DNA of 64,000 bases. Origin: Oopsacas minuta. Taxonomy: Eukaryota > Animalia > Porifera. The DNA lies in assembly GCA_024704765.1 (NCBI GenBank), contig JAKMXF010000362.1, positions 1 to 64,000 on the forward strand, written 5' to 3'. The notes below the pieces were generated by a model. The model saw only the letters and a program-made list of their open reading frames with translations. It did not search any database and had not been told where the DNA came from. This document shows, piece by piece, positions 1 through 64,000 of this stretch. Within the stretch, counting starts at the first letter, position 1. The number at the start of each line of letters is the position of its first letter. The translations under genes and the position numbers were made by a program.

Positions 1-29
1 GCAATATCACTTCTTGATATTTGTTCCAT
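1..29 (-). CDS. 5' end of a small Maf-like bZIP gene (copy A1), truncated by the window edge
   Basis: Reverse complement of 1-29 reads ATG GAA CAA ATA TCA AGA AGT GAT ATT GC (MEQISRSDIA). Positions 1-~268 are a near-identical copy of 2925-~3196 (copy A3 start plus upstream region). Confidence 0.8.
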
Positions 30-689
30 TATTCTATTTACTGTTTGTATTGTTTTGTTTTGATTTGAAATTGATTAAACTCACTCCCTATTCATACTTA
101 CAAATAATCTGTCATTACTCCATCAGATAATTCTCTGATTGGTAACGTTTTGGTTAATCTCATCCAATGTGTTAATTCATTCTGTCAGTGAAATTGAAAA
201 TCTGCATTGTTAGAATTTCAGATTAAGAATCTCGGAGAATTGAAAAATGATTAGAAGAAAGTTTGAGATTTTGATTCGAGGATAGATCTCAAACAAGATT
301 GAGGTTTAATTTGTAATCACATTGGTTATTAAGATAGGCGATTATCGAAATACCAATAATTATCCGAGAAATGTGATGTAGTCTAACTAATTCATTGATA
401 GGACAAAGTATTTTCTATTAAATATCAGTTTAATGAACTAAAGACCTTAAATTCGAATAAGAGGGCATAAATATTAATTATGAGTTAATAGAATAAGAAT
501 ATCCATTAAAATTGGTATGATCAATGGTTAGTTAGTAGCCATTAGCTTATGAGGAAGGCAATATCCTTAATGGCAGTAGTGAATATTTGTACTTATTGCC
601 TTTTGAGATACTAGCGACATTGTTAACAGAAATATAGCTGCCACGCCAAGAAATATTAATCCTATTAAGGAAACCTATTTTTGGCTGTA

Positions 690-775
690 TTAACACGTGT
701 TTCAGTGAGGAGGTTGGTCAGGTTTCAACTTGTAAGTTGAAACCTGATCAACCTCCTCACTGAAACACGGGTTAA
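690..775. mobile_element. 86-bp near-perfect palindrome, possible piggyBac-type MITE remnant
   Basis: Arms 690-731 and 734-775 are reverse complements with 2 mismatches. Both ends are TTAA and the right end reads ...CACGGG-TTAA, resembling piggyBac TTAA|CCC...GGG|TTAA termini. The palindrome is certain; the TE assignment is inferred. Confidence 0.5.
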
Positions 776-1424
776 GCATTGTGAAATTGAATCTGACGGC
801 AATGTACAATAACTTGGTAGTCAAATGCACCCTAAACAGACACACGAAAGGAGGATTACACTTCTACAACTTACAAGTCCAGGGAACTATATTGATTTAC
901 CATACATCTACGTAATGCCCAATCAATCTAAGAGTATCGGATTTCTCCCTATAACGGACAAAGACTACCTCTAATGTATTCGATATTCGGAGACTCCACT
1001 ATACCTACATATACGTGTATATATGTATATATATATATATACGTATTACGTACAAGGGCGTAACTGTGGCCGAGCAGTGCTCCCATTTCCCATTCAAAAC
1101 TTTTGATCGCTTGCTACGCTCATTCGTAATATTCAATTAGAGAGAACATTATTTGAGGAGGGTATTGTGTGTCAAGTCATACCAGGGGTGTGCAATCTAC
1201 GACGTGTACACCTCAATCCTCTCATGATCAAGCTAGCAATTATCCATGTTCAAATTTTCAATTTATCTCTTAATCACTTCTTTGGAATCAAACCAGAAAG
1301 TATAACATAGCAGATTAATTCTATGTCAGAGTGATGTATTAGATTAGATTAGACTCATAGCTTTAGTAGCTATTGCAATACCAAATTATACAATCAATTC
1401 AACCTATCATACAGTATCACTTAG

Positions 1425-1432
1425 TATAAATA
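1425..1432 (+). promoter_or_regulatory. TATA box of bZIP copy A2
   Basis: TATAAATA 60 nt before the ATG at 1485, in an AGTATAAATAGG(G)AG context shared with copy A3 (minus strand, 3015-3022). Confidence 0.6.
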
Positions 1433-1484
1433 GGAGACGTTATCCAATAAAAAATCAAATCAATACAAATAGTAAATTACAGAA

Positions 1485-1796
1485 ATGGAACAAATATCAA
1501 AAAGTGATATAGCAGAATTAGACATCAAGAAGCTAAACCTTCTAATAAAGTCAAGTAACATGACTGAAGAAGAAGCTAGAGCTTTGAAGTATTCCCGTAG
1601 ACTTAAGAAGATGAGTCATTACAACAAAGCTCAGCGGGATAAGAAGAAGAGACAAGAACACTCTCTAGAAGCAGAAAGAGAACACCTGCAACAAGAATAC
1701 GATTATATTCTGCAGGAAGTTCAAATGCTGAAAGAGGCAAAGTTAAAATTTGAAGTGATGCAGATTTTAGATAATTTAGAAGAACAATATTATTAA
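1485..1796 (+). CDS. Small Maf/CNC-type bZIP microprotein, 103 aa (copy A2)
   Basis: DIAELDIKKLNLLIKSSNMTEEEARALKYSRRLKKMSHYNKAQR...QEHSLEAEREHLQQE aligns in register with the small-Maf extended homology region, basic region and zipper ([42 protein letters not shown]...QKEELERQRVELQQE). Intronless, three further copies nearby. Confidence 0.85.
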   Translation: MEQISKSDIAELDIKKLNLLIKSSNMTEEEARALKYSRRLKKMSHYNKAQRDKKKRQEHSLEAEREHLQQEYDYILQEVQMLKEAKLKFEVMQILDNLEEQYY

Positions 1797-2120
1797 GCAG
1801 TAATGTATGTAAAAATTTTTAAATATATAAATATCACTTTCTGAATATTTAAAATTGAATTAAACTTTTCTTAATGTATATATTGTATTTATGAGTTGAT
1901 AAATTGGAAACAGCAAAACAGGCAAAGTATATACGTACATGCAAAACCAACAAAACACAATAATTATGAGAGTTCTCTTTCATTAAGTATAAACATATCA
2001 AATATTCTACCTGTAAATAGAGAACAGTAAACTTCAGTTTTAGCAACAAATCTCTGATAACGACACTATTTTTACCCCAGAAATCCGCAGCAGTAGTTTC
2101 TACACACCATACTTCGGGTA

Positions 2121-2405
2121 TCACAACATGTTAGATAACGACACTTCGAATATATCAACACTGTATTTTAATGCCTGATGGATCAAAATCAAGTCGGATA
2201 TTACGACTTGGGAGCATTTGTACTGTAATGCAGGTATGGTTTCCGTATCTGCAGGAAGGCTTAGCAAAATTCTTATTATTCGTGAATAATTGGGTTCTGG
2301 ATTATCTAAGTACCGTATTACCTCGAATAATAACCCACCTCGATCAAGTTCGCTAACATTAAGTCTCATTATTATGAACAGATTCTTGGTCCCGTGGGGT
2401 GTCAC
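2121..2405 (-). pseudogene. Possible degraded hAT transposase C-terminal dimerisation-domain fragment
   Basis: PNYSRIIRILLSLPA...SDLILIH...VDIFEV loosely resembles the hAT dimerisation consensus (PN...L.IL..LP.T...ER.FS...L.LI.IH...DI.EV), but the central ERSFS motif is missing. Confidence 0.3.
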
Positions 2406-2641
2406 AAAAAGCGACCCTGACTATATTTGCAATTGTAGCTTAATATGATATACAATACATGTATTTCGAATAGATTCTTGAAATGACAGGCTGCACTTGC
2501 CCCGTATTTAAACATTAAAATAAAAGGCGTGTAGCTACGAGTCAAAGATCATAATGAGATTGATTATTAATGGAGACTGCAATTTGTTTACAAAAATATA
2601 TCATTAAAATAAGTGAATTTACAAGTTTCAATAATTGCTGC

Positions 2642-2953
2642 TTAATAATATTGATCTTCTAAATCATCTAAAATCTGCATCACTTCAAATTTTAACTTTG
2701 CTTCTTTCAGCATTTGAACTTCCTGCAGAATATAAGTGTATTCTTGCTGGAGATGTTCTCTTTCTGCTTCTAGAGAGTGTTCCTGTCTCTTCTTCTTATC
2801 ACGCTGAGCTTTGTTGTAATGACTCATCTTCTGAAGTCTACGAGAATACTTCAGAGGTTTAGCTTCTTCTTCAGTCATGTTACTTGACTTGATTAGAAGG
2901 TTTAGTTTCTTTATGTCTATTTCAGCAATATCACTTCTTGATATTTGTTCCAT
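2642..2953 (-). CDS. Small Maf/CNC-type bZIP microprotein, 103 aa (copy A3)
   Basis: About 90% identical to copy A2. The true start is the ATG at 2953 (MEQISRS); the ORF-track extension to 3010 starts at a non-ATG codon and overlaps the TATA region. Confidence 0.85.
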   Translation of the reverse strand: MEQISRSDIAEIDIKKLNLLIKSSNMTEEEAKPLKYSRRLQKMSHYNKAQRDKKKRQEHSLEAEREHLQQEYTYILQEVQMLKEAKLKFEVMQILDDLEDQYY

Positions 2954-3014
2954 TATTCTATTTACTGTGTTTGTATTGTTTTGTTTTGATTTGAAATTGA
3001 TTAAACTCACTCCC

Positions 3015-3022
3015 TATTTATA
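3015..3022 (-). promoter_or_regulatory. TATA box of bZIP copy A3
   Basis: Minus strand reads AGTATAAATAGGGAG, about 62 nt upstream of the ATG at 2953; same context as copy A2. Confidence 0.6.
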
Positions 3023-4462
3023 CTTGCAAATAATCTGTCATTACTCCATCAGATAATTCTCTGATTGGTAACATTTTGGTTAATCTCATCCAATGTGTTA
3101 ATTCATTCTGTCAGTGAAATTGAAAATCTGATTTGTTAGACTTTCAGATTAAGAATCTCGGAGAATTGAAAAATGATTCGAGAAGAAAGTTTGAGAATTA
3201 GAAACTGGGATAGAACATTCAATTGTGGTTTCGGTTGATTCAATGCCAAATCGATTCGATATACTAAATGTTAATTAATTAATTTTCAGTAGATGTATTA
3301 CTTAATTATTCCTCTTACATTTACAGTTACTCTAATCTAAGTTGAACAGTGGCATAAACCATGGCTAAGTCATGGATTATAAGAAGCAGCATCAACTACA
3401 CTGTGCCGGTCGCGGTTGTGTCATATTGTCTAAATGCCAAGTTTATGCCAGGTTCACTCAGTGAGCAAACGGTGCATGTGCCACCAGTTAAGATATTCGT
3501 GCCCAGTGGCCAGGCCTGCTAGATCATCGGAACAGCACTACCATAACATAATCTAACACTCATTGATTTTGCCTCGGTTTGAAAATCCTGCCCCTGCCCC
3601 TGCCTACCAAGGTATGTCAGAACCTGGGCCACCACGTTCCACTGGGTTCACTCAAATTCGCATTCACACTAAGTGCATGTTTATGAAATACAGACAGTTC
3701 GCTATATGTACAATTCGCAATCTCTGCTACACGGACAGTTCACTACAGGAAAAACTTTATTCATATGAATGTACACCAGCAAGAGCTAGGATGAGGATGT
3801 AGCGTCTGAAAGCATGTTAGTAGAAATGACAAAAATGCCTTCAATACATTGATGAGGTTTGGAATTACACACATTTTCAAATTTCACGCTTTGCTATGTA
3901 TGCTTGTACGATTAATTCACTGCTGATAGGAAGCTGATAATAATTAGCGAGGAAGATGGTTTACAAGATCCTAGGGCGATCTTGAAACCACTAAGAAAGA
4001 AGTAATCAGAATATTCAAAATTTCAAGGAAAGATGAAAGAATTGTAGAAGATTGCTTGGTAATGATACTAGACACATTATATATTCACAAATGTGTGTTA
4101 AATAATACAAAAATTAAATATTAGTAAGGCGGTTATAGAGTAGATGTTTACGTTGAGAATTAGTTGGAAAGTTGACTTGTATCTAATGAGTGATAAATTG
4201 TTTCGGACAGAAAAATAATAATTAGCCATTAATTACAAGATACTTATCCTCGTTTCAAATTTCAAATTCGCTTCAAAATCGTGTTAGACTCTCAAAACTC
4301 TAAAAGTAAGGTTGAACAAAGCAAATTAGCATATTTTGATGACACTAACGTTACAAACATCTCACAGCGAAATTATAAACCGGTGCTATAGGGGGAAAGT
4401 ATATATTGGTTAGAACGAAAGTTCGATGACAAAACAAATCAATACAAACAGCAATTACAGTA

Positions 4463-4774
4463 ATGGACCTGGAGACAAGTGATATAGCAGAAATTGACAT
4501 AAAGAAACTCAACCTCCTAATCAAGTCAAGTAGCATGACTGAAGAAGAAGCTAAAGCTCTGAAGTATTCTCGTAGACTTCGGAAGATGAGTCATTACAAC
4601 AAAGCTCAGCGTGATAAGAAGAAAAGACAGGAACACTCTCTAGAAGCAGAAAGAGAACATCTCCAGCAAGAATACACTTATATTCTGTAGGAAGTTCAAA
4701 TGCTGAAAGAAGCAAAGTTAAATTTTGAAGTGATGCAGATTTTAGATGATTTAGAAGATCAATATTATTCTTAG
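4463..4774 (+). pseudogene. Small Maf-like bZIP copy A4 with premature stop
   Basis: TAG at 4688-4690 where A2 and A3 have CAG (Gln). The frame continues with intact homology (EVQMLKEAKLNFEVMQILDDLEDQYYS) to a TAG at 4772-4774. Confidence 0.8.
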
Positions 4775-5951
4775 CACCATTTATAGGACAAATATCTTAG
4801 AAACATATTTATTCACTATACTTGCAATGATATATCATCTGAAAGGCTCACAAGTACAAATGACATTAAATATTAGAAATAGATTTTAGTGAATTAGTTA
4901 TATTTATGAGTGGAAAATAGCAGCAAAAAAAATACGTGTATTTCCCATATAAGATATGAATGTCAAAAATATATTAAGAAGGATAGGATATAGTATTAGT
5001 ATTAGTATTAGTATTAGTAATTTAGCGCTATTAAGCCAAGCATCCACTAACCGACCTGATTAGAATAATTATATTTCTAATATACAAATAAGCTTGACTA
5101 CTACTGTACTAGCTAGTACAGTAAATAGTTACTATGACAAGATTTAGAATAGCATAGAGTCAACTTTTGTTAAACGGGCGGAGAAAAGTATCCATAAATA
5201 TATCTACATTTTGCAATTTTGGTGTTGGAATGAATTTCTTCGTGACTAGTAATATCATATCCAGGGGCAGATGGGGAAGCTACTGAAGTTATCATAATCC
5301 ACGTGAAGTAATTTGGTTTATTCAAGTAAAATTCCCCTTAAAGACCTGTAACTGTTGACAACTAGATTCATTCACTTTTCACTAATCAATTGTCTACTTT
5401 CTGAATTATTATACTTTCAAAGTAATTACAAATTGTTGTTGAAGAACTTTGGGCATAAATAATTCGAATTTTCATACAAGTATAATATTTGTAGCTAAGT
5501 TAAGATATACAATAATCAGAGTTTAGGATGTTTACATGCTTGTTAGAAAAGATAAACCATTATTGCATCATGGCCTATAATAAACAATTAAGATATCAAA
5601 ATATTAGAACTAACAACTATTCAATTGGTGTTTGCTTGGTGAAAATGTGTTTTCTAATATTTATAACCACCAATAATTGCATCCTTTTGATAACATATTT
5701 AGTCAATACAATTATATAAGTGTTTCACCATTGGTGGAAACAATGTGTAGGTAGGTAATACATATAACATTAGCATGCTGGTCCATAAGGCTACTGATAA
5801 GTATGCTACTCAAAACGATCTAAAAACAACAATTAGTAAAGAATACAAATACTATGAGAACTTAAATTCTAAGACGAATTTCCTTGAAAAGAAATGTCTC
5901 ATCGATTGGTCCGAATAAGACTGAGCTCTTCCCATTCTAATTTCTTAAATC

Positions 5952-6230
5952 ACGAGCCTTTAGTTCGTCGCATTGCGCATCGAGGTATCAATAATTCTCC
6001 AAATTGACGACCCCTTTGAGTATTGTAATATAGATATATTTAGAACAATGTAATTCACAAATATACATATATGGCATATATGTATTATTGAATTATTTTG
6101 TAAGATTAACCCCCTTTGTAGCCGTTGAAGGCAAATATCCACGTAAATTTTGTGATTTTGCTAATTTGTTTCCTTTATATCCATAAAACAACAATATATG
6201 TTTACATATTCACGGACAAACAAATAAGAA
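5952..6230 (-). mobile_element. Helitron-like non-autonomous repeat, 3' portion
   Basis: Close match to 51387-51650; begins with the reverse complement of the terminal ACGAGCC hairpin. Confidence 0.6.
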
Positions 6231-8206
6231 TTAAGATTTGATAATACAGACGTTGTTTACAATACCATATTTGGATTCATCATACTCGATTATTCTAGTA
6301 TAGTCGTTGAAAGTATGATTCTACCTCAATATTGAAATTTGTTTACTTTATATTCATAAAAACAACAATAAATTTAAATATGATTAATCCCTAAATTGTG
6401 GAATTTAGATTCAGCCTGTTCAATATATATTTAAGGCAGTTTTATTGAATAGGTTATCCTAACCTTGCTTTATATATTAGAACTCAGTTAGTACGTAGCA
6501 ACGTTTTATCCCGATGAGGTACATCCTATCCGAGTTCTACTGTGCTTTTAAGTTGTTGCTTGGATAACTGAATCAGTGAAAATCACTGTTCGAGTACATA
6601 TGAAGTTGAAGACTTTAGATATTTGGAAAATTTCATTGCATATATTCACAAATATAGTATAAAATGACCCCAGAAAAATAGCACTGATGTAGTTTGAATC
6701 TCTTTTGAGGTAAAATATTGATTATTGCATAAGAGGATACAATTCTAAATTTTAACATAGTCGGGAAGCTACAAACTTTCAACTTACCAGGAAAATAACA
6801 AATTCAAGGATACAATAATTCCTAGAAAATACATATCCCTAACAATCCTTATGTGAGTAGGAAGGATTCGTTTGCATAATACAAACATATCTACAAAAGT
6901 AGTTGAATAGACATATATGTTTAGGAAGTAATTAAATGTTACTTAAGGAGATGATAGCTACAAATACTGGTTTAACAAGATAATGATATTTGTCCAAGAT
7001 AAAATTCTCAAAAAAACAAAATAGAAACCAAAATATATAATAATTTATACATCAATTACTCACAAATTTGCATTGTCACACTCAGACCATCTGGAGTTCT
7101 GGACATACTAGATGGAAAGAGTAGGTAGATACACATACGTGATAATCCAGATAAACACATTCAAATTATCTTATGTGCCCATTTTGTTTATGAGAAGATA
7201 AATACTGTTCACGTACAATTTGATACAGCTTATTCATTTATGCGAAATGGTGTGGGTGACTAATTTGGATTGTCGTTGCAGTAAATCAAATATTGTTGGG
7301 TTGCTAGAGCCAGTACGCTAATATTCCTGCTTTCGTTAACCCTGCACTATAGAACTGATTTTGGCTACGTACGTGTATGTCTATAAGTGAAATGTTATGA
7401 CCATGAATACTGTGTCAGAAGTTATAGTGATAATTATTCGCATGTACTCGTGAGATAGAATATCAAGTAATACACTCTCACATATTTTCTAATTTCAGTT
7501 CCCAATTAGATTTTGCAATTTATCTATCACTTCAATATTAATAAGTGAATTATGATTCTGTAAGCTAATCGATTATACAATTTCGTGCTAAACATACAAG
7601 TAAGTTGATTTATTTTAATATGTTAATTCAGTAATAACCACAATGAAAATTCCGATAATTTCTTGATGATTGATTCTACCTGAAGTATTACTTAGAAGAG
7701 AAGTAAATGCCATTAGAACATTATTGAGATAGCTTAGCAGTATACACATACAGTTAACCTCACTCCTATGATATATCATTCACAATTATTGTATATTGAT
7801 TTTTGTGACATAATTAATTTGTACAAACATATTTATACTGAGGTACAAAATAGTCCCGTGTTTCTGTTATCTACAAGGGATCTGGATACCTAAACCCCGG
7901 GAAATGACCCAGACTGAAACAGAAGTAACAAACAAAGTGATTATGGATATACCGAGATTGTGATGGAATAGTAACGTGAAAGGCAGTAGGTTTGACAATT
8001 TGTACAAGTTAATGAATGGATTAATGATAAATTATGATAAAGCAAGGGCAAGTATAAAGAAATCTCCATTTATTGAATATTTGGTAACTGATGTCTTAGA
8101 TAACCGAATAGTAGGTAATCTATAAAAGCCAATACATAGATATAAATATGTTGGTGATAACCAAACGTCAGCACTCAAGATGCTCCCAATCTCCGAACAA
8201 AATACA

Positions 8207-8251
<45 letters not shown>
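8207..8251. repeat. (CAT)15 microsatellite
   Basis: 15 perfect CAT units, about 85 nt downstream of the VCPKMT stop. Confidence 0.95.
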
Positions 8252-8336
8252 ATCATTGATTATTAACAGCAAAACATTTCAAATAATCGTAATTACAATG
8301 TACAACATTTGGCTTAATTGAGTATTACCATCCCAG

Positions 8337-8987
8337 TTAATGACATTTCAATGTAAACACATGTATATCTTCACTTCTGTAAATCTCATCCAAAGTATTT
8401 GTGGGAATTTCTGATATTTCAAATCGCTTTTTCAGGAAATTAAAGAACACTTCTTCTAATTCTTTCTTATTCCCAGTATCTCTCTCTTCATAGCTTAACA
8501 ATACTAGAGAATTCTTGTCAGTTAGCTCTGTTAGCGTATAGCAGAGAGGATCAAGAGCTTCAGAATAGTAAACTAGGTCAGACATTAGAATGACATCAGG
8601 CATATCAAATCCAGAAGCGCCACCCCATTTTAAAGTTTTACCTACAGCTGTTCCCTCGATTAATACTTTATTAAGCTTAATATTCACATTGAGGAGAGGG
8701 ACGATTTCCTCTAAGTCTGTTAATATTACATCTGCTCCCAGACAGCCTGCAACTAGACCTACCAAACCAGCCCCTGATCCAAGTTCTAGAACTCTCTTAC
8801 CCACCCAATAATGAGCTGGGAAGTATTTGTGCTCTAGGAACCTAGCTAGAACTATAGCAGCATCCCACACAACACAGCCTACATCTCCGATATAGTTTTG
8901 AGTTATAGTTAATTCTTTTTCTTTATACAACATTTCATAAACCCTATTGAATGTCAGGTCTCTATTATCTTCACATTTCTCTGCCAT
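8337..8987 (-). CDS. VCPKMT: VCP lysine methyltransferase (METTL21D), 216 aa, intronless
   Basis: GDVGCVVWDAAIVLARFLE, SAM-binding motif VLELGSGAG, DVILMSDLVYY, and C-terminal YRSEDIH, all characteristic of METTL21D. Confidence 0.92.
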   Translation of the reverse strand: MAEKCEDNRDLTFNRVYEMLYKEKELTITQNYIGDVGCVVWDAAIVLARFLEHKYFPAHYWVGKRVLELGSGAGLVGLVAGCLGADVILTDLEEIVPLLNVNIKLNKVLIEGTAVGKTLKWGGASGFDMPDVILMSDLVYYSEALDPLCYTLTELTDKNSLVLLSYEERDTGNKKELEEVFFNFLKKRFEISEIPTNTLDEIYRSEDIHVFTLKCH

Positions 8988-9989
8988 TGATAGTTACTAG
9001 TTGAATGTATTTGTAGCAATTTTATTCAAATAGATCCGTATCTACGTAGGTATTATGGTTTCTTCCAATCAATCAAATGTGAATATATTCGCGAAGTATA
9101 TTTTCCGATTGTCCTTGATTTGTGGTTGAAACGTAATTTCTAGCACGATTTTGAAATATATACCCAAAAGGTGTGAAAAATTAATCATATACCCCAGGCC
9201 CAAACCTACGCGCCAAATGTATACATGTATCAATTTTCGTGTTAATCGAACTGATAGATATGTTCTAATATGTCAAGAAAGAATGATTGGTATAGGATAT
9301 AACTTCAGAATATCATATAACTCTATATCAAACATGCTCCAAATTTATCACCGTTGGCACTTGTAAATATGTGCTCATAATTCCATATTTATATCCTACT
9401 ATTGTTTTAATACATTTCACGAATTCGAACAATTGTTTTCGTCACTGGACACGAGTACAGGACTGTTCGGATTAGAGAGGCCGCGAGAGTCTACTGTACC
9501 CACAAATGTACGCATAATCACGTTGGACAGCTGTTCATAAACATACTTGAACTTGTATAAAAATATTCATGATATGTGTATGTGTCTATGAGGTACATAA
9601 TAAACACAGCTGCAGAGAGCATTACCTAGAGTGACTACAGTACAGATAAGGAAACTAACAAATCAAAATAACTGATAGTAAAGTAAATCAGCTGTTAAGT
9701 ATACAGTCAGTACAGTGAAACAGCAACTTAATAGATCTAATAACACAACAGTTCTAATGCCATTATTCTTATAGCATGCATGCTTAGATGGTAAACACAT
9801 TATCTTATATGTACATTGTAATACACGTAATGATACTAATCAGAATAAGTAGCGATAAGATGAAATAGTAGTAGATTAGATAGCTAGGATGCGTAGTATG
9901 ATAATTCACCCACAGGAAATATTGTATCAATGATAGAGTTGTGTTTCAAATACCAAGACAAACATTCAAATTGGTTCAAAAGTGCGATA

Positions 9990-10613
9990 ACGAGCTTCTG
10001 GCTTGTTGCATCGTGATCGACTCGTTAATGATTCAAATTGCCGGCTCCTTCGGGGGTCATAGTTAAATGATTCATTTGAAAATTAATTGATTACATCATA
10101 AATTTAGAAATGCGTAATGGAATTCAGCATATATGATAATTATCCGGGGCCGTAGGAGACCGTGCGGCAGGTCCGAAGCATGCTGCACCAAAAATTGCAA
10201 TATATATTAATACAGATGGTGAAAGGTAATGAATGCTGCACCGATAATTCTTTGCTTCCTACGTCCCTGTTATCCCTCACATAGCAGTTGAGTGCGAGTC
10301 TCTACGCATATTTTTGAGATTTGGATGCTACTATATATTCATGAAAACAATAAAGTTTACATATGATTAATTCACAAGAGTGAAAATCGGGCTCAGCATA
10401 TTCGAAATATTTAGTCAAGTTAGTTTACTCCTATTAGAACAAATAATAGGAAATACTCTGGTTAAGATGAATAGGTTTTGACGGTCCGTTGGTGCGAGGT
10501 TCCACTCAGACAGACTAAAAGTGGGAAAATCGATATCAAAATAATAGTATAACATAACTCCTTACCTTTCCAAACGAACAAACAGACAAATAACGACTGA
10601 GGTATAATACAGA
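9990..10613 (-). mobile_element. Helitron-like repeat, degraded near full-length copy
   Basis: 3'-end-like ACGAGC..GGCTTGT at 9990, family core at 10300-10430, and 5'-end-like AAACAGACAAA...ATACAGAT at 10570-10613. Confidence 0.45.
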
Positions 10614-11172
10614 TATATGGAATACTACAGTGGATAAATGCAAAGCTATTGTCAACTTTCTACAGTCACGGTCCCACGGATAATTTCTTAATTCTCTTAA
10701 TACATACACGAATAACACGCTGTAACTTTAGCTGTGCATTGAGTATAGTGTGTTATATGAAGTAAATGCTGCATTACTCTAATTTCTAAAGTCAGGAAGG
10801 TCAAGCAAACGCCTGAGCATTTTGCCTGTATAACTGGGTGTCAGGCCTAGATTTTAATTGCTTACGTCGGATCTGTTAATTCGTTAAAAGTGGGATAGTC
10901 TGCCAAAAGTGCCAATTCGACTCAGTAGATAATAAAGAGTAAATATGTATGTTTAGTTACTAAATTAATGAATAGAATAAAAATCGACGATTCCCATATT
11001 AAAGTAGAGATTTATAATTGAGATAATATATATAACAAAAGGGGGAAACGCATAAATACAAACCGAATATTGATAAAATCCTCAAAAAAGTTCTCAAAAA
11101 AACTACGCAAATATATACAATCCAAAAGTATTGAGAAATCTTATGAACATACAAATATGAACAGCTGTGTAA

Positions 11173-13353
11173 CTATAGGTGTTTCTTCACGTAGTTAGCT
11201 GGGAATAGACCTCTAACTCCATCCATTAAGCCTTCATACCACTCATCCGGGTTCTTCTTCAGCACGTATATTACCTTACCCTTACTGAAGTTAAGTTCAT
11301 CCTCCTTCAGGGCTTTGTATGGATAAATGGTGATTACTTTCTCAATATAGTTTGCAGGAGCTGAGCTATCTTCTGTTGAGTCTTTCTGTGTAGGTTCGGG
11401 TACAACTTCGGGTTTAGGTTCTGGTTTGTTGGCAGGAGGGGTGCTGGTACTTTCTTTGGATGGACGTTTTCTAGCTAGGATCTGGGAGGGGTCAAATGCT
11501 GGACCTCTTGCCTGCTTTGGAGGCGGGGTTTTCTTGACGACTGGTGTGGTTTTAACCCCAACAGGCTTCTTAGTCCAGCCCTGTGGGATGTCAGGTGGGG
11601 GGTCTGGTATATCACCGCTTGAGTGTGCGGTAGCACCTGTAGAGGCAGGAGGAGGAGAGAGGGGAGCTGAGGGGAGGGGGACAGATTGACTTGCCACTAG
11701 GGAAGGGGGTTTGAGGACGGGTTTCTCCTCTGTAGGTACATCAATAGTAGCTCCTGTTTTAATCTGCCCTCTCTTCTTCAATGATTGTTGCATTTTGAGT
11801 ATATCAGATGGATCAAACCCTTTCTTCTCAGGTTTTGGTCTCTCCTTCTTTACAGAACTAGCGGAGGCATCTGACACGCTCGATTTAACTTTCTTGATCC
11901 CGTCCTTAGGAATATTAGGGGGAGGAGCAGGGATGCGGGAATCAGCTACAACAGGCTTTGGCATATCCGGGGGAGGAGAGGGGATGTTTGGATCATCAAC
12001 GAATGGAGCAGGGGGAGGAAAATCGGTTGATATTTTAGCTCCTGCGGCACTAGGAGATGGTGCAGGTCTTATGGGGCGTACTCCTGCTCCTGCTGGAGAG
12101 GGAGCAGGTCTTGAGGGATGGATAGAGGTAATAGGGGGAGGAGGAGGTCTGGAGGGGGGAGGAGCCATTGAGGCTGGGCTAGCTGGAGGTGGAGCTGATA
12201 TCTCAGGGGGAGCTCCAGCAGGGCCATAACGAGAGGGTGGATTCTCACCACTAACGGGAGGGGGTCTAGAAGGGGCGGGGTTAATAGGACGAGGAGGCTT
12301 GGGAGTATCGACTGAGTCTGGAATAGGAGGAGGGGGTAGATCAGTTGGTGGAGATATCACATCCTCACTGTAGAGATCTGTATCTAAAAGGTCAGTTGTC
12401 AGATCGGGATTCACAATCTCAGATGTTTGATGTTCTGGGGATTGGGCAGATGGCAGGGGAGCAGGAACAATGTCAGGGAGAGGAGAGGGAGTGAATATAC
12501 TGGCCTCTGTGTCCTGTGTGTCCTGGAGTGTATCAGACATACTAATAGTCAGCTGAGGCTTCTCAGATACTGAAGAAGTACCATCTCCACCTGCCGCCAG
12601 AGAGTCGTATAAAGAATCAGTAGTGTGTCCCTGTACAAACATCTCTGTAGTGTTAGTAAAATCTTTATCCATATCAGAAGGGTTATCACTACGAGGTATA
12701 GCTACAGGGATAGCGTGTGCTACAGGTCTCTTGGAGTACCGCAGGACATCGAATGAGGTTCCGTATATATCACTGTCTATGGTGTTCTGAGTTGTTAGGA
12801 TAGGCTTACTGGTAGAAACGAAGGAGGTACGGACGGCAGAGCCTGGAGGCTTTTTGGCGGTATTACTAACAGCTGGGGTGGAGTCACGAGTAGGAGAGCC
12901 GTGACCAATATGATCCCATATAGTGTAGTTGATTGGATGTCTCTCGTACTTACCGGGGATCTCTTTCTGGGAGGGAGGATTGACACGACGCATGAGATGT
13001 ACAGGCTTCTCAGTAGTAAACTTACCTATCAAATGACGGGAATGTTTCTCCTGGAAGAAATTAGCCTGTTGACTTATGTCAGTGATCTGGTGCTCCATCT
13101 CTCCCCACTGCTCGCCCTGTAGCTTGAGCAGGTCTACCAGCAATGTTGCTAGGGTGTTTATCTGGTATGCTACACTAGCTAGGGATTGAGCAGCGTATAC
13201 CATAGTGCGCTGTAGCGGAGGTTTAACAGGGGTTAAGTCCCTGTGACAGTGCTCAGCTAGGTTCCGCAGTTCCATATGGGACTTGGAGAGATTGCTGCGA
13301 CAGTTAGGGATATCCTCAGCTAGATATTTGTCCACCTGAGCGTCTACTGACAT
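11173..13353 (-). CDS. ABI: Abl interactor (ABI family, WAVE complex subunit), 726 aa, intronless
   Basis: N-terminal ABI motif AAQSLASVAYQINTLA...LLKLQ, YERHPINYTIWDHIGHG, long Pro-rich middle and C-terminal SH3 (YPYKALKEDELNF...WYEG...GLFPANYV). First ATG is at 13353 (MSVDAQ). Confidence 0.92.
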   Translation of the reverse strand: MSVDAQVDKYLAEDIPNCRSNLSKSHMELRNLAEHCHRDLTPVKPPLQRTMVYAAQSLASVAYQINTLATLLVDLLKLQGEQWGEMEHQITDISQQANFFQEKHSRHLIGKFTTEKPVHLMRRVNPPSQKEIPGKYERHPINYTIWDHIGHGSPTRDSTPAVSNTAKKPPGSAVRTSFVSTSKPILTTQNTIDSDIYGTSFDVLRYSKRPVAHAIPVAIPRSDNPSDMDKDFTNTTEMFVQGHTTDSLYDSLAAGGDGTSSVSEKPQLTISMSDTLQDTQDTEASIFTPSPLPDIVPAPLPSAQSPEHQTSEIVNPDLTTDLLDTDLYSEDVISPPTDLPPPPIPDSVDTPKPPRPINPAPSRPPPVSGENPPSRYGPAGAPPEISAPPPASPASMAPPPSRPPPPPITSIHPSRPAPSPAGAGVRPIRPAPSPSAAGAKISTDFPPPAPFVDDPNIPSPPPDMPKPVVADSRIPAPPPNIPKDGIKKVKSSVSDASASSVKKERPKPEKKGFDPSDILKMQQSLKKRGQIKTGATIDVPTEEKPVLKPPSLVASQSVPLPSAPLSPPPASTGATAHSSGDIPDPPPDIPQGWTKKPVGVKTTPVVKKTPPPKQARGPAFDPSQILARKRPSKESTSTPPANKPEPKPEVVPEPTQKDSTEDSSAPANYIEKVITIYPYKALKEDELNFSKGKVIYVLKKNPDEWYEGLMDGVRGLFPANYVKKHL

Positions 13354-14191
13354 TCTAGATAGACTCAAGATTAGCAAAGTAAGAATTTAGAATCAGAAAA
13401 AGTTTGTAAGGTATCAATAAGAATAATAATAAGTTTTGTGAATACAGATTATATAATTCACTACTCGGGATATAAGAAAATGTTGATTTGTAAATCGAAT
13501 ATTTGGCAACATAATTATGTCAATATGTGCGTAAAATAACCACTTCATCAATAAAGGAAGAACATTTAGTTTTCACAAACTAAGTATTCTTCCTGTTGTT
13601 CTGATAACTGAGGACTGTAATTATTTATCACCTAATTACTGTATGTAACTTTTTGGTTAATAAACAAACTTTGGGAGTAAGCAGGGAGGGACAATATTAT
13701 TATCTACAGTACTAATCTCATATATAGCAGGCATATGGATACAGATGCTAGAGCAGCTAGAATGTATTGTTAGTCATATCCAGGTCATGACGATAGTAGC
13801 AGTAAGAAAGATCAAGTTTCAACCTGGCTACCTTTGTATAATTCATACAATAGCTTATATGTGCTAGCTAACTTTGGTTAGTCTTAAAGATAACTTACCA
13901 GAGTTTACATGAGCGCGAATTTTACAATTTAGGAATTGAGAGTGATTAAATAATAAAATTACCAAATGTTGTGAACTTCATAATTAATACAACCTACAGT
14001 TAAGAGGCCGTGGTTGTCTCAGGTTGCCTGATTGGGTCACAGGCTGGTGTAGAGGCCAAGAGGGTGAAATTGAATATTTGGTGCTACACCATAAGTGATA
14101 TTTATTTAATGAGTGTTCCTGGGAGCAATATTGTGGAACAAAAAGTTCGTACCAATTAGCTAAGAATTTAAGGAAAAACAGATAACTACAG

Positions 14192-15013
14192 CTAGGAATC
14201 AGCTGATTGGAAGTGATCCTCATCTGAGGAGTTAAATACTAATCCTTCTGAGCAGAGAAACTCCAGAGCCTTTCTAATATCTTCAGCAGAGTATTTAGCT
14301 CCTAGCCTTCCCACAACTTCATCTATATGTAACCCGAATTGTTTGTGACAATTCCGTAATACTTCACAAGTATCTCTGTGTATTGGAGATAGTACTGAAT
14401 TAACCTGTGCAGCTACTATACCAGGTGTAGTGCTTGTACTAGTAGATGGAGTAGAATCCATCTGCATACTCTCAGATCTGTAGTGAGCATGTGTCATCTC
14501 TAGATATGCGTGGGATACCTCCAACAAATGTCGTGTTATTTCGTTCATAGATTTGAGTGGGTATATGGTGAAACAGCCTATATTAGTCTTATCACCAAAC
14601 GATCTGAGGTTCCCAATTACACAGCAGTAGGTTCCTTCACGTATGTCAGCACGTACATTCTGTTCCTTTACTCCGTCATCTACATTAGTCCATCTCTTAA
14701 CCTCTACAAGAGCTCCACTGGAGTCGTTAAGTGTGTATCCGCAGTATGTATTAGTCTCTTGTACAGTTCGTACTTGTCCTACTAGCCTCACCTGGTTAAC
14801 AATCTCTCCATTCAGAATGAAGTCATCTCCCTCGCTTTTCTTGTTATCAGCAGCTCGTTTAATCATCAGAGCTGTCACAGGTACCAGTCTACCTCCTGTA
14901 TGCTCACGTCTAGTTGGTCCCTTACTAGAGCTAGAGGCACCGAAACTCATGTCCATTGGACTCGTATCCTGCATATAACCACCACCACTGCTGAAAATAC
15001 CTCCTGTAGCCAT
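14192..15013 (-). CDS. RPA2: Replication protein A 32-kDa subunit, 273 aa, intronless
   Basis: Ser/Gly-rich N-terminus, LVPVT motif, OB fold (VRLVGQVR...YTLNDSSG...NEITRHLLEV) and C-terminal winged helix (EGLVFNSSDEDHF). Confidence 0.93.
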   Translation of the reverse strand: MATGGIFSSGGGYMQDTSPMDMSFGASSSSKGPTRREHTGGRLVPVTALMIKRAADNKKSEGDDFILNGEIVNQVRLVGQVRTVQETNTYCGYTLNDSSGALVEVKRWTNVDDGVKEQNVRADIREGTYCCVIGNLRSFGDKTNIGCFTIYPLKSMNEITRHLLEVSHAYLEMTHAHYRSESMQMDSTPSTSTSTTPGIVAAQVNSVLSPIHRDTCEVLRNCHKQFGLHIDEVVGRLGAKYSAEDIRKALEFLCSEGLVFNSSDEDHFQSADS

Positions 15014-16191
15014 GATTCAGTCTACTAGAAATACTCACAATATGGTAAAGAAAGTACTACTGTAAAAAGTATTGAAATACATTGCAAGCCTGATAAGTAG
15101 CATCTTCTGAAAATAACTGGTTCAGGGGTAAGTATACCCTAGAAACCTGTGATATGTTCCAGTAGTTCAATCTATTTGAAATTTTCACAGTGAATATGGA
15201 ACGCTGAGTCGATTCCAAAAATGCAATAATATTTGAAAAAATTCAATTATTAATAGCCAATTTTACAGAGAAAATCTTGGAATTTTGTAAGGCTATAATC
15301 CTCAAATAGTTATGGAAATTTGTTCCTAATCATTCGAAAGTTCGAGCAAGAATTTCATTTTAGAGCCTGGATCAATATTGTTGTCAACTGTGTTTGGGAT
15401 ATCATCACGACTTCGAACTAAGAAAATATATAAGTAAATATTTATTGATTTAATTGAAATACGATCTCGAAAATTATGCAAATAGTAGGGATCAACCGGG
15501 GCCCCGGCCGCGGCCAAAATTGTGCTCCAGGTCGATCCCTATGCAATAGACCCTTAGATCTATCCAAAACCGTTGAGTTTTTGAATCTAGCTTGTAAACA
15601 TGCCTAGTTTTGCATTTTGAGACAGGGGAAAATAGCTGCTGAAGAGTTCCTAGGAAATCAAGGGAAAGAACCACCAGTTGTCCCACTGAAAAAATGGCCA
15701 TTTATTCCAAAATAGTGTAGTGCACAAATTACAACACCTATATGTATAAATAGTCCGTATATTAATAGTACAATATAATATGGTTGATACTCATCCATAC
15801 AGTGACAATTTATGAGGTAATCTCATGGGTACCTAGAGCTCTGAAACTTTTACCACAATTTCATAAGATCGAGAACTACGGGGAAAAAATGAAATTCCGC
15901 GGTATACTTACGCGTTCATTAGAGACTATAATATATTCTGGGCTTACGTAAATGTAATTTGTTATCTCAATGAATTGTATATAACCAAGAGCATCCATCT
16001 GTAATTAGCATCTGAGGAAATATATGACATGAATCCTAGGAACTCTTAAATCAGTTAATTAAGAATTCTTACAAAAGAGTTATTACTGTACCAGGCCCAA
16101 AATACCCCTGTATGCCAAATCAGCACTGTGGATCTTCCAATTTCTTCAATAAATTCTGGACATACGAACACATATATACAGATTAATTGCG

Positions 16192-16599
16192 TTTCCACAC
16201 CCTCGCTAATCCGAACACCACTCTTCCGATCCCAAAATAATACTTTCGGATTAGCGAAATGCATTGAAACAATACTATAGAATCTGGGAGCCCATTCTTT
16301 CGAAAGTTGTACAAACGATGGATGATGGATGATGGATGTGAAGTTAGTAGCACGTTCAGCAGCGAAAAGCGAGCACCACTTTGAGTCTCATAACTTAATA
16401 CCCCCTGCACAGATTATCCTGAAAATTCATTTACAACTATATCTCGAGTGTAGCTTTCCGTAATGTTAATTATTGACACATAGCACTAGGTGACAGTGAC
16501 TTTGCAAAATGACAAATCGGTCATGTTTTTGAGTTTTAGACAATTTTCCAAATATTGTAAAGCACTGGGCGCTGTTCGGATTAGCGAGGGTCTACTGTA
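16192..16599. mobile_element. pogo/Tigger-like MITE remnant
   Basis: 19-bp perfect inverted repeat at 16199-16217 and 16573-16591; the right end reads TACAGTAGACCCTCG on the minus strand. Related fragments occur at ~9465-9500 and ~20500-20735. Confidence 0.55.
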
Positions 16600-16792
16600 A
16601 TACAGATTACCTCGAATAACAGCTGTGATATTATTGTGAGACATAAAATACCTTTTCAATTTGATTGCCCCTTAAGTTCAAGTTTTAGTTTTTCCTTTAG
16701 CGACACAAACTATCCAGTACACACAATAATAGAGAATTAACAGAGATTGAATAATTACAGATATCTCTCAGCTCATTCAATTCTGATTAGAT

Positions 16793-19700
16793 TCAAACAG
16801 TTCTATCTCCTGTCAGGTTGTGTCTCTCCAGATAAGCTCTAGTATCTATAGACATAGCACTTATACTATTCAGCCCCGTAGCACTCTCATTGGTACGAAT
16901 ACGATCCACTCCCCCCTGTATGAAGGACAGTTGCTGTACAGAGGGATCCAAGAGGATGGAGCGTCCCTCCAGATACTTAAGAGTGAGTTGATCACTGGGA
17001 TCCCTCACTGACAGGTAGGAGTCTTCTCGTGGTAGAGCCTGGTACTGTATTCGTGGGATGTATATGGAACTGAGGGAGGGGGTGTCCAAGATAGGAGCTT
17101 CTGGTAGCACTGTTGGTGGTTCAACTGGCACAGCTAGTGGCTGGAGTGGCTCTGAGAAGAAAGAGACTGTGTCTAGAGCAGGGGTTTGCTGTCTGACTGT
17201 TAGCTCACGATGAGTTTCATTTTTCCGAATAAATTCAGTAGAGAATATCCTGACAGGTTCGTCTCTCTCCGAATACAGACTAGATATCAAACTAGCTCCG
17301 GGTGTCCTACTCCTCCTACCTGAGTGATCGGTTGCCAGTGCTGTATGCTCTGATAAGTTAGAGTGCTGAGAAGTGAATAAACTAGTCTGCTCGGGTTCAG
17401 GAGGAGATAGAGCCAGCAATTCAGGAGCTAGCTCTCTGAGAGCAGAGCTACGAGTAGAATCATTAGATATCATACTAGGTACATCGTTAGGATGGATGGA
17501 AGGGAGAGTGTGGTTAAGTGACGTCACGGTAGAGCAGTGAGAGGGTAGAGGGGGTGATAGAGTATTCTGATGCTGTAGCAGCATCTCTACTTGAGCCTGT
17601 AGAGCCTCTATCTGTAGTTGCTGGTCCCTGAGGAGTACAGCTGTCTCCTCAGCTGAGAGAGGCGGAGCAACGTCACAGGACGGAGCGGGGGTGCGGAGGG
17701 GACTAAGCTCTAAGTCACGTATCGGAGTCTGTTGAGGTAGTAGCATTGAGGAAGTGACTTGTTGACAGAATGATGTGTGATCTGTGTCACTACAGTTTGA
17801 TGACTCTATAGTAGCCTTGCTAGCTACAGACTCTATGATGGAGAGGTTTAGGAGATTGTCTTCTCTGTTGAATGCTAGAGTAGCAGGAGGATAGGGGATA
17901 GGTTGCTGAAAGAAAGACAGCTGATTAGAAGAGGATAGAGAGAGTAGTGACTGTTTGAGAGAAGAGGCAGAGAGAGGACATGAAGTAGAGACTAGGTCAC
18001 ATGTCGTGATCTCCTCCTGACTGAGTGATAGAGTTACTTCAGTAGAGAGGAATGAGTATAGCAGCTGATTATCTTGACTAGAACACTGGAAGAAGAGGGG
18101 GCCTGCTCCTCCGGTGTATAACATCAATAAGAATCCTTTAGCAGGTACAGCTGCTTTGTCATGTAGTAACTCAGTGAATACATATTGCATACAGGCAGCC
18201 CATACAGCTGGGTGATGGACAGATGATGGACCTCCTACCCAAACACCTACGATAGGGAAGTTAGGTGCCTTAGGATCTGAATCCAGCAATAGGAGCAAGC
18301 GACGTGATTCATCCATGGTTAGGTATCCTCCTCTAGTACGTTGTTGCACCAAATAGATTGGACTGGGACCTGGTAATGCAACAATATTGGATAAAGACAT
18401 TGTATAGATACATGATTCTAATTGACATGTTTGATCAGCCAAGATATTCTACTTACTTTAAATTAAATTTTATCCTTATGGGTTATGCAGGATCACATAC
18501 AGTAAGAGTCTAAATACTCACAGGAGGACTGCTCAAGTTAGACCAGTCAAATTTCGAATAATATTTCTAACATAACATTATCATACGGTACATACCTACT
18601 AGATTTCTAACAAGAGCAGTAGGCAGTACAGGTATAGGAGGAATAGCATAGAGGTGTAAAGAGCTACCAGAGAGTAGAGTACTAGCTCTTAATCTTATAT
18701 CTCCTGTGTGAGGGAGAGAGAATAGAGATAGGGATAGAGTTAGGAACAGGTCTAGTGATACTTGTTGGTTCTGTGATATTAGAGCAGATAATGTTTCTAT
18801 AGCTTCATCTAGCTCTCTATCAGAATAAGGCAGTCTACCTCTCCATTCTTGTTCCTCTGTACAGATACTACATACAGTAGATACACATTATAGAAATATC
18901 ATTACTATAGTCCATAGAGACAATTATTCATTTATCGCAGATGATTAACAAGGGTGGTAACGGTTAATATATATAATCTACACTCGACAGCAGTTAACCT
19001 GCAAACACAGATGGAATCATTATCCTTTAAAACAAGAGAATATCATCGAATTGGCAAGTAAACTATTCTATCCATCCAATACTATGATAATTCTATTAAG
19101 ATGTGATTACACATGCCTGTTTAAATGAAATTTAAGGTTAAATATATGTTTCTCAACGATGTGGAACCTGTTCGGTTACGTAACCGGCCGACCGGCTAAG
19201 CATCTGGACATCCCGTTACATAACAGGATGGAGGTTGGACATCCAAACGTAACATATACATTTTCAACATTGAATGTACATTTTACCCAATGTTTCAACT
19301 CTCAAGACCTTTGAAATGCATAATATACTAACACTATAATAACTAGTCGGTTAACAGATCCCAAGACTCATATACAGCACTACTGAGACACCCAAGGCAA
19401 GGCAATAACATGTGATATGCTAATTCTATGCTAGCAACATTGTTTACAAATATATAATTCAGAAATAATAAAACATAGCAAGCTATGAATAAAATATTGC
19501 TAAGAGAATGAGTGATAATAGTATATACCTTGTTCTTACAGGGATATCTCCATCCAGAACAGCAGTAGGACCTATATCCATTGAGTGAGTAGTTACTCCT
19601 GGATCAAACCTATCCACAGAGATAAATAGATCTTCTGCAGGGTTGCACTCGGCACTCCCTAACAGGAAACAACTATAGAGAATACATAATAAACTATTTG

Positions 19701-20404
19701 TATTGAATGGTCATTACTTAGAATAGAATATTCAGATTGAATAGAAATTAGCAGGACCGTAGGAATCTCGTGAATTGGGGCGATCATTAAATCCAGGTTA
19801 ACAAAGGACTAATTTGTTTCTACAATTTAGAATAGTCAAGACCAAGGCGTATAGCTGCTTCACTCCCTACTGTCATAATGATATACTTATATAATATCTC
19901 TCTTTCACTCAGATCCGAAGGATAAACACAATTTATACTTCACTAGTCCCGTCTCAAAAAAAGTAAATGTTCAAATATCTTATGACTATATGCAAAACGC
20001 TTGACAATGCACTACCCACTTTCAAATAGGTTAGGGAGCGGAGAGACCAATATAGCTATAACAGGGACGTAACAAGCCAATTTCAATTGGTAATGTTGAC
20101 TAAATCTATTAGCAGAAAAGCAGTACAAATGTTGGTCTGGTTGAAACTTAACCTGACCAACTGGACCCTCTTCAACAAAATGCATAGTACACACAAATTT
20201 AACTAACTAAAAGTATTCATATACTCACCAACTAGCTCTACTATCCTGACAGTGTTGTACTGCTAATCTCAGTGTAGAGGCCCTGAACTGTAGTTTAAGT
20301 CTGTCATTCCTGAGAGGAAATATGTCAGCTGGTTCACCAGCGTTAGAAGTGTCCCACAGGTGATCCCGTGTTTTAGGGAATGATATCTTCAGTGGAGTAA
20401 CCAT
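16793..20404 (-). CDS. STIL: STIL (SCL/TAL1-interrupting locus, SAS-5/Ana2 family), 4 exons, 722 aa
   Basis: Exons 20229-20404, 19529-19672, 18596-18867 and 16793-18369 all have GT-AG boundaries and matching phases, totalling 2169 nt. Motifs: FPKTRDHLWD, CFLLGS...VDRFDPG, PIPVLPTALVRNL, GYLTMDESRRLLLLLDSDPK, coiled coil RDQQLQIEALQAQVEMLL, STAN-like IPRIQY...LTLKYL and TIM-like MSIDTRAYLERHNL. Confidence 0.9.
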
Positions 20405-21393
20405 TAATCAATTCAGTACACACATTACACTACAGATACTACCTACACGTAGACTGTAAATTATTCATATAATTAATTTATAACAATCATAAATGAAGTA
20501 CAGTACACCCTCGTTAAACCGGAAGCACTGTCCTTATATGCAAAATAATTCGTGAAATACATTGAAACAATACTGTAGGATCTAAGAGTGTATTTTATCG
20601 AAAGTTGTACAAATGATGAAAGCCTACCAATATGTTGAAGGCTCCAATCCGTAGCAATCCTCGCTTCACCCTCAAAATCTCCAACGCTGTTAAGTAACAC
20701 TATTACAGTAGACCTACGATAATCCGAACAGGGCCTAAGGTTACAACCTTTGGAAAATGTTAAAATGAGCTTCACTACAGATTCTATGGTATTTGAAAAA
20801 GTATTACTATATCATACAAGAATATCTCGCGATCTTTGAACACAGAACAGATTGAGAGCCCTGATTGGTGAGGATTAGTGTATCAGAAGGTGAGTTAAAG
20901 TTGTTTAATAGTATGTAACTAGGTGGCCAATTATAATTATATCTGCGCTCCTGGAAATTGTAATCTAGTTTCTGCTCTAAAATACCACTTATTAATTAGG
21001 CGAACTCCACTATATTGGATAAGTTAGAAATGACAACGCTGAATCTGAATGCTACAACTAGATAGGAGCCTTTGTAGGCGTGTCTAGGCCTCCAAGGCTT
21101 ATATAGGCGTATGAAGCGCGCCTACAGGAGCATACATTAGCCTAGATATATCTAAGTGCACGATACTTTGCCAAGACTCCTACATGGTAATACAAATGTA
21201 TAATCTAGGTGTATTGAAATTTTATAATACATTTTTATGGCCGTTAGAACCTGGATGAAGTAAAATAATAATAAATTATACTAAAAACAAACAGTATATC
21301 CACAGTATTCAAATAACTATGCTATTATTATCTGTAGAGCATTAATCAACTTCAGGTAACCAAGATTCTGTATACTACAGCCGGTCTATCCCA

Positions 21394-22683
21394 TTACCAA
21401 TTACCAAGATCAAACCGGGTAGATGGTGTAACACTGCTATCTAACTGTAACCTATCCCCAGGTTCCATTACATTCCTTATTATATTCTCCCAATCAACAG
21501 TAGCTAGTCCGATTATACAGTTGTATACAAAATAAGCTTTCTCATACGTGTATGTTTGTGACAGGCTAGGAGAATCCATTACATGTGCGTTACCATCTAC
21601 CATAGAGTATATTAGTTGTATAAACAGATCATTCATTTGAATGGAAACACTGTATGCACGGGGACTACCCAGGAGTTTACAGCTCTTGGGTAGTAGGACA
21701 TCTAGGAATAGGGCTCCGCCCATTATGATGTGTCCTGCTCTGATAGGAGGTGACACTACCCGGAGGAAGGGAGGGACAAAGGGGTAGTTTTGTGAGAAGG
21801 TTATCTCTAGAGTAACACATTTGTCTGTTGGACAATACTTTAAGAGTTCAGTGTTCAAATGGCAGGGCTCTGGGAACTCCCAGATCTTAAGCTCCCATTT
21901 ATAAATGCTATCTCCGAGTAATCGTAAATGTAAGCTATCTCCAGGACCATTGTACATACCAGACTCCTTTATATAGCTGAGCTCTGTGCAGATACGGAGA
22001 TCAGACAGACAGCTGTTACATGATGACGACATAGCTCTAGCAGCCTCAGTATTCATACCGAATGATTCTAACATTGATACACTGATTAATGGTTTGGATT
22101 GTACCTGTGGTTCTAATGACATAACAGAATCTAGTATGGCTTCGTCCTCACCAGTGACAGTACAATCACTATCATAGCCGTCACTGCCCTCTGTGTCGGA
22201 ACAGCTAGGGTTATCGATTGACTCAATGTTACAAGGTAGTCGTTCTATTACCTCAAAACTATCGCCTATACTGTTACTGTCTGACAGTTCTTCAAAACTT
22301 TCAAAGATTGAACAAGGTAGGATAGGGGAGGAGGGGACCAGCTCTGTCTCCTGTCTGTCAAGATATCTCTTGAGCTCAGAGATATGAAGTTGGAACCCCA
22401 GCTGGTTGGAGTAATATGTCAGAATTTCGTATATCCCAGCTGATAGAGGTAACATAGAATGTTTGTACTGACCATCAGTTATGTTAAGTTGCTTCGGTAA
22501 GAATGGTTTATGCCATATCAGATCTGAATAAGGATATTCCTTAGGTATTTCTACTGAGAAGATACTAGATCGAGAGGTCTTCACTTCAATCCTGAAATAA
22601 TCTTCAGTGCCTATCACTATTAATCGGGGATGATTTTGAAGGAGTTCTGATAAGAACTTTAATTCATTTTGCAGGGAATTCAT
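21394..22683 (-). CDS. UBE2Q-family ubiquitin-conjugating-enzyme-like protein, 429 aa, catalytic Cys replaced by Phe
   Basis: RWD-like N-terminus, acidic linker, and UBC domain with DSIYKW, NYPFVPPFLRVVSP and GHIIMGGALFLDVL (UBE2Q consensus GYVLGGGAICMELL). Confidence 0.8.
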   Translation of the reverse strand: MNSLQNELKFLSELLQNHPRLIVIGTEDYFRIEVKTSRSSIFSVEIPKEYPYSDLIWHKPFLPKQLNITDGQYKHSMLPLSAGIYEILTYYSNQLGFQLHISELKRYLDRQETELVPSSPILPCSIFESFEELSDSNSIGDSFEVIERLPCNIESIDNPSCSDTEGSDGYDSDCTVTGEDEAILDSVMSLEPQVQSKPLISVSMLESFGMNTEAARAMSSSCNSCLSDLRICTELSYIKESGMYNGPGDSLHLRLLGDSIYKWELKIWEFPEPCHLNTELLKYCPTDKCVTLEITFSQNYPFVPPFLRVVSPPIRAGHIIMGGALFLDVLLPKSCKLLGSPRAYSVSIQMNDLFIQLIYSMVDGNAHVMDSPSLSQTYTYEKAYFVYNCIIGLATVDWENIIRNVMEPGDRLQLDSSVTPSTRFDLGNW

Positions 22684-23202
22684 TTTGATTATGCAGTTAA
22701 GAATTGGTCCTAATTTATATTATATAGTGTGAGTAATATAGGCGTGATTGCTCTGAATCAACTCAATAAACTTTAATTAAAAGGCCACCTCGTAGTAACT
22801 TATACAAGCAATATTATGTAATATTCTAATATTAAATTACAAAAATATTACATAATATTACTTGTATAAGTTACTATAAACAGACATTATTAACTAATAG
22901 TATACATGGCACTATATCACGTAGCTAACTATATCACGTAGCTAACTATGTCACGTAGCTAACTATATCATGTAGCTAACTATATCACGTAGCTAACTAT
23001 ATCACGTAGCTAACTATGTCACGTAGCTAACTATATCATGTAGCTAACTATATCACGTAGCTAACTATGTCATGTAGCTAACTATGTCACGTAGCTAACT
23101 ATGTCACGTAGCTAACTATGTCATGTAGTTAACTATACACGTAGCTAACTATGTCACGTAGTTAACTATGTCACGTAGCTAACTATGTCACGTAGCTAAC
23201 TA

Positions 23203-24510
23203 CAGGGTGGCCAATAAGTTCTGACCCATTGATAAAAATTCATAATTCAAAAAATATCAAACTATATTCGCTGAGATTTATTCCAGTTCTATTAGATAAC
23301 TATATCAATACATTCGATAGTAGCGACTCAATGTAACCGCCTTTCTTTTCGACTACCCTCTTCAAACGTTGGGTGAACGTCTCAACGGTGGCTCGTAGGT
23401 TATCCTGTGGAATTTTTTCCCACTCACGGTGCAAAGACTTCTTCAGAGCTTCCACACTTGAATGTGACTTTGCACAGGCATTTTTCTCCAATATGGACCA
23501 GATTGAGAAGTCCATTGGAATCAAATCTGGGCTTGAAGGAGGCCATTCCTCCTTGGTAATGAACCTGGAATGTTTTCTCGTAACCAATTTTGGGAGATGT
23601 TTGATGTGTGAGCCGGTGCGCCGTCTTGCTGGAATAGAAATGGCTCTTTGTTAAACATCGTTTTGCTCAAATCTTTCACCACAGGCTCCAGAATCAACTT
23701 TTGATATGTTGGCGAATTTATTTTTACCCCTACTGGGACAAAAACCAATGGAATACGGCCTTTTGCTGAGATTCCGACCCAAACCATTACCGACTGAGGT
23801 TTTTGTGTCCGTTTGACATACAGATGATTTTCTGTGATGCGCGAAGTCGTGTGGGCTAATATTCGATCATTCTGGTTATTAGTCGCTTCTTCTATGGTGA
23901 ATAATTTCTCATCAGAAAAAATGATGTTCTGCAGGGGTAGAGTTGCGAGCCGAGTCAGCATGCCCTTGCTTCTGGCAAGTCTCTTTTTCACAATTTTCTC
24001 AGAAAGGAAGTGAGCTGTTCTTCTTTTAAACGATTTGAGGTGCAAGTCGTTTTTCACAAGGTTTTGCATCGATCCATGTGAAACTTTGAGCTCAGAGGCC
24101 ATTTTCCGGAGAGATCGTCGAGGATTTCGCCGTATTCTATCGATCACAACTTTTTTCAGCCTCGGAGTTGTCACCGACTTTGGCCGACCGCTTCTTGGCA
24201 TATCTTTTATGCCCCCAGTCTTATTGTAACGTTGAATAGTGCGATAAACGATTTTCCTTCTCGATTTAGGGATATGGAACAGTTTCAAAATTTCTCCTGC
24301 ACATTTCCATTAGAAAATAATTCAATTATTGCTGCTCTTTCCTGATTCATTGTGAAAAAAATCTTGTGTGGGCTAATATGCAATCAAGGTGTTAGATGAT
24401 GGTAGATAAATGGTCTACTCAAGATATAATTCATTAGAAATAGTGAATACTTACATATCTTACATTATGGTAAGTTTTTAATTTTGGGTCAGAACTTATT
24501 GGCCACCCTG
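23203..24510 (-). mobile_element. Tc1/mariner DD37D (maT-type) transposon, 1308 bp
   Basis: 26-bp perfect TIRs CAGGGTGGCCAATAAGTTCTGACCCA (23203-23228 and 24485-24510) with TA target duplication. Transposase on the minus strand has FSDEK, FQQDGAPAH and WPPSSPDLIPMDFSIW, with 37 residues between D2 and D3 after repairing a frameshift. Confidence 0.95.
23300..24350 (-). pseudogene. DD37D transposase with two -1 frameshifts
   Basis: ATG at 24350 (MNQERAAIIELFSNG), frameshift near 24305 into LKLFHIPKSRRK, and second frameshift near 23563 (NIPG to FITKEEWPP). Confidence 0.85.
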
Positions 24511-26427
24511 TATGTCACGTAGCTAACTATGTGACGTAGCTAACTATGTCATGTAGCTAACTATGTCACGTAGCTAACTATGTCACGTAGCTAACTATGT
24601 CACGTAGCTAACTATGTCATGTAGCTAACTATGTCACGTAGCTAACTATGTCATGTAGCTAACTATGTCATGTAGCTAACTATGTCATGTAGCTAACTAT
24701 GTCACGTAGCTAACTATGTCACGTAGCTAACTATGTCACGTAGCTAACTATGTCACGTAGCTAACTATGTCACGTAGCTAACTATGTCATGTAGCTAACT
24801 ATGTCACGTAGCTAACTATGTCATGTAGCTAACTATGTCATGTAGCTAACTATGTCATGTAGCTAACTATTCACGTAGCTAACTATGTCATGTAGCTAAC
24901 TATGTCACGTAGCTAACTATGTCATGTAGCTAACTATGTCACGTAGCTAACTATGTCATGTAGCTAACTATGTCACGTAGCTAACTATGTCATGTAGCTA
25001 ACTATGTCACGTAGCTAACTATGTCACGTAGCTAACTATGTCACGTAGCTAACTATGTCACGTAGCTAACTATGTCATGTAGCTAACTATGTCACGTAGC
25101 TAACTATGTCATGTAGCTAACTATGTCACGTAGCTAACTATGTCATGTAGCTAAATTCATGAAAATTAAGATTGGACCTTAGCAGATAAATGTAATCAAT
25201 TGAAAAATATCAAATCACCGCCTGTGTCTACACCAGATTCAGTGTAATTTGGTACCCCACATGTCTGTTGAGAGAAAGTCTCTATCATATTAAAAATTGG
25301 GATTTGTTTACTTTATATTCATAAATCAATAAATTTACACATGAAAAAATGCGAAAATTCGTATTCAGCGTACTTGCATGTTGAAACCTAATCTCTAGCA
25401 TTTTTTGAAATTTACATAGAAATGTATGGAATATGATTAATCACCTAAAAGGTGTGAATATATACACATCAGAAAATTTAAGTGTCAGGTGCAAAACTAG
25501 ATGTCACTACGAGTATACATGCCAAATTTCGAGCCTTAATCTCCAAAGGTGTGAACAGGAGAGTGAACACATATATACATATACATATACAGGACTCTCA
25601 ACTATCACGATTTCGGGTCTACATTACAGCAGAATCCCTGGTCTTTTCACAGAAAAGAAATACTAAATTGCACTTCTCACGATAGAGATTGTTGCCGAAT
25701 CTTATGATTTTGAAGGTATCCAGGTTGAGAGCCTGGATATATACCAACCGACTAAGAAAATCAACCACTTTAGAACTGTGCCAGTAGAACCTCTATAAGT
25801 GGGGGAGGTCGGGACGGCGAATCTCCTGATAACCCCCGTTATAATATCAACCTAAAATGTCCTATAAAGAGAGATTTTTATTCAATATGTATAGCTACTT
25901 GCTCCAACGACTGTTTTTCAATGATATTTGATTATTTTAATATGCCCAAAGGTTATTGATTGAATATATAAATTAGAAATATAATTTCTTCAAAGAAACC
26001 CCTCTTATTTAAATATTCATCATAGCGATAAATACGTTTGTTTTCCAAATTTAGCTATTGAAATTTACCTATATAAGTGGGGAATTCTACGAATTGATCG
26101 TAGAATTCTTCACTTATATAGGTAAATTCAATGGCGTGAGGCATAATTATCTCTAGAGTATCCCCCATTCCCCATTCCCCGTTTATAGAGGTTCGTTTCT
26201 ATAGAAATGAATGAATGTAGACAAAAATTGCCTGGCTTATAGAGGTTGAACTATAGTATAGTCGGCACAGTAAAAAGACTTATGTATTGGTCATATAAGT
26301 AGTTACGAATTATGTAATGGTTGGTAAGACCAAAACTAAGTCAAAAATTTAAGATTTAATTGAATTAATACACATTGAACAGCTAGTATATCTTCCTTCA
26401 TAACATCATTAGTTGGCTGATACTCTC

Positions 26428-26994
26428 TTAATGTGCCTTAGGAATGTGCCCATCAACATAGAAATTGCGTGTCACTCTTGGTAGTGAGATGAACATACCT
26501 TGCATGTCACGAGTTAGTAATACCTGACACCCCAGACGAGAATTACTCTCCAGGAAGGGAGCTAGATCCAGGAGATCTTCTTCCTCATCAGTAGACGGTA
26601 ACAATACGCTGAAGAACTCAGGCTGTATGTATACGTGACAAGTTGTACAAGCTAGAGAGGCATCACATGCTCCTTCCATTTCTATGTCATATCTGTGAGC
26701 TAGGGAGAGGAGGTTCTCTCCGATATTACCAATGACTGGGACATGGTTACCGTCTCGATCTATAAATGTGACTCTCACTGACTCATTGAACTCAAGTTGT
26801 TCATCTCCCCTTAGACGAAATGAAGTGTGGATAGCTCGATAGGGGGAATATGTGATAGGGAAACAGGATAATTGGGGAGAGTACTGGCAAGCGAGATGTA
26901 TTGATTTGAAGTTATAGCTATAAAGTGATGCTGTGTGTATAAAGAAAGCTCTCTTGTATGATATACTTCGTGAGAATATACGACATGTATTCAT
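26428..26994 (-). CDS. FDX2: Mitochondrial [2Fe-2S] ferredoxin 2, 188 aa, intronless
   Basis: Presequence-like N-terminus, EGACDASLACTTCHVY, SRLGCQ and C-terminal TRNFYVDGHIPKAH typical of FDX2. Confidence 0.93.
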   Translation of the reverse strand: MNTCRIFSRSISYKRAFFIHTASLYSYNFKSIHLACQYSPQLSCFPITYSPYRAIHTSFRLRGDEQLEFNESVRVTFIDRDGNHVPVIGNIGENLLSLAHRYDIEMEGACDASLACTTCHVYIQPEFFSVLLPSTDEEEDLLDLAPFLESNSRLGCQVLLTRDMQGMFISLPRVTRNFYVDGHIPKAH

Positions 26995-27229
26995 TACAGT
27001 AATCTAGTGTGAGAAATATGATTGTAAAATATTTGCCTATTAAATGCAAGTACACGGTCAACTAATATAGAGTAGAACTCGGATAAGACGTACCCTTCGG
27101 TAAACAAATTAGTACTTACTAACCGACAGTATGTACGTCATAATTATGCGAATTCTTCCTACACAATTAGTTCAAGAATAGAAAATACTTTTGGAGAGAA
27201 TCACATACTAACCGAGTTATGAGAAACTG

Positions 27230-27543
27230 AAAATGCGAAATTCTAATTCAGCGTATTGTGTTATCCCTGCGTAGCCGTTTAGAGCAAGCCTGTATTATAT
27301 TTGGGATTTGGCTAATTTGTTTACTTTACATTCAGAAAAACAACAAAACATTCGATTAATCCAAAAGTGTGAAAATCGCATTCATCATGTTTGATATATT
27401 AAGTGAAGTTTATTGAATTCTATTACTTCCTTGATAAATACGATAAATTCATAGTTATGCGACAATTTAAAATTGCATACCGTAAATCCCTTCCTTAACA
27501 ACGGACAAACAAACAGACAACAATTGAGATTTAATAATATAGA
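27230..27543 (-). mobile_element. Helitron-like repeat, 5' portion
   Basis: Minus strand begins A|TCTATATTATTAAATCTCAATTGTTGTCTGTTTGTTTGTCCGTTG; matches 36531 and 40323. Confidence 0.6.
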
Positions 27544-27653
27544 TTTAGAAAGAATAGATTCCTATGTGTTACAGACAAATTAATATTCATGCAAAACCAG
27601 GGTAACCAGAACTTCCTGCCCCATTGATGATATCTGAGTTGTTTTGACAGTAG

Positions 27654-28772
27654 TTAGTACCTTCTGAATCCATTAAATGTGTTTTTGTAATTTTCTAAAA
27701 GAGGTCGAGTTATCAAATCAGTTTTTCTAGAATTCTTCCTGCTTCTTATAATCAGCACGACAATGATGTTTATGCTCAATACTAAGTAAATAACAATCAC
27801 TAACACCTCAACAATGAAACAACATATCAGCTCAATTATCAGTAGATATTTTCCTAATGAGGTTGTCACTTCTAGGAGCTGTTTTGAGATTATTATGTTA
27901 GGAATCATACCAAAAGAAAGGTATCCTAAGAAACAAGGATTATAAGATAAAATCGCTGCAGGCACTGCAATGAATGTAACCAATCCAGTACTTAATACCA
28001 GCGAGAAGATAAGCAATGTGAAAATTTGAGCATAGAAGAATCGTTTCACTATCCCTTTACTTTGTAAGTATTGAAATTGAGTTGAATGTAAATTTGCTGA
28101 ATTCATATTTCCTTTAAGCAGATTGTAGAATTTTTGTGAGGTAGATATGTAAATACAAATATCAATCAAACCGAAAGGAAAATATAGGAGATGTTCAAAG
28201 TAATGTGTCTGCATGAAGCTTGATAAAATTATCTTTACGAGAAACTGTAATACAATGTATATTATGTATTTCCGTATGTGTTGCTTGTAAGGATAATTGA
28301 TAAATAATCTTCTTAATATTACGAAAAACAGAGACATAATTATCGGGAACATTGTCCATATAATGATTCCAAAGCTGCGTATTCTTTCAACCAGAAGAGT
28401 AGATTTATCTAATAGAGCAATCAATGATGGATCCCTTATCACACAGGAGTGTGATATATTCGCAGGATTGGAGACTGTATCGTTGAAATCATATCTAGCA
28501 ATCTGAGCAGTTTGTACAGAAACGTTTGCAATCAATTCCAATACAGAAAGAGTTAGAATGAAGTTGTAGATTATTGATTTTATTCGGAAATTAGTCAATA
28601 CTTCATTCAAATCGACTCCAACCATTGGTACGGCGGATGACAGCTTCCTCATTTCTATCCATATCTTATATTTTAGAAAAATGTAATATGAAATTACGAT
28701 TGGTACAGATATGATATATGGGAATATTATCAGTGGACTCAGTTTGGTTATGATTTGATAGATAAGAAGCAT
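27654..28772 (-). CDS. Orphan multi-pass membrane protein, about 7 hydrophobic segments, 372 aa
   Basis: Long AT-rich ORF with about 7 hydrophobic helices, a loop carrying N-glycosylation sequons (NDT, NIS) and a basic C-tail. No family recognised. Confidence 0.7.
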   Translation of the reverse strand: MLLIYQIITKLSPLIIFPYIISVPIVISYYIFLKYKIWIEMRKLSSAVPMVGVDLNEVLTNFRIKSIIYNFILTLSVLELIANVSVQTAQIARYDFNDTVSNPANISHSCVIRDPSLIALLDKSTLLVERIRSFGIIIWTMFPIIMSLFFVILRRLFINYPYKQHIRKYIIYIVLQFLVKIILSSFMQTHYFEHLLYFPFGLIDICIYISTSQKFYNLLKGNMNSANLHSTQFQYLQSKGIVKRFFYAQIFTLLIFSLVLSTGLVTFIAVPAAILSYNPCFLGYLSFGMIPNIIISKQLLEVTTSLGKYLLIIELICCFIVEVLVIVIYLVLSINIIVVLIIRSRKNSRKTDLITRPLLENYKNTFNGFRRY

Positions 28773-29690
28773 TTCTAATAATCTACTCTGTGGAATTGGC
28801 CTTTATCAAGATTGAAACAATATTCTCTATATTTATATCAGTGCTCCAATTGCATATATGTTCTTAGAGCTGGAACATCTTATCGACATTCTCGTAAGCA
28901 TTATATATTCCTGAATAACATCTGCTTTGTAGTGACCATTTCCTGCGTATCTCTTCATTGATACAAATCAGGAACAATTTGCAAAATTATTGTCTTATAA
29001 ATTTCTAGTTTTAAAATCTTAAATGTATACGTGTAATAAGTATTTTGTCCACACATGTAAATTGCTGAGAAAACCTTTATGTAGATGACCTACCATAATT
29101 GTATTATTTTCAACAGTTCTCAGTTTTCATGATTTTAGACTAACTTCCTCATTATACTTTTTACAGCATGTGTCCAGATAGAATAATTGTGATACTAGAG
29201 AACATGGCTAAATTTGGCATTATTATTAGTTTAACAGAATGGTGGAAAGTAATACATAGAGCATAGGTTCCTAACCATGTCGCCCGTTGAACCCTTATAC
29301 CAATTACAACATATTCTCTGGGACCGCAATACAAGATTAGAGATCAAGTGGACCCCTTCTGTCTTCCACCCAGGCATAGATTATGCGAATGGAACGATAG
29401 ATATTAGTTGTACCAGATTAATTTCTTTACGACCGCTAATTGAATAATGTCCTTTGAATAATTAAGCCAATGAATGCATCCAATTACATATGTAATTAAA
29501 CTATTTTCTAGTAGATTTCTGCAAACTACCTAAAGTAACATTAAAGAGTTTATTAATGGAATATTGAATTCTAAGTTGACTAACTCATAGAAAAATAGAC
29601 ATGTATTATCAAATATTTAAATGAATTAGTCGACCAAATACCGAAATAAGATAACATCCATATTATTCGAGTATCTACTTAATGCAAACC

Positions 29691-30186
29691 TCATAGCATT
29701 TCATCAACTCCAAGGGAAACGTCAAACTTAGCGGCAACTTCCCACTGACTACTATTTTCACCTTCCCTCAATATCTCTAACTTCTGTAAAAAGGTTAGAT
29801 TCTTTGTGGATTTTGTTGAAGACATTGCGATGATTTGTTTTAGATAGACAGACCAAAGATTTGAACAAAATGTCTTCTTCATACAGACAGTGGTATATGT
29901 ATTCTTAACAAACAATGGGAAATGGCATCCATTTCATATAAACAATTGTCATTCCAATAATCAGCTTCTAAAGAACGAAACAAACATCGATCACACTGAT
30001 CCCCATAAACTGTGAACAAAATACATCCTACTGACTGTCATGTTGATCTCCACGAATTATGGTAAACACTTATGTTATTTAATGGGAGGTCCATAAGTGA
30101 TATTTGGGACACAAAAAAGTGTTCCCTGTTCACTATAGGGAGGTGTTTTTTAATCCGAGGTGTTCCCTAATGGAGGCTTTATTGTA
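29691..30186 (-). mobile_element. pogo/Tigger transposon remnant (CENP-B-type N-terminal HTH plus terminal repeat)
   Basis: KNLTFLQKLEILREGENSSQWEVAAKFDVS resembles the pogo/CENP-B N-terminal HTH. The minus-strand end TACAATAAAGCCTCCATTAGGGAACACC resembles Tigger-type TIRs. Confidence 0.55.
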
Positions 30187-30293
30187 TATAAAAGATACAT
30201 GCTATCACTCTAGTGCTGATAAATATACAAATCTATTTGTATGCAAACTAGGAATAAACATGCACAAACATACACTAATTGTCCAATTACAAA

Positions 30294-31808
30294 CTAAAAT
30301 TTCTTCATCATATCAGATTTAGCTTTCGTCTGATACATAACGTTCTGAGACAGGTTAGCATCAGGAACAAAATTAGCTCGTTGGTTGTAATAGTTCTGTG
30401 CCATGTTAGCCATCCTATTGCTTCCATAACTCGAGTAGCTCTGCTCATCCTCCATACCTCTGAGACAGTCTGCTAGATCGATTAGCATAGCCTTGCAAAG
30501 AGGGTCTTCTGCTGTAACCGAGGATTTAACTTGTTTCTCACAAGCAGACAGAATATCACGCCCTTTCTCAAATTCCCCTGCCCTAGCCTTCTCTCTGGCC
30601 TCCTTTATAGCATTTGTTATATTGATCCTGTTCCTTTCCTTGTCTATAGTAGGATTGCTAACACGTGGCTTTCCAGTATTAGTTCTTGCTACTGTTAAGT
30701 CTAGCTTAATAGTTTCTATTACAGCATTGATAACGTTAAAGTATGCTAGTGCTACTGAACAGTACTTAACATCTCCTGCAGCTGCAGGAGAGACAGGCAG
30801 TTTAAGTTCCATCAAGACATCTCTAGTTTCTTCTGACTGTAAGTCTCCTAGCGTTACTTCTACTCGTGTCCTACCCTCGTTATATTTCGGCTTATTCTTA
30901 GCTGTAAACTCCTTTACTACACATCCATTCGTTATCTCTACAGTCATAGTAATGTTCTGCCCTACAGTAGAGAGGAGACCTCCCAGACAGGAAGCGAATG
31001 ATTCTGGAACTTTCTCTAGTGAGTCAATATAGTAATAGGCACCATTACCCTGATTACTGATCTCCTCTAGGAGACTAGCATTGTGATCATTCCCGAATCC
31101 AAATGTGTACACAGTGCCTTCAAAATCTCCATCTGGGTGCTTCTTGTCAGCTGGTTCAAGGGGAGAGGCACCTCCTATGTTAGAACAATTAGTGTTAGGC
31201 AAGAAATCAGTTGACATCTGCTGCGGCATCATCATATCCATACCCTCACTCTCTAATGCATGAGCAGTATAAGGTGTTCTCATAGCTCTCAATATTCCAT
31301 CCTGGCTACTGATTCCAACATTAGCATGTCCGTCTGTAAGAAGCAGGACTGATGCTACGTCTGCTTTATCGCCTGCTCTCTCTATCACCATCTGAATACC
31401 TTTTAGCAAACCTCCACATAGGTTAGTACTACCACAGGTTTCAACTGAATTAATCTTATTCTCTATCTGTAACTTGTTTATTGAGGTTATCTTTGTTAGA
31501 GGAAATATTTCACATATATTGTCGTCAAATACGATTAGTGCAAGTCTGTCGCAAGCAGCTAACTGTGAAACCACAAAATGGAGCGTTTTCTTTACCAAAT
31601 CCAGTTTGCCTCCATCCATAGATCCGCTACGATCAATAACTGCTACCAGATCTACGGCAGCTCGCTTATTGTCCTCTTCCTCAAAGATAGGAGCTTCTAG
31701 CTTAATGTCTACCCAACATGATACTTCCTTGCTCGGATCATACTCCTGGTATTCATTCGTTGCTATAAGTTTTATCTTGTTTTCGGTTGGTTTCTCTACT
31801 ACTGCCAT
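30294..31808 (-). CDS. VWA-domain protein with C-terminal Vwaint-like helical region, 504 aa, intronless
   Basis: MIDAS DRSGS, GSTNL, LLLTDGHAN, YTFGFGNDH, GLLSTVGQN, and C-terminal ERNRI...AREKA...QNYYNQRAN. Confidence 0.85.
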   Translation of the reverse strand: MAVVEKPTENKIKLIATNEYQEYDPSKEVSCWVDIKLEAPIFEEEDNKRAAVDLVAVIDRSGSMDGGKLDLVKKTLHFVVSQLAACDRLALIVFDDNICEIFPLTKITSINKLQIENKINSVETCGSTNLCGGLLKGIQMVIERAGDKADVASVLLLTDGHANVGISSQDGILRAMRTPYTAHALESEGMDMMMPQQMSTDFLPNTNCSNIGGASPLEPADKKHPDGDFEGTVYTFGFGNDHNASLLEEISNQGNGAYYYIDSLEKVPESFASCLGGLLSTVGQNITMTVEITNGCVVKEFTAKNKPKYNEGRTRVEVTLGDLQSEETRDVLMELKLPVSPAAAGDVKYCSVALAYFNVINAVIETIKLDLTVARTNTGKPRVSNPTIDKERNRINITNAIKEAREKARAGEFEKGRDILSACEKQVKSSVTAEDPLCKAMLIDLADCLRGMEDEQSYSSYGSNRMANMAQNYYNQRANFVPDANLSQNVMYQTKAKSDMMKKF

Positions 31809-33656
31809 TTATCTGTACAATTGATTTATACTTGTATTTACTCAAATTGATATTTGTATACGTTTGTAAAATTACGTTATATAATGGTATATAATATTAT
31901 TATAGAAGATCCTATTATTTCTATAATTAAAATATACAGTATCATTAAATATGTAATTCTAGTAGATGTATTGAAAGTCAGTGTGCATGACAATTGCACA
32001 TTCAACCCAGTGTGCCATATAGTGGAAGGTGAACTTTTCAATACCTCACAATATGTATCTAAGTTTACTAACTCAATGAATTACTCAAAATTCAAATGTC
32101 GATATTCAAATAAATTTCATTACATCTTGTTCAAACTGAAATATCCTGTAGATATAAATGCTAAGATGATATATTACAACCATTTTATCTGATCCCTCTT
32201 GTTATGTTAGAAATTTTGGGTAATTCATGTGTTGAATAATCCAATATTCTCTGCCATTTTCAATGAGTTAGTCAACTTAGATGTGCATGCTGCACACTCG
32301 ACTAACTCGACTTAGTGTTGCTTCACACCGGTTATGACCAGTGGCGGATCCAGGAATTGTTGGTGGGGGATAATTATCCAGTCGGCGGTCTGGGGGGTGC
32401 TGTAGGCCCCCAGTGAGATCCGGGGATGACAAGCCCTATTTACCACAAAATTCGTTGCCATTCTACTCTCAGGTAACTTCGAATCTCGAAATTATTTCTC
32501 TTAATGGCGTAATAGACATTTGGAATGGAAACTTTTCGATTGACTTTGTAAGTCATTATCTCATTGTATAACTTGTAAACTTGTATTACTTGTGTACATT
32601 GCAATTTTGAAATAAATTAGCCACGCATAAAATTGTTTCAACGTGGACGAAACTTAACCATATCAAGTGTTGTCTTGCTCATACTGCTTGTACAGACCCA
32701 CAGTTACAGTTCAAGCCTTTCCATCCTTAGAATACAATATATATACCTGAAATGGTAATATAACATGATCTTTAGGGAAAGATGCGAGCTAAGCGAGCAG
32801 AAATTAATGGTTTGGAATTTGAGGCAATATTTCAATGTGTTGGCATGAATTTCCAATTCCACTATGATTTCATATCCTGTAAATTACTCTTGGTCTCCTC
32901 TGGATCCGACATTTCACTTCAATGGTAATTAATGTGTCAACTTTGTGTCCATTTATAAAGTTTTAAAAATTCACCTAGAAACTTTCCCTCTCTAATTTTC
33001 GATCTCCTTTTCCTGGCTAGAGGGAGGTAGTTATCCAGCTGAAAGGTGGTCCATATAATATTAGCGAATAGAATGATGAAAAGCATTTATCAGGTGTTAC
33101 TTGATATTTTATTGATTTCGCTACAAAACTAAGAAAATTGTGATTACCACCCAAAGAAAAGTCATAACAAATGCTTGACAACTGTCTTTCTATATTTTTC
33201 TGTGATTTACAAAGCTAAATAAGCAACAAATAACGAATTTGAAATTTCGTCAGGTTCTGTTCCGTGAAATAGAGAAGTCCAACAGCTGATACAGCATATT
33301 TCTTACGTCGATATACATAAATTCTTATTTAATGCAACTGGTTCGTCTGACGAACATTACAGTGCAGGTGGGACTGTCACGCTATATTTCGTCCGGTCGG
33401 CCTATTTATAGCTGCGGACCAAATATAGCATGATGCAGAACCCTCCATAGCGCCATACATGGTCTTGACGGGGCATACATATGATCCTGAAATACAATAT
33501 CCCTGCTCTAAGCGGAACCCTTAGACATTAGGGCCAATCCTGATGCTTGGATAAATTCAAGATCCCTGTACTGTCCAGGGGTTTGCATTTGCATGTTCGA
33601 TTAGTTTTCCAATTAAATTCCATTTCTGATGAAACTTTCAAAATTCCTAATTTAGA

Positions 33657-34577
33657 ATGATTCAGCCCTCACTTCACAACTTCATACAGAAAGAGTCCCC
33701 TGAGGTTAGCTCCAGCCGGATGGGGTCTATGGAAGGAGAGGTATTGGCGCCTAAAGGTGTAGCAGTTGATAAGTATACAGATAACATATATGTAGCTGAT
33801 GAGGGGAATAACAGAATACAGATGTTTGACAGGTTAGGAGATTACCAGTTCTCATTCGCTAGGTACAGCTCACGTAGTATGCCCTACGGTATTAAGGTGT
33901 TAGAAGGATTAGTATTTGTAACACAGTACAGTGGTAGGACTGTGTGTATCTACACGACAGAGGGTGATTTTGTGAGCAATACAGTATATAGCTCTCTCTT
34001 CTGGCCTACTGGAGTGGAGGTAGAGATTACTCCTGAGGGAGATTTGTGTCTGTATGTTTGCTCATCCGCCACCAGTTGTATATTTGTACTCAGTAACAAT
34101 GGAAACAGAGTTATGGAGGGAACTACTAGAGGACAGTTTATACAACCAAAAGATGTGAAGGTATTACAAGATAAATTGTTTATATTAGATCTACGTGACC
34201 CGTGTCTCCACGTGTTCTCTCTAGAGGGTGTTTATCAGAGAAGTATGATCAGTAATGGTATAAGTAGAGATGTAGCAGGTCCTCTGTTTTTCTGTGTAGA
34301 TGAGTCTGGGTTTCTTATTATAGGAGACAATCAGTCTAGTAGTGTTAAGGCATTCTCACTAGACGGAACACTCCTGCATGAGGTAGGTGTACATAGTCGA
34401 GATAGTGGGAGGTTTGTGAGGAGTTCCTCCCTCATGAGTCATCTCGTACACTTTGGTATGAGCTCTAGAGTGTCAAGAGAGGGACTAGTGAAAACTCCGA
34501 GAGGAGTAGCACTAGACTCTAAGCAGAGATTGGTAGTTATAGGACTGATGAAGCAGGGATGTTTGCAGATATTCTGA
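33657..34577 (+). CDS. Stand-alone NHL-repeat beta-propeller protein, 306 aa
   Basis: PKGVAVD..NIYVADEGNNRIQMFD, PYGIKV, PTGVEV, PKDVKV, PLFFCVD..IIGD and PRGVALD repeats. Confidence 0.88.
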   Translation: MIQPSLHNFIQKESPEVSSSRMGSMEGEVLAPKGVAVDKYTDNIYVADEGNNRIQMFDRLGDYQFSFARYSSRSMPYGIKVLEGLVFVTQYSGRTVCIYTTEGDFVSNTVYSSLFWPTGVEVEITPEGDLCLYVCSSATSCIFVLSNNGNRVMEGTTRGQFIQPKDVKVLQDKLFILDLRDPCLHVFSLEGVYQRSMISNGISRDVAGPLFFCVDESGFLIIGDNQSSSVKAFSLDGTLLHEVGVHSRDSGRFVRSSSLMSHLVHFGMSSRVSREGLVKTPRGVALDSKQRLVVIGLMKQGCLQIF

Positions 34578-35915
34578 GGACTTCCAATTATTTGGACATT
34601 CTTTATATAATTTGTATACATTTTTAACACTATGGTCATATCCTTAGTATACTTTCCGAGAGAATATTTTACGAAGTTCTGCTATGTAAATTGTACGTAA
34701 CGTTTCTTTGTGTGAACTATCATAATGTATTGGGGCAGTTTCTCTCAGATCCCCTTTCTTTAGCTAATTCTAATTATCTATAACACTACTGCTAAAGTAT
34801 TATTTTTGGAATATACTTGTAATACATTATCTGGCCATCAATTCGATATATGTCATCAACTCATTGAAATATATAAATTGTATCTGATTGATCAGAACAA
34901 ACTAAATTGTCCTGAACAGGTGTACTCAATTTTGGAGTCTGCTGATTTCATTTATTGTAATCACGTGTTATACTTCTTGGGTACTGTCAAATTAGCTCCA
35001 CCTTCCTCATCAAGTTTTCTGCCGCTCATAAATATTGCCATTAATTCACCATATACAGAATTCAACTACAGAATATATTTACTAACTCAAGTGATTTAAA
35101 TCCTAATGTACTAATAATGTAATAACACTAGTGGGTAACGCTTATAAGAATATCAATGCATTTTTGCCATTACTAATTTCTAACTCAGGATTTTAGTTTG
35201 ATCGAGTACTTCGTATGCTCGTTAGCTATGCTCAATCTAACGTGCAATTAACAACATTGCTTAAGCCAGGAAATATTACAGAATATACACACCCACGTAA
35301 CTATAACCTGTTCACTGACCATATTTTCCTGTACCATGGATATACTGTAAGTTTATTAAATTTGCTTGGCAATTTTAAATATTCTCGATAATATCGAATT
35401 GAATTTTGGCTTGAATAAATGTATTATTTTTGATAGATAATAATCAACACATCATCCAACAAGTCCCAGTTCTTAAGACTTCATCTGTTTGGTTAAAAGC
35501 GCAATATGTTGTTAATAATCTCCTCATTAAGATCGGAGAAACGATCACTAGTGCGTCTTTGATTTCAGAATTACTTATCAAGTGATCTGAGGATGTTTAT
35601 ACAAAATATACAATTTTTGTTATCATAAAGTTGTCACGTTATTGTTTTATACTATATACCATGGATGGCACATTTTGGGCCAATATCCACTTATAACTCG
35701 ATTGTCGCTGAAGTTGTAGTTAAATCAGTCCTGATAATATGTATTACATACCTAACCGCGCCCACATGCTCATATGGGCATCATTTGAAGCTGAAACAAG
35801 TCTCTCATTAACAGGGGCTTATTTATTTATTCTATATCTGTTATTCCGAAGTCTTGTTATTTCCCTCGAGAGTTCTAATTAACGGATTGTGAACATGAAA
35901 ATATTCAGCTATTAG

Positions 35916-38900
35916 ATGAGCTCAGATAAACACAAGCCTACAGACCACCACTGTCTGAGTATGCACTGGGCATACGGACTCAACACTCAGGTACCAGCAC
36001 ATAACATGACCCTATCAGATTCGAGGACTAGTGTGCTATACTCATGTTCTAACACAGCTGTATGGTATGATTGTCTTGCTGAGAGGGAGGTACTATTACA
36101 AGGACACCGTAATGAGATTACCTGTGTAGCTGTCAGTGCTGATAAGAAGTGGGTAGTAACAGCTGATGCTCAGGAGACAGTGTCTAGTTGTTCTGTTATT
36201 GTATGGGATATGAGAGTGATGGACAGGGAGAAGGGACCGGAAGCTACCCCTGTACAGGTGTTAATTAATTAATTTACTACAAGTATGGCCTTTATTATCA
36301 GGGCCAAGGCAGCGCTTAATGTGGCCCTGATAATATCGATAATAGTTACATGCTTTTTATATCTAAATATTAGTAACTACTCTATGTTAATATGGTAAGG
36401 TTGAAACCACTCGAACGAAATACACATCAGTATTCATGATAGTAGCCTTACCGAATACTAATACATACAGTAATTAACTCAACCATATGCTGATTACTGA
36501 ATTATTAGGTTGCAACCTTTGGTACATATATCTATATTATTCAATCTCAAGGATTGTTTGTTTGTCCGTTGTCAAGGAAAGGATTTGTGGTATGCACTTT
36601 TCTATTTCCGCATAACTATGTATTTATCGTGTTTATAAAAGAAGTAAATAGAATTCAATAAAACTTCACTAAATATATCGAACATGATGAATCCGATTTC
36701 ACACTTTTGGATTAATCATATGTAAATTTATTGTTGTTTTTTGAATATAAAGTAAACAAATTTCAAAATTGAGACAGAATCATAATTTCAACGACTATCC
36801 TGGGGTAATCGAGTATGCTGAGTCTGAATATTGTAAACAACATCAATATTATTAGATCTCAATTGTTGTTTGTCTGTTTGTTTGTGCGTTGAATACCTCG
36901 AGGCGTAATGCGCCAAGTTCATCACGAAGCGACGAGCCAAAGGCTCGTTACAATAAATATGTAAATTTAACCGTTAGAGCTTTAACAGCATATTCATTAA
37001 CTAGGACAGTTATAATATAATTTCTCTGTTCTGAAGTGGCCCGAGTAACCAAATTCAAGTTCAAATTTAACTTATTTAAGTAGCTTCCTGTCTTTTATAG
37101 ATTCTCTATAAGCCCTTATACGGAGGTTGCACCTCAATAGACCTCAACTCAGACTCCAAGTTCCTAGCTACTCTCAGCTGTGCAGGACAGCAGGGAGAGG
37201 AGATAGGTTCTCAGGTCCTGTCTATCTGGGAGTGGAGTGTATCAGATCCCTCTCCTCTACACGAGGTCATACTCAATGACATATCAGCTGGCGGACAGCT
37301 GATGCAGGTATCAGTAGATTCATGTTGTAATGTTAAGGGATGCTCAGGACTATGTAATACTGTAGATAGGGTTTTCGCTTATTAGTCTTTCATTATGCGC
37401 CTTCTTCAAGGCCAGTAAACCATAACCTGATTATATCCTGATCCCTGTACAGAGCAGTCACACCAACCTAGGCCACGGACAAATTCTGTGCACCCTTTGG
37501 GATGGCACTATCGAGATTTAGAGGTTATTCTCTATATTATATTCATAAATCAATCTTCCCTATTATATAGGTGTTATTCAACAAGTCAGACAACTCTCAG
37601 CTGCTCTGTACCGGCAGGAGTGAGGTAGCGTTTGTAGAGTGGAATAAACTGTCTTATAAATCCTCAGTACAGACTGCATCAGGACAGGATTTCAATAGAG
37701 CAATTGGAGAGTTTACTCTCTCTCAGTTCGTCCCTGACTCTCCCAATGTCCTCACACTGACGTCAGAGGGGAACATTCTCGTGTGGACCTCTCCCTCTCA
37801 GGTAGGAGTCCAACTGAAGAGAGTATTGAAGCTGTACCAACACTCAGAGGGTGTAGCTCTCACATGTATACAATCTCTATACAGTTATCTAGTGCTGGGT
37901 AATGCTAGAGGGGAGGTTAGCTTTCTAGACAGAGACCTGAAGCTAACTCAGTGGAAAGAGAAGGTAGCAGCTGGTCCTATAAACTCCATTTCATTCGCTA
38001 TGTCTGTCTCTGAGAGGAAACTACAGAAACATCAACTACCTAGGGAGACTACTATTCAGCAGAGCAAATTCTCTGTGCCTAACTTCATGGCTGGTTTGTA
38101 CATGTAATGTTATATACTATATTAGTTTATAGAAGGATGCTCATTATCATTTGATTTCTAGAATTTACTCTAATACGCTTAAATTCTATTGTAGAATGCT
38201 TAGCAGAACAGTAGACTGTAAGTCACGAGTAAACTTAACGGAACTTGGGTTGCCCAGTTTAGTACTAAGTTGTACCGACAGTTAATACGACACCGCATAA
38301 TTGTGACAATTCAGTTCCTCCCTATCAAGTGTATATCCTTATTATCCGAAAATCTTAGCATTATCTATATGCATATCAAGGTTTGGCAACGATATAGTGG
38401 TTATGAAAAAATATCGAAATTTTCAATATTTTGATTTCCGATATTTTTCTATTTTTAGAAATATCGAACCGATATCATCACATTGGGAATTTTCGGATAT
38501 ATAGAATCGTATCGGAGATTATGAACCAATATCGATATTTACCAGAACTTGTGCATATATATGCGCTGTATCTGAATCTTCCATGAATAGTTCCTGTTAA
38601 CTAACACACTATTTACTACAGGTACCATGGATTCCGAACTTGTACATGTGACAGGAGACGGACACAGTATTGACAAATTGAAGGAAGAACACAGCTCCTT
38701 TCTGTGTGCTCTATCTGCCCATCCCTCTCAAGATTTGGTAGCGATGGGTGGTTATAGCGGTAAGCTTAAAGTATGGGACTACACCAGACATAAAGTACTA
38801 GCTACTCGTCAGTTCCCATCTGATTGTCTGGTGTTCTGTCTGACATATGACAGCTCAGGAGGAGGACTAGCAGTAGGAATGTTAGATGGTACTCTGTACG

Positions 38901-41900
38901 TATTAGACTCTATAACGCTATGTACAGTCTCTGGTCCTTTAAAGTTCTCACATGAGTGTGTGACTAAGATCGTGTTCTCACCTGATAACCGATACTTAGC
39001 GCTGTGTGATGCAGACTGTTGTGTTGTTGTATTCTCAGGAACAGCTGCTGTAGGTGGTTCTAATGGAAAGACTGTTGATTGGACATATTCTTATCTAGGT
39101 AGTTACATTGTTGGGGATATATAATTTAGTACGATGTGTGTATCGCTTATAAGAACACCGGTTATAAGAACATATTTTGCTACTCTCAAGGGTGTTCTTA
39201 TCAATAAAATTCTCGTAAATATACAACTACCTAAACTAAGTGGCTTTCGTATTTGAAGCTTTAAGCTACCGACAGGATCCACGGGAGATTAGAGTTGCCC
39301 CTCGATTTTTTTTGGGCAGCTGCTTCTCCTTTCCTTTGTGTACCACGCTAATTCTGAAATTCATATTCCTTATTATGAGTATGCTATCTAGTAGTATTAC
39401 AAGTTGTATTAACTAAACCTGTATCTTATAGCTAAGTACAGATCTCACTACAAGCCAATAGTAGATATCCTCTTCTACTCAGAGGGTGGTAAGAACCCGA
39501 TCTCTCTCTATTCCCTAGGCTGGGACCGCCTCCTTATACGTTACGACCTAGCCACTACATCAGAGAACGATCTAGTAATCGGAGAGATGGTACGTATAGA
39601 ACAGTCAGCTTGTCCTACCTGCTTCCTGCCTTACCCCCCTCTAACCAAGGAGTCATTCTTCCTTGTTGCTAACAATCAATTCAAACTACGTCTCTACAAC
39701 TCTTCTACTGCTATGTGTAGACATACTGTATTAGGTCCTGCTTATGGAGACCCCCTACAGCGTATGGTGATGCTACCCCAGCCTGTAGTCCGGTCTAAGA
39801 AGGGAGAACAGGTCACCAGATACATGGCCTTTATAACTCATGATAAAGTTGGTATGGCAGTAATACCTCTGTCTGGTAACCCGTATCACTACATGGCTAC
39901 TATTGCACATCCTGGACAGGTTTGTGATATTATATAAATACGAGTCGCTTCGCTTGCTCCCGCTACGGTTTGCGGTTTTTATAACCTTGAATGTCTAGAA
40001 TTCGGATTCAGATTCCTTTGATATCTATCTATAGCCGTTAAGAGCAAGTATCTACCTATATTTTGAGATTTCGACTATTTGTTTACTTCATATTCATAAA
40101 AACAACAAATAAATTTACATATTATTAATTTAAAAGTGTAAAATCAGATTCGGCATTTTCAATATATTTAGTCCATTTTTGTATAATTTTTTCTACTTTC
40201 TTGATAAACACGATAAATGCATAGTTGTAGAATTGAGAAACTCGAATTCAATATAGCATTCCATAATCCTTTCGCTGACAACGGACAAACAGACGAACAA
40301 CAATTGATATTTACTAATATAGATTGCTTTGTTGAACAGATTTAAATAATCTCTCCCCGAAATGCGTTAAAGGGTCATTTTACTCATTTTGCGTTGATAA
40401 GATCCGTAAATGACTCGCTGTGACTATAATACAGGTTTTCCAAGTATGTTATTTGTCATACTGCACAGTGACCTCCCTAAAGATTGTGGCATAGTTCTTG
40501 CTGTAACAACTTTGGAGGCTCGAAAGATTTACTTTATAATCCACATATCTTAACTTTGGGGACTAATTGATGGATCGCGCATGGAGTTTGATTACCTGCT
40601 GCTGTGTTTAAGCACTGTGAGAATCGATAAAGTAGCTGACAACAAGCAACTAGAAATAACTATCCATTTATGATTCAAAGGCATAATTATCTCTCAGACC
40701 AACAGCTTAACAGAGCACCAGCCCCTGAGGAAATAATCATAGATTGAGAATACGGAAGTTTGTGACTTGAATATTACTGCCTTCTAAGCGGATATCGTGG
40801 TCCCCCGTTAGAGAGAAGTAGTCGAACGAAATATGATATTATTTAAATAGCGGGCATGGACTAGGTCGTATATATGTGTAATTCCGAAATTTTAATCAAC
40901 TTTACCTCATTGTCCTCTGTTAATTCTGACCCACCCTTACCCCTTGCTCTGTTTGTAACTGTTCTGATCATCGAAATTTCAGAGCTCTACCATTTCCACT
41001 TTTAACTGAATTATAAAATACAGAGGATGCAGAATCCTCTTAGCTACTTCTGGGTTGACGGGTCACAGTAATATAATTCGGTAAGATCAAATACGATAGA
41101 TGTCGCCGAACACTGAACCAATCACACTTGATTGATAATGTATCTTTCTGAAACCGCAGATGCATCGAGCATACGTTTTGTATTTTCAGAAATGTGAGTA
41201 GGATTGTGGCTTGATAACAGGTAGTATTTCCCTCAGGAATCCGATGTATAGACTCTACATTATACTCAACTGATTCTGATAACCAAACCGCGTACCGTAA
41301 ACTGGGGCTACTTTGGCCCACTGGGTTTGCTTTAGCCCAAACATCAAAGTTTCAAAGAAAATAGATTAGATTCAGTATTATACTTGAAAATGACTAGCCA
41401 AATATTTAAGGAATTTTCAAATATTGGTAGACAATTTCGAATACAAATACAATATCTATTCGATAAGTAAGGAAATTTCAATATTTGGGCCAAAGTAGCC
41501 CCAGTTTGCGGTAATTTAACGACGTAAATGCGTTAAATGACACGATTTACCGAGAATAGTGTAGCTAATGTCCTAAGAGCCTCAGAGGAATAATATGGTG
41601 AATTTGTTTAGCACTGTAATTTAGGCATAAATCCAAACAATCTTTTTGTATAGTACATTGAACCTGCAAACAATACCTGTACGACTCCTGTACGACTCCT
41701 GTACGACACCTGTATGTATAATCCGCAAGACAGTATAATAATTAAACAGTATTTATAGTCTAACTCTGAATAAGATTCCAACAATGGAAATTCTCTTGTA
41801 TTATCCTACACTATCTTACGTCTCGGCTAATACTTTCTTTAGCTATTACAATGATAGTCAGTATCGTTATGTATTGTAAAAATAATTTAGGTAGTGAACC

Positions 41901-44900
41901 TAGTAACGAGTCACGACGGTAGGTATGTGTTCACAGCTGGTGGAGAGGACTGTTGTGCCTTCCAATGGAGAGTTAACCCAGGTATTCTGGAGGCACACCT
42001 CCGTTTGGGAGGTACTGATATGAATCCGTTCTACGAGCTGCTAGAAGGAGGACGTAGTGGAGAGTTCTATAGGGAAATGGAAGAACAGTTCTACTATGCT
42101 CAGCTCAGAAGTCAGGGCATAGAACACAACTCTGAGAGACAGGTTAGTGTTGTAATGATATTTTCACAACTTTACTATACCATGGACCTCATAACTACCA
42201 GGACAGTCAACAAATATTGAATCTATACCAAGTTATGTGTTTTATAGTTCATATCTCGAAAACCGTTAGTTCTATTGGTGTAAGCGACATGTGGCATCCA
42301 TGGTTGCAACTATAACTCTGGAACGTGCAAACATTATCAAATTAAATTTAGATATTTTGCATGAAAATAGCATTAGATCACTTGAATACATTATGCAATC
42401 GGAAATCTATTAATTGACACTTTGTATAGAGTCAATATGAGATGACTGTCCAGGTAGTTTACCGTAAGAATACGTATTAACAATGAATTATTAGTACGAT
42501 CATTTCATATTCATAAGCACGATCTATGACAATATCGCTTCAAACATATCACTAAGCTGAAACCAAAATACAATTACAATTATGAATACGATTTGTATAA
42601 AGTATTTCCCTGAGCCTGAAGCTAGGAAAAGGCTCCAAAACACGTGAATATAAACTTATCACCACCCTCTAGAAGAATTTGTTAATGAAATTTATGCCTC
42701 ATTTAACTATGCAACAGATTAGGAAAATATTTTCCCAAAATCATTTGTATTTTCAAAAATTGTAAATTAACAAACTGGTAATAAATGTGTAGACCTTAGT
42801 TCCAATTCTCTGACACATAATCTCCTGTTTGGAATTATAGCTATTCTTTGGATCTGATAGAACATTCCTTGTTGATGTTCCTCTCTTCCTATCGTGTGTA
42901 TGAGATTACCTTCTGGAGAGAATACCCCAATTGAGTGAAAGCCTTCATCGCTAATAACAAAGTTGTTGACATGATCTAGACAGAATAAGTAAGGGAATAG
43001 CACATCAATTCCTTGTCTTCTGGAAATGAGGGAGCTTAGCTTGCGATTGTCTCTCTCTAGGATTAGCACGAACATACACGGGTTATTAGATTGAGACAGT
43101 ACGTGGACAAGGTCATTTGCACTTTAACTGATTACGGCCAAGTGTTACGTTCGTGATGAAAAGGAACAGCAAAATCTCCACTTACGAAATCAACATTAGA
43201 ACTAAGGTCTATGGCTATGCCAAGTACGTTGCATACTTGTATGTCAAAACCCACAATTCAGCTACATATCTGCCAGACCATTAATAGTAAGTATACATAG
43301 TTTCTACCACACAACAATATACACTATTATTGTTACTGCTATCTGCTATGATCACATAGCCAATAGAATATTTTGTTGGTATAATGGGTAATGCAATTGT
43401 CCGTTGTTTGACCCTCACTTCTTATCATCCTTACAAGACTCATGTCAGTTAGTGTGAATTGACTTACAGTGTGTTCCCATCACCTGCTAACATACACATT
43501 CCCTCCGTAAATATCGATACCGTATAGGCTAGCTGTCTTACACCCAGCTGATTGAGGTACTCTCCTGTATCAGAGATTATTTCTCCTCTGTCATCCTACG
43601 ATTAGCTACGAATATTAGGGTAGCTTCATGTATAGCTACATCTGATGGATATTTCAACTCGCCAAGACCTGAACCCTCCTTCCCAGTAGCAACAGGACAT
43701 TTGAAGCTTAGCAAAATTTGGAGCACCTACTGGTACCTGTACGATGTCACGAGTGTCGTACAGCCACTCCAATCGGGTCTCTAGGGGAATGCTATTTCGC
43801 AGTTCTCACAATATTCCCTCCATTTATCCAAAATCCTCTCCTGCATGGACTGGAGGGAATTTTCTCTTTCGTCTCCTTCGAGGTGTGCTTTTGCCCCTGT
43901 CAGTTGGGCTATCATTTGGTTTCGAGCAATCTCTGCGGCTGTCATCTATCGTGTGGTTGTGTGTGACTCTAAGGGGTCTGGGACTTGTGGAGCATAGCGT
44001 ATTGTTCTGTGATATTGATTAATATTGGAATAGTTGATGAGTATGAATTGGTTGCCAGGGATAATTAATCTTGTAAATATTTAGGTTGAAGTATGATTCT
44101 GTTTTATTGCTAGGATACTGGTCATGTTGTGCTCGTTGCTAGGATACTATAAAGAATGTGGTTTAAAGTTCTTTCTTAGAAATTTGTTTGTGTAATTGCT
44201 ACATTAAAAAGTTTGAATTACCAAACATCAAATTTTTGCAATTATTCTTGAGTGGAAGTTTTACATTATCAATGTAGCGAAAAAACAATGAGTGGCAGCA
44301 GCGAAACAGGATTTCCACTGCATTACTTAATAGAACCCCTATGTAGGTTAGTACTACCATCTTTATTGATCAGATTCCTAGTGTGTTAAGAGCTCTGGGG
44401 TTTTTCCCATCTGAGCAGGAGATAGCTGATCTATTAAATGAAGTAAAGTTCTCTGAATACGTTGAAACAGGACAGCACTCCACTAGCATTGATCTAGAGG
44501 GATTCATTCGCCTGTTTGTTAATCACCGTCCAGCATATGGGTTGCATCCTTTCCACCTAGAGGAAGCACTGCAGCTGTTAGGAGATGGAGCAGATGGTGT
44601 AGATAGAGGAGAGTTCCTCGAGATGTTAGAGAATGGAGGAGAGCGAATGACAGAAGCGGAGCTAGCTGACTGTCTAGCTACAGTACTAGGTTTGTATAAA
44701 CTATACAAATATATAATACAACACTACTGTACTTACAGTTGTAATATATTATTTGAATTAATTTATACATTTATTGCCTCTAATTAAGTAGCTATGTCGT
44801 TCAGAATTTGTGACTTGTGTTTTAGGTTATACAATTGCTGCTGTTTGCGGAGGTTTTATTTGAGTGACTGAATGGTGAAATCTGGTTGTATTCACTTCAA

Positions 44901-45288
44901 TTGGATACAATTATTGCTTCATTCTTTGATATTACATAACGTAGTTAGTATTTTCAGATACTGACAATTCGTCCCAGACAGTCTTGAATCAAATCATTTT
45001 GGGTATACTCTAGTTATGGAGTGTAGATATTCAATGGAGTAGTCATTGTCATTTAACGAAATGTCATTGACCGAAATATATTTTCTGACAGATTCCACCA
45101 TTCAGTTAATCCCTGTTTTTATTTTTATTTCTAAACTTATAATAGTAAATTCTCTAGGCTTAACATCCGGAGATGATCCCGACCTAACTGATCCACCCTC
45201 TTCTATCGATGATGACAGCTTCGGGACACTTCTTCCTGAAGAAATAACAGCTGACAAATTATCAGAAAAGTTATTAGGAGTAAACTAG
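35916..45288 (+). CDS. CFAP251: Cilia- and flagella-associated protein 251 (WDR66), 8 exons
   Basis: Exons 35916-36257, 37101-37307, 37571-38093, 38622-39098, 39432-39919, 41891-42142, 44347-44689 and 45158-45288, all GT-AG with consistent phase. Motifs: LQGHRNEITCVAVSADKKWVVTAD, YRSHYKPI, PPLTKESF, LGPAYGDP, PFYELLEGGRSGEFYREMEEQFYYAQLRSQG, RALGFFPSE, EF-hand-like tail and LPEEITA. Confidence 0.92.
36531..36830 (+). mobile_element. Helitron-like repeat, 5' portion (CFAP251 intron 1)
   Basis: A|TCTATATTATTCAATCTC...GTTTGTTTGTCCGTTG followed by the family core. Confidence 0.6.
36843..36947 (+). mobile_element. 105-bp minimal Helitron-like element with both termini
   Basis: A|TCAATATTATTAGATCTC...(GTTT)n...CGAAGCGACGAGCCAAAGGCTCG|T; 5' TC, terminal hairpin, A and T flanks, no TSD. 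Confidence 0.6.
38377..38551. mobile_element. P-superfamily-like MITE with 7-bp TSD (CFAP251 intron 3)
   Basis: Starts CAAGG and ends ...CTTG; flanked by the direct repeat TGCATAT (38370-38376 and 38552-38558); GATATC/ATCGA-rich interior. Confidence 0.65.
39940..40323 (-). mobile_element. Helitron-like repeat, full length ~384 bp (CFAP251 intron 5)
   Basis: Both family ends present: 5' TCTATATTAG at 40323 and 3' GCGAAGCGACTCG|T at 39940. Confidence 0.6.
41295..41511. mobile_element. pogo-like MITE, 217 bp (CFAP251 intron 5)
   Basis: 26-bp TIR CCG(T/C)AAACTGGGGCTACTTTGGCCCA with 1 mismatch, TA on both flanks. Confidence 0.8.
42767..43930 (-). pseudogene. Coiled-coil plus NHL-repeat pseudogene nested antisense in CFAP251 intron 6
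   Basis: Minus-strand fragments in shifting frames: ARNQMIAQLTGAKAHLEGDERENSLQSMQERI; VATGKEGSGLGELKYPSDVAIHEA; GIDIYGGNVYVSR*WEHTVSQFTLTD; NPCMFVL...LFCLDHVNNFVISD...HTIGRE. Confidence 0.75.
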
Positions 45289-45965
45289 TAATACCGATTA
45301 CTTTGATTTGAGATGTCTGTATTTATCCACTTCATCTATTATATCTATACTGTAAAACGCGATTAATCTTACAATCGAACCTCCGAGCTACGGGCAGTGT
45401 CATCGTAAGTTATCCAGAGATTAGAATTATCCTAATCTCAGAAATGACACTAACTCTATGACTACCATATTCTAAACGCAAATTCGATATGCATTTATTA
45501 TGTAAATAAGATTTTATCCAGGCGTCTATTAATGTGTTTGACATTAAAAACAGAAAATCCCAATTATGTAGACATTACTAGAAAATGTGCAAAACAATGA
45601 ACGGATTCAATATTTTTGCCCGAATTTTGGGAAGTGCTCAGATCTCAGAGGTTCTGCTTAATACGTGTATATATACGCAAGGGCGTTAACTTGGAATCGA
45701 TCCATGGAATATACATACATACATATAAATTATTTTTGTGTTTGTGTGGCGACTATATCCCTTTCTTTTAGCGATAAAGAACATTAAAACAAATTTAGCT
45801 GTTTCACACTTAATACGAAATCCGTGGCACAAAGTTCCGAGCTGTTGACAGTAGCTAGCGAAGAGAAAATATAATAAATGTAGACTATAGACAATTATGA
45901 TACAAGATAACTACATATAACACAAAGTAGAGTAAATTCTGGTAATATGTTACTCCATCAAACTT

Positions 45966-47531
45966 TCATTTGTACTTCTTTTCTCTCGATCTATCTTGAT
46001 GTGAGTATACCAGTACTAATACTCCTATCACTATGAAGTAAGCAGACAATTGAAAGAGAACAAAAACACGTATTATATTGAATAATAATCTGTGTAATCC
46101 GGTTAAGAAGTAGAGTAGTACTACGAATAGGAAACTAAACAACCCCAATAAGAAAAAGGGAAGAGCCCAGAGTCTGCTCTGCTTAATTTGATTTAAAACA
46201 GAAATTGCATTGAAAATTCTGTTAAAAAGCGCAATCCCAAATAGATACAAAGAATACGAAATGCCGAGAGCTAAAAACAAACTGTTATCAACAGCAAAAT
46301 CCAAATACTGAAAACAATGAAATACTGTGTCCTCAGGGAGAATAGAAACAGTATTATTCTTCAGAAATGTTACAACTAAAGTACTGTTAGCTCCATCCGG
46401 ACATATTATATGTTCAAAATAGAACGCTTCAATAGCTACGAAACAATCAAAGTCTTGGATACAAGTAGAAGAAATCTGTTCTGAGATCACAGTCAGATTA
46501 ATGAACTGGGAGAATGAAAACATTACAGCTATACATATCACTAACCATAAAGCCCACGTACTGCAATTGGATTCTATCCAAGGGTGTTTGGTGTTATTCA
46601 CCAGATTGTACTTGAATCTACCTCCCACAAGCCAATACACACTACCATCTGAGTGCTCGATCAGATGTGCAGAACCTAGTAGTGGAGTGATAGCAGAACG
46701 GAGAGACAGCTCCTGTCCTGTGAAGTATGACAGAACAACCTTAGCTATAGTTACGCTGCAGAGGAGCAGGAAGGGAACTAGGATGCCACATATGAAGTCA
46801 ACTAATACAAATGTCCAGCCAAATTTTAAAGGAATTGCTCTATCGTATTGGGCTATAACTATTGCCCAAGCAAATGAAATTATTCCCAGTAGTACTAGAA
46901 GAATGGACACGTACATAGCAACACAGGAGAGAATGGTTAGAGGAGCGAAACGTTTGCTAACGAACGGTTTGTAAGATACATCAATGTTAGGATTGTTCTT
47001 GACAGTAACTCTACACGTTTTAAGTTTAGTAGCTTCTCCAGATAGTTTAAGTACTGGAGCGTTTTCCAATTGTAGGTCAGATAAAAAGGGCGTGTCGTGT
47101 AAGATAAAGTTAGCATGACACCCTTGAAGTGGATTAGTTGCACCAATTGAAACTGCTGCAATATCCTCGCAACCCTCTCTAACAGTATCCTCGCTACCCT
47201 CTCTAACAGTATCCTCTGGGATTAAGTCTATACTCAGATACTTATGAGAATTTAGATCCTTCAATTCGACCACCTCCTCTGTTCCTTTCTTAGGAGCTTC
47301 CACCAACCTTTCATGGATTACAAACACCATTCCTGTGAGAGTTAGGATAAACGCGAATATGAATGTGAATATAGTATCTCCGAGTATGTAGAAGTAGTAG
47401 TCCAGATTACCTGCTCTAGCTCTGTCATAGGAGAGCACTATTAGAGCCAGGTACCCAGCCAACAGTACTAAGTCCAAAAGAAGCATAGTTAGCAGAATGC
47501 TGAAGGTGATCCATGAGTTCTTTACGTTCAT
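45966..47531 (-). CDS. Orphan multi-pass membrane protein, 521 aa (palindrome left copy)
   Basis: 1566-nt ORF with about 8 hydrophobic helices and a Cys- and N-sequon-bearing loop; translation identical to 59036-60601. Confidence 0.8.
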   Translation of the reverse strand: MNVKNSWITFSILLTMLLLDLVLLAGYLALIVLSYDRARAGNLDYYFYILGDTIFTFIFAFILTLTGMVFVIHERLVEAPKKGTEEVVELKDLNSHKYLSIDLIPEDTVREGSEDTVREGCEDIAAVSIGATNPLQGCHANFILHDTPFLSDLQLENAPVLKLSGEATKLKTCRVTVKNNPNIDVSYKPFVSKRFAPLTILSCVAMYVSILLVLLGIISFAWAIVIAQYDRAIPLKFGWTFVLVDFICGILVPFLLLCSVTIAKVVLSYFTGQELSLRSAITPLLGSAHLIEHSDGSVYWLVGGRFKYNLVNNTKHPWIESNCSTWALWLVICIAVMFSFSQFINLTVISEQISSTCIQDFDCFVAIEAFYFEHIICPDGANSTLVVTFLKNNTVSILPEDTVFHCFQYLDFAVDNSLFLALGISYSLYLFGIALFNRIFNAISVLNQIKQSRLWALPFFLLGLFSFLFVVLLYFLTGLHRLLFNIIRVFVLFQLSAYFIVIGVLVLVYSHQDRSREKKYK

Positions 47532-48385
47532 GCTAAAGTATAAAGTAAATATTACTCACAATATCGACTATCAAGGTAGAACCAGTGTGTTTCCCATTGG
47601 ATTGTTGTGGAGCGCTCATATGTGGGATTGAGTGCAGTCTCGATCGCATATACAAATATTCAGCCCAATGGGTACTCCATATTTAACGCAGCTAGAAATT
47701 CTATACGCTTAAATTCATTGATTAATGAATATTCGAAAAATTCATAATTCTTCTTATCTGAAATATTCGAAAATTTTTCCTGATAGTTCTAAATGTCTTG
47801 TTGATAGAACGTAAATAGGTAATAATATCCCTAAAAATATTCAACAGCTACCGTATTTACCATTCTTTTCGTTGCCATATTCGTATCAATTTTTTACAAT
47901 TTTTGGAAATACGAATGATTTTGGGAAACTATTCTACCAATTTGTTGCATAGCCAATAGAGACCTAAATTTCATCAAAATCTTCAGAGAGTGGTGATAAA
48001 TTGTATTCACAAACCTTGGAACCTTTTTTCTGGTTATACGTACAAGAAATTATAATTACTATACTAAATTACTAATGTGTGATAATTTTCTGTTTACCGT
48101 TAACAGCATACACGCTAGCACTAATTAGTTGTTTCCATCCTTGATATTGATAATTATAATTGGTATTAAATGTGAAGGGCATACATGTTGCTGGAATCAT
48201 ATTGGATGTATTATTTCATTTGTTATAATACACACCCTATATGTAGGGATAGTTTTTAATCATTTGCATCAACAGACCATGGATGGCTAAATTATGCCAT
48301 TTTCAACATTTTATATTAATCCATCATGAGTAACGGTTATTTTTATAGTTTTTCTTTACAGTTGTTTGTAAAGTTTTTATAAACT

Positions 48386-48479
48386 GCCGTAGAATTGCCA
48401 TAGAATTGCCATAGAATTGCCATAGAATTGCCGTAGAATTGCCATAGAATTGCCATAGAATTGCCATAGAATTGCCGTT
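48386..48479. repeat. 11-bp minisatellite (TAGAATTGCCA), 8 units
   Basis: 8 units here versus 4 units in the mirror arm (58132-58183). Confidence 0.9.
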
Positions 48480-50209
48480 GAAATATTAGTCAATACAATA
48501 TACTGCTGTAGAACCTTTAGTCTTTTTCTAGAATAAAACTACGTATATTATCCCTATTAATATTCAAAGACGAAATAGATGATTGTATTATTTAACTAAC
48601 AACTATATCATTTGACTCTGTTTTGCCATAAGTTAGCGCCTGGCTTTTTTCATAGAAACTATAGATTCAAAATTATCTACAATGTCTAATATCAATTGTA
48701 AGAATCATAAAAAGTATAAATTACTTTGCACAGCTTTTGGTTTACAACTAAGATTAAAGTTTCAGCTCTCATTTGTATTCTCTTTCGAGAGGGTTCTTGC
48801 GGAATGGAATTCAGGGTGCTTACCAGTAGTCAAGAATGTAACGATATTATTATTCTCGTTGTAATCCATTTTATTATGGAGATTGTTGAAAAATAAGTTG
48901 AAAAACACTTGAAACATTCCCATTTTATACGTTTGATAGCTAACATATATATTCTCCTATACGACAAAATGTGATAAGAAATCACTAAACATTCGAGACA
49001 TTAAAAAGTACTGTGAATGCACATGCATGAGGTCAGTAACGTAACGGACACCTGTGGGGCCTGGAGTCCAAGATAAAGCTGGGAGCCGAGTATAAGATTT
49101 CAACTTGTTTTATATATATTTCCACGATTATTCTATGCTGTTTCCAAATATTCTCCATTCCCTCAGAACCTAGAATTCAAGATTATTTCTCCCTAAATTA
49201 GACACAGATATCCAAGAATTCGGAAGAAAAATCGAAGTGTACATAGAAAACAACAAACCTCCCCCAAATGTGAAATATCGCACAATCACGAGTTAGTTTA
49301 AAGTTGTATTTATTCTAATTCTAGTAAATTAGAATATAAAGGAAATTTGATCCCAGTCAATACTGCATGACTAGCAAAATGGATATAACGCCTATATACA
49401 GTGTGAAGCTATCTATGTGTTCTATTTATATCGGATGTTATATATATTTATTACAAACAAATATCATCTATGGAGTTTTTAGCTTAGAAACATCCTTTAT
49501 TATTGCAGAGAAAGAATGTTGTAGATTGCTACACATAACCAGGAATTGAATTCGCCAATATAATTGAGTCCTGATTGATGTCCAAAACTGTTAATTGACA
49601 GCTATATTCATGAATGATAATTTTCTGTTTACTGTTTACTGTTAACCACATCAGCAAGTAGCACTAACTGTTTCCATCCTTCATATTGATAATTTGCAGT
49701 GTGCAGTCATGTATATTGAAATCAAATGAAAAGAGCAAAACCCATAACAAACATGTCTTATCCGACTTATCTGAGTAATTATTAACCGAGTTCTACTGTA
49801 TGATACTTCAGATCTATGTAGATATACAATATGTGAACCTTTTAGGTATGCTTGCTTACCAAACTCTGCTATGGTTCCAAAATGGCTGTCAATTCAGATA
49901 ATATACATAAGATCCTTCGTAGCACTCCTCCCATGGGTCCGCCACTCTGACCTCAACTTCTGCGATAATTGCTAGCTTATATATACTTTCTATGCTACTT
50001 TACTACAAATATGCGAATTATCCAATATTCAAATGTAACAACTTATTATTTGTTTGAGAGTAGATTATGCAATAATAATTTATGCAACTTAGCTAAAATT
50101 ATAATATTTATCGCTAGCTAATAGCACTGCAGTAGGTTGTGACATTACAACCTCCACATGTGTGGATTAATTAATATTACATAATGCAGGGGGAATGCTT
50201 GGCAATAAC

Positions 50210-50590
50210 TCATGAGGTAATTTGATACAGTGCATTGGAGTAACAACAAATTTGAACTTTCAAATCCTTCTTTTCACTTATCAACTTATTCTTTTCTGAG
50301 ACTAGTCGTTTGATTTCATTTTCCAATTTAATAGGTTCGTATTTACGTCTCTCAACCGAATACTTTCCATTCCACTCTAATCTCAGATTTTTCAGCTCTG
50401 CTGTATCCCTCACATTCAGGTTTTCTGATATTACTTCTAGCAACTCTTTCTTCAAGCTACATAGCTCTTTAGTATCAATTATTTGGTTTAGCTTTTTGCC
50501 TGATCTCACATCTGCTCTCCAGTTTAGTTTCAATATTATCTCGATTTTCTCAAAATATGATTCCTTATCCTCTGATTCGATCTTATTCAT
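50210..50590 (-). CDS. Degenerate Maf-like bZIP microprotein family B, 126 aa (left arm)
   Basis: ATG at 50590 with TATAAATA at 50619-50626. Paralogous to 54182-54559 (shared ESYF..I..IL..NWR...RSGK.L) and has a C-terminal heptad zipper. Confidence 0.75.
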   Translation of the reverse strand: MNKIESEDKESYFEKIEIILKLNWRADVRSGKKLNQIIDTKELCSLKKELLEVISENLNVRDTAELKNLRLEWNGKYSVERRKYEPIKLENEIKRLVSEKNKLISEKKDLKVQICCYSNALYQITS

Positions 50591-51386
50591 TCTATTTTTA
50601 TTAATTATTATTTGTGTGTATTTATAGTTTATTTTCTGATTTACTTGGTTCATCTCCCTCATCGTGCAGCAATGTATTTCTATACAGGGATTTATCTAAG
50701 TTTATTGTATTCAAACAAACATGCTTAATTCCTCTATCAATCAATTTAATTAGATAATACTTCAGAATCTTATTTGTAAATGTATACTCTAACTTATATA
50801 TTCTCGTAAACCTCTTACCTTCTAAATACTGGAATATACAATTATCATACAATTTGTAGTTTCAGTATTCTAATATTAGACAAACTTATTCGGTACATAA
50901 CTGTCTAAAAGCAGTCAACACTAAATTGATATTTTAATATTTTGTAAGATATTTATGATCATTTCTGGTTTTTGTTGGAAACACAAGAACTGTAATGATT
51001 ACATTGTAATCTTCACATTACAGAAATAATCTCTTTTTACCTACAGAAGTTAGTCTTGTAACTTATTAGTGCTTATGTAATAAGGGTAATACTAATTATC
51101 ACAAATTGACTAAGTAACGGATGATTTTTGCCAGCTAAAGGGAGTGGCTGCTACGAGCGAGTAGGAAATATTCCAAAGATTCTTGATGTGACCTATTCAA
51201 TACTCTAGTAGTTTGAAGAGTTTCTCAACCTGTGGTCATATGACCAAACTCTGTATATTTACGTCGTATTCGAGTCCAAATACTCTTCTATTGCCATTGT
51301 GACCAGATGTGGCCAAATTTGACCAATGTTGAACCACAATATCACTTGTGTGTGGTCTCTATACATCTTATAATAATATACATAAC

Positions 51387-51735
51387 ACGAGCCTTTGGGC
51401 TCGTCGCTTCGCGATTACTCGGCACATTACGCCTCGAGGTATCCATTAAGCTACAAATTGACGACCCCTATGGGTATTATAATATAGCTATATTTAGAAC
51501 AATGTAATTCAAAATATACTTATATGGCATATATTATTGAATTATTTTGTAAGATCAATCCCCTTTGTAACCGTTTAGAGGAAGTATCTACGTAAATTTT
51601 GAGATTTTGCTAATTTGTTTACTATATATTCATAAAAACAATAACAAATTTAGATATGATTAATCTCAAAGTGTGAAAATCAGATTCTGCATATTCGATA
51701 TATTTAGTGAAGTTTTATTGAATTCTATTTACTAA
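51387..51735 (-). mobile_element. Helitron-like repeat, 3' portion
   Basis: Begins with the perfect ACGAGCC-TTTG-GGCTCGT hairpin followed by CGCTTCGC; matches 5952-6230. Confidence 0.6.
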
Positions 51736-51847
51736 ACTAGAATATGAAGTATGTTTTGTGTCTGATAATATTCTGCTGTAAAATTTTATGAGCTTTTTGG
51801 TTTTGTGAGTTGCGCTCGAGATCTACATTATTTTGCAATTGCTGTAT

Positions 51848-52126
51848 CAAGGATTGTTACCGATACATTGGGTTGGAAAAAATATCGAAAAATATCAAAA
51901 TTCGCCGATATTTCTCGATATTTTACTCTAGTCTTAGAATTTAAACTTAGCTAGTGTATTACTCGACTCTAGAAATTGGCGAGATTGCCAATGAAATATA
52001 AGATAATTTCGAAAGAATATCCAATGTTTCCAATACAATATCCGATATTTATTGATATCGAACAATTTCACGATTATCGTATCAATATCGGAGATTTTTC
52101 CCGACATCGATATTTGTACAACCTTG
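51848..52126. mobile_element. P-superfamily-like MITE with 7-bp TSD
   Basis: CAAGG...CCTTG termini and perfect direct repeat GCTGTAT (51841-51847 and 52127-52133); same family as 38377-38551. Confidence 0.7.
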
Positions 52127-54181
52127 GCTGTATTTAGGTAAGTCAGAGTAAATAAAATCACAAGCATTATATCATAAAATTAGAAAACTACATATGTAAC
52201 AATCGGATTCACCATACTGTCCTTCCAGTGAAACCCTTGAGAGTTAATCATATTATTATACACAAAAATACAGCGAATAAATATAAAGTAAATGTTTTCG
52301 CAAGTTAGTGAGCTATGCTAGTTTCATTATTATAATATTCAGAGGGATTAGTTAATTAGATGATAATTATATAAGATTATAGAATCACTAGAACTCAATT
52401 TGTATGATCAATTATTTCTTTTCGTTAATTAATCGTATTTTTCAGTAATCAGTCATCTTTCTATTTAAATTTAGAGAACTGTGAATGATCAATGTGAAGG
52501 AATAAGACCCAAAATATTTCTGAGCTGCTATCCAAATAGTGTACTGAAATGCTCATATTCTCTGCTAGGGCCAATATAGTCAGATAATCCAAGGATATGT
52601 CCATTCAATAATTTCCTTAGTGAGTTATAAAAACTCTCAGCAACACGTAGGGATGTCAAGGAAAGTTCTGGCCAACTTAGGGTCTTATTCCGTATCCCCA
52701 TTTTGTATGAATTCTTTTGATTACATTACTATGCTTGTAATTCTATACTCTAATAGCAAGTGTATGTGAAAGTCCAACAAGATGTACTGAATCAAAACTG
52801 CAGTTTCATTGTGAGCAGAAGCATTACACTAAACAATAATCTATAGTGTGAATTAGGAGAGCAAATCACCCAGCCAATTACATTGTACTAAAATAGTTGC
52901 TAAGGCAAAATTAGTAAAATAGTTAATTGTAAAATCGAACAAACGTTTTCCCTGCTGTATCCTTGTTATTTGATCCCCTTCCGCCAATGGATAAAAGGTT
53001 GACTACACTAATGGTTAGGACCATATAGGGGCGCCGTCAGGGCGGCGCGAGGGGCCGCATTCGCTCCAACTTGAGCAAGTGCTGCGCCAGGAATCCGCCA
53101 CCTGGTCAATAGTGGTGTATTGGTATTTGAAAAGTGGGGAAATGGTGTATCCCTCTGAATGTTCAATAAACAATTCAAATTATACTATCGTCTATCGAAT
53201 TCCAATCAGAGACAGGCTTCAATCCCCTGGTTGTTAGGCATATCAGTATTAATTTTGTTCCAATTACAGTACTGTGGAAATTTAAAAGCAAGAGGCCTTA
53301 GTCAAAAAGAAAACAAAATATATTTTTGTTTATGGAAGAACAAAAGGTGGGGAAAACACGTTCCCCCCAATACATGACTGCTAGCGACCCGAACTGAACG
53401 AAAATTTTGTGTTTAGGACTCTGGAGCGCCTCTGGCATGTGGTAAACAAAATTTTGAATACAATTCAAGGCTGGTTGATTCAATCATGAATTCGGTTAAT
53501 AAGTACTCGGCTTAAGACTTGCTTGTGTACGTTTAACTTAACATAAATGTAGAGATTATCTTATGCAATGAAAGATTCTGAAAGATCAAAGGGCCATGCT
53601 ACCAAATGTGATCCTATGGCGCGAATGCTCCGCCTACCAATAGACCTGGCGGCACCCCCCGGGACCCTGTATTCTCTACACAATTTTGGACGGTTTCCAT
53701 TAGTATTATCTGACTCAATTTGAGTGTAAACATTGTAAACTGCGAATTGATATTTCTAACTAACATATCTTACTAGGAACTCAATAAGGGATTTCTGTAA
53801 TCAAACAATCTGACTTTGTATATATAATTATAATTAGGAAGATTACAATCAGCTAACATTATTTATACAGTGTGAATTTACAAATATACAAATTATATCA
53901 TTTTCATAAAGAATTAAGTATTTAATATATATTCTATTCAGAAGGTGGAGTACGAAGATTTGGAAGTATATTTCAACAGTTACGACAGCGGGATTTAACT
54001 ATGAAATATAGAACTAAACGGTTAGATAATATATATATTATTCAGAAATATATTTGTAATACTCAGATACCTATTTCGATATTTTTAGATTTTTCTTTAA
54101 TTCGCCGATGATATAAAATGGTCGTTTACAATATAAGAGGCATTTTGATTCCTTGGGATGCAATAAGTTCAAGTTCAAGAT

Positions 54182-54559
54182 ATGAACAGTATTGCAGAGC
54201 AGGAATCATATTTCAAAGAAATCCAAAGTATTTTGATGCCAAATTGGAGAGAACAAATTAGATCTGGGAAAACACTCCTAGAGATTGTGGATATTTGTAG
54301 GTTGGATGAAGTGAATATCAGAGAATTGAACTTTATGCTAAAGAACTTAACAAATCTTGACGTAGCTCAGTTGAAATCTCTAAGAATGAAGATAAAAGAT
54401 CGACAATACAGAACTAGAGTTAGTTACAACAATGGAGATAAGCTATTACAAGAAATTCAAGATTTAGAAGCTGAGAAGGAGGCACTATTGACAAAAAGAA
54501 AAGAGATGATGAAAGAAATAAACTTTTATTTACAAGTTATTCAACTTGATACCATATAA
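54182..54559 (+). CDS. Degenerate Maf-like bZIP microprotein family B, 125 aa (palindrome spacer)
   Basis: LDEVNIRELNFMLKNLTNLDVAQLKSLRMKIKDRQY aligns with Maf [36 protein letters not shown]; followed by a zipper. Confidence 0.8.
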   Translation: MNSIAEQESYFKEIQSILMPNWREQIRSGKTLLEIVDICRLDEVNIRELNFMLKNLTNLDVAQLKSLRMKIKDRQYRTRVSYNNGDKLLQEIQDLEAEKEALLTKRKEMMKEINFYLQVIQLDTI

Positions 54560-56022
54560 TCATTACACATATACACATGCATACACATCTAGACATTAGC
54601 GAAGTTTTGCTGCACAGTTCTAATATACTTATACTGTTAATACTTCAAGTATAATTCTTAAATATTAGTTAATACTGGAACTGGAGAAATTACATTATTG
54701 CAATAAAATACCTGCCGCATATATGAGACCAGATTATTAATGACATTTGAAAAATTTCTATTAAGCATTTTTGGTGATTAATCATATTTTCACACATTTT
54801 TGGTGATTAATCATATTTTCACACATTTTTGGTTGATTAATCATATTTTCAAATTATGCTAGAGATTTCGTTTGAACTGCTAGTCAGGGGTAATCGAGTT
54901 TGTAGAATCCACATTTGGCTATTTCAAATCTCGCACTCACTGATCAATCGCATGATTAGTAACATTCTCACACCTTTTGCACACATTTCAAATTGATACA
55001 AGAGATCTCATTTCAATAGGTAGACTCAGGGTAATTATTTAGAATTTATTCGTAGGAAGATGTTCAGTGGCGAATAATATTGAATATCCTGAAATATTTC
55101 TCAGATCCAGACAGGAGCCCAAAATCAGTTGGGATCTGGTGCATTGCGGTATCTACACTGGGGGTCATGGGGTACGTGCCCCCCTTGAAATAAACAAACA
55201 CATATCCCTGAGCTGCACTTCCAGTCTGTCGGCTGGATATATTTATTATAATCTGGCAGTAGATTTATAGGTATTACTACACTATGAGTGATTTACAATT
55301 TTACAAATACAGTACGTACTCGACAAAAGAGAAATAAGTTCCTTCTTGTATATTTGTGAATAGTAACTTTCGTTGTTATGCCTCCATTACTAAACCACCA
55401 GTACTATATAGCAGGACTAGATCACTAGTAGTAGAGGCTGTGCAATGCTAAAATTATCTTGCTAATTAATACTAAATAGATCACAAGATTTACTAGAGTA
55501 AGTAAGAGATAGAATTGCAGTATAACCAATGAAGCAAATAATCACTATTATTCTTGCATTTTACAATCATTAATCAATCCATCTATTATTGATAATGAGA
55601 TTACTATAACAAAATAATACAATAATGATAAATTTCATATATAAATATTTTACAAAATATTAAAATATCAATTTAGTGTTGACTGCTTTTAGACAGTTAT
55701 GTACCGAATAAGTTTGTCTAATATTAGAATACTGAAACTACAAATTGTATGATAATTGCATATTCCAGTATTTATAAGGTAAGAGGTTTACGAGAATATA
55801 TAAGTTAGAGTATACATTTACAAATAAGATTCTGAAGTATTATCTAATTAAATTGATTGATAGAGGAATTAAGCATGTTTGTTTGAATACAATAAACTTA
55901 GATAAATCCCTGTATAGAAATACATTGCTGCACGATGAGGGAGATGAACCAAGTAAATCAGAAAATAAACTATAAATACACACAAATAATAATTAATAAA
56001 AATAGAAACAAATACAAATAGA

Positions 56023-56403
56023 ATGAATAAGATCGAATCAGAGGATAAGGAATCATATTTTGAGAAAATCGAGATAATATTGAAACTAAACTGGAGAGCA
56101 GATATGAGATCAGGCAAAAAGCTAAACCAAATAATTGATACTAAAGAGCTATGTGGCTTGAAGAAAGAGTTGCTAGAAGTAATATCAGAAAACCTGAATG
56201 TGAGGGATACAGCAGAGCTGAAAAATCTGAGATTAGAGTGGAATGGAAAGTATTCGGTTGAGAGACGTAAATACGAACCTATTAAATTGGAAAATGAAAT
56301 CAAACGACTAGTCTCAGAAAAGAATAAGTTGATAAGCGAAAAGAAGGATTTGAAAGTTCAAATTTGTTGTTACTCCAATGCACTGTATCAAATTACCTCA
56401 TGA
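56023..56403 (+). CDS. Degenerate Maf-like bZIP microprotein family B, 126 aa (right arm)
   Basis: Differs from the left copy by V/M and S/G substitutions; TATAAATA at 55971-55978. Confidence 0.75.
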   Translation: MNKIESEDKESYFEKIEIILKLNWRADMRSGKKLNQIIDTKELCGLKKELLEVISENLNVRDTAELKNLRLEWNGKYSVERRKYEPIKLENEIKRLVSEKNKLISEKKDLKVQICCYSNALYQITS

Positions 56404-59035
56404 GTTATTGCCAAGCATTCCCCCTGCATTATGTAATATTAATTAATCCACACATGTGGAGGTTGTAATGTCACAACCTACTGCAGTGCTATTAGCTAGC
56501 GATAAATATTATAATTTTAGCTAAGTTGCATAAATTATTATTGCATAATCTACTCTCAAACAAATAATAAGTTGTTACATTTGAATATTGGATAATTCGC
56601 ATATTTGTAGTAAAGTAGCATAGAAAGTATATATAAGCTAGCAATTATCGCAGAAGTTGAGGTCAGAGTGGCGGACCCATGGAAGGAGTGCCACGAAGGA
56701 TCTTATGTATATTATCTGAATTGACAGCCATTTTGGAACCATAGCAGAGTTTGGTAAGCAAGCATACCTAAAAGGTTCACATATCGTATATCGACATGGA
56801 TCTGAAGTATCATACAGTAGAACTCGGTTAATAATTACTCAGATAAGTCGGATAAGACATGTTTGTTATGGGTTTTGCTCTTTTCATTTGATTTCAATAT
56901 ACATGACTGCACACTGCAAATTATCAATATGAAGGATGGAAACAGTTAGTGCTACTTGCTGATGTGGTTAACAGTAAACAGTAAACAGAAATTATCATTC
57001 ATGAATATAGCTGTCAATTAACAGTTTTGGACATCAATCAGGACTCAATTATATTGGCGAATTCAATTCCTGGTTATGTGTAGCAATCTACAACATTCTT
57101 TCTCTGCAATAATAAAGGGTGTTTCTAAGCTATAAATTCCATAGATGATATTTTGTTTGTAATAAATATATATAACATCTGATATAAATAGAACACATAG
57201 ATAGCTTCACACTGTATATAGGCGTTATATCCATTTTGCTAGTCATGCAGTATTGACTGGGATCAAATTTCTTTTATATTCTAATTTACTAGAATTAGAA
57301 TACAACTTTAAACTAACTCGTGATTGTGCGATATTTCACATTTGGGGGAGGTTTGTTGTTTTCTATGTACATTTCGATTTTTCTTCCGAATTCTTGGATA
57401 TCTGTGTCTAATTTATGGAGAAATAATCTTGAATTCTAGGTTCTGAGGTAATGGAAAATTATTTGGAAAGGGCATAGAATAATCGTGGAAATATACATTA
57501 AAACAAGTTGAGATCTTATACTCGGCTCCCAGCATTATCTTGGACTCCAGGCCCCACAGGCGTCCGTTACGCTACTGACCTCATGCATGTGCATTCACAG
57601 TACTTTTTAATGTCTCGAATGTTTAGTGATTTCTTATTACATTTTGTCGTATAGGAGAGTAAATATGTTAGCTATCAAACGTATAAAATGGGAATGTTTC
57701 AAGTGTTTTTCAACTTATTTTTCAACAATCTCCATAATAAAATGGATTACAACGAGAATAATAATATCGTTACATTCTTGACTACTGGTAAGCACCCTGA
57801 ATTCCATTCCGCAAGAACCCTCTCGAAAGAGAATACAAATGAGAGCTGAAACTTTAATCTTAGTTGTAAACCAAAAGCTGTGCAAAGTAATTTATACTTT
57901 TTATGATTCTTACAATTGATATTAGACATTGTAGATAATTTTGAATCTATAGTTTCTATGAAAAAAGCCAGGCGCTAACTTATGGCAAAACAGAGTCAAA
58001 TGATATAGTTGTTAGTTAAATAATACAATCATCTATTTCGTCTTTGAATATTAATAGGGATAATATACGTAGTTTTATTCTAGAAAAAGACTAAAGGTTC
58101 TACAGCAGTATATTGTATTGACTAATATTTCAACGGCAATTCTATGGCAATTCTATGGCAATTCTATGGCAATTCTACGGCAGTTTATAAAAACTTTACA
58201 AACAACTGTAAAGAAAAACTATAAAAATAACCGTTACTCATGATGGATTAATATAAAATGTTGAAAATGGCATAATTTAGCCATCCATGGTCTGTTGATG
58301 CAAATGATTAAAAACTATCCCTACATATAGGGTGTGTATTATAACAAATGAAATAATACATCCAATATGATTCCAGCAACATGTATGCCCTTCACATTTA
58401 ATACCAATTATAATTATCAATATCAAGGATGGAAACAACTAATTAGTGCTAGCGTGTATGCTGTTAACGGTAAACAGAAAATTATCACACATTAGTAATT
58501 TAGTATAGTAATTATAATTTCTTGTACGTATAACCAGAAAAAAGGTTCCAAGGTTTGTGAATACAATTTATCACCACTCTCTGAAGATTTTGATGAAATT
58601 TAGGTCTCTATTGGCTATGCAACAAATTGGTAGAATAGTTTCCCAAAATCATTCGTATTTCCAAAAATTGTAAAAAATTGATACGAATATGGCAACGAAA
58701 AGAATGGTAAATACGGTAGCTGTTGAATATTTTTAGGGATATTATTACCTATTTACGTTCTATCAACAAGACATTTAGAACTATCAGGAAAAATTTTCGA
58801 ATATTTCAGATAAGAAGAATTATGAATTTTTCGAATATTCATTAATCAATGAATTTAAGCGTATAGAATTTCTAGCTGCGTTAAATATGGAGTACCCATT
58901 GGGCTGAATATTTGTATATGCGATCGAGACTGCACTCAATCCCACATATGAGCGCTCCACAACAATCCAATGGGAAACACACTGGTTCTACCTTGATAGT
59001 CGATATTGTGAGTAATATTTACTTTATACTTTAGC

Positions 59036-60601
59036 ATGAACGTAAAGAACTCATGGATCACCTTCAGCATTCTGCTAACTATGCTTCTTTTGGACTTAGT
59101 ACTGTTGGCTGGGTACCTGGCTCTAATAGTGCTCTCCTATGACAGAGCTAGAGCAGGTAATCTGGACTACTACTTCTACATACTCGGAGATACTATATTC
59201 ACATTCATATTCGCGTTTATCCTAACTCTCACAGGAATGGTGTTTGTAATCCATGAAAGGTTGGTGGAAGCTCCTAAGAAAGGAACAGAGGAGGTGGTCG
59301 AATTGAAGGATCTAAATTCTCATAAGTATCTGAGTATAGACTTAATCCCAGAGGATACTGTTAGAGAGGGTAGCGAGGATACTGTTAGAGAGGGTTGCGA
59401 GGATATTGCAGCAGTTTCAATTGGTGCAACTAATCCACTTCAAGGGTGTCATGCTAACTTTATCTTACACGACACGCCCTTTTTATCTGACCTACAATTG
59501 GAAAACGCTCCAGTACTTAAACTATCTGGAGAAGCTACTAAACTTAAAACGTGTAGAGTTACTGTCAAGAACAATCCTAACATTGATGTATCTTACAAAC
59601 CGTTCGTTAGCAAACGTTTCGCTCCTCTAACCATTCTCTCCTGTGTTGCTATGTACGTGTCCATTCTTCTAGTACTACTGGGAATAATTTCATTTGCTTG
59701 GGCAATAGTTATAGCCCAATACGATAGAGCAATTCCTTTAAAATTTGGCTGGACATTTGTATTAGTTGACTTCATATGTGGCATCCTAGTTCCCTTCCTG
59801 CTCCTCTGCAGCGTAACTATAGCTAAGGTTGTTCTGTCATACTTCACAGGACAGGAGCTGTCTCTCCGTTCTGCTATCACTCCACTACTAGGTTCTGCAC
59901 ATCTGATCGAGCACTCAGATGGTAGTGTGTATTGGCTTGTGGGAGGTAGATTCAAGTACAATCTGGTGAATAACACCAAACACCCTTGGATAGAATCCAA
60001 TTGCAGTACGTGGGCTTTATGGTTAGTGATATGTATAGCTGTAATGTTTTCATTCTCCCAGTTCATTAATCTGACTGTGATCTCAGAACAGATTTCTTCT
60101 ACTTGTATCCAAGACTTTGATTGTTTCGTAGCTATTGAAGCGTTCTATTTTGAACATATAATATGTCCGGATGGAGCTAACAGTACTTTAGTTGTAACAT
60201 TTCTGAAGAATAATACTGTTTCTATTCTCCCTGAGGACACAGTATTTCATTGTTTTCAGTATTTGGATTTTGCTGTTGATAACAGTTTGTTTTTAGCTCT
60301 CGGCATTTCGTATTCTTTGTATCTATTTGGGATTGCGCTTTTTAACAGAATTTTCAATGCAATTTCTGTTTTAAATCAAATTAAGCAGAGCAGACTCTGG
60401 GCTCTTCCCTTTTTCTTATTGGGGTTGTTTAGTTTCCTATTCGTAGTACTACTCTACTTCTTAACCGGATTACACAGATTATTATTCAATATAATACGTG
60501 TTTTTGTTCTCTTTCAATTGTCTGCTTACTTCATAGTGATAGGAGTATTAGTACTGGTATACTCACATCAAGATAGATCGAGAGAAAAGAAGTACAAATG
60601 A
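59036..60601 (+). CDS. Orphan multi-pass membrane protein, 521 aa (palindrome right copy)
   Basis: Translation identical to 45966-47531. Confidence 0.8.
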   Translation: MNVKNSWITFSILLTMLLLDLVLLAGYLALIVLSYDRARAGNLDYYFYILGDTIFTFIFAFILTLTGMVFVIHERLVEAPKKGTEEVVELKDLNSHKYLSIDLIPEDTVREGSEDTVREGCEDIAAVSIGATNPLQGCHANFILHDTPFLSDLQLENAPVLKLSGEATKLKTCRVTVKNNPNIDVSYKPFVSKRFAPLTILSCVAMYVSILLVLLGIISFAWAIVIAQYDRAIPLKFGWTFVLVDFICGILVPFLLLCSVTIAKVVLSYFTGQELSLRSAITPLLGSAHLIEHSDGSVYWLVGGRFKYNLVNNTKHPWIESNCSTWALWLVICIAVMFSFSQFINLTVISEQISSTCIQDFDCFVAIEAFYFEHIICPDGANSTLVVTFLKNNTVSILPEDTVFHCFQYLDFAVDNSLFLALGISYSLYLFGIALFNRIFNAISVLNQIKQSRLWALPFFLLGLFSFLFVVLLYFLTGLHRLLFNIIRVFVLFQLSAYFIVIGVLVLVYSHQDRSREKKYK

Positions 60602-60950
60602 AAGTTTGATGGAGTAACATATTACCAGAATTTACTCTACTTTGTGTTATATGTAGTTATCTTGTATCATAATTGTCTATAGTCTACATTTATTATATTT
60701 TCTCTTCGCTAGCTACTGTCAACAGCTCGGAACTTTGTACCACGGATTTCGTATTAAGTGTGAAACAGCTAAATTTGTTTTAATGTTCTTTATCGCTAAA
60801 AGAAAGGGATATAGTCGCCACACAAACACAAAAATAATTTATATGTATGTATGTATATTCCATGAATCGATTCCAAGTTAACACCCTTGTCTAGACTTGG
60901 AGTCCAAGTTTACGCCTTAGACCACTTACGTCTGAGTAAGTGGTCTAGTG

Positions 60951-61281
60951 CCGCTGTTCTCAAAGCGTGATCGCCACGTAATTCTTGTGGAGTTGCATAA
61001 AGTTATATTATTGATCCATAATTCATGCGTTAGAAAATACTTATCTATATTTATGACCTAAAACACGTATATGTATTTGTAATAATATACATCATGAATT
61101 TGCATTGCAGTGGTGTTTCACTTATTTGGCCTTTGTTAAAACTTAAGAGGGTGAAAAAAATTGTGAAAACATTTTATTTTCATGAATACAAACCATTTTT
61201 AGCTTATTCGGGTCGCAATATAACTCAATACCAAAATTGTTAGAAATTGGGGTCGCGACAAAGCAAGTTTGAGAACCCCTG
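60951..61281. mobile_element. hAT (Charlie-type) MITE, 331 bp
   Basis: Right end TTTGAGAACCCCTG; left end CCGCTGTTCTCAAA matches at 11/14; 8-bp TSD GTCTAGTG / GTCTAGTA (7/8) resembling the NTCTAGAN target preference. Confidence 0.7.
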
Positions 61282-61305
61282 GTCTAGTACATTTGGCGTC
61301 AGTTG

Positions 61306-61647
61306 CTATTTTGGGTGCTCTGAAGGCGCTTGATATGTGTTTTTGCATATCTCCCGCGAGGGGTGATAGGACTGGGGGTGCAGTAGAACTGTTTGGCGGA
61401 ATTGCTGAGTTATGGGTGTGAATTTCTTTGTGTGTGTGTAGGTTCCTAGGGCTAGGTCCATTATGGGGTACGTAACTACTAAATCGTTGAAGTAGATTGT
61501 AAGGACTTTTCTCAGTGGTATATAGTTAGTGAGAAGGTAAGCAGTGCATAGCCTGGCTAGTTCTGGTGCTAGTGGGAGGCCCATGAGTATTCCTATGTTG
61601 CCCAGGTAGAAGAACTCATCTACATTGGTTGTAAAGTTAAAGTTCCG
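61306..61647 (-). pseudogene. Reverse transcriptase remnant, Penelope-like
   Basis: FFYLGNIGILMGLPLAPELARL (RT motif GxxMGxPLxPxLA), IYFNDL (YxDD degenerated), and LLHPQSYHP (PLE-type thumb). Confidence 0.55.
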
Positions 61648-61738
61648 GACACTTGTAGGATCTTCATCTCACGATCAAATTTCGTTCTAGCTTCAAATTT
61701 GAATAATTATAAGCTAATTAAATGTAAAAAACAAGCAA

Positions 61739-62578
61739 CTAAAAGGAGTGTAAACAGTAATGTCCATTTCTAGCTATAAAGAATATAATTCTTAATTCTG
61801 ACATACAAATACCCCATGCATCTTCATACTTATCCATCATTATGGTTTGTGTTAGTTGTCCTGATGGAGAGATTATCTTCACAGCGTGATTGATACTATC
61901 AGTAAGTAGGATATTTCCTAATGGATCCAGACAGAAGAACCATGTATCAAAAACGATACCATGTTTCCCAGTAGAAACACACGAGTTTATCAAGTCTCCA
62001 CATCTCGAATAGAAGTGGATACAATTCGTACTTCGGTCTAATACTATAATACAATCAGGAGTAACCTTTACATCTCCAGTATAAAATAGCTCACCAGCAC
62101 CGAAGCATTTCAGGAATTGGAGGGACTCTGAAAATATGCAGACTCTATTATTGAGACAATCAGCTACATACACATCACCGTTATAATCTACACAGACTCC
62201 ATGTGGATTGGCTAGCTTTCCCTCTTCTTTTACTCTCAATAGCTTGTAATCGCTGAACCGATACAAATTGCTGGGAATTATGTCAGTAACGTAGATATAA
62301 TATTTTGTTACTGCTATACCCCATGGATCACTAAGTATTCCTTGTCCAAAGTTAGTTATGAATATTCCCTCAAAATTTATCACCTGAATACGTCTGTTTC
62401 CCCTATCAACTACATAAATGAACTCATTGAGTTCATCTATAGATATACCTCTAGCATCATATATTTCATTGATAGCTTTACCATGCTTACCGAAATGTAA
62501 CATAGACTGCTCTTTGAGAGCGTATTTTAGTTCACATACTTTCATATTTGCACATTTACGAGGAACTCCTCCTTCCAT
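61739..62578 (-). CDS. NHL-repeat beta-propeller protein, 279 aa
   Basis: ARGISID..FIYVVDRGNRRIQV, PWGIAV, PHGVCVDYNGDVYVADCLNNRVCIF and WFFCLDPLGNILLTD repeats. Confidence 0.88.
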   Translation of the reverse strand: MEGGVPRKCANMKVCELKYALKEQSMLHFGKHGKAINEIYDARGISIDELNEFIYVVDRGNRRIQVINFEGIFITNFGQGILSDPWGIAVTKYYIYVTDIIPSNLYRFSDYKLLRVKEEGKLANPHGVCVDYNGDVYVADCLNNRVCIFSESLQFLKCFGAGELFYTGDVKVTPDCIIVLDRSTNCIHFYSRCGDLINSCVSTGKHGIVFDTWFFCLDPLGNILLTDSINHAVKIISPSGQLTQTIMMDKYEDAWGICMSELRIIFFIARNGHYCLHSF

Positions 62579-63571
62579 AAGCAGATTAGTTTCTTATTTG
62601 CACTGTTTAACCTGGTTGATAATACTTCGTCAATATGATATATTCTATTATATATTATTGTAACTTGACCTTGAGAATGCTAACGTACGCCTATGGTTGC
62701 TATCGTAAATAACTCTTGATACAGATATTTCATGCATTATTAAATCTATTTTTAGCCCAACGATTGCTCCCGTGTCTTTTCGAATGTTGAACATATACAA
62801 ATATAATTTAGAAAAATTAAAATTTATCGATTTCCCTGATTTCACAATATACGTATGAGTTCAAGAATCACAAAGAATAATATAGAACAAGCAACATGTT
62901 GAATGGTGGGATACATATCACGATCCCCTCCATCTTATAGTATTGATAGTAACCTATCCTAATGTCAAAATTCTGACTCTTATGCAATTCATCATGTGAG
63001 TATTACGTCATCACGAATATACTATACATAGATGGCAAACTGGCGTCCAAAGGATTAAAGGAACCCGCTCCATTTATGAGGGACTGCACTCATATTTAAT
63101 TGCAAACAAATTACAAATTTCATCGTTATTCTGCATAAAATTCAGTTTTCTCGCTATTTAAAGTGGATGCTGGGACACTCTTGTATAATTAACAATTTAA
63201 CGAATGGCTTGAGGTTGCACATTTAACTGAATTTACAATGGTTAAATTCAATCCTGATTACTTAAATACGAATCTAATGTATATCTGAAATAATGAAAAG
63301 AAGCGCGATTGGAGTGCGGTCCATTTTTCCTGGGAGCAGGAGCCGGGGTCCACTCCTTTTCTTGAGTTAGGGGTGTAGGTACGTGGGACTCGGAGCGAGA
63401 GCGCGCTCCAAAATTGAGGGCCGCTTTAAATGCTCTGCTGGCGTCTCACCAAGTCGTTTGGCAGTCACATTATTGTACTTTCGAAATAATGAGTTTGAAC
63501 GTGATTTAGAGTCTTGCAAGGAAACTTATTGGAAACACTCCAAAAGGTTGTCAAAATACTTATCTCGCATT

Positions 63572-64000
63572 ATGGATAGACAGTCACTGAATAGATCCAC
63601 ACAAACTATCGACCTACCAGAAGAGCTAATATTTGTCAAATATAAGTATAGAAGAGGTCCTTATCTGGTCAGTTATAGAGGGTATGAGTATTCGTTACTT
63701 CGTAAGGAACTTAATGTAAGAGAGAAGCGATTGTTATTGTGCTATATTTGTAAAGGAGTAATGTTTGAAGCTAGTATGAATAAAGAAAGTAGGTTTGTGT
63801 GTAGTTCGTGTGCAACTGATGGAGGTAGCGCTTCACCAGTAGAGCCAATTAGAGAGGCTATCTCTGAACTCAGTGCTCGTTGTCCATTAAATATTCGTGG
63901 TTGTGAGTGGGTAGGTACTATAGCTATATTGAAGACTCATATCGAGAAGTGTGATTATCTGTTTACAGAATGTCCTTTAGAATGTGGTAATTCAATGTTA
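63572..64000 (+). CDS. TRAF-like zinc-finger protein, 5' part (runs off the window edge)
   Basis: Open frame of 143 codons not in the ORF track: MDRQ...RGYEYSLL...LLCYICKGVM...FVCSSC...PIREAISELSARCPLNIRGCEWVGTIAILKTHIEKCDYLFTECPLECG. Confidence 0.8.
   Translation, partial: MDRQSLNRSTQTIDLPEELIFVKYKYRRGPYLVSYRGYEYSLLRKELNVREKRLLLCYICKGVMFEASMNKESRFVCSSCATDGGSASPVEPIREAISELSARCPLNIRGCEWVGTIAILKTHIEKCDYLFTECPLECGNSML

Follow-up and report, generated by a model that had tools for sequence, protein, structure and literature searches.

The initial 4.8 kb of Oopsacas minuta contig C362 hold a cluster of tiny single-exon Maf-type bZIP genes, and the locus raises the question of whether such genes are functional, from which bZIP lineage they descend and whether they still read DNA. 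For a DNA-reading code that is fixed, bZIP factors provide the textbook example, with an Asn and an Arg that are invariant. We analysed a window of 64,000 nucleotides (C362:1-64000), the left edge of which coincides with the contig start. We consider it fairly likely that the array is a local cluster of functional stand-alone genes, here called mini-Mafs, which belong to a large Maf-derived expansion in glass sponges and read DNA in a rewired manner.

Copies and layout of the array

The array comprises two intact genes (c2 and c3), one interrupted copy (c4) and one stub (c1) (Table 1). A preliminary description of this DNA had counted four intronless copies of about 103 aa, which holds for c2 and c3 but not for c4, which is interrupted by a TAG codon, or for c1, which retains 9 codons. 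Only 29 coding bases of c1 are present because the window begins at the contig end. The order that it gave (minus, plus, minus, plus) and its starts at 29, 1485, 2953 and 4463 are matched by three bZIP open reading frames starting at 1485 (plus), 2953 (minus) and 4463 (plus) and by the further 5' stub at 1-29 (minus). Likewise, the similar spacing of the two head-to-head pairs, put at about 1.46 and 1.51 kb, measures 1456 and 1510 bp from start to start. Alternating orientation as a special feature of the array is unsupported, as 12 of the 19 neighbouring bZIP_Maf pairs genome-wide are inverted and 7 are tandem. A possible fifth, relic copy at 2286-2357 (minus) shows similarity only in its C-terminal 24 aa and is not significant (E 0.27). 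The exact protein of c3 is found in NCBI/UniRef, and that of c2 was not found in the public protein collection searched.

Table 1. Coordinates of the mini-Maf copies and their flanks in the window.
Feature	Position	Strand	Description
Copy 1 (c1)	1..29	-	9 codons, MEQISRSDI; exact match to the first 29 bases of copy 3
Copy 1 upstream flank	30..286	-	Common to copy 3; 94-97% identity to 2954-3214
Copy 2 core promoter and leader	1423..1484	+	TATAAAT 60 nt 5' of ATG; inter-copy homology begins at 1423
Copy 2 (c2)	1485..1796 (including stop)	+	Intact 103-aa mini-Maf bZIP gene
Copy 3 (c3)	2642..2953 (including stop)	-	Intact 103-aa mini-Maf bZIP gene
Copy 3 upstream flank	2954..3214	-	Common to copy 1; TATAAAT 69 nt 5' of ATG
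Copy 4 leader	4430..4462	+	Common to other copies
Copy 4 (c4)	4463..4774	+	Interrupted copy; TAG in frame at 4688-4690

The start Met lies a few codons after an upstream stop, and a TATA-like box is located 60-69 nt before each ATG. Specifically, the box of c1 lies 67 nt 5' of its ATG within the upstream flank, and that of c4 (TATATAT, 63 nt 5' of ATG) lies beyond the homologous stretch. The c3 flank additionally carries a CCAAT-like motif. From these features, the copies are predicted to be stand-alone single-exon genes, each with its own TATA-like box.

Probable Maf descent and the rewired basic region

All three readable copies pass the bZIP_Maf model (PF03131) with 38.3, 35.9 and 34.8 bits (cut-off 22), in alignments that span positions 2-80 of the 92-position model; the match of c2 (38 bits) has an E-value of 2e-9. 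Searched against the PDB, a profile of the window subfamily matches MafB, MafG and MafA chains only (E 8e-6 to 1e-4); no CNC chain is matched at E<=1. Within the same genome, hhalign pairs the subfamily with a canonical Maf at C88 at 90% probability (E 1.7e-6), against 4%, in a gapped alignment, for a CNC-like gene at C325. The AF2 model of c2 (pLDDT 91) contains helices at residues 6-11, 14-23 and 28-102, the first two of which are the ancillary (extended homology) helices that lie N-terminal to the basic region and precede the long helix. The best ten Foldseek matches of this model are all MafA/B/G chains (TM 0.61-0.78, 87-99 aligned columns), and the predicted fold superposes on the chains of Maf-DNA complexes. 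The zipper, with L61, L68, I75, L82 and F89 at its d positions, aligns without gaps to that of MafB, in register with the basic region. The proteins, of about 12 kDa each, contain nothing beyond the extended-homology helices of Maf, a basic region, a zipper of five heptads and a short tail of acidic and aromatic residues (ILDDLExQY). Taken together, the family model, the PDB matches, the hhalign comparison and the predicted fold support the earlier designation of these loci as Maf-derived bZIP microprotein genes. The same-genome comparison suggests that the window subfamily descends from Maf rather than CNC; a CNC-type origin is unsupported for this subfamily, given the Maf-only PDB matches and the 4% obtained with the C325 gene.

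The Maf basic-region signature N-x2-Y-A-x2-C-R is absent from the mini-Mafs, which carry M-x2-Y-N-x2-Q-R in its place. In an ungapped pairing of the two (M/N, Y/Y, N/A, Q/C and R/R), the Maf Tyr and Arg are retained, and Asn is replaced by Met, Ala by Asn and Cys by Gln, a pattern invariant in 23 relatives. The replacement Asn lies one helical turn after the Met that takes the place of the invariant Asn. The signature of the subfamily reads K-M-S-x-Y-N-K-A-Q-R. In an alignment of 23 members of the subfamily, invariant columns number 15 of 21 in the basic region and 18 of 82 in the rest of the protein (Fisher p 4e-5), and M-x2-Y-N-x2-Q-R is invariant in at least 41 close relatives from ENA assemblies. 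Relatives in other assemblies are annotated as proteins of 102-104 aa, and there are full-length ones at 62-83% identity.

Compared with known systems, the mini-Mafs have three modules in common with the Maf factors (MafA/MafB/MafG; PF03131), namely extended homology region, basic region and leucine zipper. The Maf-specific Tyr and the invariant Arg are retained, and the zippers align without gaps in both their register and the pattern at the a positions. They differ in having MxxYNxxQR instead of NxxYAxxCR and in the conserved C-terminal ILDDLExQY tail. Their extended homology region is two residues longer than that of vertebrate Mafs, a spacing that equals that of the sponge's own canonical Mafs. 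The latter are four genes of 256-332 aa clustered at C88:838-847 kb, and they are the best profile match; the spacing from LN motif to basic region is as in the mini-Mafs, the zipper ends in FEVMQ against YEIMQ in the mini-Mafs, and both groups are clustered. Unlike the mini-Mafs, however, the canonical Mafs have the canonical NxxYAxxCR and, at the N terminus, a long region rich in Pro and Ser. CNC/Nrf2-type bZIPs belong to the same Pfam family and likewise have an accessory helical region ahead of the basic region, with Ala at the position of the Maf Tyr, whereas the mini-Mafs have Tyr as in Maf. As regards the microProtein class, small single-domain paralogues that titrate a larger relative, the mini-Mafs have the small size (103 aa) and the relation to larger factors (the 256-332-aa Mafs), but instead of a lost basic region they have a rewired one that is strongly conserved.

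The bilaterian small Mafs (MafF/G/K) have a similar minimal architecture, namely a DNA-binding and dimerisation module without an activation domain. Binding to MARE sites and heterodimerisation with CNC or Bach factors characterise small Mafs. They keep the canonical Asn, Ala and Cys contacts, and a genome has about 1-3 of them, whereas the mini-Mafs number dozens, are clustered and have a rewired basic region. Small MAF is a bilaterian subfamily, and the large-MAF and small-MAF groups postdate the cnidarian-bilaterian split (PMC4736632); the mini-Mafs are therefore not expected to be small-Maf orthologues. They are probably an independent sponge miniaturisation.

The genome contains at least 77 bZIP_Maf matches over the cut-off, mostly open frames of 100-170 aa, and 74 of the 77 have no internal stop. 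With this number, and with small MAF being a bilaterian subfamily (PMC4736632), the comparison with a few small-Maf genes drawn in the preliminary description is misleading. At 27 mini-bZIP loci of the genome, the invariant Asn is lost and Tyr and Arg are kept. The other mini-bZIP clusters likewise consist of single-exon genes of about 100-150 aa that lack the Asn and keep Tyr and Arg, but the window subfamily has its own signature (KMSxYNKAQR) and scores as Maf-like; its members in this genome are three in the window and three on C341. The window array is one cluster among about twenty in the genome, and as such a useful rather than an exceptional example. No mention of a bZIP or Maf expansion was found in the Oopsacas genome paper or in the supplements of it that were searched, and the main text of the Aphrocallistes genome paper mentions a single bZIP, of unknown function.

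Homology between copies and growth of the array

The coding sequences are 92% (c2/c3), 96% (c3/c4) and 91% (c2/c4) identical, with dS values of 0.15-0.38 among copies. Copies c2-c4 form a clade of their own in a tree of a 102-column alignment (82/79), although support for this clade is only moderate. The match between 1-268 and 2925-3196 that had been noted earlier in fact extends over 1-286 and 2925-3214, at 94%. Homology is confined to the gene bodies and their immediate edges, from between about -35 and -60 nt on the 5' side to about +10 nt past the stop, except that c1 and c3 additionally have about 260 nt of flank in common. In agreement with the earlier remark that only the genes and short flanks are homologous, spacer alignments score no better than shuffled sequence, and the spacers at 270-1470 and 3200-4440 occur only once in the genome, save for tiny low-complexity matches. 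The lack of any spacer homology at dS 0.15-0.38 implies that the duplicated units were very short or, alternatively, that older copies underwent gene conversion.

We infer that copies were added locally by duplication, in part with inversion. Simple duplication of a gene pair as a 2.95-kb unit is at odds with the data: the closest copy to c4 is c3, not c2, and the spacers show no relationship. A retrocopy origin is also unsupported: c1, c2 and c3 have the TATA region in common, there is no common 3' UTR or poly-A tract, and homology also stops about 10 nt past the stop codon. Of the recent local birth-and-death expansion proposed earlier, the local part stands (the copies form their own clade) and so, probably, does the death of a copy (c4), whereas "recent" holds only in a relative sense at these dS values. 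The further copies expected earlier to the left would lie beyond the contig start, and a near-identical copy was found on no other contig.

Alternatively, the array may be old, with gene conversion keeping the gene bodies alike (concerted evolution) in place of recent birth and death, a reading to which we assign somewhat less than an even chance. It accounts for the sharp stop of homology at the gene edges, with dissimilar spacers despite a coding dS of just 0.15-0.38, for c4 being more similar to c3, the neighbour in inverted orientation (96%), than to c2, its counterpart by position (91%), and for the clustering of copies by group of ENA assemblies, with several near-identical copies per contig. 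On the other hand, three sequences are too few for a conversion tract to be demonstrated statistically, the extra 260-nt flank of c1 and c3 fits plain duplication equally well, and some paralogue types are common to several ENA contigs, so homogenisation is incomplete.

Predicted function and condition of the copies

With DNA binding, dimer partners and regulatory sign being purely inferred, the functional cluster that we favour would work as follows. Mini-Mafs would use the zipper to pair among themselves or with another factor, either a canonical large Maf or the CNC factor, and would contact DNA through the rewired, strictly conserved basic region. Lacking an activation domain, they would serve as partners or competitors whose preference for a half-site has changed; by analogy with small-Maf architecture, such a partner or competitor role is probable.

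A different and rather unlikely possibility is that mini-Mafs are dominant-negative microproteins, which pair with large Mafs or a CNC factor, block DNA binding or activation and read no DNA themselves. In line with this idea, the proteins are small (103 aa), have no activation domain and have lost the basic region's invariant Asn, a replacement that could instead abolish base-specific binding; the alignment of the zipper heptads with Maf makes pairing with the four C88 Mafs plausible. However, a basic region without a role in DNA binding should drift, yet no other part of the protein is as conserved (15/21, p 4e-5), and all its Arg and Lys residues, along with the Maf Tyr, are retained.

That all copies are decaying, non-functional open reading frames is very improbable, even though one of them contains a nonsense codon. 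In c4, codon 76 is TAG where the other copies have CAG, one N-terminal codon is deleted and the stop is displaced by one codon. The changes specific to c4 comprise 6 non-synonymous and 3 synonymous substitutions, an excess on the c4 branch that is not significant (p 0.10). Judging from its sequence, c4 is probably a young pseudogene, which would have been disabled recently by the nonsense mutation; the TAG could also be a sequencing error or a polymorphism. Between c2 and c3, by contrast with general decay, dN/dS (omega) is 0.13 at a dS of 0.28, a value that points to purifying selection on the intact pair, and general decay is likewise at odds with the 74 of 77 family matches free of internal stops and with the full-length relatives at 62-83% identity in other assemblies.

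Least credible of all is that the copies are transposon passengers, assembler duplicates or collapsed haplotypes: the array does lie at a contig end, where repeats often break assemblies, but the single-copy spacers and the ordinary neighbouring genes (lysine methyltransferase, Abi, RPA2 and STIL), with neither multi-copy flanks nor transposon genes or terminal repeats around the array, argue against a passenger as well as an assembly duplicate, no near-identical copy was found on any other contig of the assembly, and artefactual duplication or haplotype collapse is ruled out for c2-c4 by 4-9% divergence, opposite orientations and unrelated flanks.

Beyond the functional cluster favoured here, we tentatively raise a broader and, for now, doubtful possibility, that glass sponges have a parallel network of about 80 Maf-derived mini-Mafs, in which basic regions that have lost the universal bZIP Asn but are fixed within each subfamily read new half-sites and clusters are kept uniform by gene conversion amid births and deaths. 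If real, such a network would mean that an early-branching animal whose genome is very compact has naturally re-coded, on a large scale, how bZIP factors recognise DNA. The locus itself contributes a Maf rather than CNC origin for one subfamily, a copy that is probably dying and homology restricted to gene bodies, and the mini-Maf family would also illustrate how one regulator class expands in such a genome. With the Asn lost and yet its replacement fixed under selection throughout a lineage-specific family, the mini-Mafs would constitute a natural experiment on how the bZIP code can change.

Composition and coding state of the array

The preliminary description had listed four gene copies of about 103 aa; the positions and orientations of copies 2 to 4 stand, but copy 4 is interrupted by a TAG and copy 1 is only a stub. 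Copy 1, whose first nine residues are the same as those of copy 3, is cut because the window begins at the first base of its contig (C362), and the genome search found no near-identical copy of the array genes on any other contig. The mechanical ORF of copy 3 reaches further upstream, to a GTG. In copy 4, codon 76 reads TAG (4688-4690) where copies 2 and 3 have CAG, one N-terminal codon is absent, and the stop is displaced by one codon. Because the reading frame continues past the TAG with little change, the lesion is young. Additionally, with copy 2 as outgroup, the copy 4 branch carries 6 non-synonymous and 3 synonymous private changes and the other branches 5 and 13 (Fisher p 0.10), a non-synonymous excess that is suggestive only. 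Copy 4 is probably a young pseudogene, and the array, which is real but was overstated as four genes, consists of two intact genes, this probable pseudogene and the stub.

Copies 2, 3 and 4 pass the Pfam bZIP_Maf model (PF03131) with 34.8-38.3 bits (cut-off 22), and each copy has a stop shortly preceding its ATG and a TATA-like box 60-69 nt upstream. Copies 2 and 3 differ by a dS of 0.28 and a dN of 0.036 (omega 0.13), and copies 3 and 4 by a dS of 0.148 (omega 0.30). The exact protein of copy 3 is present in NCBI/UniRef, while that of copy 2 is absent from the protein collection searched. Two readings that the preliminary description had raised against the array, transposon passengers and assembly duplicates, are both ruled out: the neighbours are genes for a Methyltransf_16 lysine methyltransferase, Abi, RPA2 and STIL, the flanks are unique, with no multi-copy flank around the array in the genome search, and the copies diverge from one another by 4-9%, with flanks that show no relationship.

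Positions of the mini-Maf copies and of related features
Feature	Location	Strand	Description
Copy 1	window:1-29	-	29-nt stub
Copy 2	window:1485-1796	+	103 aa; ORF listing, direct reading
Copy 3	window:2642-2953	-	103 aa from ATG aligned with the other copies' ATG
Copy 4	window:4463-4774	+	bZIP frame, interrupted
Palindrome	window:690-775		42-bp arms, 2-nt loop
Tail-like stretch	window:2286-2357	-	24 aa
Mini-bZIP-like frame	window:54167-54556	+	weak, divergent
bZIP_Maf match beyond the window	C362:119352-119597		N-x2-A-A-x2-M-R type
Subfamily pair	C341:125013-126245		head-to-head, about 0.6 kb apart
Third C341 subfamily member	C341:54112-54393
Match with internal stop	C341:135874-136035		different mini-bZIP subfamily, KMKTY type
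Match with internal stop	C177:410454-410714
Canonical large-Maf genes (4)	C88:838965-846304		256-332 aa; one 8-kb cluster, first gene opposite in orientation to the other three

Origin of the array

The similar head-to-head spacing noted earlier is confirmed by start-to-start distances of 1456 and 1510 bp, as is the flank match between copies 1 and 3 (1-286 against 2925-3214, 94% identity). Homology among the copies spans from about -35 to -60 nt upstream through +10 nt past the stop, and copies 1 and 3 share 260 nt of extra flank. In agreement with the earlier claim that the spacers differ, alignments of the 1.1-1.2-kb head-to-head spacers and of the regions downstream score no higher than those of shuffled sequence, and these segments occur nowhere else in the genome. 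Had the spacers been duplicated together with the genes, similarity between them should have survived at a coding dS of 0.15-0.38; therefore, either the duplicated units were scarcely larger than the gene, or old copies have been held alike by gene conversion. A single duplication of the 2.95-kb pair is disfavoured because copy 4 is nearest to its inverted neighbour copy 3 (96%), not to copy 2 (91%).

The array spacers hold two further features. The divergent spacer between copies 1 and 2 contains a near-perfect palindrome, unique in the genome, with a folding energy as RNA of -70 kcal/mol (z -14.6); Rfam gave only generic miRNA-hairpin matches below gathering scores. In the tail-to-tail spacer between copies 2 and 3, a short minus-strand stretch weakly resembles the family C-terminal FEVMQILDNLEEQY tail (tblastn E 0.27, not significant) and could be a remnant of an earlier copy.

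Relatives within and beyond the genome

The genome-wide PF03131 search, proposed earlier as a copy count, covered 61,460,524 bases in 365 contigs (published genome: 365 scaffolds, about 61 Mb; PMC10280926) and returned at least 77 places over cut-off, 74 without an internal stop and most within open frames some 100-170 aa long. Besides copy 4, internal stops (TAG, TAA) occur only in the two matches tabulated. Thirty-three of the 77 lie within 6 kb of another, and since neighbouring pairs are 6 divergent, 6 convergent and 7 tandem, alternating orientation is ordinary in this genome. All 27 loci found with copy 2 as query have a Met shortly ahead of the domain and a stop soon past the zipper; in most, Met or another hydrophobic residue replaces the Asn of the canonical basic region (NxxYAxxCR) and the Tyr is kept. 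The subfamily with the signature KMSxYNKAQR comprises the window copies and three members on contig C341. Elsewhere on C362, the window carries a mini-bZIP-like frame that the subfamily profile matches at E 0.007 (hmmsearch), and a match beyond it has a more canonical basic region.

A word search of ENA assemblies recovered relatives in 14 clusters, with 62-83% identity and nearly always 102-104 aa long, and cluster look-up extended these to 41 proteins, many on shared contigs (at least 7 on a 938-kb, 6 on a 1.19-Mb and 4 on a 711-kb contig). In an alignment of 23 sequences, the basic region, K-Y-S-R-R-L-K-K-M-S-x-Y-N-K-A-Q-R-x-K-K-K, has 15 invariant columns out of 21, compared with 18 of 82 outside it (p 4e-5). 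The copies in the window group in a clade of their own (support 82/79), consistent either with duplication later than the divergence from the ENA species or with homogenisation. One C341 member clusters with two proteins of other assemblies, P0014 and P0015 (support 100/100). One ENA assembly carries both window-type and C341-type members on a single 938-kb contig, which suggests an old linkage of the two types.

Maf affinity and proposed function

The copies are Maf-derived, as first described. Against PDB chains, the subfamily profile matches only MafB, MafG and MafA (E 8e-6 to 1.4e-4), with no CNC chain at E<=1. The alignment runs without gaps across basic region and zipper, pairing Met43 with the invariant Asn, Tyr46 with the Maf Tyr, Asn47 with Ala, Gln50 with Cys and Arg51 with Arg. 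In the AF2 model (pLDDT 91), two short helices precede one long helix, and MafA/B/G chains account for all of the top ten Foldseek matches (TM 0.61-0.78); the E-values are weak (2e-3 to 8e-2), which is usual for simple helices. Within the genome, hhalign of the subfamily profile gave 90% (E 1.7e-6) to a Maf on contig C88 versus 4% to a CNC-like gene on contig C325. The C88 Mafs have an intact NxxYAxxCR and Pro/Ser-rich N-termini. Relative to vertebrate Mafs the subfamily has two extra residues, which the sponge's own canonical Mafs share, since BLASTP aligns this region ungapped. "Small Maf" does not apply in the sense of descent, as the small-Maf subfamily originated in bilaterians (PMC4736632). 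The Oopsacas genome paper (PMC10280926) and the supplements examined mention neither bZIP nor Maf, our literature search found no paper combining hexactinellids with small Maf, and an Aphrocallistes paper reports a single bZIP, its function unknown, whose expression is raised in the growing osculum.

In the zipper, the residues at the d positions (L61, L68, I75, L82, F89) and at the a positions (R, Y, V, K) agree with the Maf pattern, which makes pairing among mini-Mafs, with canonical Mafs or with a CNC factor plausible. The mini-Mafs retain all that a Maf dimer on DNA requires, and no more. Met occupies the place of Asn, an Asn lies four positions further along, on the same face of the helix, and this segment is fixed across relatives. 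Judged from these residues, the rewired basic region stands an even chance of conferring a changed half-site preference. Loss of DNA binding, which the Met might otherwise imply, is unlikely given the reappearing Asn and the fixed segment. The array is one cluster within a glass-sponge mini-Maf expansion, and its proteins, having no activation domain, would serve as partner or competitor subunits.

Follow-up and report, generated by a model that had tools for sequence, protein, structure and literature searches.

The closest described counterparts of the genes reported here are the small Mafs (MafF, MafG, and MafK; Pfam PF03131; structures 3a5t, 4auw, 4eot, and 7x5e), in which an extended homology region (EHR), a basic region, and a leucine zipper are combined without any activation domain. 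Small or altered subunits that could poison dimers are known from the CHOP/DDIT3-type inhibitory bZIPs and from plant and animal microproteins, and in these the DNA-contact region is degraded or absent. Few DNA-contact residues of eukaryotic transcription factors are as conserved as the Asn and Arg of the bZIP basic region. In MafG, Asn61 forms a hydrogen bond to the flanking C, Tyr64 packs beside Asn61, and Arg57 reads the flanking G (PMC9756947). When 896 eukaryotic bZIPs, with no hexactinellid among them, were surveyed, deviations of only three kinds were named for the Asn and Arg positions, and the Asn position differed in few lineages (PMC4736632). A lineage-specific set without this Asn is found in the oomycetes, whose bZIPs with Cys at position 13 "appear to be functional", as far as they are described in the work cited there (PMC4736632). 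Exchanges of the same Asn have been tested directly in the viral AP-1-like bZIP Zta, where the hydrophobic N182V and N182I exchanges abolished sequence specificity on unmodified DNA and improved binding to 5mC-containing DNA, and N182Q and N182S gave new specificities (PMC8756438).

In the window, i.e. the whole stretch of 64,000 nt from the glass sponge Oopsacas minuta that was analyzed, we found a multi-copy array of small genes, which we term mini-Maf genes. Their products of 103 aa share with the small Mafs the succession of EHR, basic region, and zipper, the ungapped alignment of the latter two, the Maf-specific Tyr with the preceding Arg-Arg, and the absence of an activation domain. They differ from small Mafs in that they read MxxYNxxQR in place of NxxYAxxCR, have only 5 residues ahead of the EHR, carry a 2-residue insertion within it, and are encoded in an array. 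They are also not orthologous to the small Mafs of bilaterians, whose origin is placed after the split of cnidarians and bilaterians (PMC4736632). Unlike the CHOP/DDIT3-type proteins and the microproteins, the family has an intact and highly charged basic region, which is its most conserved segment. The oomycete bZIPs, as far as the cited description goes, belong to another eukaryotic supergroup, are full-size proteins outside the Maf type, have no EHR, and carry another replacement residue. The Zta mutants are single substitutions that did not include Met, without the Ala-to-Asn or Cys-to-Gln changes and in a protein that has neither EHR nor the Tyr.

The genes of the array alternate in orientation, with a repeat unit of about 2.9 kb that consists of a head-to-head pair and has coding arms that are 91-96% alike (Table 1). 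A1 and A2 form an inverted repeat with arms at 1475-1804 and 2634-2963, and the region upstream of A0 (42-255) is a direct repeat of the region upstream of A2 (2968-3181), to which it is 97% identical. In A3, codon 76 is TAG, and the other copies have CAG at this position; A3 is thus probably a young pseudogene or gives a truncated product of 75 aa. The dN/dS of A3 versus A2, 0.30, is the highest value within the family.

Table 1. Positions of the mini-Maf gene copies, of the parts of copy A1, and of neighboring genes in the window.
Feature	Position	Strand	Remarks
Copy A0, first 9 codons (MEQISRSDI)	1-29	-	tblastn; runs off the window edge
TATA box TATAAATAGG of A1	1425-1434	+	60 nt upstream of ATG; read from sequence
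Copy A1, intact intronless mini-Maf gene	1485-1796	+	ATG-to-TAA ORF, 103 codons, CDS including stop
EHR of A1, residues 6-34	1500-1586	+	aligned to MafB/MafG EHR, DIKKLN versus SVRELN; two short helices ahead of the long helix in the model
Basic region of A1, residues 35-56	1587-1652	+	gapless alignment to Maf; holds M43, Y46, N47, Q50, R51
Motif RRLKKMSHYNKAQR of A1, residues 38-51	1596-1637	+	within the basic region
Leucine zipper and C-terminal helix of A1	1656-1790	+	register as in MafB zipper; unbroken helix to residue 102 in the model
Copy A2, intact 103-aa paralog	2642-2953	-	tblastn; 92% identical to A1; K41Q and A33P
TATA box TATAAATAGG of A2	3013-3022	-	sequence; upstream alignment
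Copy A3, paralog	4463-4774	+	tblastn; 88% identical to A1; in-frame TAG at 4688-4690
Methyltransf_16 gene, 216 aa	8337-8987	-	long uninterrupted ORF; adjoins the array
Abl-interactor gene (ABI, HHR and SH3), 734 aa	11173-13377	-	long uninterrupted ORF; adjoins the array

A1 matched the Pfam profile PF03131 (bZIP_Maf) over residues 5-85 with 38.3 bits, compared to a gathering cut-off of 22 (E 2e-9), and judged by this score the match is far above chance. A2 likewise passed (E 1.1e-8), and all 13 aligned family members matched the profile, with a best E of 8e-11. In a phmmer search of the PDB sequences, A1 found MafB (E 4e-4), MafA, and MafG, and not Nrf2 or NF-E2. The alignment has its one gap, of 2 residues, in the EHR and none in the basic region or the zipper. 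The leucine zipper follows the basic region in the fixed register of Maf: LEAEREHLQQE of A1 lies on LEKQKAELQQE of MafG, the distance of 10 residues from R51 to L61 is the same as in Maf, and the d positions L61, L68, I75, L82, and F89 are spaced by 7, at equivalents of L, L, L, L, and Y in MafB. The a positions, which were read by hand, are R65, Y72, V79, and K86 versus K, V, V, and R in Maf. According to a hand analysis, the g-e' pairs of an A1 homodimer include one attractive pair, E78-K83, and no repulsive pair, and homodimerization of A1 appears plausible.

The AlphaFold2 model of A1, a single chain built on the alignment of 13 family sequences, had a mean pLDDT of 90.9 and showed helices at residues 6-11 and 14-23, followed by one long helix at 28-102. 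When the PDB was searched with this model using Foldseek, ranks 1-12 were all chains of MafA, MafB, or MafG, with TM scores of 0.62-0.81. The corresponding E-values were weak (3e-3 to 0.1), as the fold is little beyond one long helix, and we therefore place weight on the fact that the top 12 are all Maf chains. The ancillary helices of the EHR are thus found N-terminal to the basic region by the HMMER alignment, by the modeled helices, and by Foldseek. By profile, fold, and the Tyr hallmark, the A1 family is a Maf-type bZIP domain. The Maf homology, the gapless alignment, and the preserved zipper register had been proposed in a previous sequence-only reading of this DNA, and all three were confirmed by the comparisons with MafB and MafG, the homology by sequence, profile, and fold. 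A lack of profile support, by which that reading could have been refuted, was not observed.

In the family, several residues at DNA-contact positions are exchanged. Residues 38-51 of A1 (RRLKKMSHYNKAQR) align without gaps to the basic region of MafB and MafG in HMMER, and with respect to Maf, Asn is exchanged for Met (M43, nt 1611-1613), Ala for Asn (N47), and Cys for Gln (Q50), with Tyr (Y46) and Arg (R51) retained. In MafG numbering, Arg56, Arg57, Lys60, Tyr64, and Arg69 are kept, and the replacements are Asn61 to Met, Ala65 to Asn, Ala66 to Lys, Ser67 to Ala, and Cys68 to Gln. Of the Maf signature N-x2-Y-A-x2-C-R, only the Y and the R therefore remain in the M-x2-Y-N-x2-Q-R of the family, and of the bZIP pair of Asn and Arg eight residues apart, only the Arg. 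The feature that distinguishes Maf from CNC proteins, a Tyr at the first Ala position after Arg-Arg, is present, as all 22 sequences have Y46 and R38-R39. With Lys or Arg at 11 of its 22 residues, the basic region of A1 is highly charged. The three readable copies, which start at 1485 (+), 2953 (-), and 4463 (+), have the stretch KMSHYNKAQR in common, and RRL is followed in them by K, Q, and R, respectively. The exchanges with retention of Tyr and Arg, their identity in three copies, and the K/Q/R variation had all been noticed before, and the alignments bore them out; the reported Ala-to-Pro change corresponds to A33P of the copy that starts at 2953 (-), the third one if the truncated copy at the window edge is counted.

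Relatives were collected from other assemblies. A word-based search gave 15 clusters, all with PF03131, and cluster look-ups gave about 40 distinct relatives in at least four other assemblies. Loci were taken from four ENA assemblies (ERZ25071281, ERZ25766962, ERZ20067936, and ERZ26869290), and arrays with alternating gene orientation are present in each of them. A Methyltransf_16 gene adjoins the array in ERZ25071281 and ERZ25766962, and in ERZ25071281 an ABI gene does so as well; with the same neighbors as in the window, the locus is syntenic. Since dS is saturated between most assemblies, the related assemblies do not represent the same organism.

A comparison of dN/dS across related species had been proposed together with the sequence-only reading. 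In a codon alignment of 22 sequences, the pairwise NG86 values were 0.05-0.19, which indicates purifying selection. M43, S44, Y46, N47, A49, and Q50 are invariant in all 22 sequences, and R51 is kept in 21 of them, the exception being one damaged copy. The codons of kept residues have turned over at the same time, with four codons each in use for R38 and L40, two each for Y46, N47, and Q50, and six for R51. Mean dN was 0.063 in the basic region, 0.231 in the zipper, and 0.239 in the EHR, and 15 of the 22 columns of the basic region are invariant among 19 distinct intact proteins. Judged by these substitution patterns, the basic region is the most constrained and slowest-evolving part of the protein. 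In the nucleotide tree, the window copies group together as sister to a clade with His45 and Tyr45 subtypes, which predate the split of two assemblies, and an older paralog group branches below. As the window copies, the subtype clade, and the older paralogs share the recoded signature, the signature predates all splits of the tree. Fragments and damaged copies were found as well, namely A3 in the window and several among the relatives, and the family therefore turns over by birth and death.

Some further arrangements were seen in these assemblies. Genes with KMSHYNKAQR and ...KEAKL alternate with genes with KMSYYNKAQR and ...REAKF within one array at loci L001 and L006 (ERZ25071281 and ERZ26869290); the window array holds the His subtype only. 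An older and more divergent head-to-head pair of paralogs of 106 and 114 aa, which carries the same M-Y-N-Q-R code, lies at L002:9107-10318 of ERZ25071281, on the same contig as the main array and 340 kb away from it. This type of pair recurs in BUSC20-1 metagenome scaffolds and in the Logan run SRR11455651 (loci L008-L012).

Among 1.84 billion protein cluster representatives, only 27 proteins matched a profile built from the family at a cut-off of E <= 1e-3. Most of the matches besides canonical Mafs were proteins of 97-129 aa with the same EHR-basic-zipper layout, nearly all of them aligned without gaps. The weaker matches included the canonical Mafs, namely a MAF from an arachnid and two proteins about 240 aa long. 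In the resulting set of about 25 mini-Maf cluster representatives, the residues equivalent to R56, R57, K60, and Y64 of MafG hardly vary. The Asn position is occupied by Met in most mini-Mafs and by L, V, I, R, S, or A in the others, and the remaining contact positions occur in at least 14 combinations. Going by the aligned residues, the retention of the flank-reading Arg and Tyr together with a lineage-dependent variation of the core-reading positions is the pattern that would be expected of a diversifying DNA specificity. The window family clusters with two of the representatives, P0016 and P0017 (support 0.97), and the canonical Mafs are separate (0.94). The M-Y-N-Q-R code is common only to the window clade, P0016, P0017, and P0021. 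By this sequence-based grouping, the window family is one clade of a larger mini-Maf radiation. The only two named mini-Maf members, the Oopsacas minuta hypothetical protein KAI6646577.1 and a Trinity transcript of Vazella pourtalesii, point to glass sponges as the home of this radiation.

One of the canonical matches, the Cordylochernes scorpioides MAF of 453 aa (P0018, UYV72550.1), consists of three near-identical tandem copies of the whole canonical Maf domain and is probably a tandem gene array that was fused by annotation.

Several aspects support the view that each mini-Maf is a gene of its own. The start and stop positions of the ORF are conserved across at least four other assemblies, which identifies the mini-Maf as a stand-alone single-exon gene. 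A TATA box of the type (G)TATAAATA is located 55-75 nt upstream of the ATG in all window copies and in nearly all copies of the relatives. The alternative of a larger spliced gene was rejected, as ATG, stop, and upstream TATA box are conserved at every copy. The compact and intron-poor gene layout of the window fits the published description of the O. minuta genome. In the A0/A2-type promoters (42-255 and 2968-3181), a CCAAT-like box (TTACCAATCAG) and a TGACAG are shared just upstream of TATAAATAGG; as both are conserved in the matching copies of two other assemblies (L001 and L006), they may be regulatory.

A possible hint at expression came from four runs of one sample, which were mapped as contigs on positions 1-6000; a look-up of RNA runs for this DNA gave none. 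In run X2, the library type of which is not on record, the summed contig depth reached 25,000-42,000 over 1401-1800, about 1,200-1,500 over the other two copies, and 0-200 in most flanks, with adaptor-joined contig ends at 1472 and 1480. The other three runs showed an even, DNA-like depth with at most an about two-fold excess over 1401-1800, and copy number was therefore rejected as the cause of the X2 peak. The X2 pattern suggests abundant RNA, which we treat as a lead only, because contig depth is a poor measure of expression. The Trinity transcript from V. pourtalesii belongs to a related mini-Maf. In the spacer between A2 and A3 (3001-4400), a GC-richer patch at about 3361-3800 contains short ORFs, and the X2 depth of 196-490 in this spacer, which is several-fold above that of distant flanks, may reflect read-through or an unannotated transcript.

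With modest confidence, we regard the mini-Maf protein as a dimeric Maf derivative without activation domain that would bind a site other than the MARE and would act as a repressor or as a partner subunit. Each mini-Maf gene is a single-exon unit, probably transcribed independently, that encodes the DNA-binding module only, consisting of the EHR helices, the basic region, and a zipper of five heptads. The protein would dimerize through this Maf-like zipper with itself, with paralogs, or with other partners of the Maf/CNC type, and it would bind DNA through the basic region. There, the kept Arg39/Tyr46 pair corresponds to the Arg57/Tyr64 pair that reads the flanking GC in MafG, and Arg51 sits at the conserved Arg position of the basic region. 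Met, Asn, and Gln take the place of those residues with which Maf reads the flanking C and the core half-site, so that the expected site should differ from the canonical MARE. In the manner of a small Maf, a protein of this kind could either occupy sites as a repressor or serve as the DNA-binding partner of another subunit.

The sequence-only reading had considered the family to be either a factor with a new DNA specificity or a dominant-negative partner. In the latter case, mini-Mafs would dimerize with canonical Maf/CNC or other bZIP proteins to complexes that fail to read the proper site, and would thereby titrate their partners in a CHOP-like or microprotein-like fashion. Maf/CNC partners are conceivable because the a/d pattern of the zipper is Maf-like, and a very small protein without activation domain that has lost the near-universal Asn, a position at which few lineages differ among 896 bZIPs (PMC4736632), would be suited to this role. 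As N182V and N182I deprived Zta of its specificity on unmodified DNA (PMC8756438), Met43 could mean a lost rather than a changed specificity. However, a pure sequesterer needs its zipper only, and it is the basic region that is about four times more constrained. The base-facing residues are fixed across saturated synonymous distances, the positive charge is fully retained, and related lineages have fixed other residues at the same positions instead of showing decay. The lost or degenerate DNA-binding region of a microprotein is likewise not seen in a segment with 11 Lys/Arg in 22 residues and a dN of 0.063 versus 0.231 in the zipper. We thus consider a titrating function unlikely. As the basic region is the most constrained part and its changed residues are fixed across deeply diverged copies, the comparison of the sequences leans towards a functional basic region.

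A functional basic region could in principle also have been re-used for another ligand, such as chromatin bound non-specifically or in a methylation-dependent manner, RNA, or a protein. Its strong conservation, with residues unlike those of any known bZIP code, would be compatible with such a change, and so would the finding that hydrophobic residues at the Asn position raised the binding of Zta to 5mC DNA (PMC8756438). Yet the family matches DNA-bound Maf structures in its EHR, its Arg/Tyr pair, and its spacing to the zipper, and no positive evidence speaks for another ligand, which makes a re-use of the helix rather improbable. That the ORFs are non-functional, being decaying duplicates or a repeat family that resembles Maf, is scarcely credible. 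The premature stop of A3 and the damaged copies and fragments in related arrays would fit such a decay, but the low dN/dS (0.05-0.19) at saturated dS, the preserved start, stop, and length of the ORF in at least four other assemblies, the conserved TATA boxes, and the gene neighborhood in common with other assemblies all speak against it; on these substitution data, the selection analysis effectively refutes it. The re-specified dimeric factor is favored because the new residues are fixed, the positive charge is complete, the constraint is strongest in the basic region, and sister lineages have fixed other residues. Taken at the level of the aligned residues, this appears to be the pattern of a re-specified DNA recognition rather than of a decayed binding surface.

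For the radiation as a whole, a more far-reaching scheme can be put forward very tentatively, and we hold it to be possible rather than probable. Glass sponges may possess a private radiation of minimal Maf factors, in which the Arg-Arg...Tyr anchor and the EHR hold the helix on DNA, Met substitutes for the near-universal Asn, and the next four contact positions have diversified into the at least 14 lineage-fixed combinations, each of which would read a different half-site. As the Zta N182V and N182I variants bind 5mC-containing DNA better, the Met may read a methyl group, either of thymine or of 5-methylcytosine, which would make these proteins methylation-sensitive readers. The M-Y-N-Q-R family of the window would then be one specificity class among several.

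In the literature on bZIP or Maf proteins of Oopsacas or hexactinellids that we searched, no description of a mini-Maf radiation was found, and neither bZIP nor Maf is mentioned in the published O. minuta genome paper. In a paper on Aphrocallistes, a single bZIP is named, which is uncharacterized and up-regulated in the osculum. The mini-Maf radiation is thus apparently undescribed. To the extent of this literature, the term "undescribed" of the sequence-only reading holds, with the amendment that the family is not unique, being one clade of a larger radiation. In the family and the surrounding radiation, the Asn and neighboring contacts have been replaced, and strong purifying selection has since preserved the new residues. 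Mini-Mafs can therefore be seen as a natural experiment on the extent to which the recognition code of bZIPs tolerates rewriting on an unchanged scaffold, and their DNA specificity would also be informative about gene regulation in glass sponges, which are syncytial animals of an early-branching lineage.

A few observations concern the DNA of the array itself. Rfam and tRNA scans of positions 1-8000 detected no structured RNAs. Simple TA-rich repeats are located at 1006-1050 and 4984-5026 of the window, and the contigs of all runs break there. A near-perfect inverted repeat of 42 nt with a spacer of 2 nt lies between A0 and A1 (690-775), and the contigs of X1, X2, and X4 jump 56 nt (694-751) across it. 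This skip could be due to a length polymorphism of the hairpin, to excision, or to an assembly artifact.

Follow-up and report, generated by a model that had tools for sequence, protein, structure and literature searches.

A small gene-bearing palindrome in the Oopsacas minuta assembly and signs of sequence exchange between its arms

The stretch of Oopsacas minuta DNA analysed here (the window: the first 64,000 nucleotides of contig JAKMXF010000362.1, assembly GCA_024704765.1) contains a large inverted repeat that raises three questions: whether it belongs to the genome or was made by the assembly, whether its arms have exchanged sequence, and whether the two genes repeated in them form a functional unit.

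Structure and setting of the palindrome

The inverted repeat is made of two gene-bearing arms around a unique spacer, at the coordinates first described for it. The first-pass annotation had claimed a gene-bearing palindrome of ~15.2 kb with 5.3-kb arms and a 4.7-kb spacer, outward transcription of both arms with a bZIP-B microprotein gene followed by a 521-aa membrane gene on the same strand, and an older, diverged bZIP-B paralog in the spacer. The BLAST alignment of the arms, the positions of the ORFs and the spacer ORF itself bear these claims out, with the following features:

45678-50956, genes on the minus strand: left palindrome arm (5,279 bp), genes read away from the spacer
45966-47531, minus strand: left copy of the gene for the 521-aa multipass membrane protein, one ORF with the same sequence as in the right arm
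50210-50590, minus strand: left copy of the bZIP-B microprotein gene (126 aa), an ORF whose 126-aa form is the one found in NCBI
50957-55640, no strand: unique, non-palindromic spacer (4,684 bp), its two ends without homology to each other
54182-54559, plus strand: older bZIP-B paralog of 125 aa within the spacer, sharing 36% identity with the copies of the arms (E 1.3e-11)
55641-60889, genes on the plus strand: right palindrome arm (5,249 bp), genes read away from the spacer
56023-56403, plus strand: right copy of the bZIP-B microprotein gene (126 aa), an ORF
59036-60601, plus strand: right copy of the gene for the 521-aa multipass membrane protein, a single ORF

One BLAST alignment covers the arms from end to end, with 98.1% identity when gaps are counted and 99.4% identity at substitution sites. 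In each arm, the 126-aa bZIP-B ORF is followed ~2.7 kb downstream by the 521-aa multipass membrane ORF on the same strand, and transcription runs outward from the spacer on both sides. The palindrome (45.7-60.9 kb) lies in the interior of a contig of 138,148 bp that contains no N, its left and right flanks show no homology to each other, and it is the sole inverted pair of at least 1 kb in the 268 kb of the O. minuta genome that were scanned. Arm sequence occurs twice in the genome, short embedded repeats aside. These repeats and the one found in the spacer are as follows:

47862-48028, no strand: dispersed repeat of ~170 bp lying between the two arm genes, with more than 40 genome copies that are 72-84% identical
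~49118-49614, no strand: old dispersed repeat inside the arm patch 48949-49930 described below
51371-51733, no strand: copy of an abundant repeat of ~360 bp in the spacer, with 1,718 candidates at first look that are 82-90% identical

Interpretation of the locus as a transposon with long terminal inverted repeats was rejected, as the arms have no extra copies, the outer arm junctions carry no matching flanking bases, i.e. no target-site duplication, and the spacer contains no transposase ORF. Rfam and tRNA scans found no RNA genes in the palindrome region, and a scan for sigma-70 promoters, a model that is inapplicable to a eukaryote, gave a result at the level of shuffled sequence.

Clustered differences between the arms

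Between the two arms there are 33 substitutions, of which 25 are transitions and 8 are transversions, as well as 7 indels. The differences are strongly clustered. The longest run of the alignment that is free of substitutions spans 3,076 columns, while the longest run reached in 200,000 permutations was 2,117 columns (P<5e-6). The segments concerned are the following:

45829-48948, no strand: substitution-free tract in the left arm (3,076 columns), holding the membrane gene with 1.4 kb upstream and 137 bp downstream
57663-60738, no strand: counterpart of this tract in the right arm
48949-49930, no strand: patch in which the arms diverge most, with 24 substitutions over 977 columns (2.46%)
48385-48476 in the left arm (8.4 units) and 58135-58182 in the right arm (4.4 units), no strand: 11-bp microsatellite, from the arm alignment

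Counted per patch, substitutions amount to 0/3076, 6/1026, 24/977 and 3/151 (Fisher P from 1e-4 to 7e-4). The stretch with the bZIP-B gene diverges by 0.6% between the arms and the outermost 151 bp by 2%, which leaves the clean tract with diverged arm sequence on both sides. A 44-bp indel between the arms corresponds to a difference in copy number of the 11-bp microsatellite. Such clustering fits conversion from arm to arm on an older inverted duplication, and the clean tract of 3,076 columns would then be the most recent conversion tract. The signature expected from arm-to-arm conversion is present, as a 3.1-kb substitution-free tract beside a patch at 2.5%, and we infer from this pattern that conversion caused the patchiness.

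The same pattern could in principle have arisen from a single, very recent inverted duplication without any conversion, with the uneven divergence reflecting local differences in mutation rate, for example in a hypermutable patch derived from a repeat. The most divergent patch does overlap the old dispersed repeat and there is little divergence overall, but the presence of 0 substitutions over 3,076 bp beside 2.46% over 977 bp would require the mutation rate to vary by much more than 10-fold across non-coding DNA, and the position of the clean tract between two diverged segments also speaks against this explanation. In addition, copies of this repeat elsewhere in the genome are only 67-72% identical, which makes them poor conversion donors. 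We consider an origin without conversion to be highly improbable.

Another possibility is that the palindrome was created during assembly, either because one 5.3-kb block (or two blocks that are otherwise arranged in the genome) was traversed twice in opposite orientations, or because the perfect tract was generated by graph simplification or polishing. The O. minuta assembly was indeed obtained by a hybrid SPAdes approach with corrected PacBio reads, followed by SSPACE, Pilon and GapFiller (PMC10280926). A pipeline of this type can mis-thread repeats or homogenise near-identical copies, and part of the perfect tract could therefore be technical. Furthermore, the locus had no independent assembly in the protein collection that was searched, and a related ENA contig has an obvious fold-back artefact. 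Fold-backs of the known type are nevertheless near-perfect, with a centre of ~550 bp, run to the end of the contig and differ mostly by indels, a description that does not apply to this palindrome: its 4.7-kb spacer is asymmetric and carries its own gene, its flanks are unique within a 138-kb contig free of N, and its arms differ by patches of substitutions with a biological ratio of transitions to transversions (25:8). An artefact would moreover need all four junctions to be wrong at once. Finally, single differences between the arms at positions 50276, 50458 and 50509, all three within the bZIP-B gene, were retained in the assembly, which makes a blanket collapse of near-identical sequence unlikely. 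An assembly artefact thus appears unlikely, and we favour the view that the locus is probably a genuine inverted segmental duplication of the O. minuta genome, the arms of which have since been exchanging sequence by gene conversion.

The two arm genes and their relationship

The exact sequence of the 521-aa membrane protein is found in NCBI for the O. minuta genome, which contains just three copies of the gene: the two arm copies and a third one on another contig (the C44 copy). A phylogenetic tree places the arm copy as sister to the C44 copy (support 95/98), with a branch of 0.40 leading to the former and of 0.23 to the latter. The two are separated by a dS of about 0.49 (0.489) with a dN/dS of 0.44, whereas dS exceeds 1.4 when the gene is compared with that of other species and dN/dS is 0.07-0.2 among orthologs. 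At the C44 locus, the order of the membrane gene, GPKOW and a Rad51-like gene is the same as in four related assemblies, which are identified as glass sponges from similarity and shared gene order only. Judged from these comparisons, the C44 copy is the ancestral copy to which the orthologous loci correspond, and the arm gene is a derived paralog of it that evolves faster. A dN/dS of this size (0.44-0.5) could reflect either relaxed constraint or adaptation. Since its ORF is still open over a dS of 0.49, the arm membrane gene is probably functional. At one of the orthologous loci (ERZ26869290:ctg358184), a palindrome was also encountered, which is probably a fold-back artefact at the end of a contig and was not counted as support.

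The membrane protein is an 8-TM protein of glass-sponge type that belongs to an unnamed family. When the full-length protein was modelled with AlphaFold from 10 sequences, the result could not be used (pLDDT 42), but the C-terminal 332 residues, with a 6-TM and Cys-rich domain, gave a confident predicted fold (pLDDT 92). Neither a Pfam family nor a solved structure matched these residues: comparisons of the C-terminal model with the PDB yielded no credible fold match with Foldseek (best E 0.12) or with VIA-align wide (best Z 5.8), and sequence searches of the PDB with the membrane protein were blank. Language-model features in a protein atlas pointed to TMEM117 (PF15113), with values of 0.77-0.80 that lie below the reliable range. 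This identity was rejected, because PF15113 was absent from the Pfam families listed for 10 close family members (all matches at E <=5) and from the 25 of 52 families listed for 63 wider members (E <=1), and because a genome-wide six-frame search for it found nothing.

For the bZIP-B genes, a genome search found three copies, all inside these 15 kb. Compared with the left copy, the right one has the replacements V28M and S45G (2/126 residues) as well as a single synonymous change, and a 16-bp indel immediately upstream of the shared ATG makes the left ORF extendable to 50662. The spacer paralog lies in tandem orientation relative to the right-arm copy, and a word-based protein search with it yielded the query itself and no relative. 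It matched the Pfam family bZIP_Maf (PF03131) at E 8.8e-4 with 20.2 bits, under the gathering cut-off of 22 bits, while the arm copies had no Pfam bZIP match at E <=1. A bZIP-B profile compared with the PDB retrieved Nrf2, MafG and MafB at sub-threshold E values of 0.017-0.1. In these alignments, residues 42-115 of the query cover the extended-homology region, the basic region and the zipper of the three proteins, and a leucine zipper of four heptads is visible in the bZIP-B sequence. Unlike in Maf/CNC bZIP factors, however, the arm copies are stripped of most basic residues in their basic region, so that DNA binding by the arm bZIP-B proteins is doubtful on the basis of their sequence. No kinship of bZIP-B with bZIP-A was detectable by profile comparison (hhalign probability 0.5%).

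The first-pass annotation had gone further and proposed that the two genes constitute a duplicated module of a regulator and a membrane protein, maintained as a palindrome, as the best candidate for an undescribed system. On this reading, the two genes would be co-adapted and kept duplicated by selection. Both genes are indeed intact in each arm and annotated in the deposited genome, the freshest identical tract spans the membrane gene together with its upstream region, and the membrane ORF has stayed open. The linkage of the two genes is not conserved, however, as no bZIP gene was found near the C44 copy or near the orthologs in the four other assemblies, and bZIP-B is confined to the palindrome. 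The arm bZIP-B proteins, which lack a Pfam bZIP match, have already diverged between the arms, the 2.7 kb of DNA that separate them from the membrane gene bear dispersed repeats, and the elevated dN/dS of the latter is equally compatible with relaxed constraint. Physical adjacency is in itself sufficient to account for the joint duplication of the two genes. The proposal that bZIP-B and the membrane gene form a functional unit is therefore not supported, and we regard a selected module of this kind as very unlikely.

Under the preferred reading of an inverted duplication followed by conversion, a dispersed copy of the glass-sponge-type 8-TM membrane gene would have landed beside a few degenerate Maf-like (bZIP-B) genes clustered locally. 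A 5.3-kb block containing the membrane gene together with a single bZIP-B gene would later have been copied in inverted orientation to the far side of the older bZIP-B gene, with the two genes travelling together as neighbours. Intrachromosomal gene conversion between the arms may then have produced patches of different ages, the newest of which would comprise the whole membrane gene and the region upstream of it. Both arm copies may be expressed.

Comparison with other palindromes and inverted duplications

Palindromes of sex chromosomes have arms of 8-10 kb or more, and we know of no sex chromosomes in sponges such as O. minuta. Young inverted segmental duplications, in which a block of a few kb is copied nearby in reverse orientation, are known from gene duplicates of C. 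elegans and yeast, where they come with relaxed constraint on the new copies and with conversion between close inverted copies. We see no essential difference between such ordinary duplications and the O. minuta locus, and by analogy this is the category that fits it best.

Large gene-bearing palindromes that are homogenised by conversion are best known from the sex chromosomes of mammals and of a few plants. Those described for the mammalian X and Y and for the willow sex chromosome (PMC8327919, PMC8600007, PMC7023750) have arms of more than 10 kb, a size given in two of the three papers, and more than 99% identity. Compared with these descriptions, the O. minuta locus similarly has two inverted arms, a unique spacer and duplicated protein-coding genes in the arms, and its arm identity of ~99% is patterned as arm-to-arm conversion would leave it. 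It differs in that its arms, at 5.3 kb with 99.4% identity at substitution sites and 98.1% with indels counted, fall outside the length and identity limits of sex-chromosome palindromes (>8-10 kb, >99%), in that arm identity goes down to 97.5% in one patch, and in that it has no known link to a sex chromosome or to the germ line.

A clean and small palindrome on an ordinary sponge contig would indicate that the same repair-driven process, independently of sex-chromosome biology, operates in an animal lineage that is among the earliest to branch off, all the more so if the palindrome turned out to be one of several in the genome. We tentatively suggest, as a rather speculative extension, that gene palindromes maintained by conversion may recurrently hold young, lineage-specific gene pairs in the compact glass-sponge genome, in this instance with a structurally unclassified membrane family that is also inverted-duplicated in a second sponge assembly. 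While the finding reveals no new functional system, the unnamed membrane family, which folds confidently without a match in Pfam or among solved structures and has evolved 2-3 times faster after its duplication, merits characterisation.

Divergence between the arms of the palindrome

A repeat finder and BLAST agreed on a single inverted repeat, with arms of 5,279 and 5,249 bp that differ by 33 substitutions and 7 indels in a global alignment. Two of the indels are larger: one of 44 bp is a copy-number change of an 11-bp microsatellite, and one of 16 bp lies immediately upstream of the bZIP-B start codon. Each arm carries a 126-aa bZIP-B ORF; a 521-aa membrane ORF follows it on the same strand after ~2.7 kb. 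The genes of both arms are transcribed away from the spacer, which contains a third bZIP-B that is 36% identical to the arm copies. These searches and the ORFs thus bear out the arms, spacer, gene content, outward reading and diverged spacer bZIP-B described in the first-pass annotation.

45678-50956, left arm
45966-47531 (-), membrane gene, left-arm copy
50210-50590 (-), bZIP-B (small Maf-like gene), left-arm copy
50957-55640, spacer
54182-54559 (+), bZIP-B, spacer paralog
55641-60889, right arm
56023-56403 (+), bZIP-B, right-arm copy
59036-60601 (+), membrane gene, right-arm copy

The spacer bZIP-B precedes the right-arm copy by 1.5 kb, in tandem orientation. This weakly suggests that the right arm is the original setting and that the left arm arose as its inverted copy.

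Substitutions between the arms by zone (left-arm coordinates; substitutions/aligned columns; divergence)
45678-45828 (outermost); 3/151; 2.0%
45829-48948; 0/3,076; 0%
48949-49930; 24/977; 2.46%
49931-50956; 6/1,026; 0.58%

The longest substitution-free run (3,076 bp) exceeded the maximum of 2,117 bp obtained in 200,000 permutations, and the patch-to-patch differences in divergence were each significant (Fisher P 1e-4 to 7e-4). This tract is flanked on either side by diverged arm sequence and comprises the entire membrane gene with 1.4 kb upstream and 137 bp downstream. The clean run, its diverged flanks and the differences in patch rates all support the earlier proposal of a palindrome undergoing conversion, and we infer arm-to-arm conversion from this clustering of substitutions. 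Successive conversion events of differing ages, acting upon an older duplication, would generate the patchy divergence, and the duplication itself would be no younger than ~2.5% divergence indicates.

Indirect evidence favours a real structure. Within the 61.46-Mb assembly of 365 contigs, the palindrome is internal to C362, a contig of 138,148 bp with zero N whose positions 1-64,000 form the window, its two flanks are mutually non-homologous, and its spacer is long, asymmetric and equipped with a gene of its own. The substitution spectrum between the arms (25 transitions to 8 transversions) is a biological one. Furthermore, the palindrome was the only inverted pair of at least 1 kb in the 268 kb scanned (all of C362 and 130 kb of C44, another contig of the same genome), and therefore does not reflect a pervasive assembly pattern. 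A caveat comes from the assembly pipeline, in which hybrid SPAdes was followed by SSPACE, Pilon and GapFiller (PMC10280926) and which could have mis-threaded or homogenised repeats, but lone single differences kept elsewhere in the arms argue against wholesale homogenisation. In the public ENA contig ERZ26869290:ctg358184 (stretch L020, 23222-36385), the orthologous locus with its membrane gene, GPKOW exon 1 and GPKOW is folded back over 5.6 kb, probably as an assembly artefact: the arms are 99.3% identical around a centre of ~550 bp, their differences are mostly indels, and one arm is truncated by the contig end. The Oopsacas palindrome bears no resemblance to it.

Large palindromes of sex chromosomes have arms of at least 8-10 kb. 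Those of mammalian and willow sex chromosomes (PMC8327919, PMC8600007, PMC7023750) share with the Oopsacas locus inverted arms, a unique spacer, arm genes and conversion-type homogenisation, whereas the 5.3-kb Oopsacas arms are shorter than the 10 kb that two of these reports give as size criterion and fall below the identity criterion in one patch. The locus fits best in the class of ordinary young inverted segmental duplications with conversion, and its value lies in its phylogenetic position and in its unclassified membrane protein family.

Origin of the membrane gene and its association with bZIP-B

The genome contains three copies of the membrane gene: the two arm copies, which encode identical proteins, and C44:543257-544801, whose product is 67% identical to the arm protein and exactly matches KAI6659979.1 (LOD99_14320, Oopsacas minuta) at NCBI. 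A word search found ~520-aa relatives with 56-61% identity in several ENA assemblies. In four of these, GPKOW comes after the membrane gene, and beyond it lie a convergent Rad51-like gene and a U1-type zinc-finger gene, with TRAPPC11 next in two of the four; a conserved small ORF directly downstream of the membrane gene is probably the first exon of GPKOW. Since the neighbour of the C44 copy is the same as in these loci (a 329-aa ORF, recognised as G-patch/KOW by eye only), the C44 copy is the ortholog by position, and the copies in the palindrome are derived.

In a maximum-likelihood tree, the arm and C44 copies are sisters (support 95/98), with branch lengths of 0.40 and 0.23, respectively. 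Their dS is 0.489, compared with more than 1.4 to other species, and their dN/dS is 0.44, compared with 0.07-0.2 among orthologs. DNA homology between them is limited to the coding sequence and ~50-90 bp on each side. The dS, the tree and the extent of homology point to an arrival of the membrane gene at C362 that long predates the last sequence exchange between the arms. The arm copy has evolved under relaxed or altered constraint, yet its 521-codon frame is still open. It also carries a 24-bp in-frame tandem duplication (giving EDTVREGSEDTVREGCED; 47162-47216 / 59351-59405) that neither the C44 copy nor any of the orthologs has.

The first-pass annotation had proposed that bZIP-B and the membrane gene form an undescribed system. 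A functional pair should leave a trace of linkage elsewhere, and no such trace supports this proposal: a genome search placed all three bZIP-B copies inside the palindrome, a word search with the spacer copy matched itself only, and tblastn (E <=0.05) found no bZIP-like ORF near the ancestral C44 copy or at any orthologous locus examined. The 2.7 kb between the two genes holds two dispersed repeats and a microsatellite. Because adjacency alone is sufficient for both genes to have been duplicated together, a functional system is highly improbable.

Families of the two proteins

Against Pfam bZIP_Maf, the spacer bZIP-B scored 20.2 bits, under the 22-bit cut-off, and the arm copies gave no score. 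A profile of the three sequences matched Nrf2, MafG and MafB chains best in the PDB (E 0.017-0.1), over the extended-homology, basic and zipper regions. The sequence shows a four-heptad leucine zipper, but most basic residues are lost in the arm copies, which differ from each other by V28M, S45G and one synonymous site. A Maf/CNC origin is plausible from these sub-threshold scores; that bZIP-B dimerises without binding DNA would be speculation.

Neither the 10 close nor the 63 wider members of the membrane protein family matched any Pfam family, and a PDB sequence search with the membrane protein gave no match. An exhaustive profile search yielded 66 representative clusters, mostly of 300-340 aa and aligning to residues ~200-510. 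The C-terminal 332 residues (190-521), modelled from a 63-sequence alignment (pLDDT 91.7, pTM 0.89), form six long helices. A small beta unit separates helices 2 and 3, and a beta-rich loop bearing three invariant cysteines and N-glycosylation motifs joins helices 3 and 4. Fold searches with this model found nothing above the helical-protein background (best Foldseek/PDB E 0.12, best VIA-align Z 5.8). The N-terminal part adds two helices and looks, by eye, as if it partly repeated the beginning of the C-terminal module. The model thus predicts a multipass membrane protein whose loop is probably disulfide-bonded, glycosylated and facing outside or the lumen, and the C-terminal module stands for a family without a Pfam entry that comprises 66 or more representative clusters. 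No sequence test bore out the TMEM117 identity that language-model features had suggested (0.77-0.80).

Other inverted duplications and neighbouring features

On ENA contig ERZ25766962 ctg17166 (2.48 Mb; stretches L018/L019, 809884-843066), two membrane-gene paralogs lie inverted ~10 kb apart, with 89% protein identity, dS 0.096 and dN/dS 0.51. Their arms, 91-93% identical, reach upstream of the genes. The two are mutual sisters in the tree (100/100), and their duplication is therefore independent of the Oopsacas one; they are arranged tail to tail (convergent), in contrast to the head-to-head Oopsacas palindrome. No propensity can be claimed from just two cases, but the parallel is worth recording.

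At 1475-4769, a mini-Maf cluster (bZIP-A) comprises three copies of alternating orientation, in the inverted pairs 1475-1804 / 2634-2963 (92%) and 2644-2936 / 4477-4769 (96%), so that inverted duplication seems habitual for these small genes. The third copy has a stop codon in the single frame tried. Just to the right of the palindrome lies an NHL-repeat gene (61717-62596), which recurs in inverted orientation 27 kb along the contig (C362:89565-90444) with 98.9% identity, the match of 881 bp being about gene-sized. A remoter paralog of it lies at 33657-34577. Finally, two satellite blocks of 17-bp period at 22764-25154 lie on either side of an ORF (23521-24288) whose sequence reads as a putative Tc1/mariner-like transposase.
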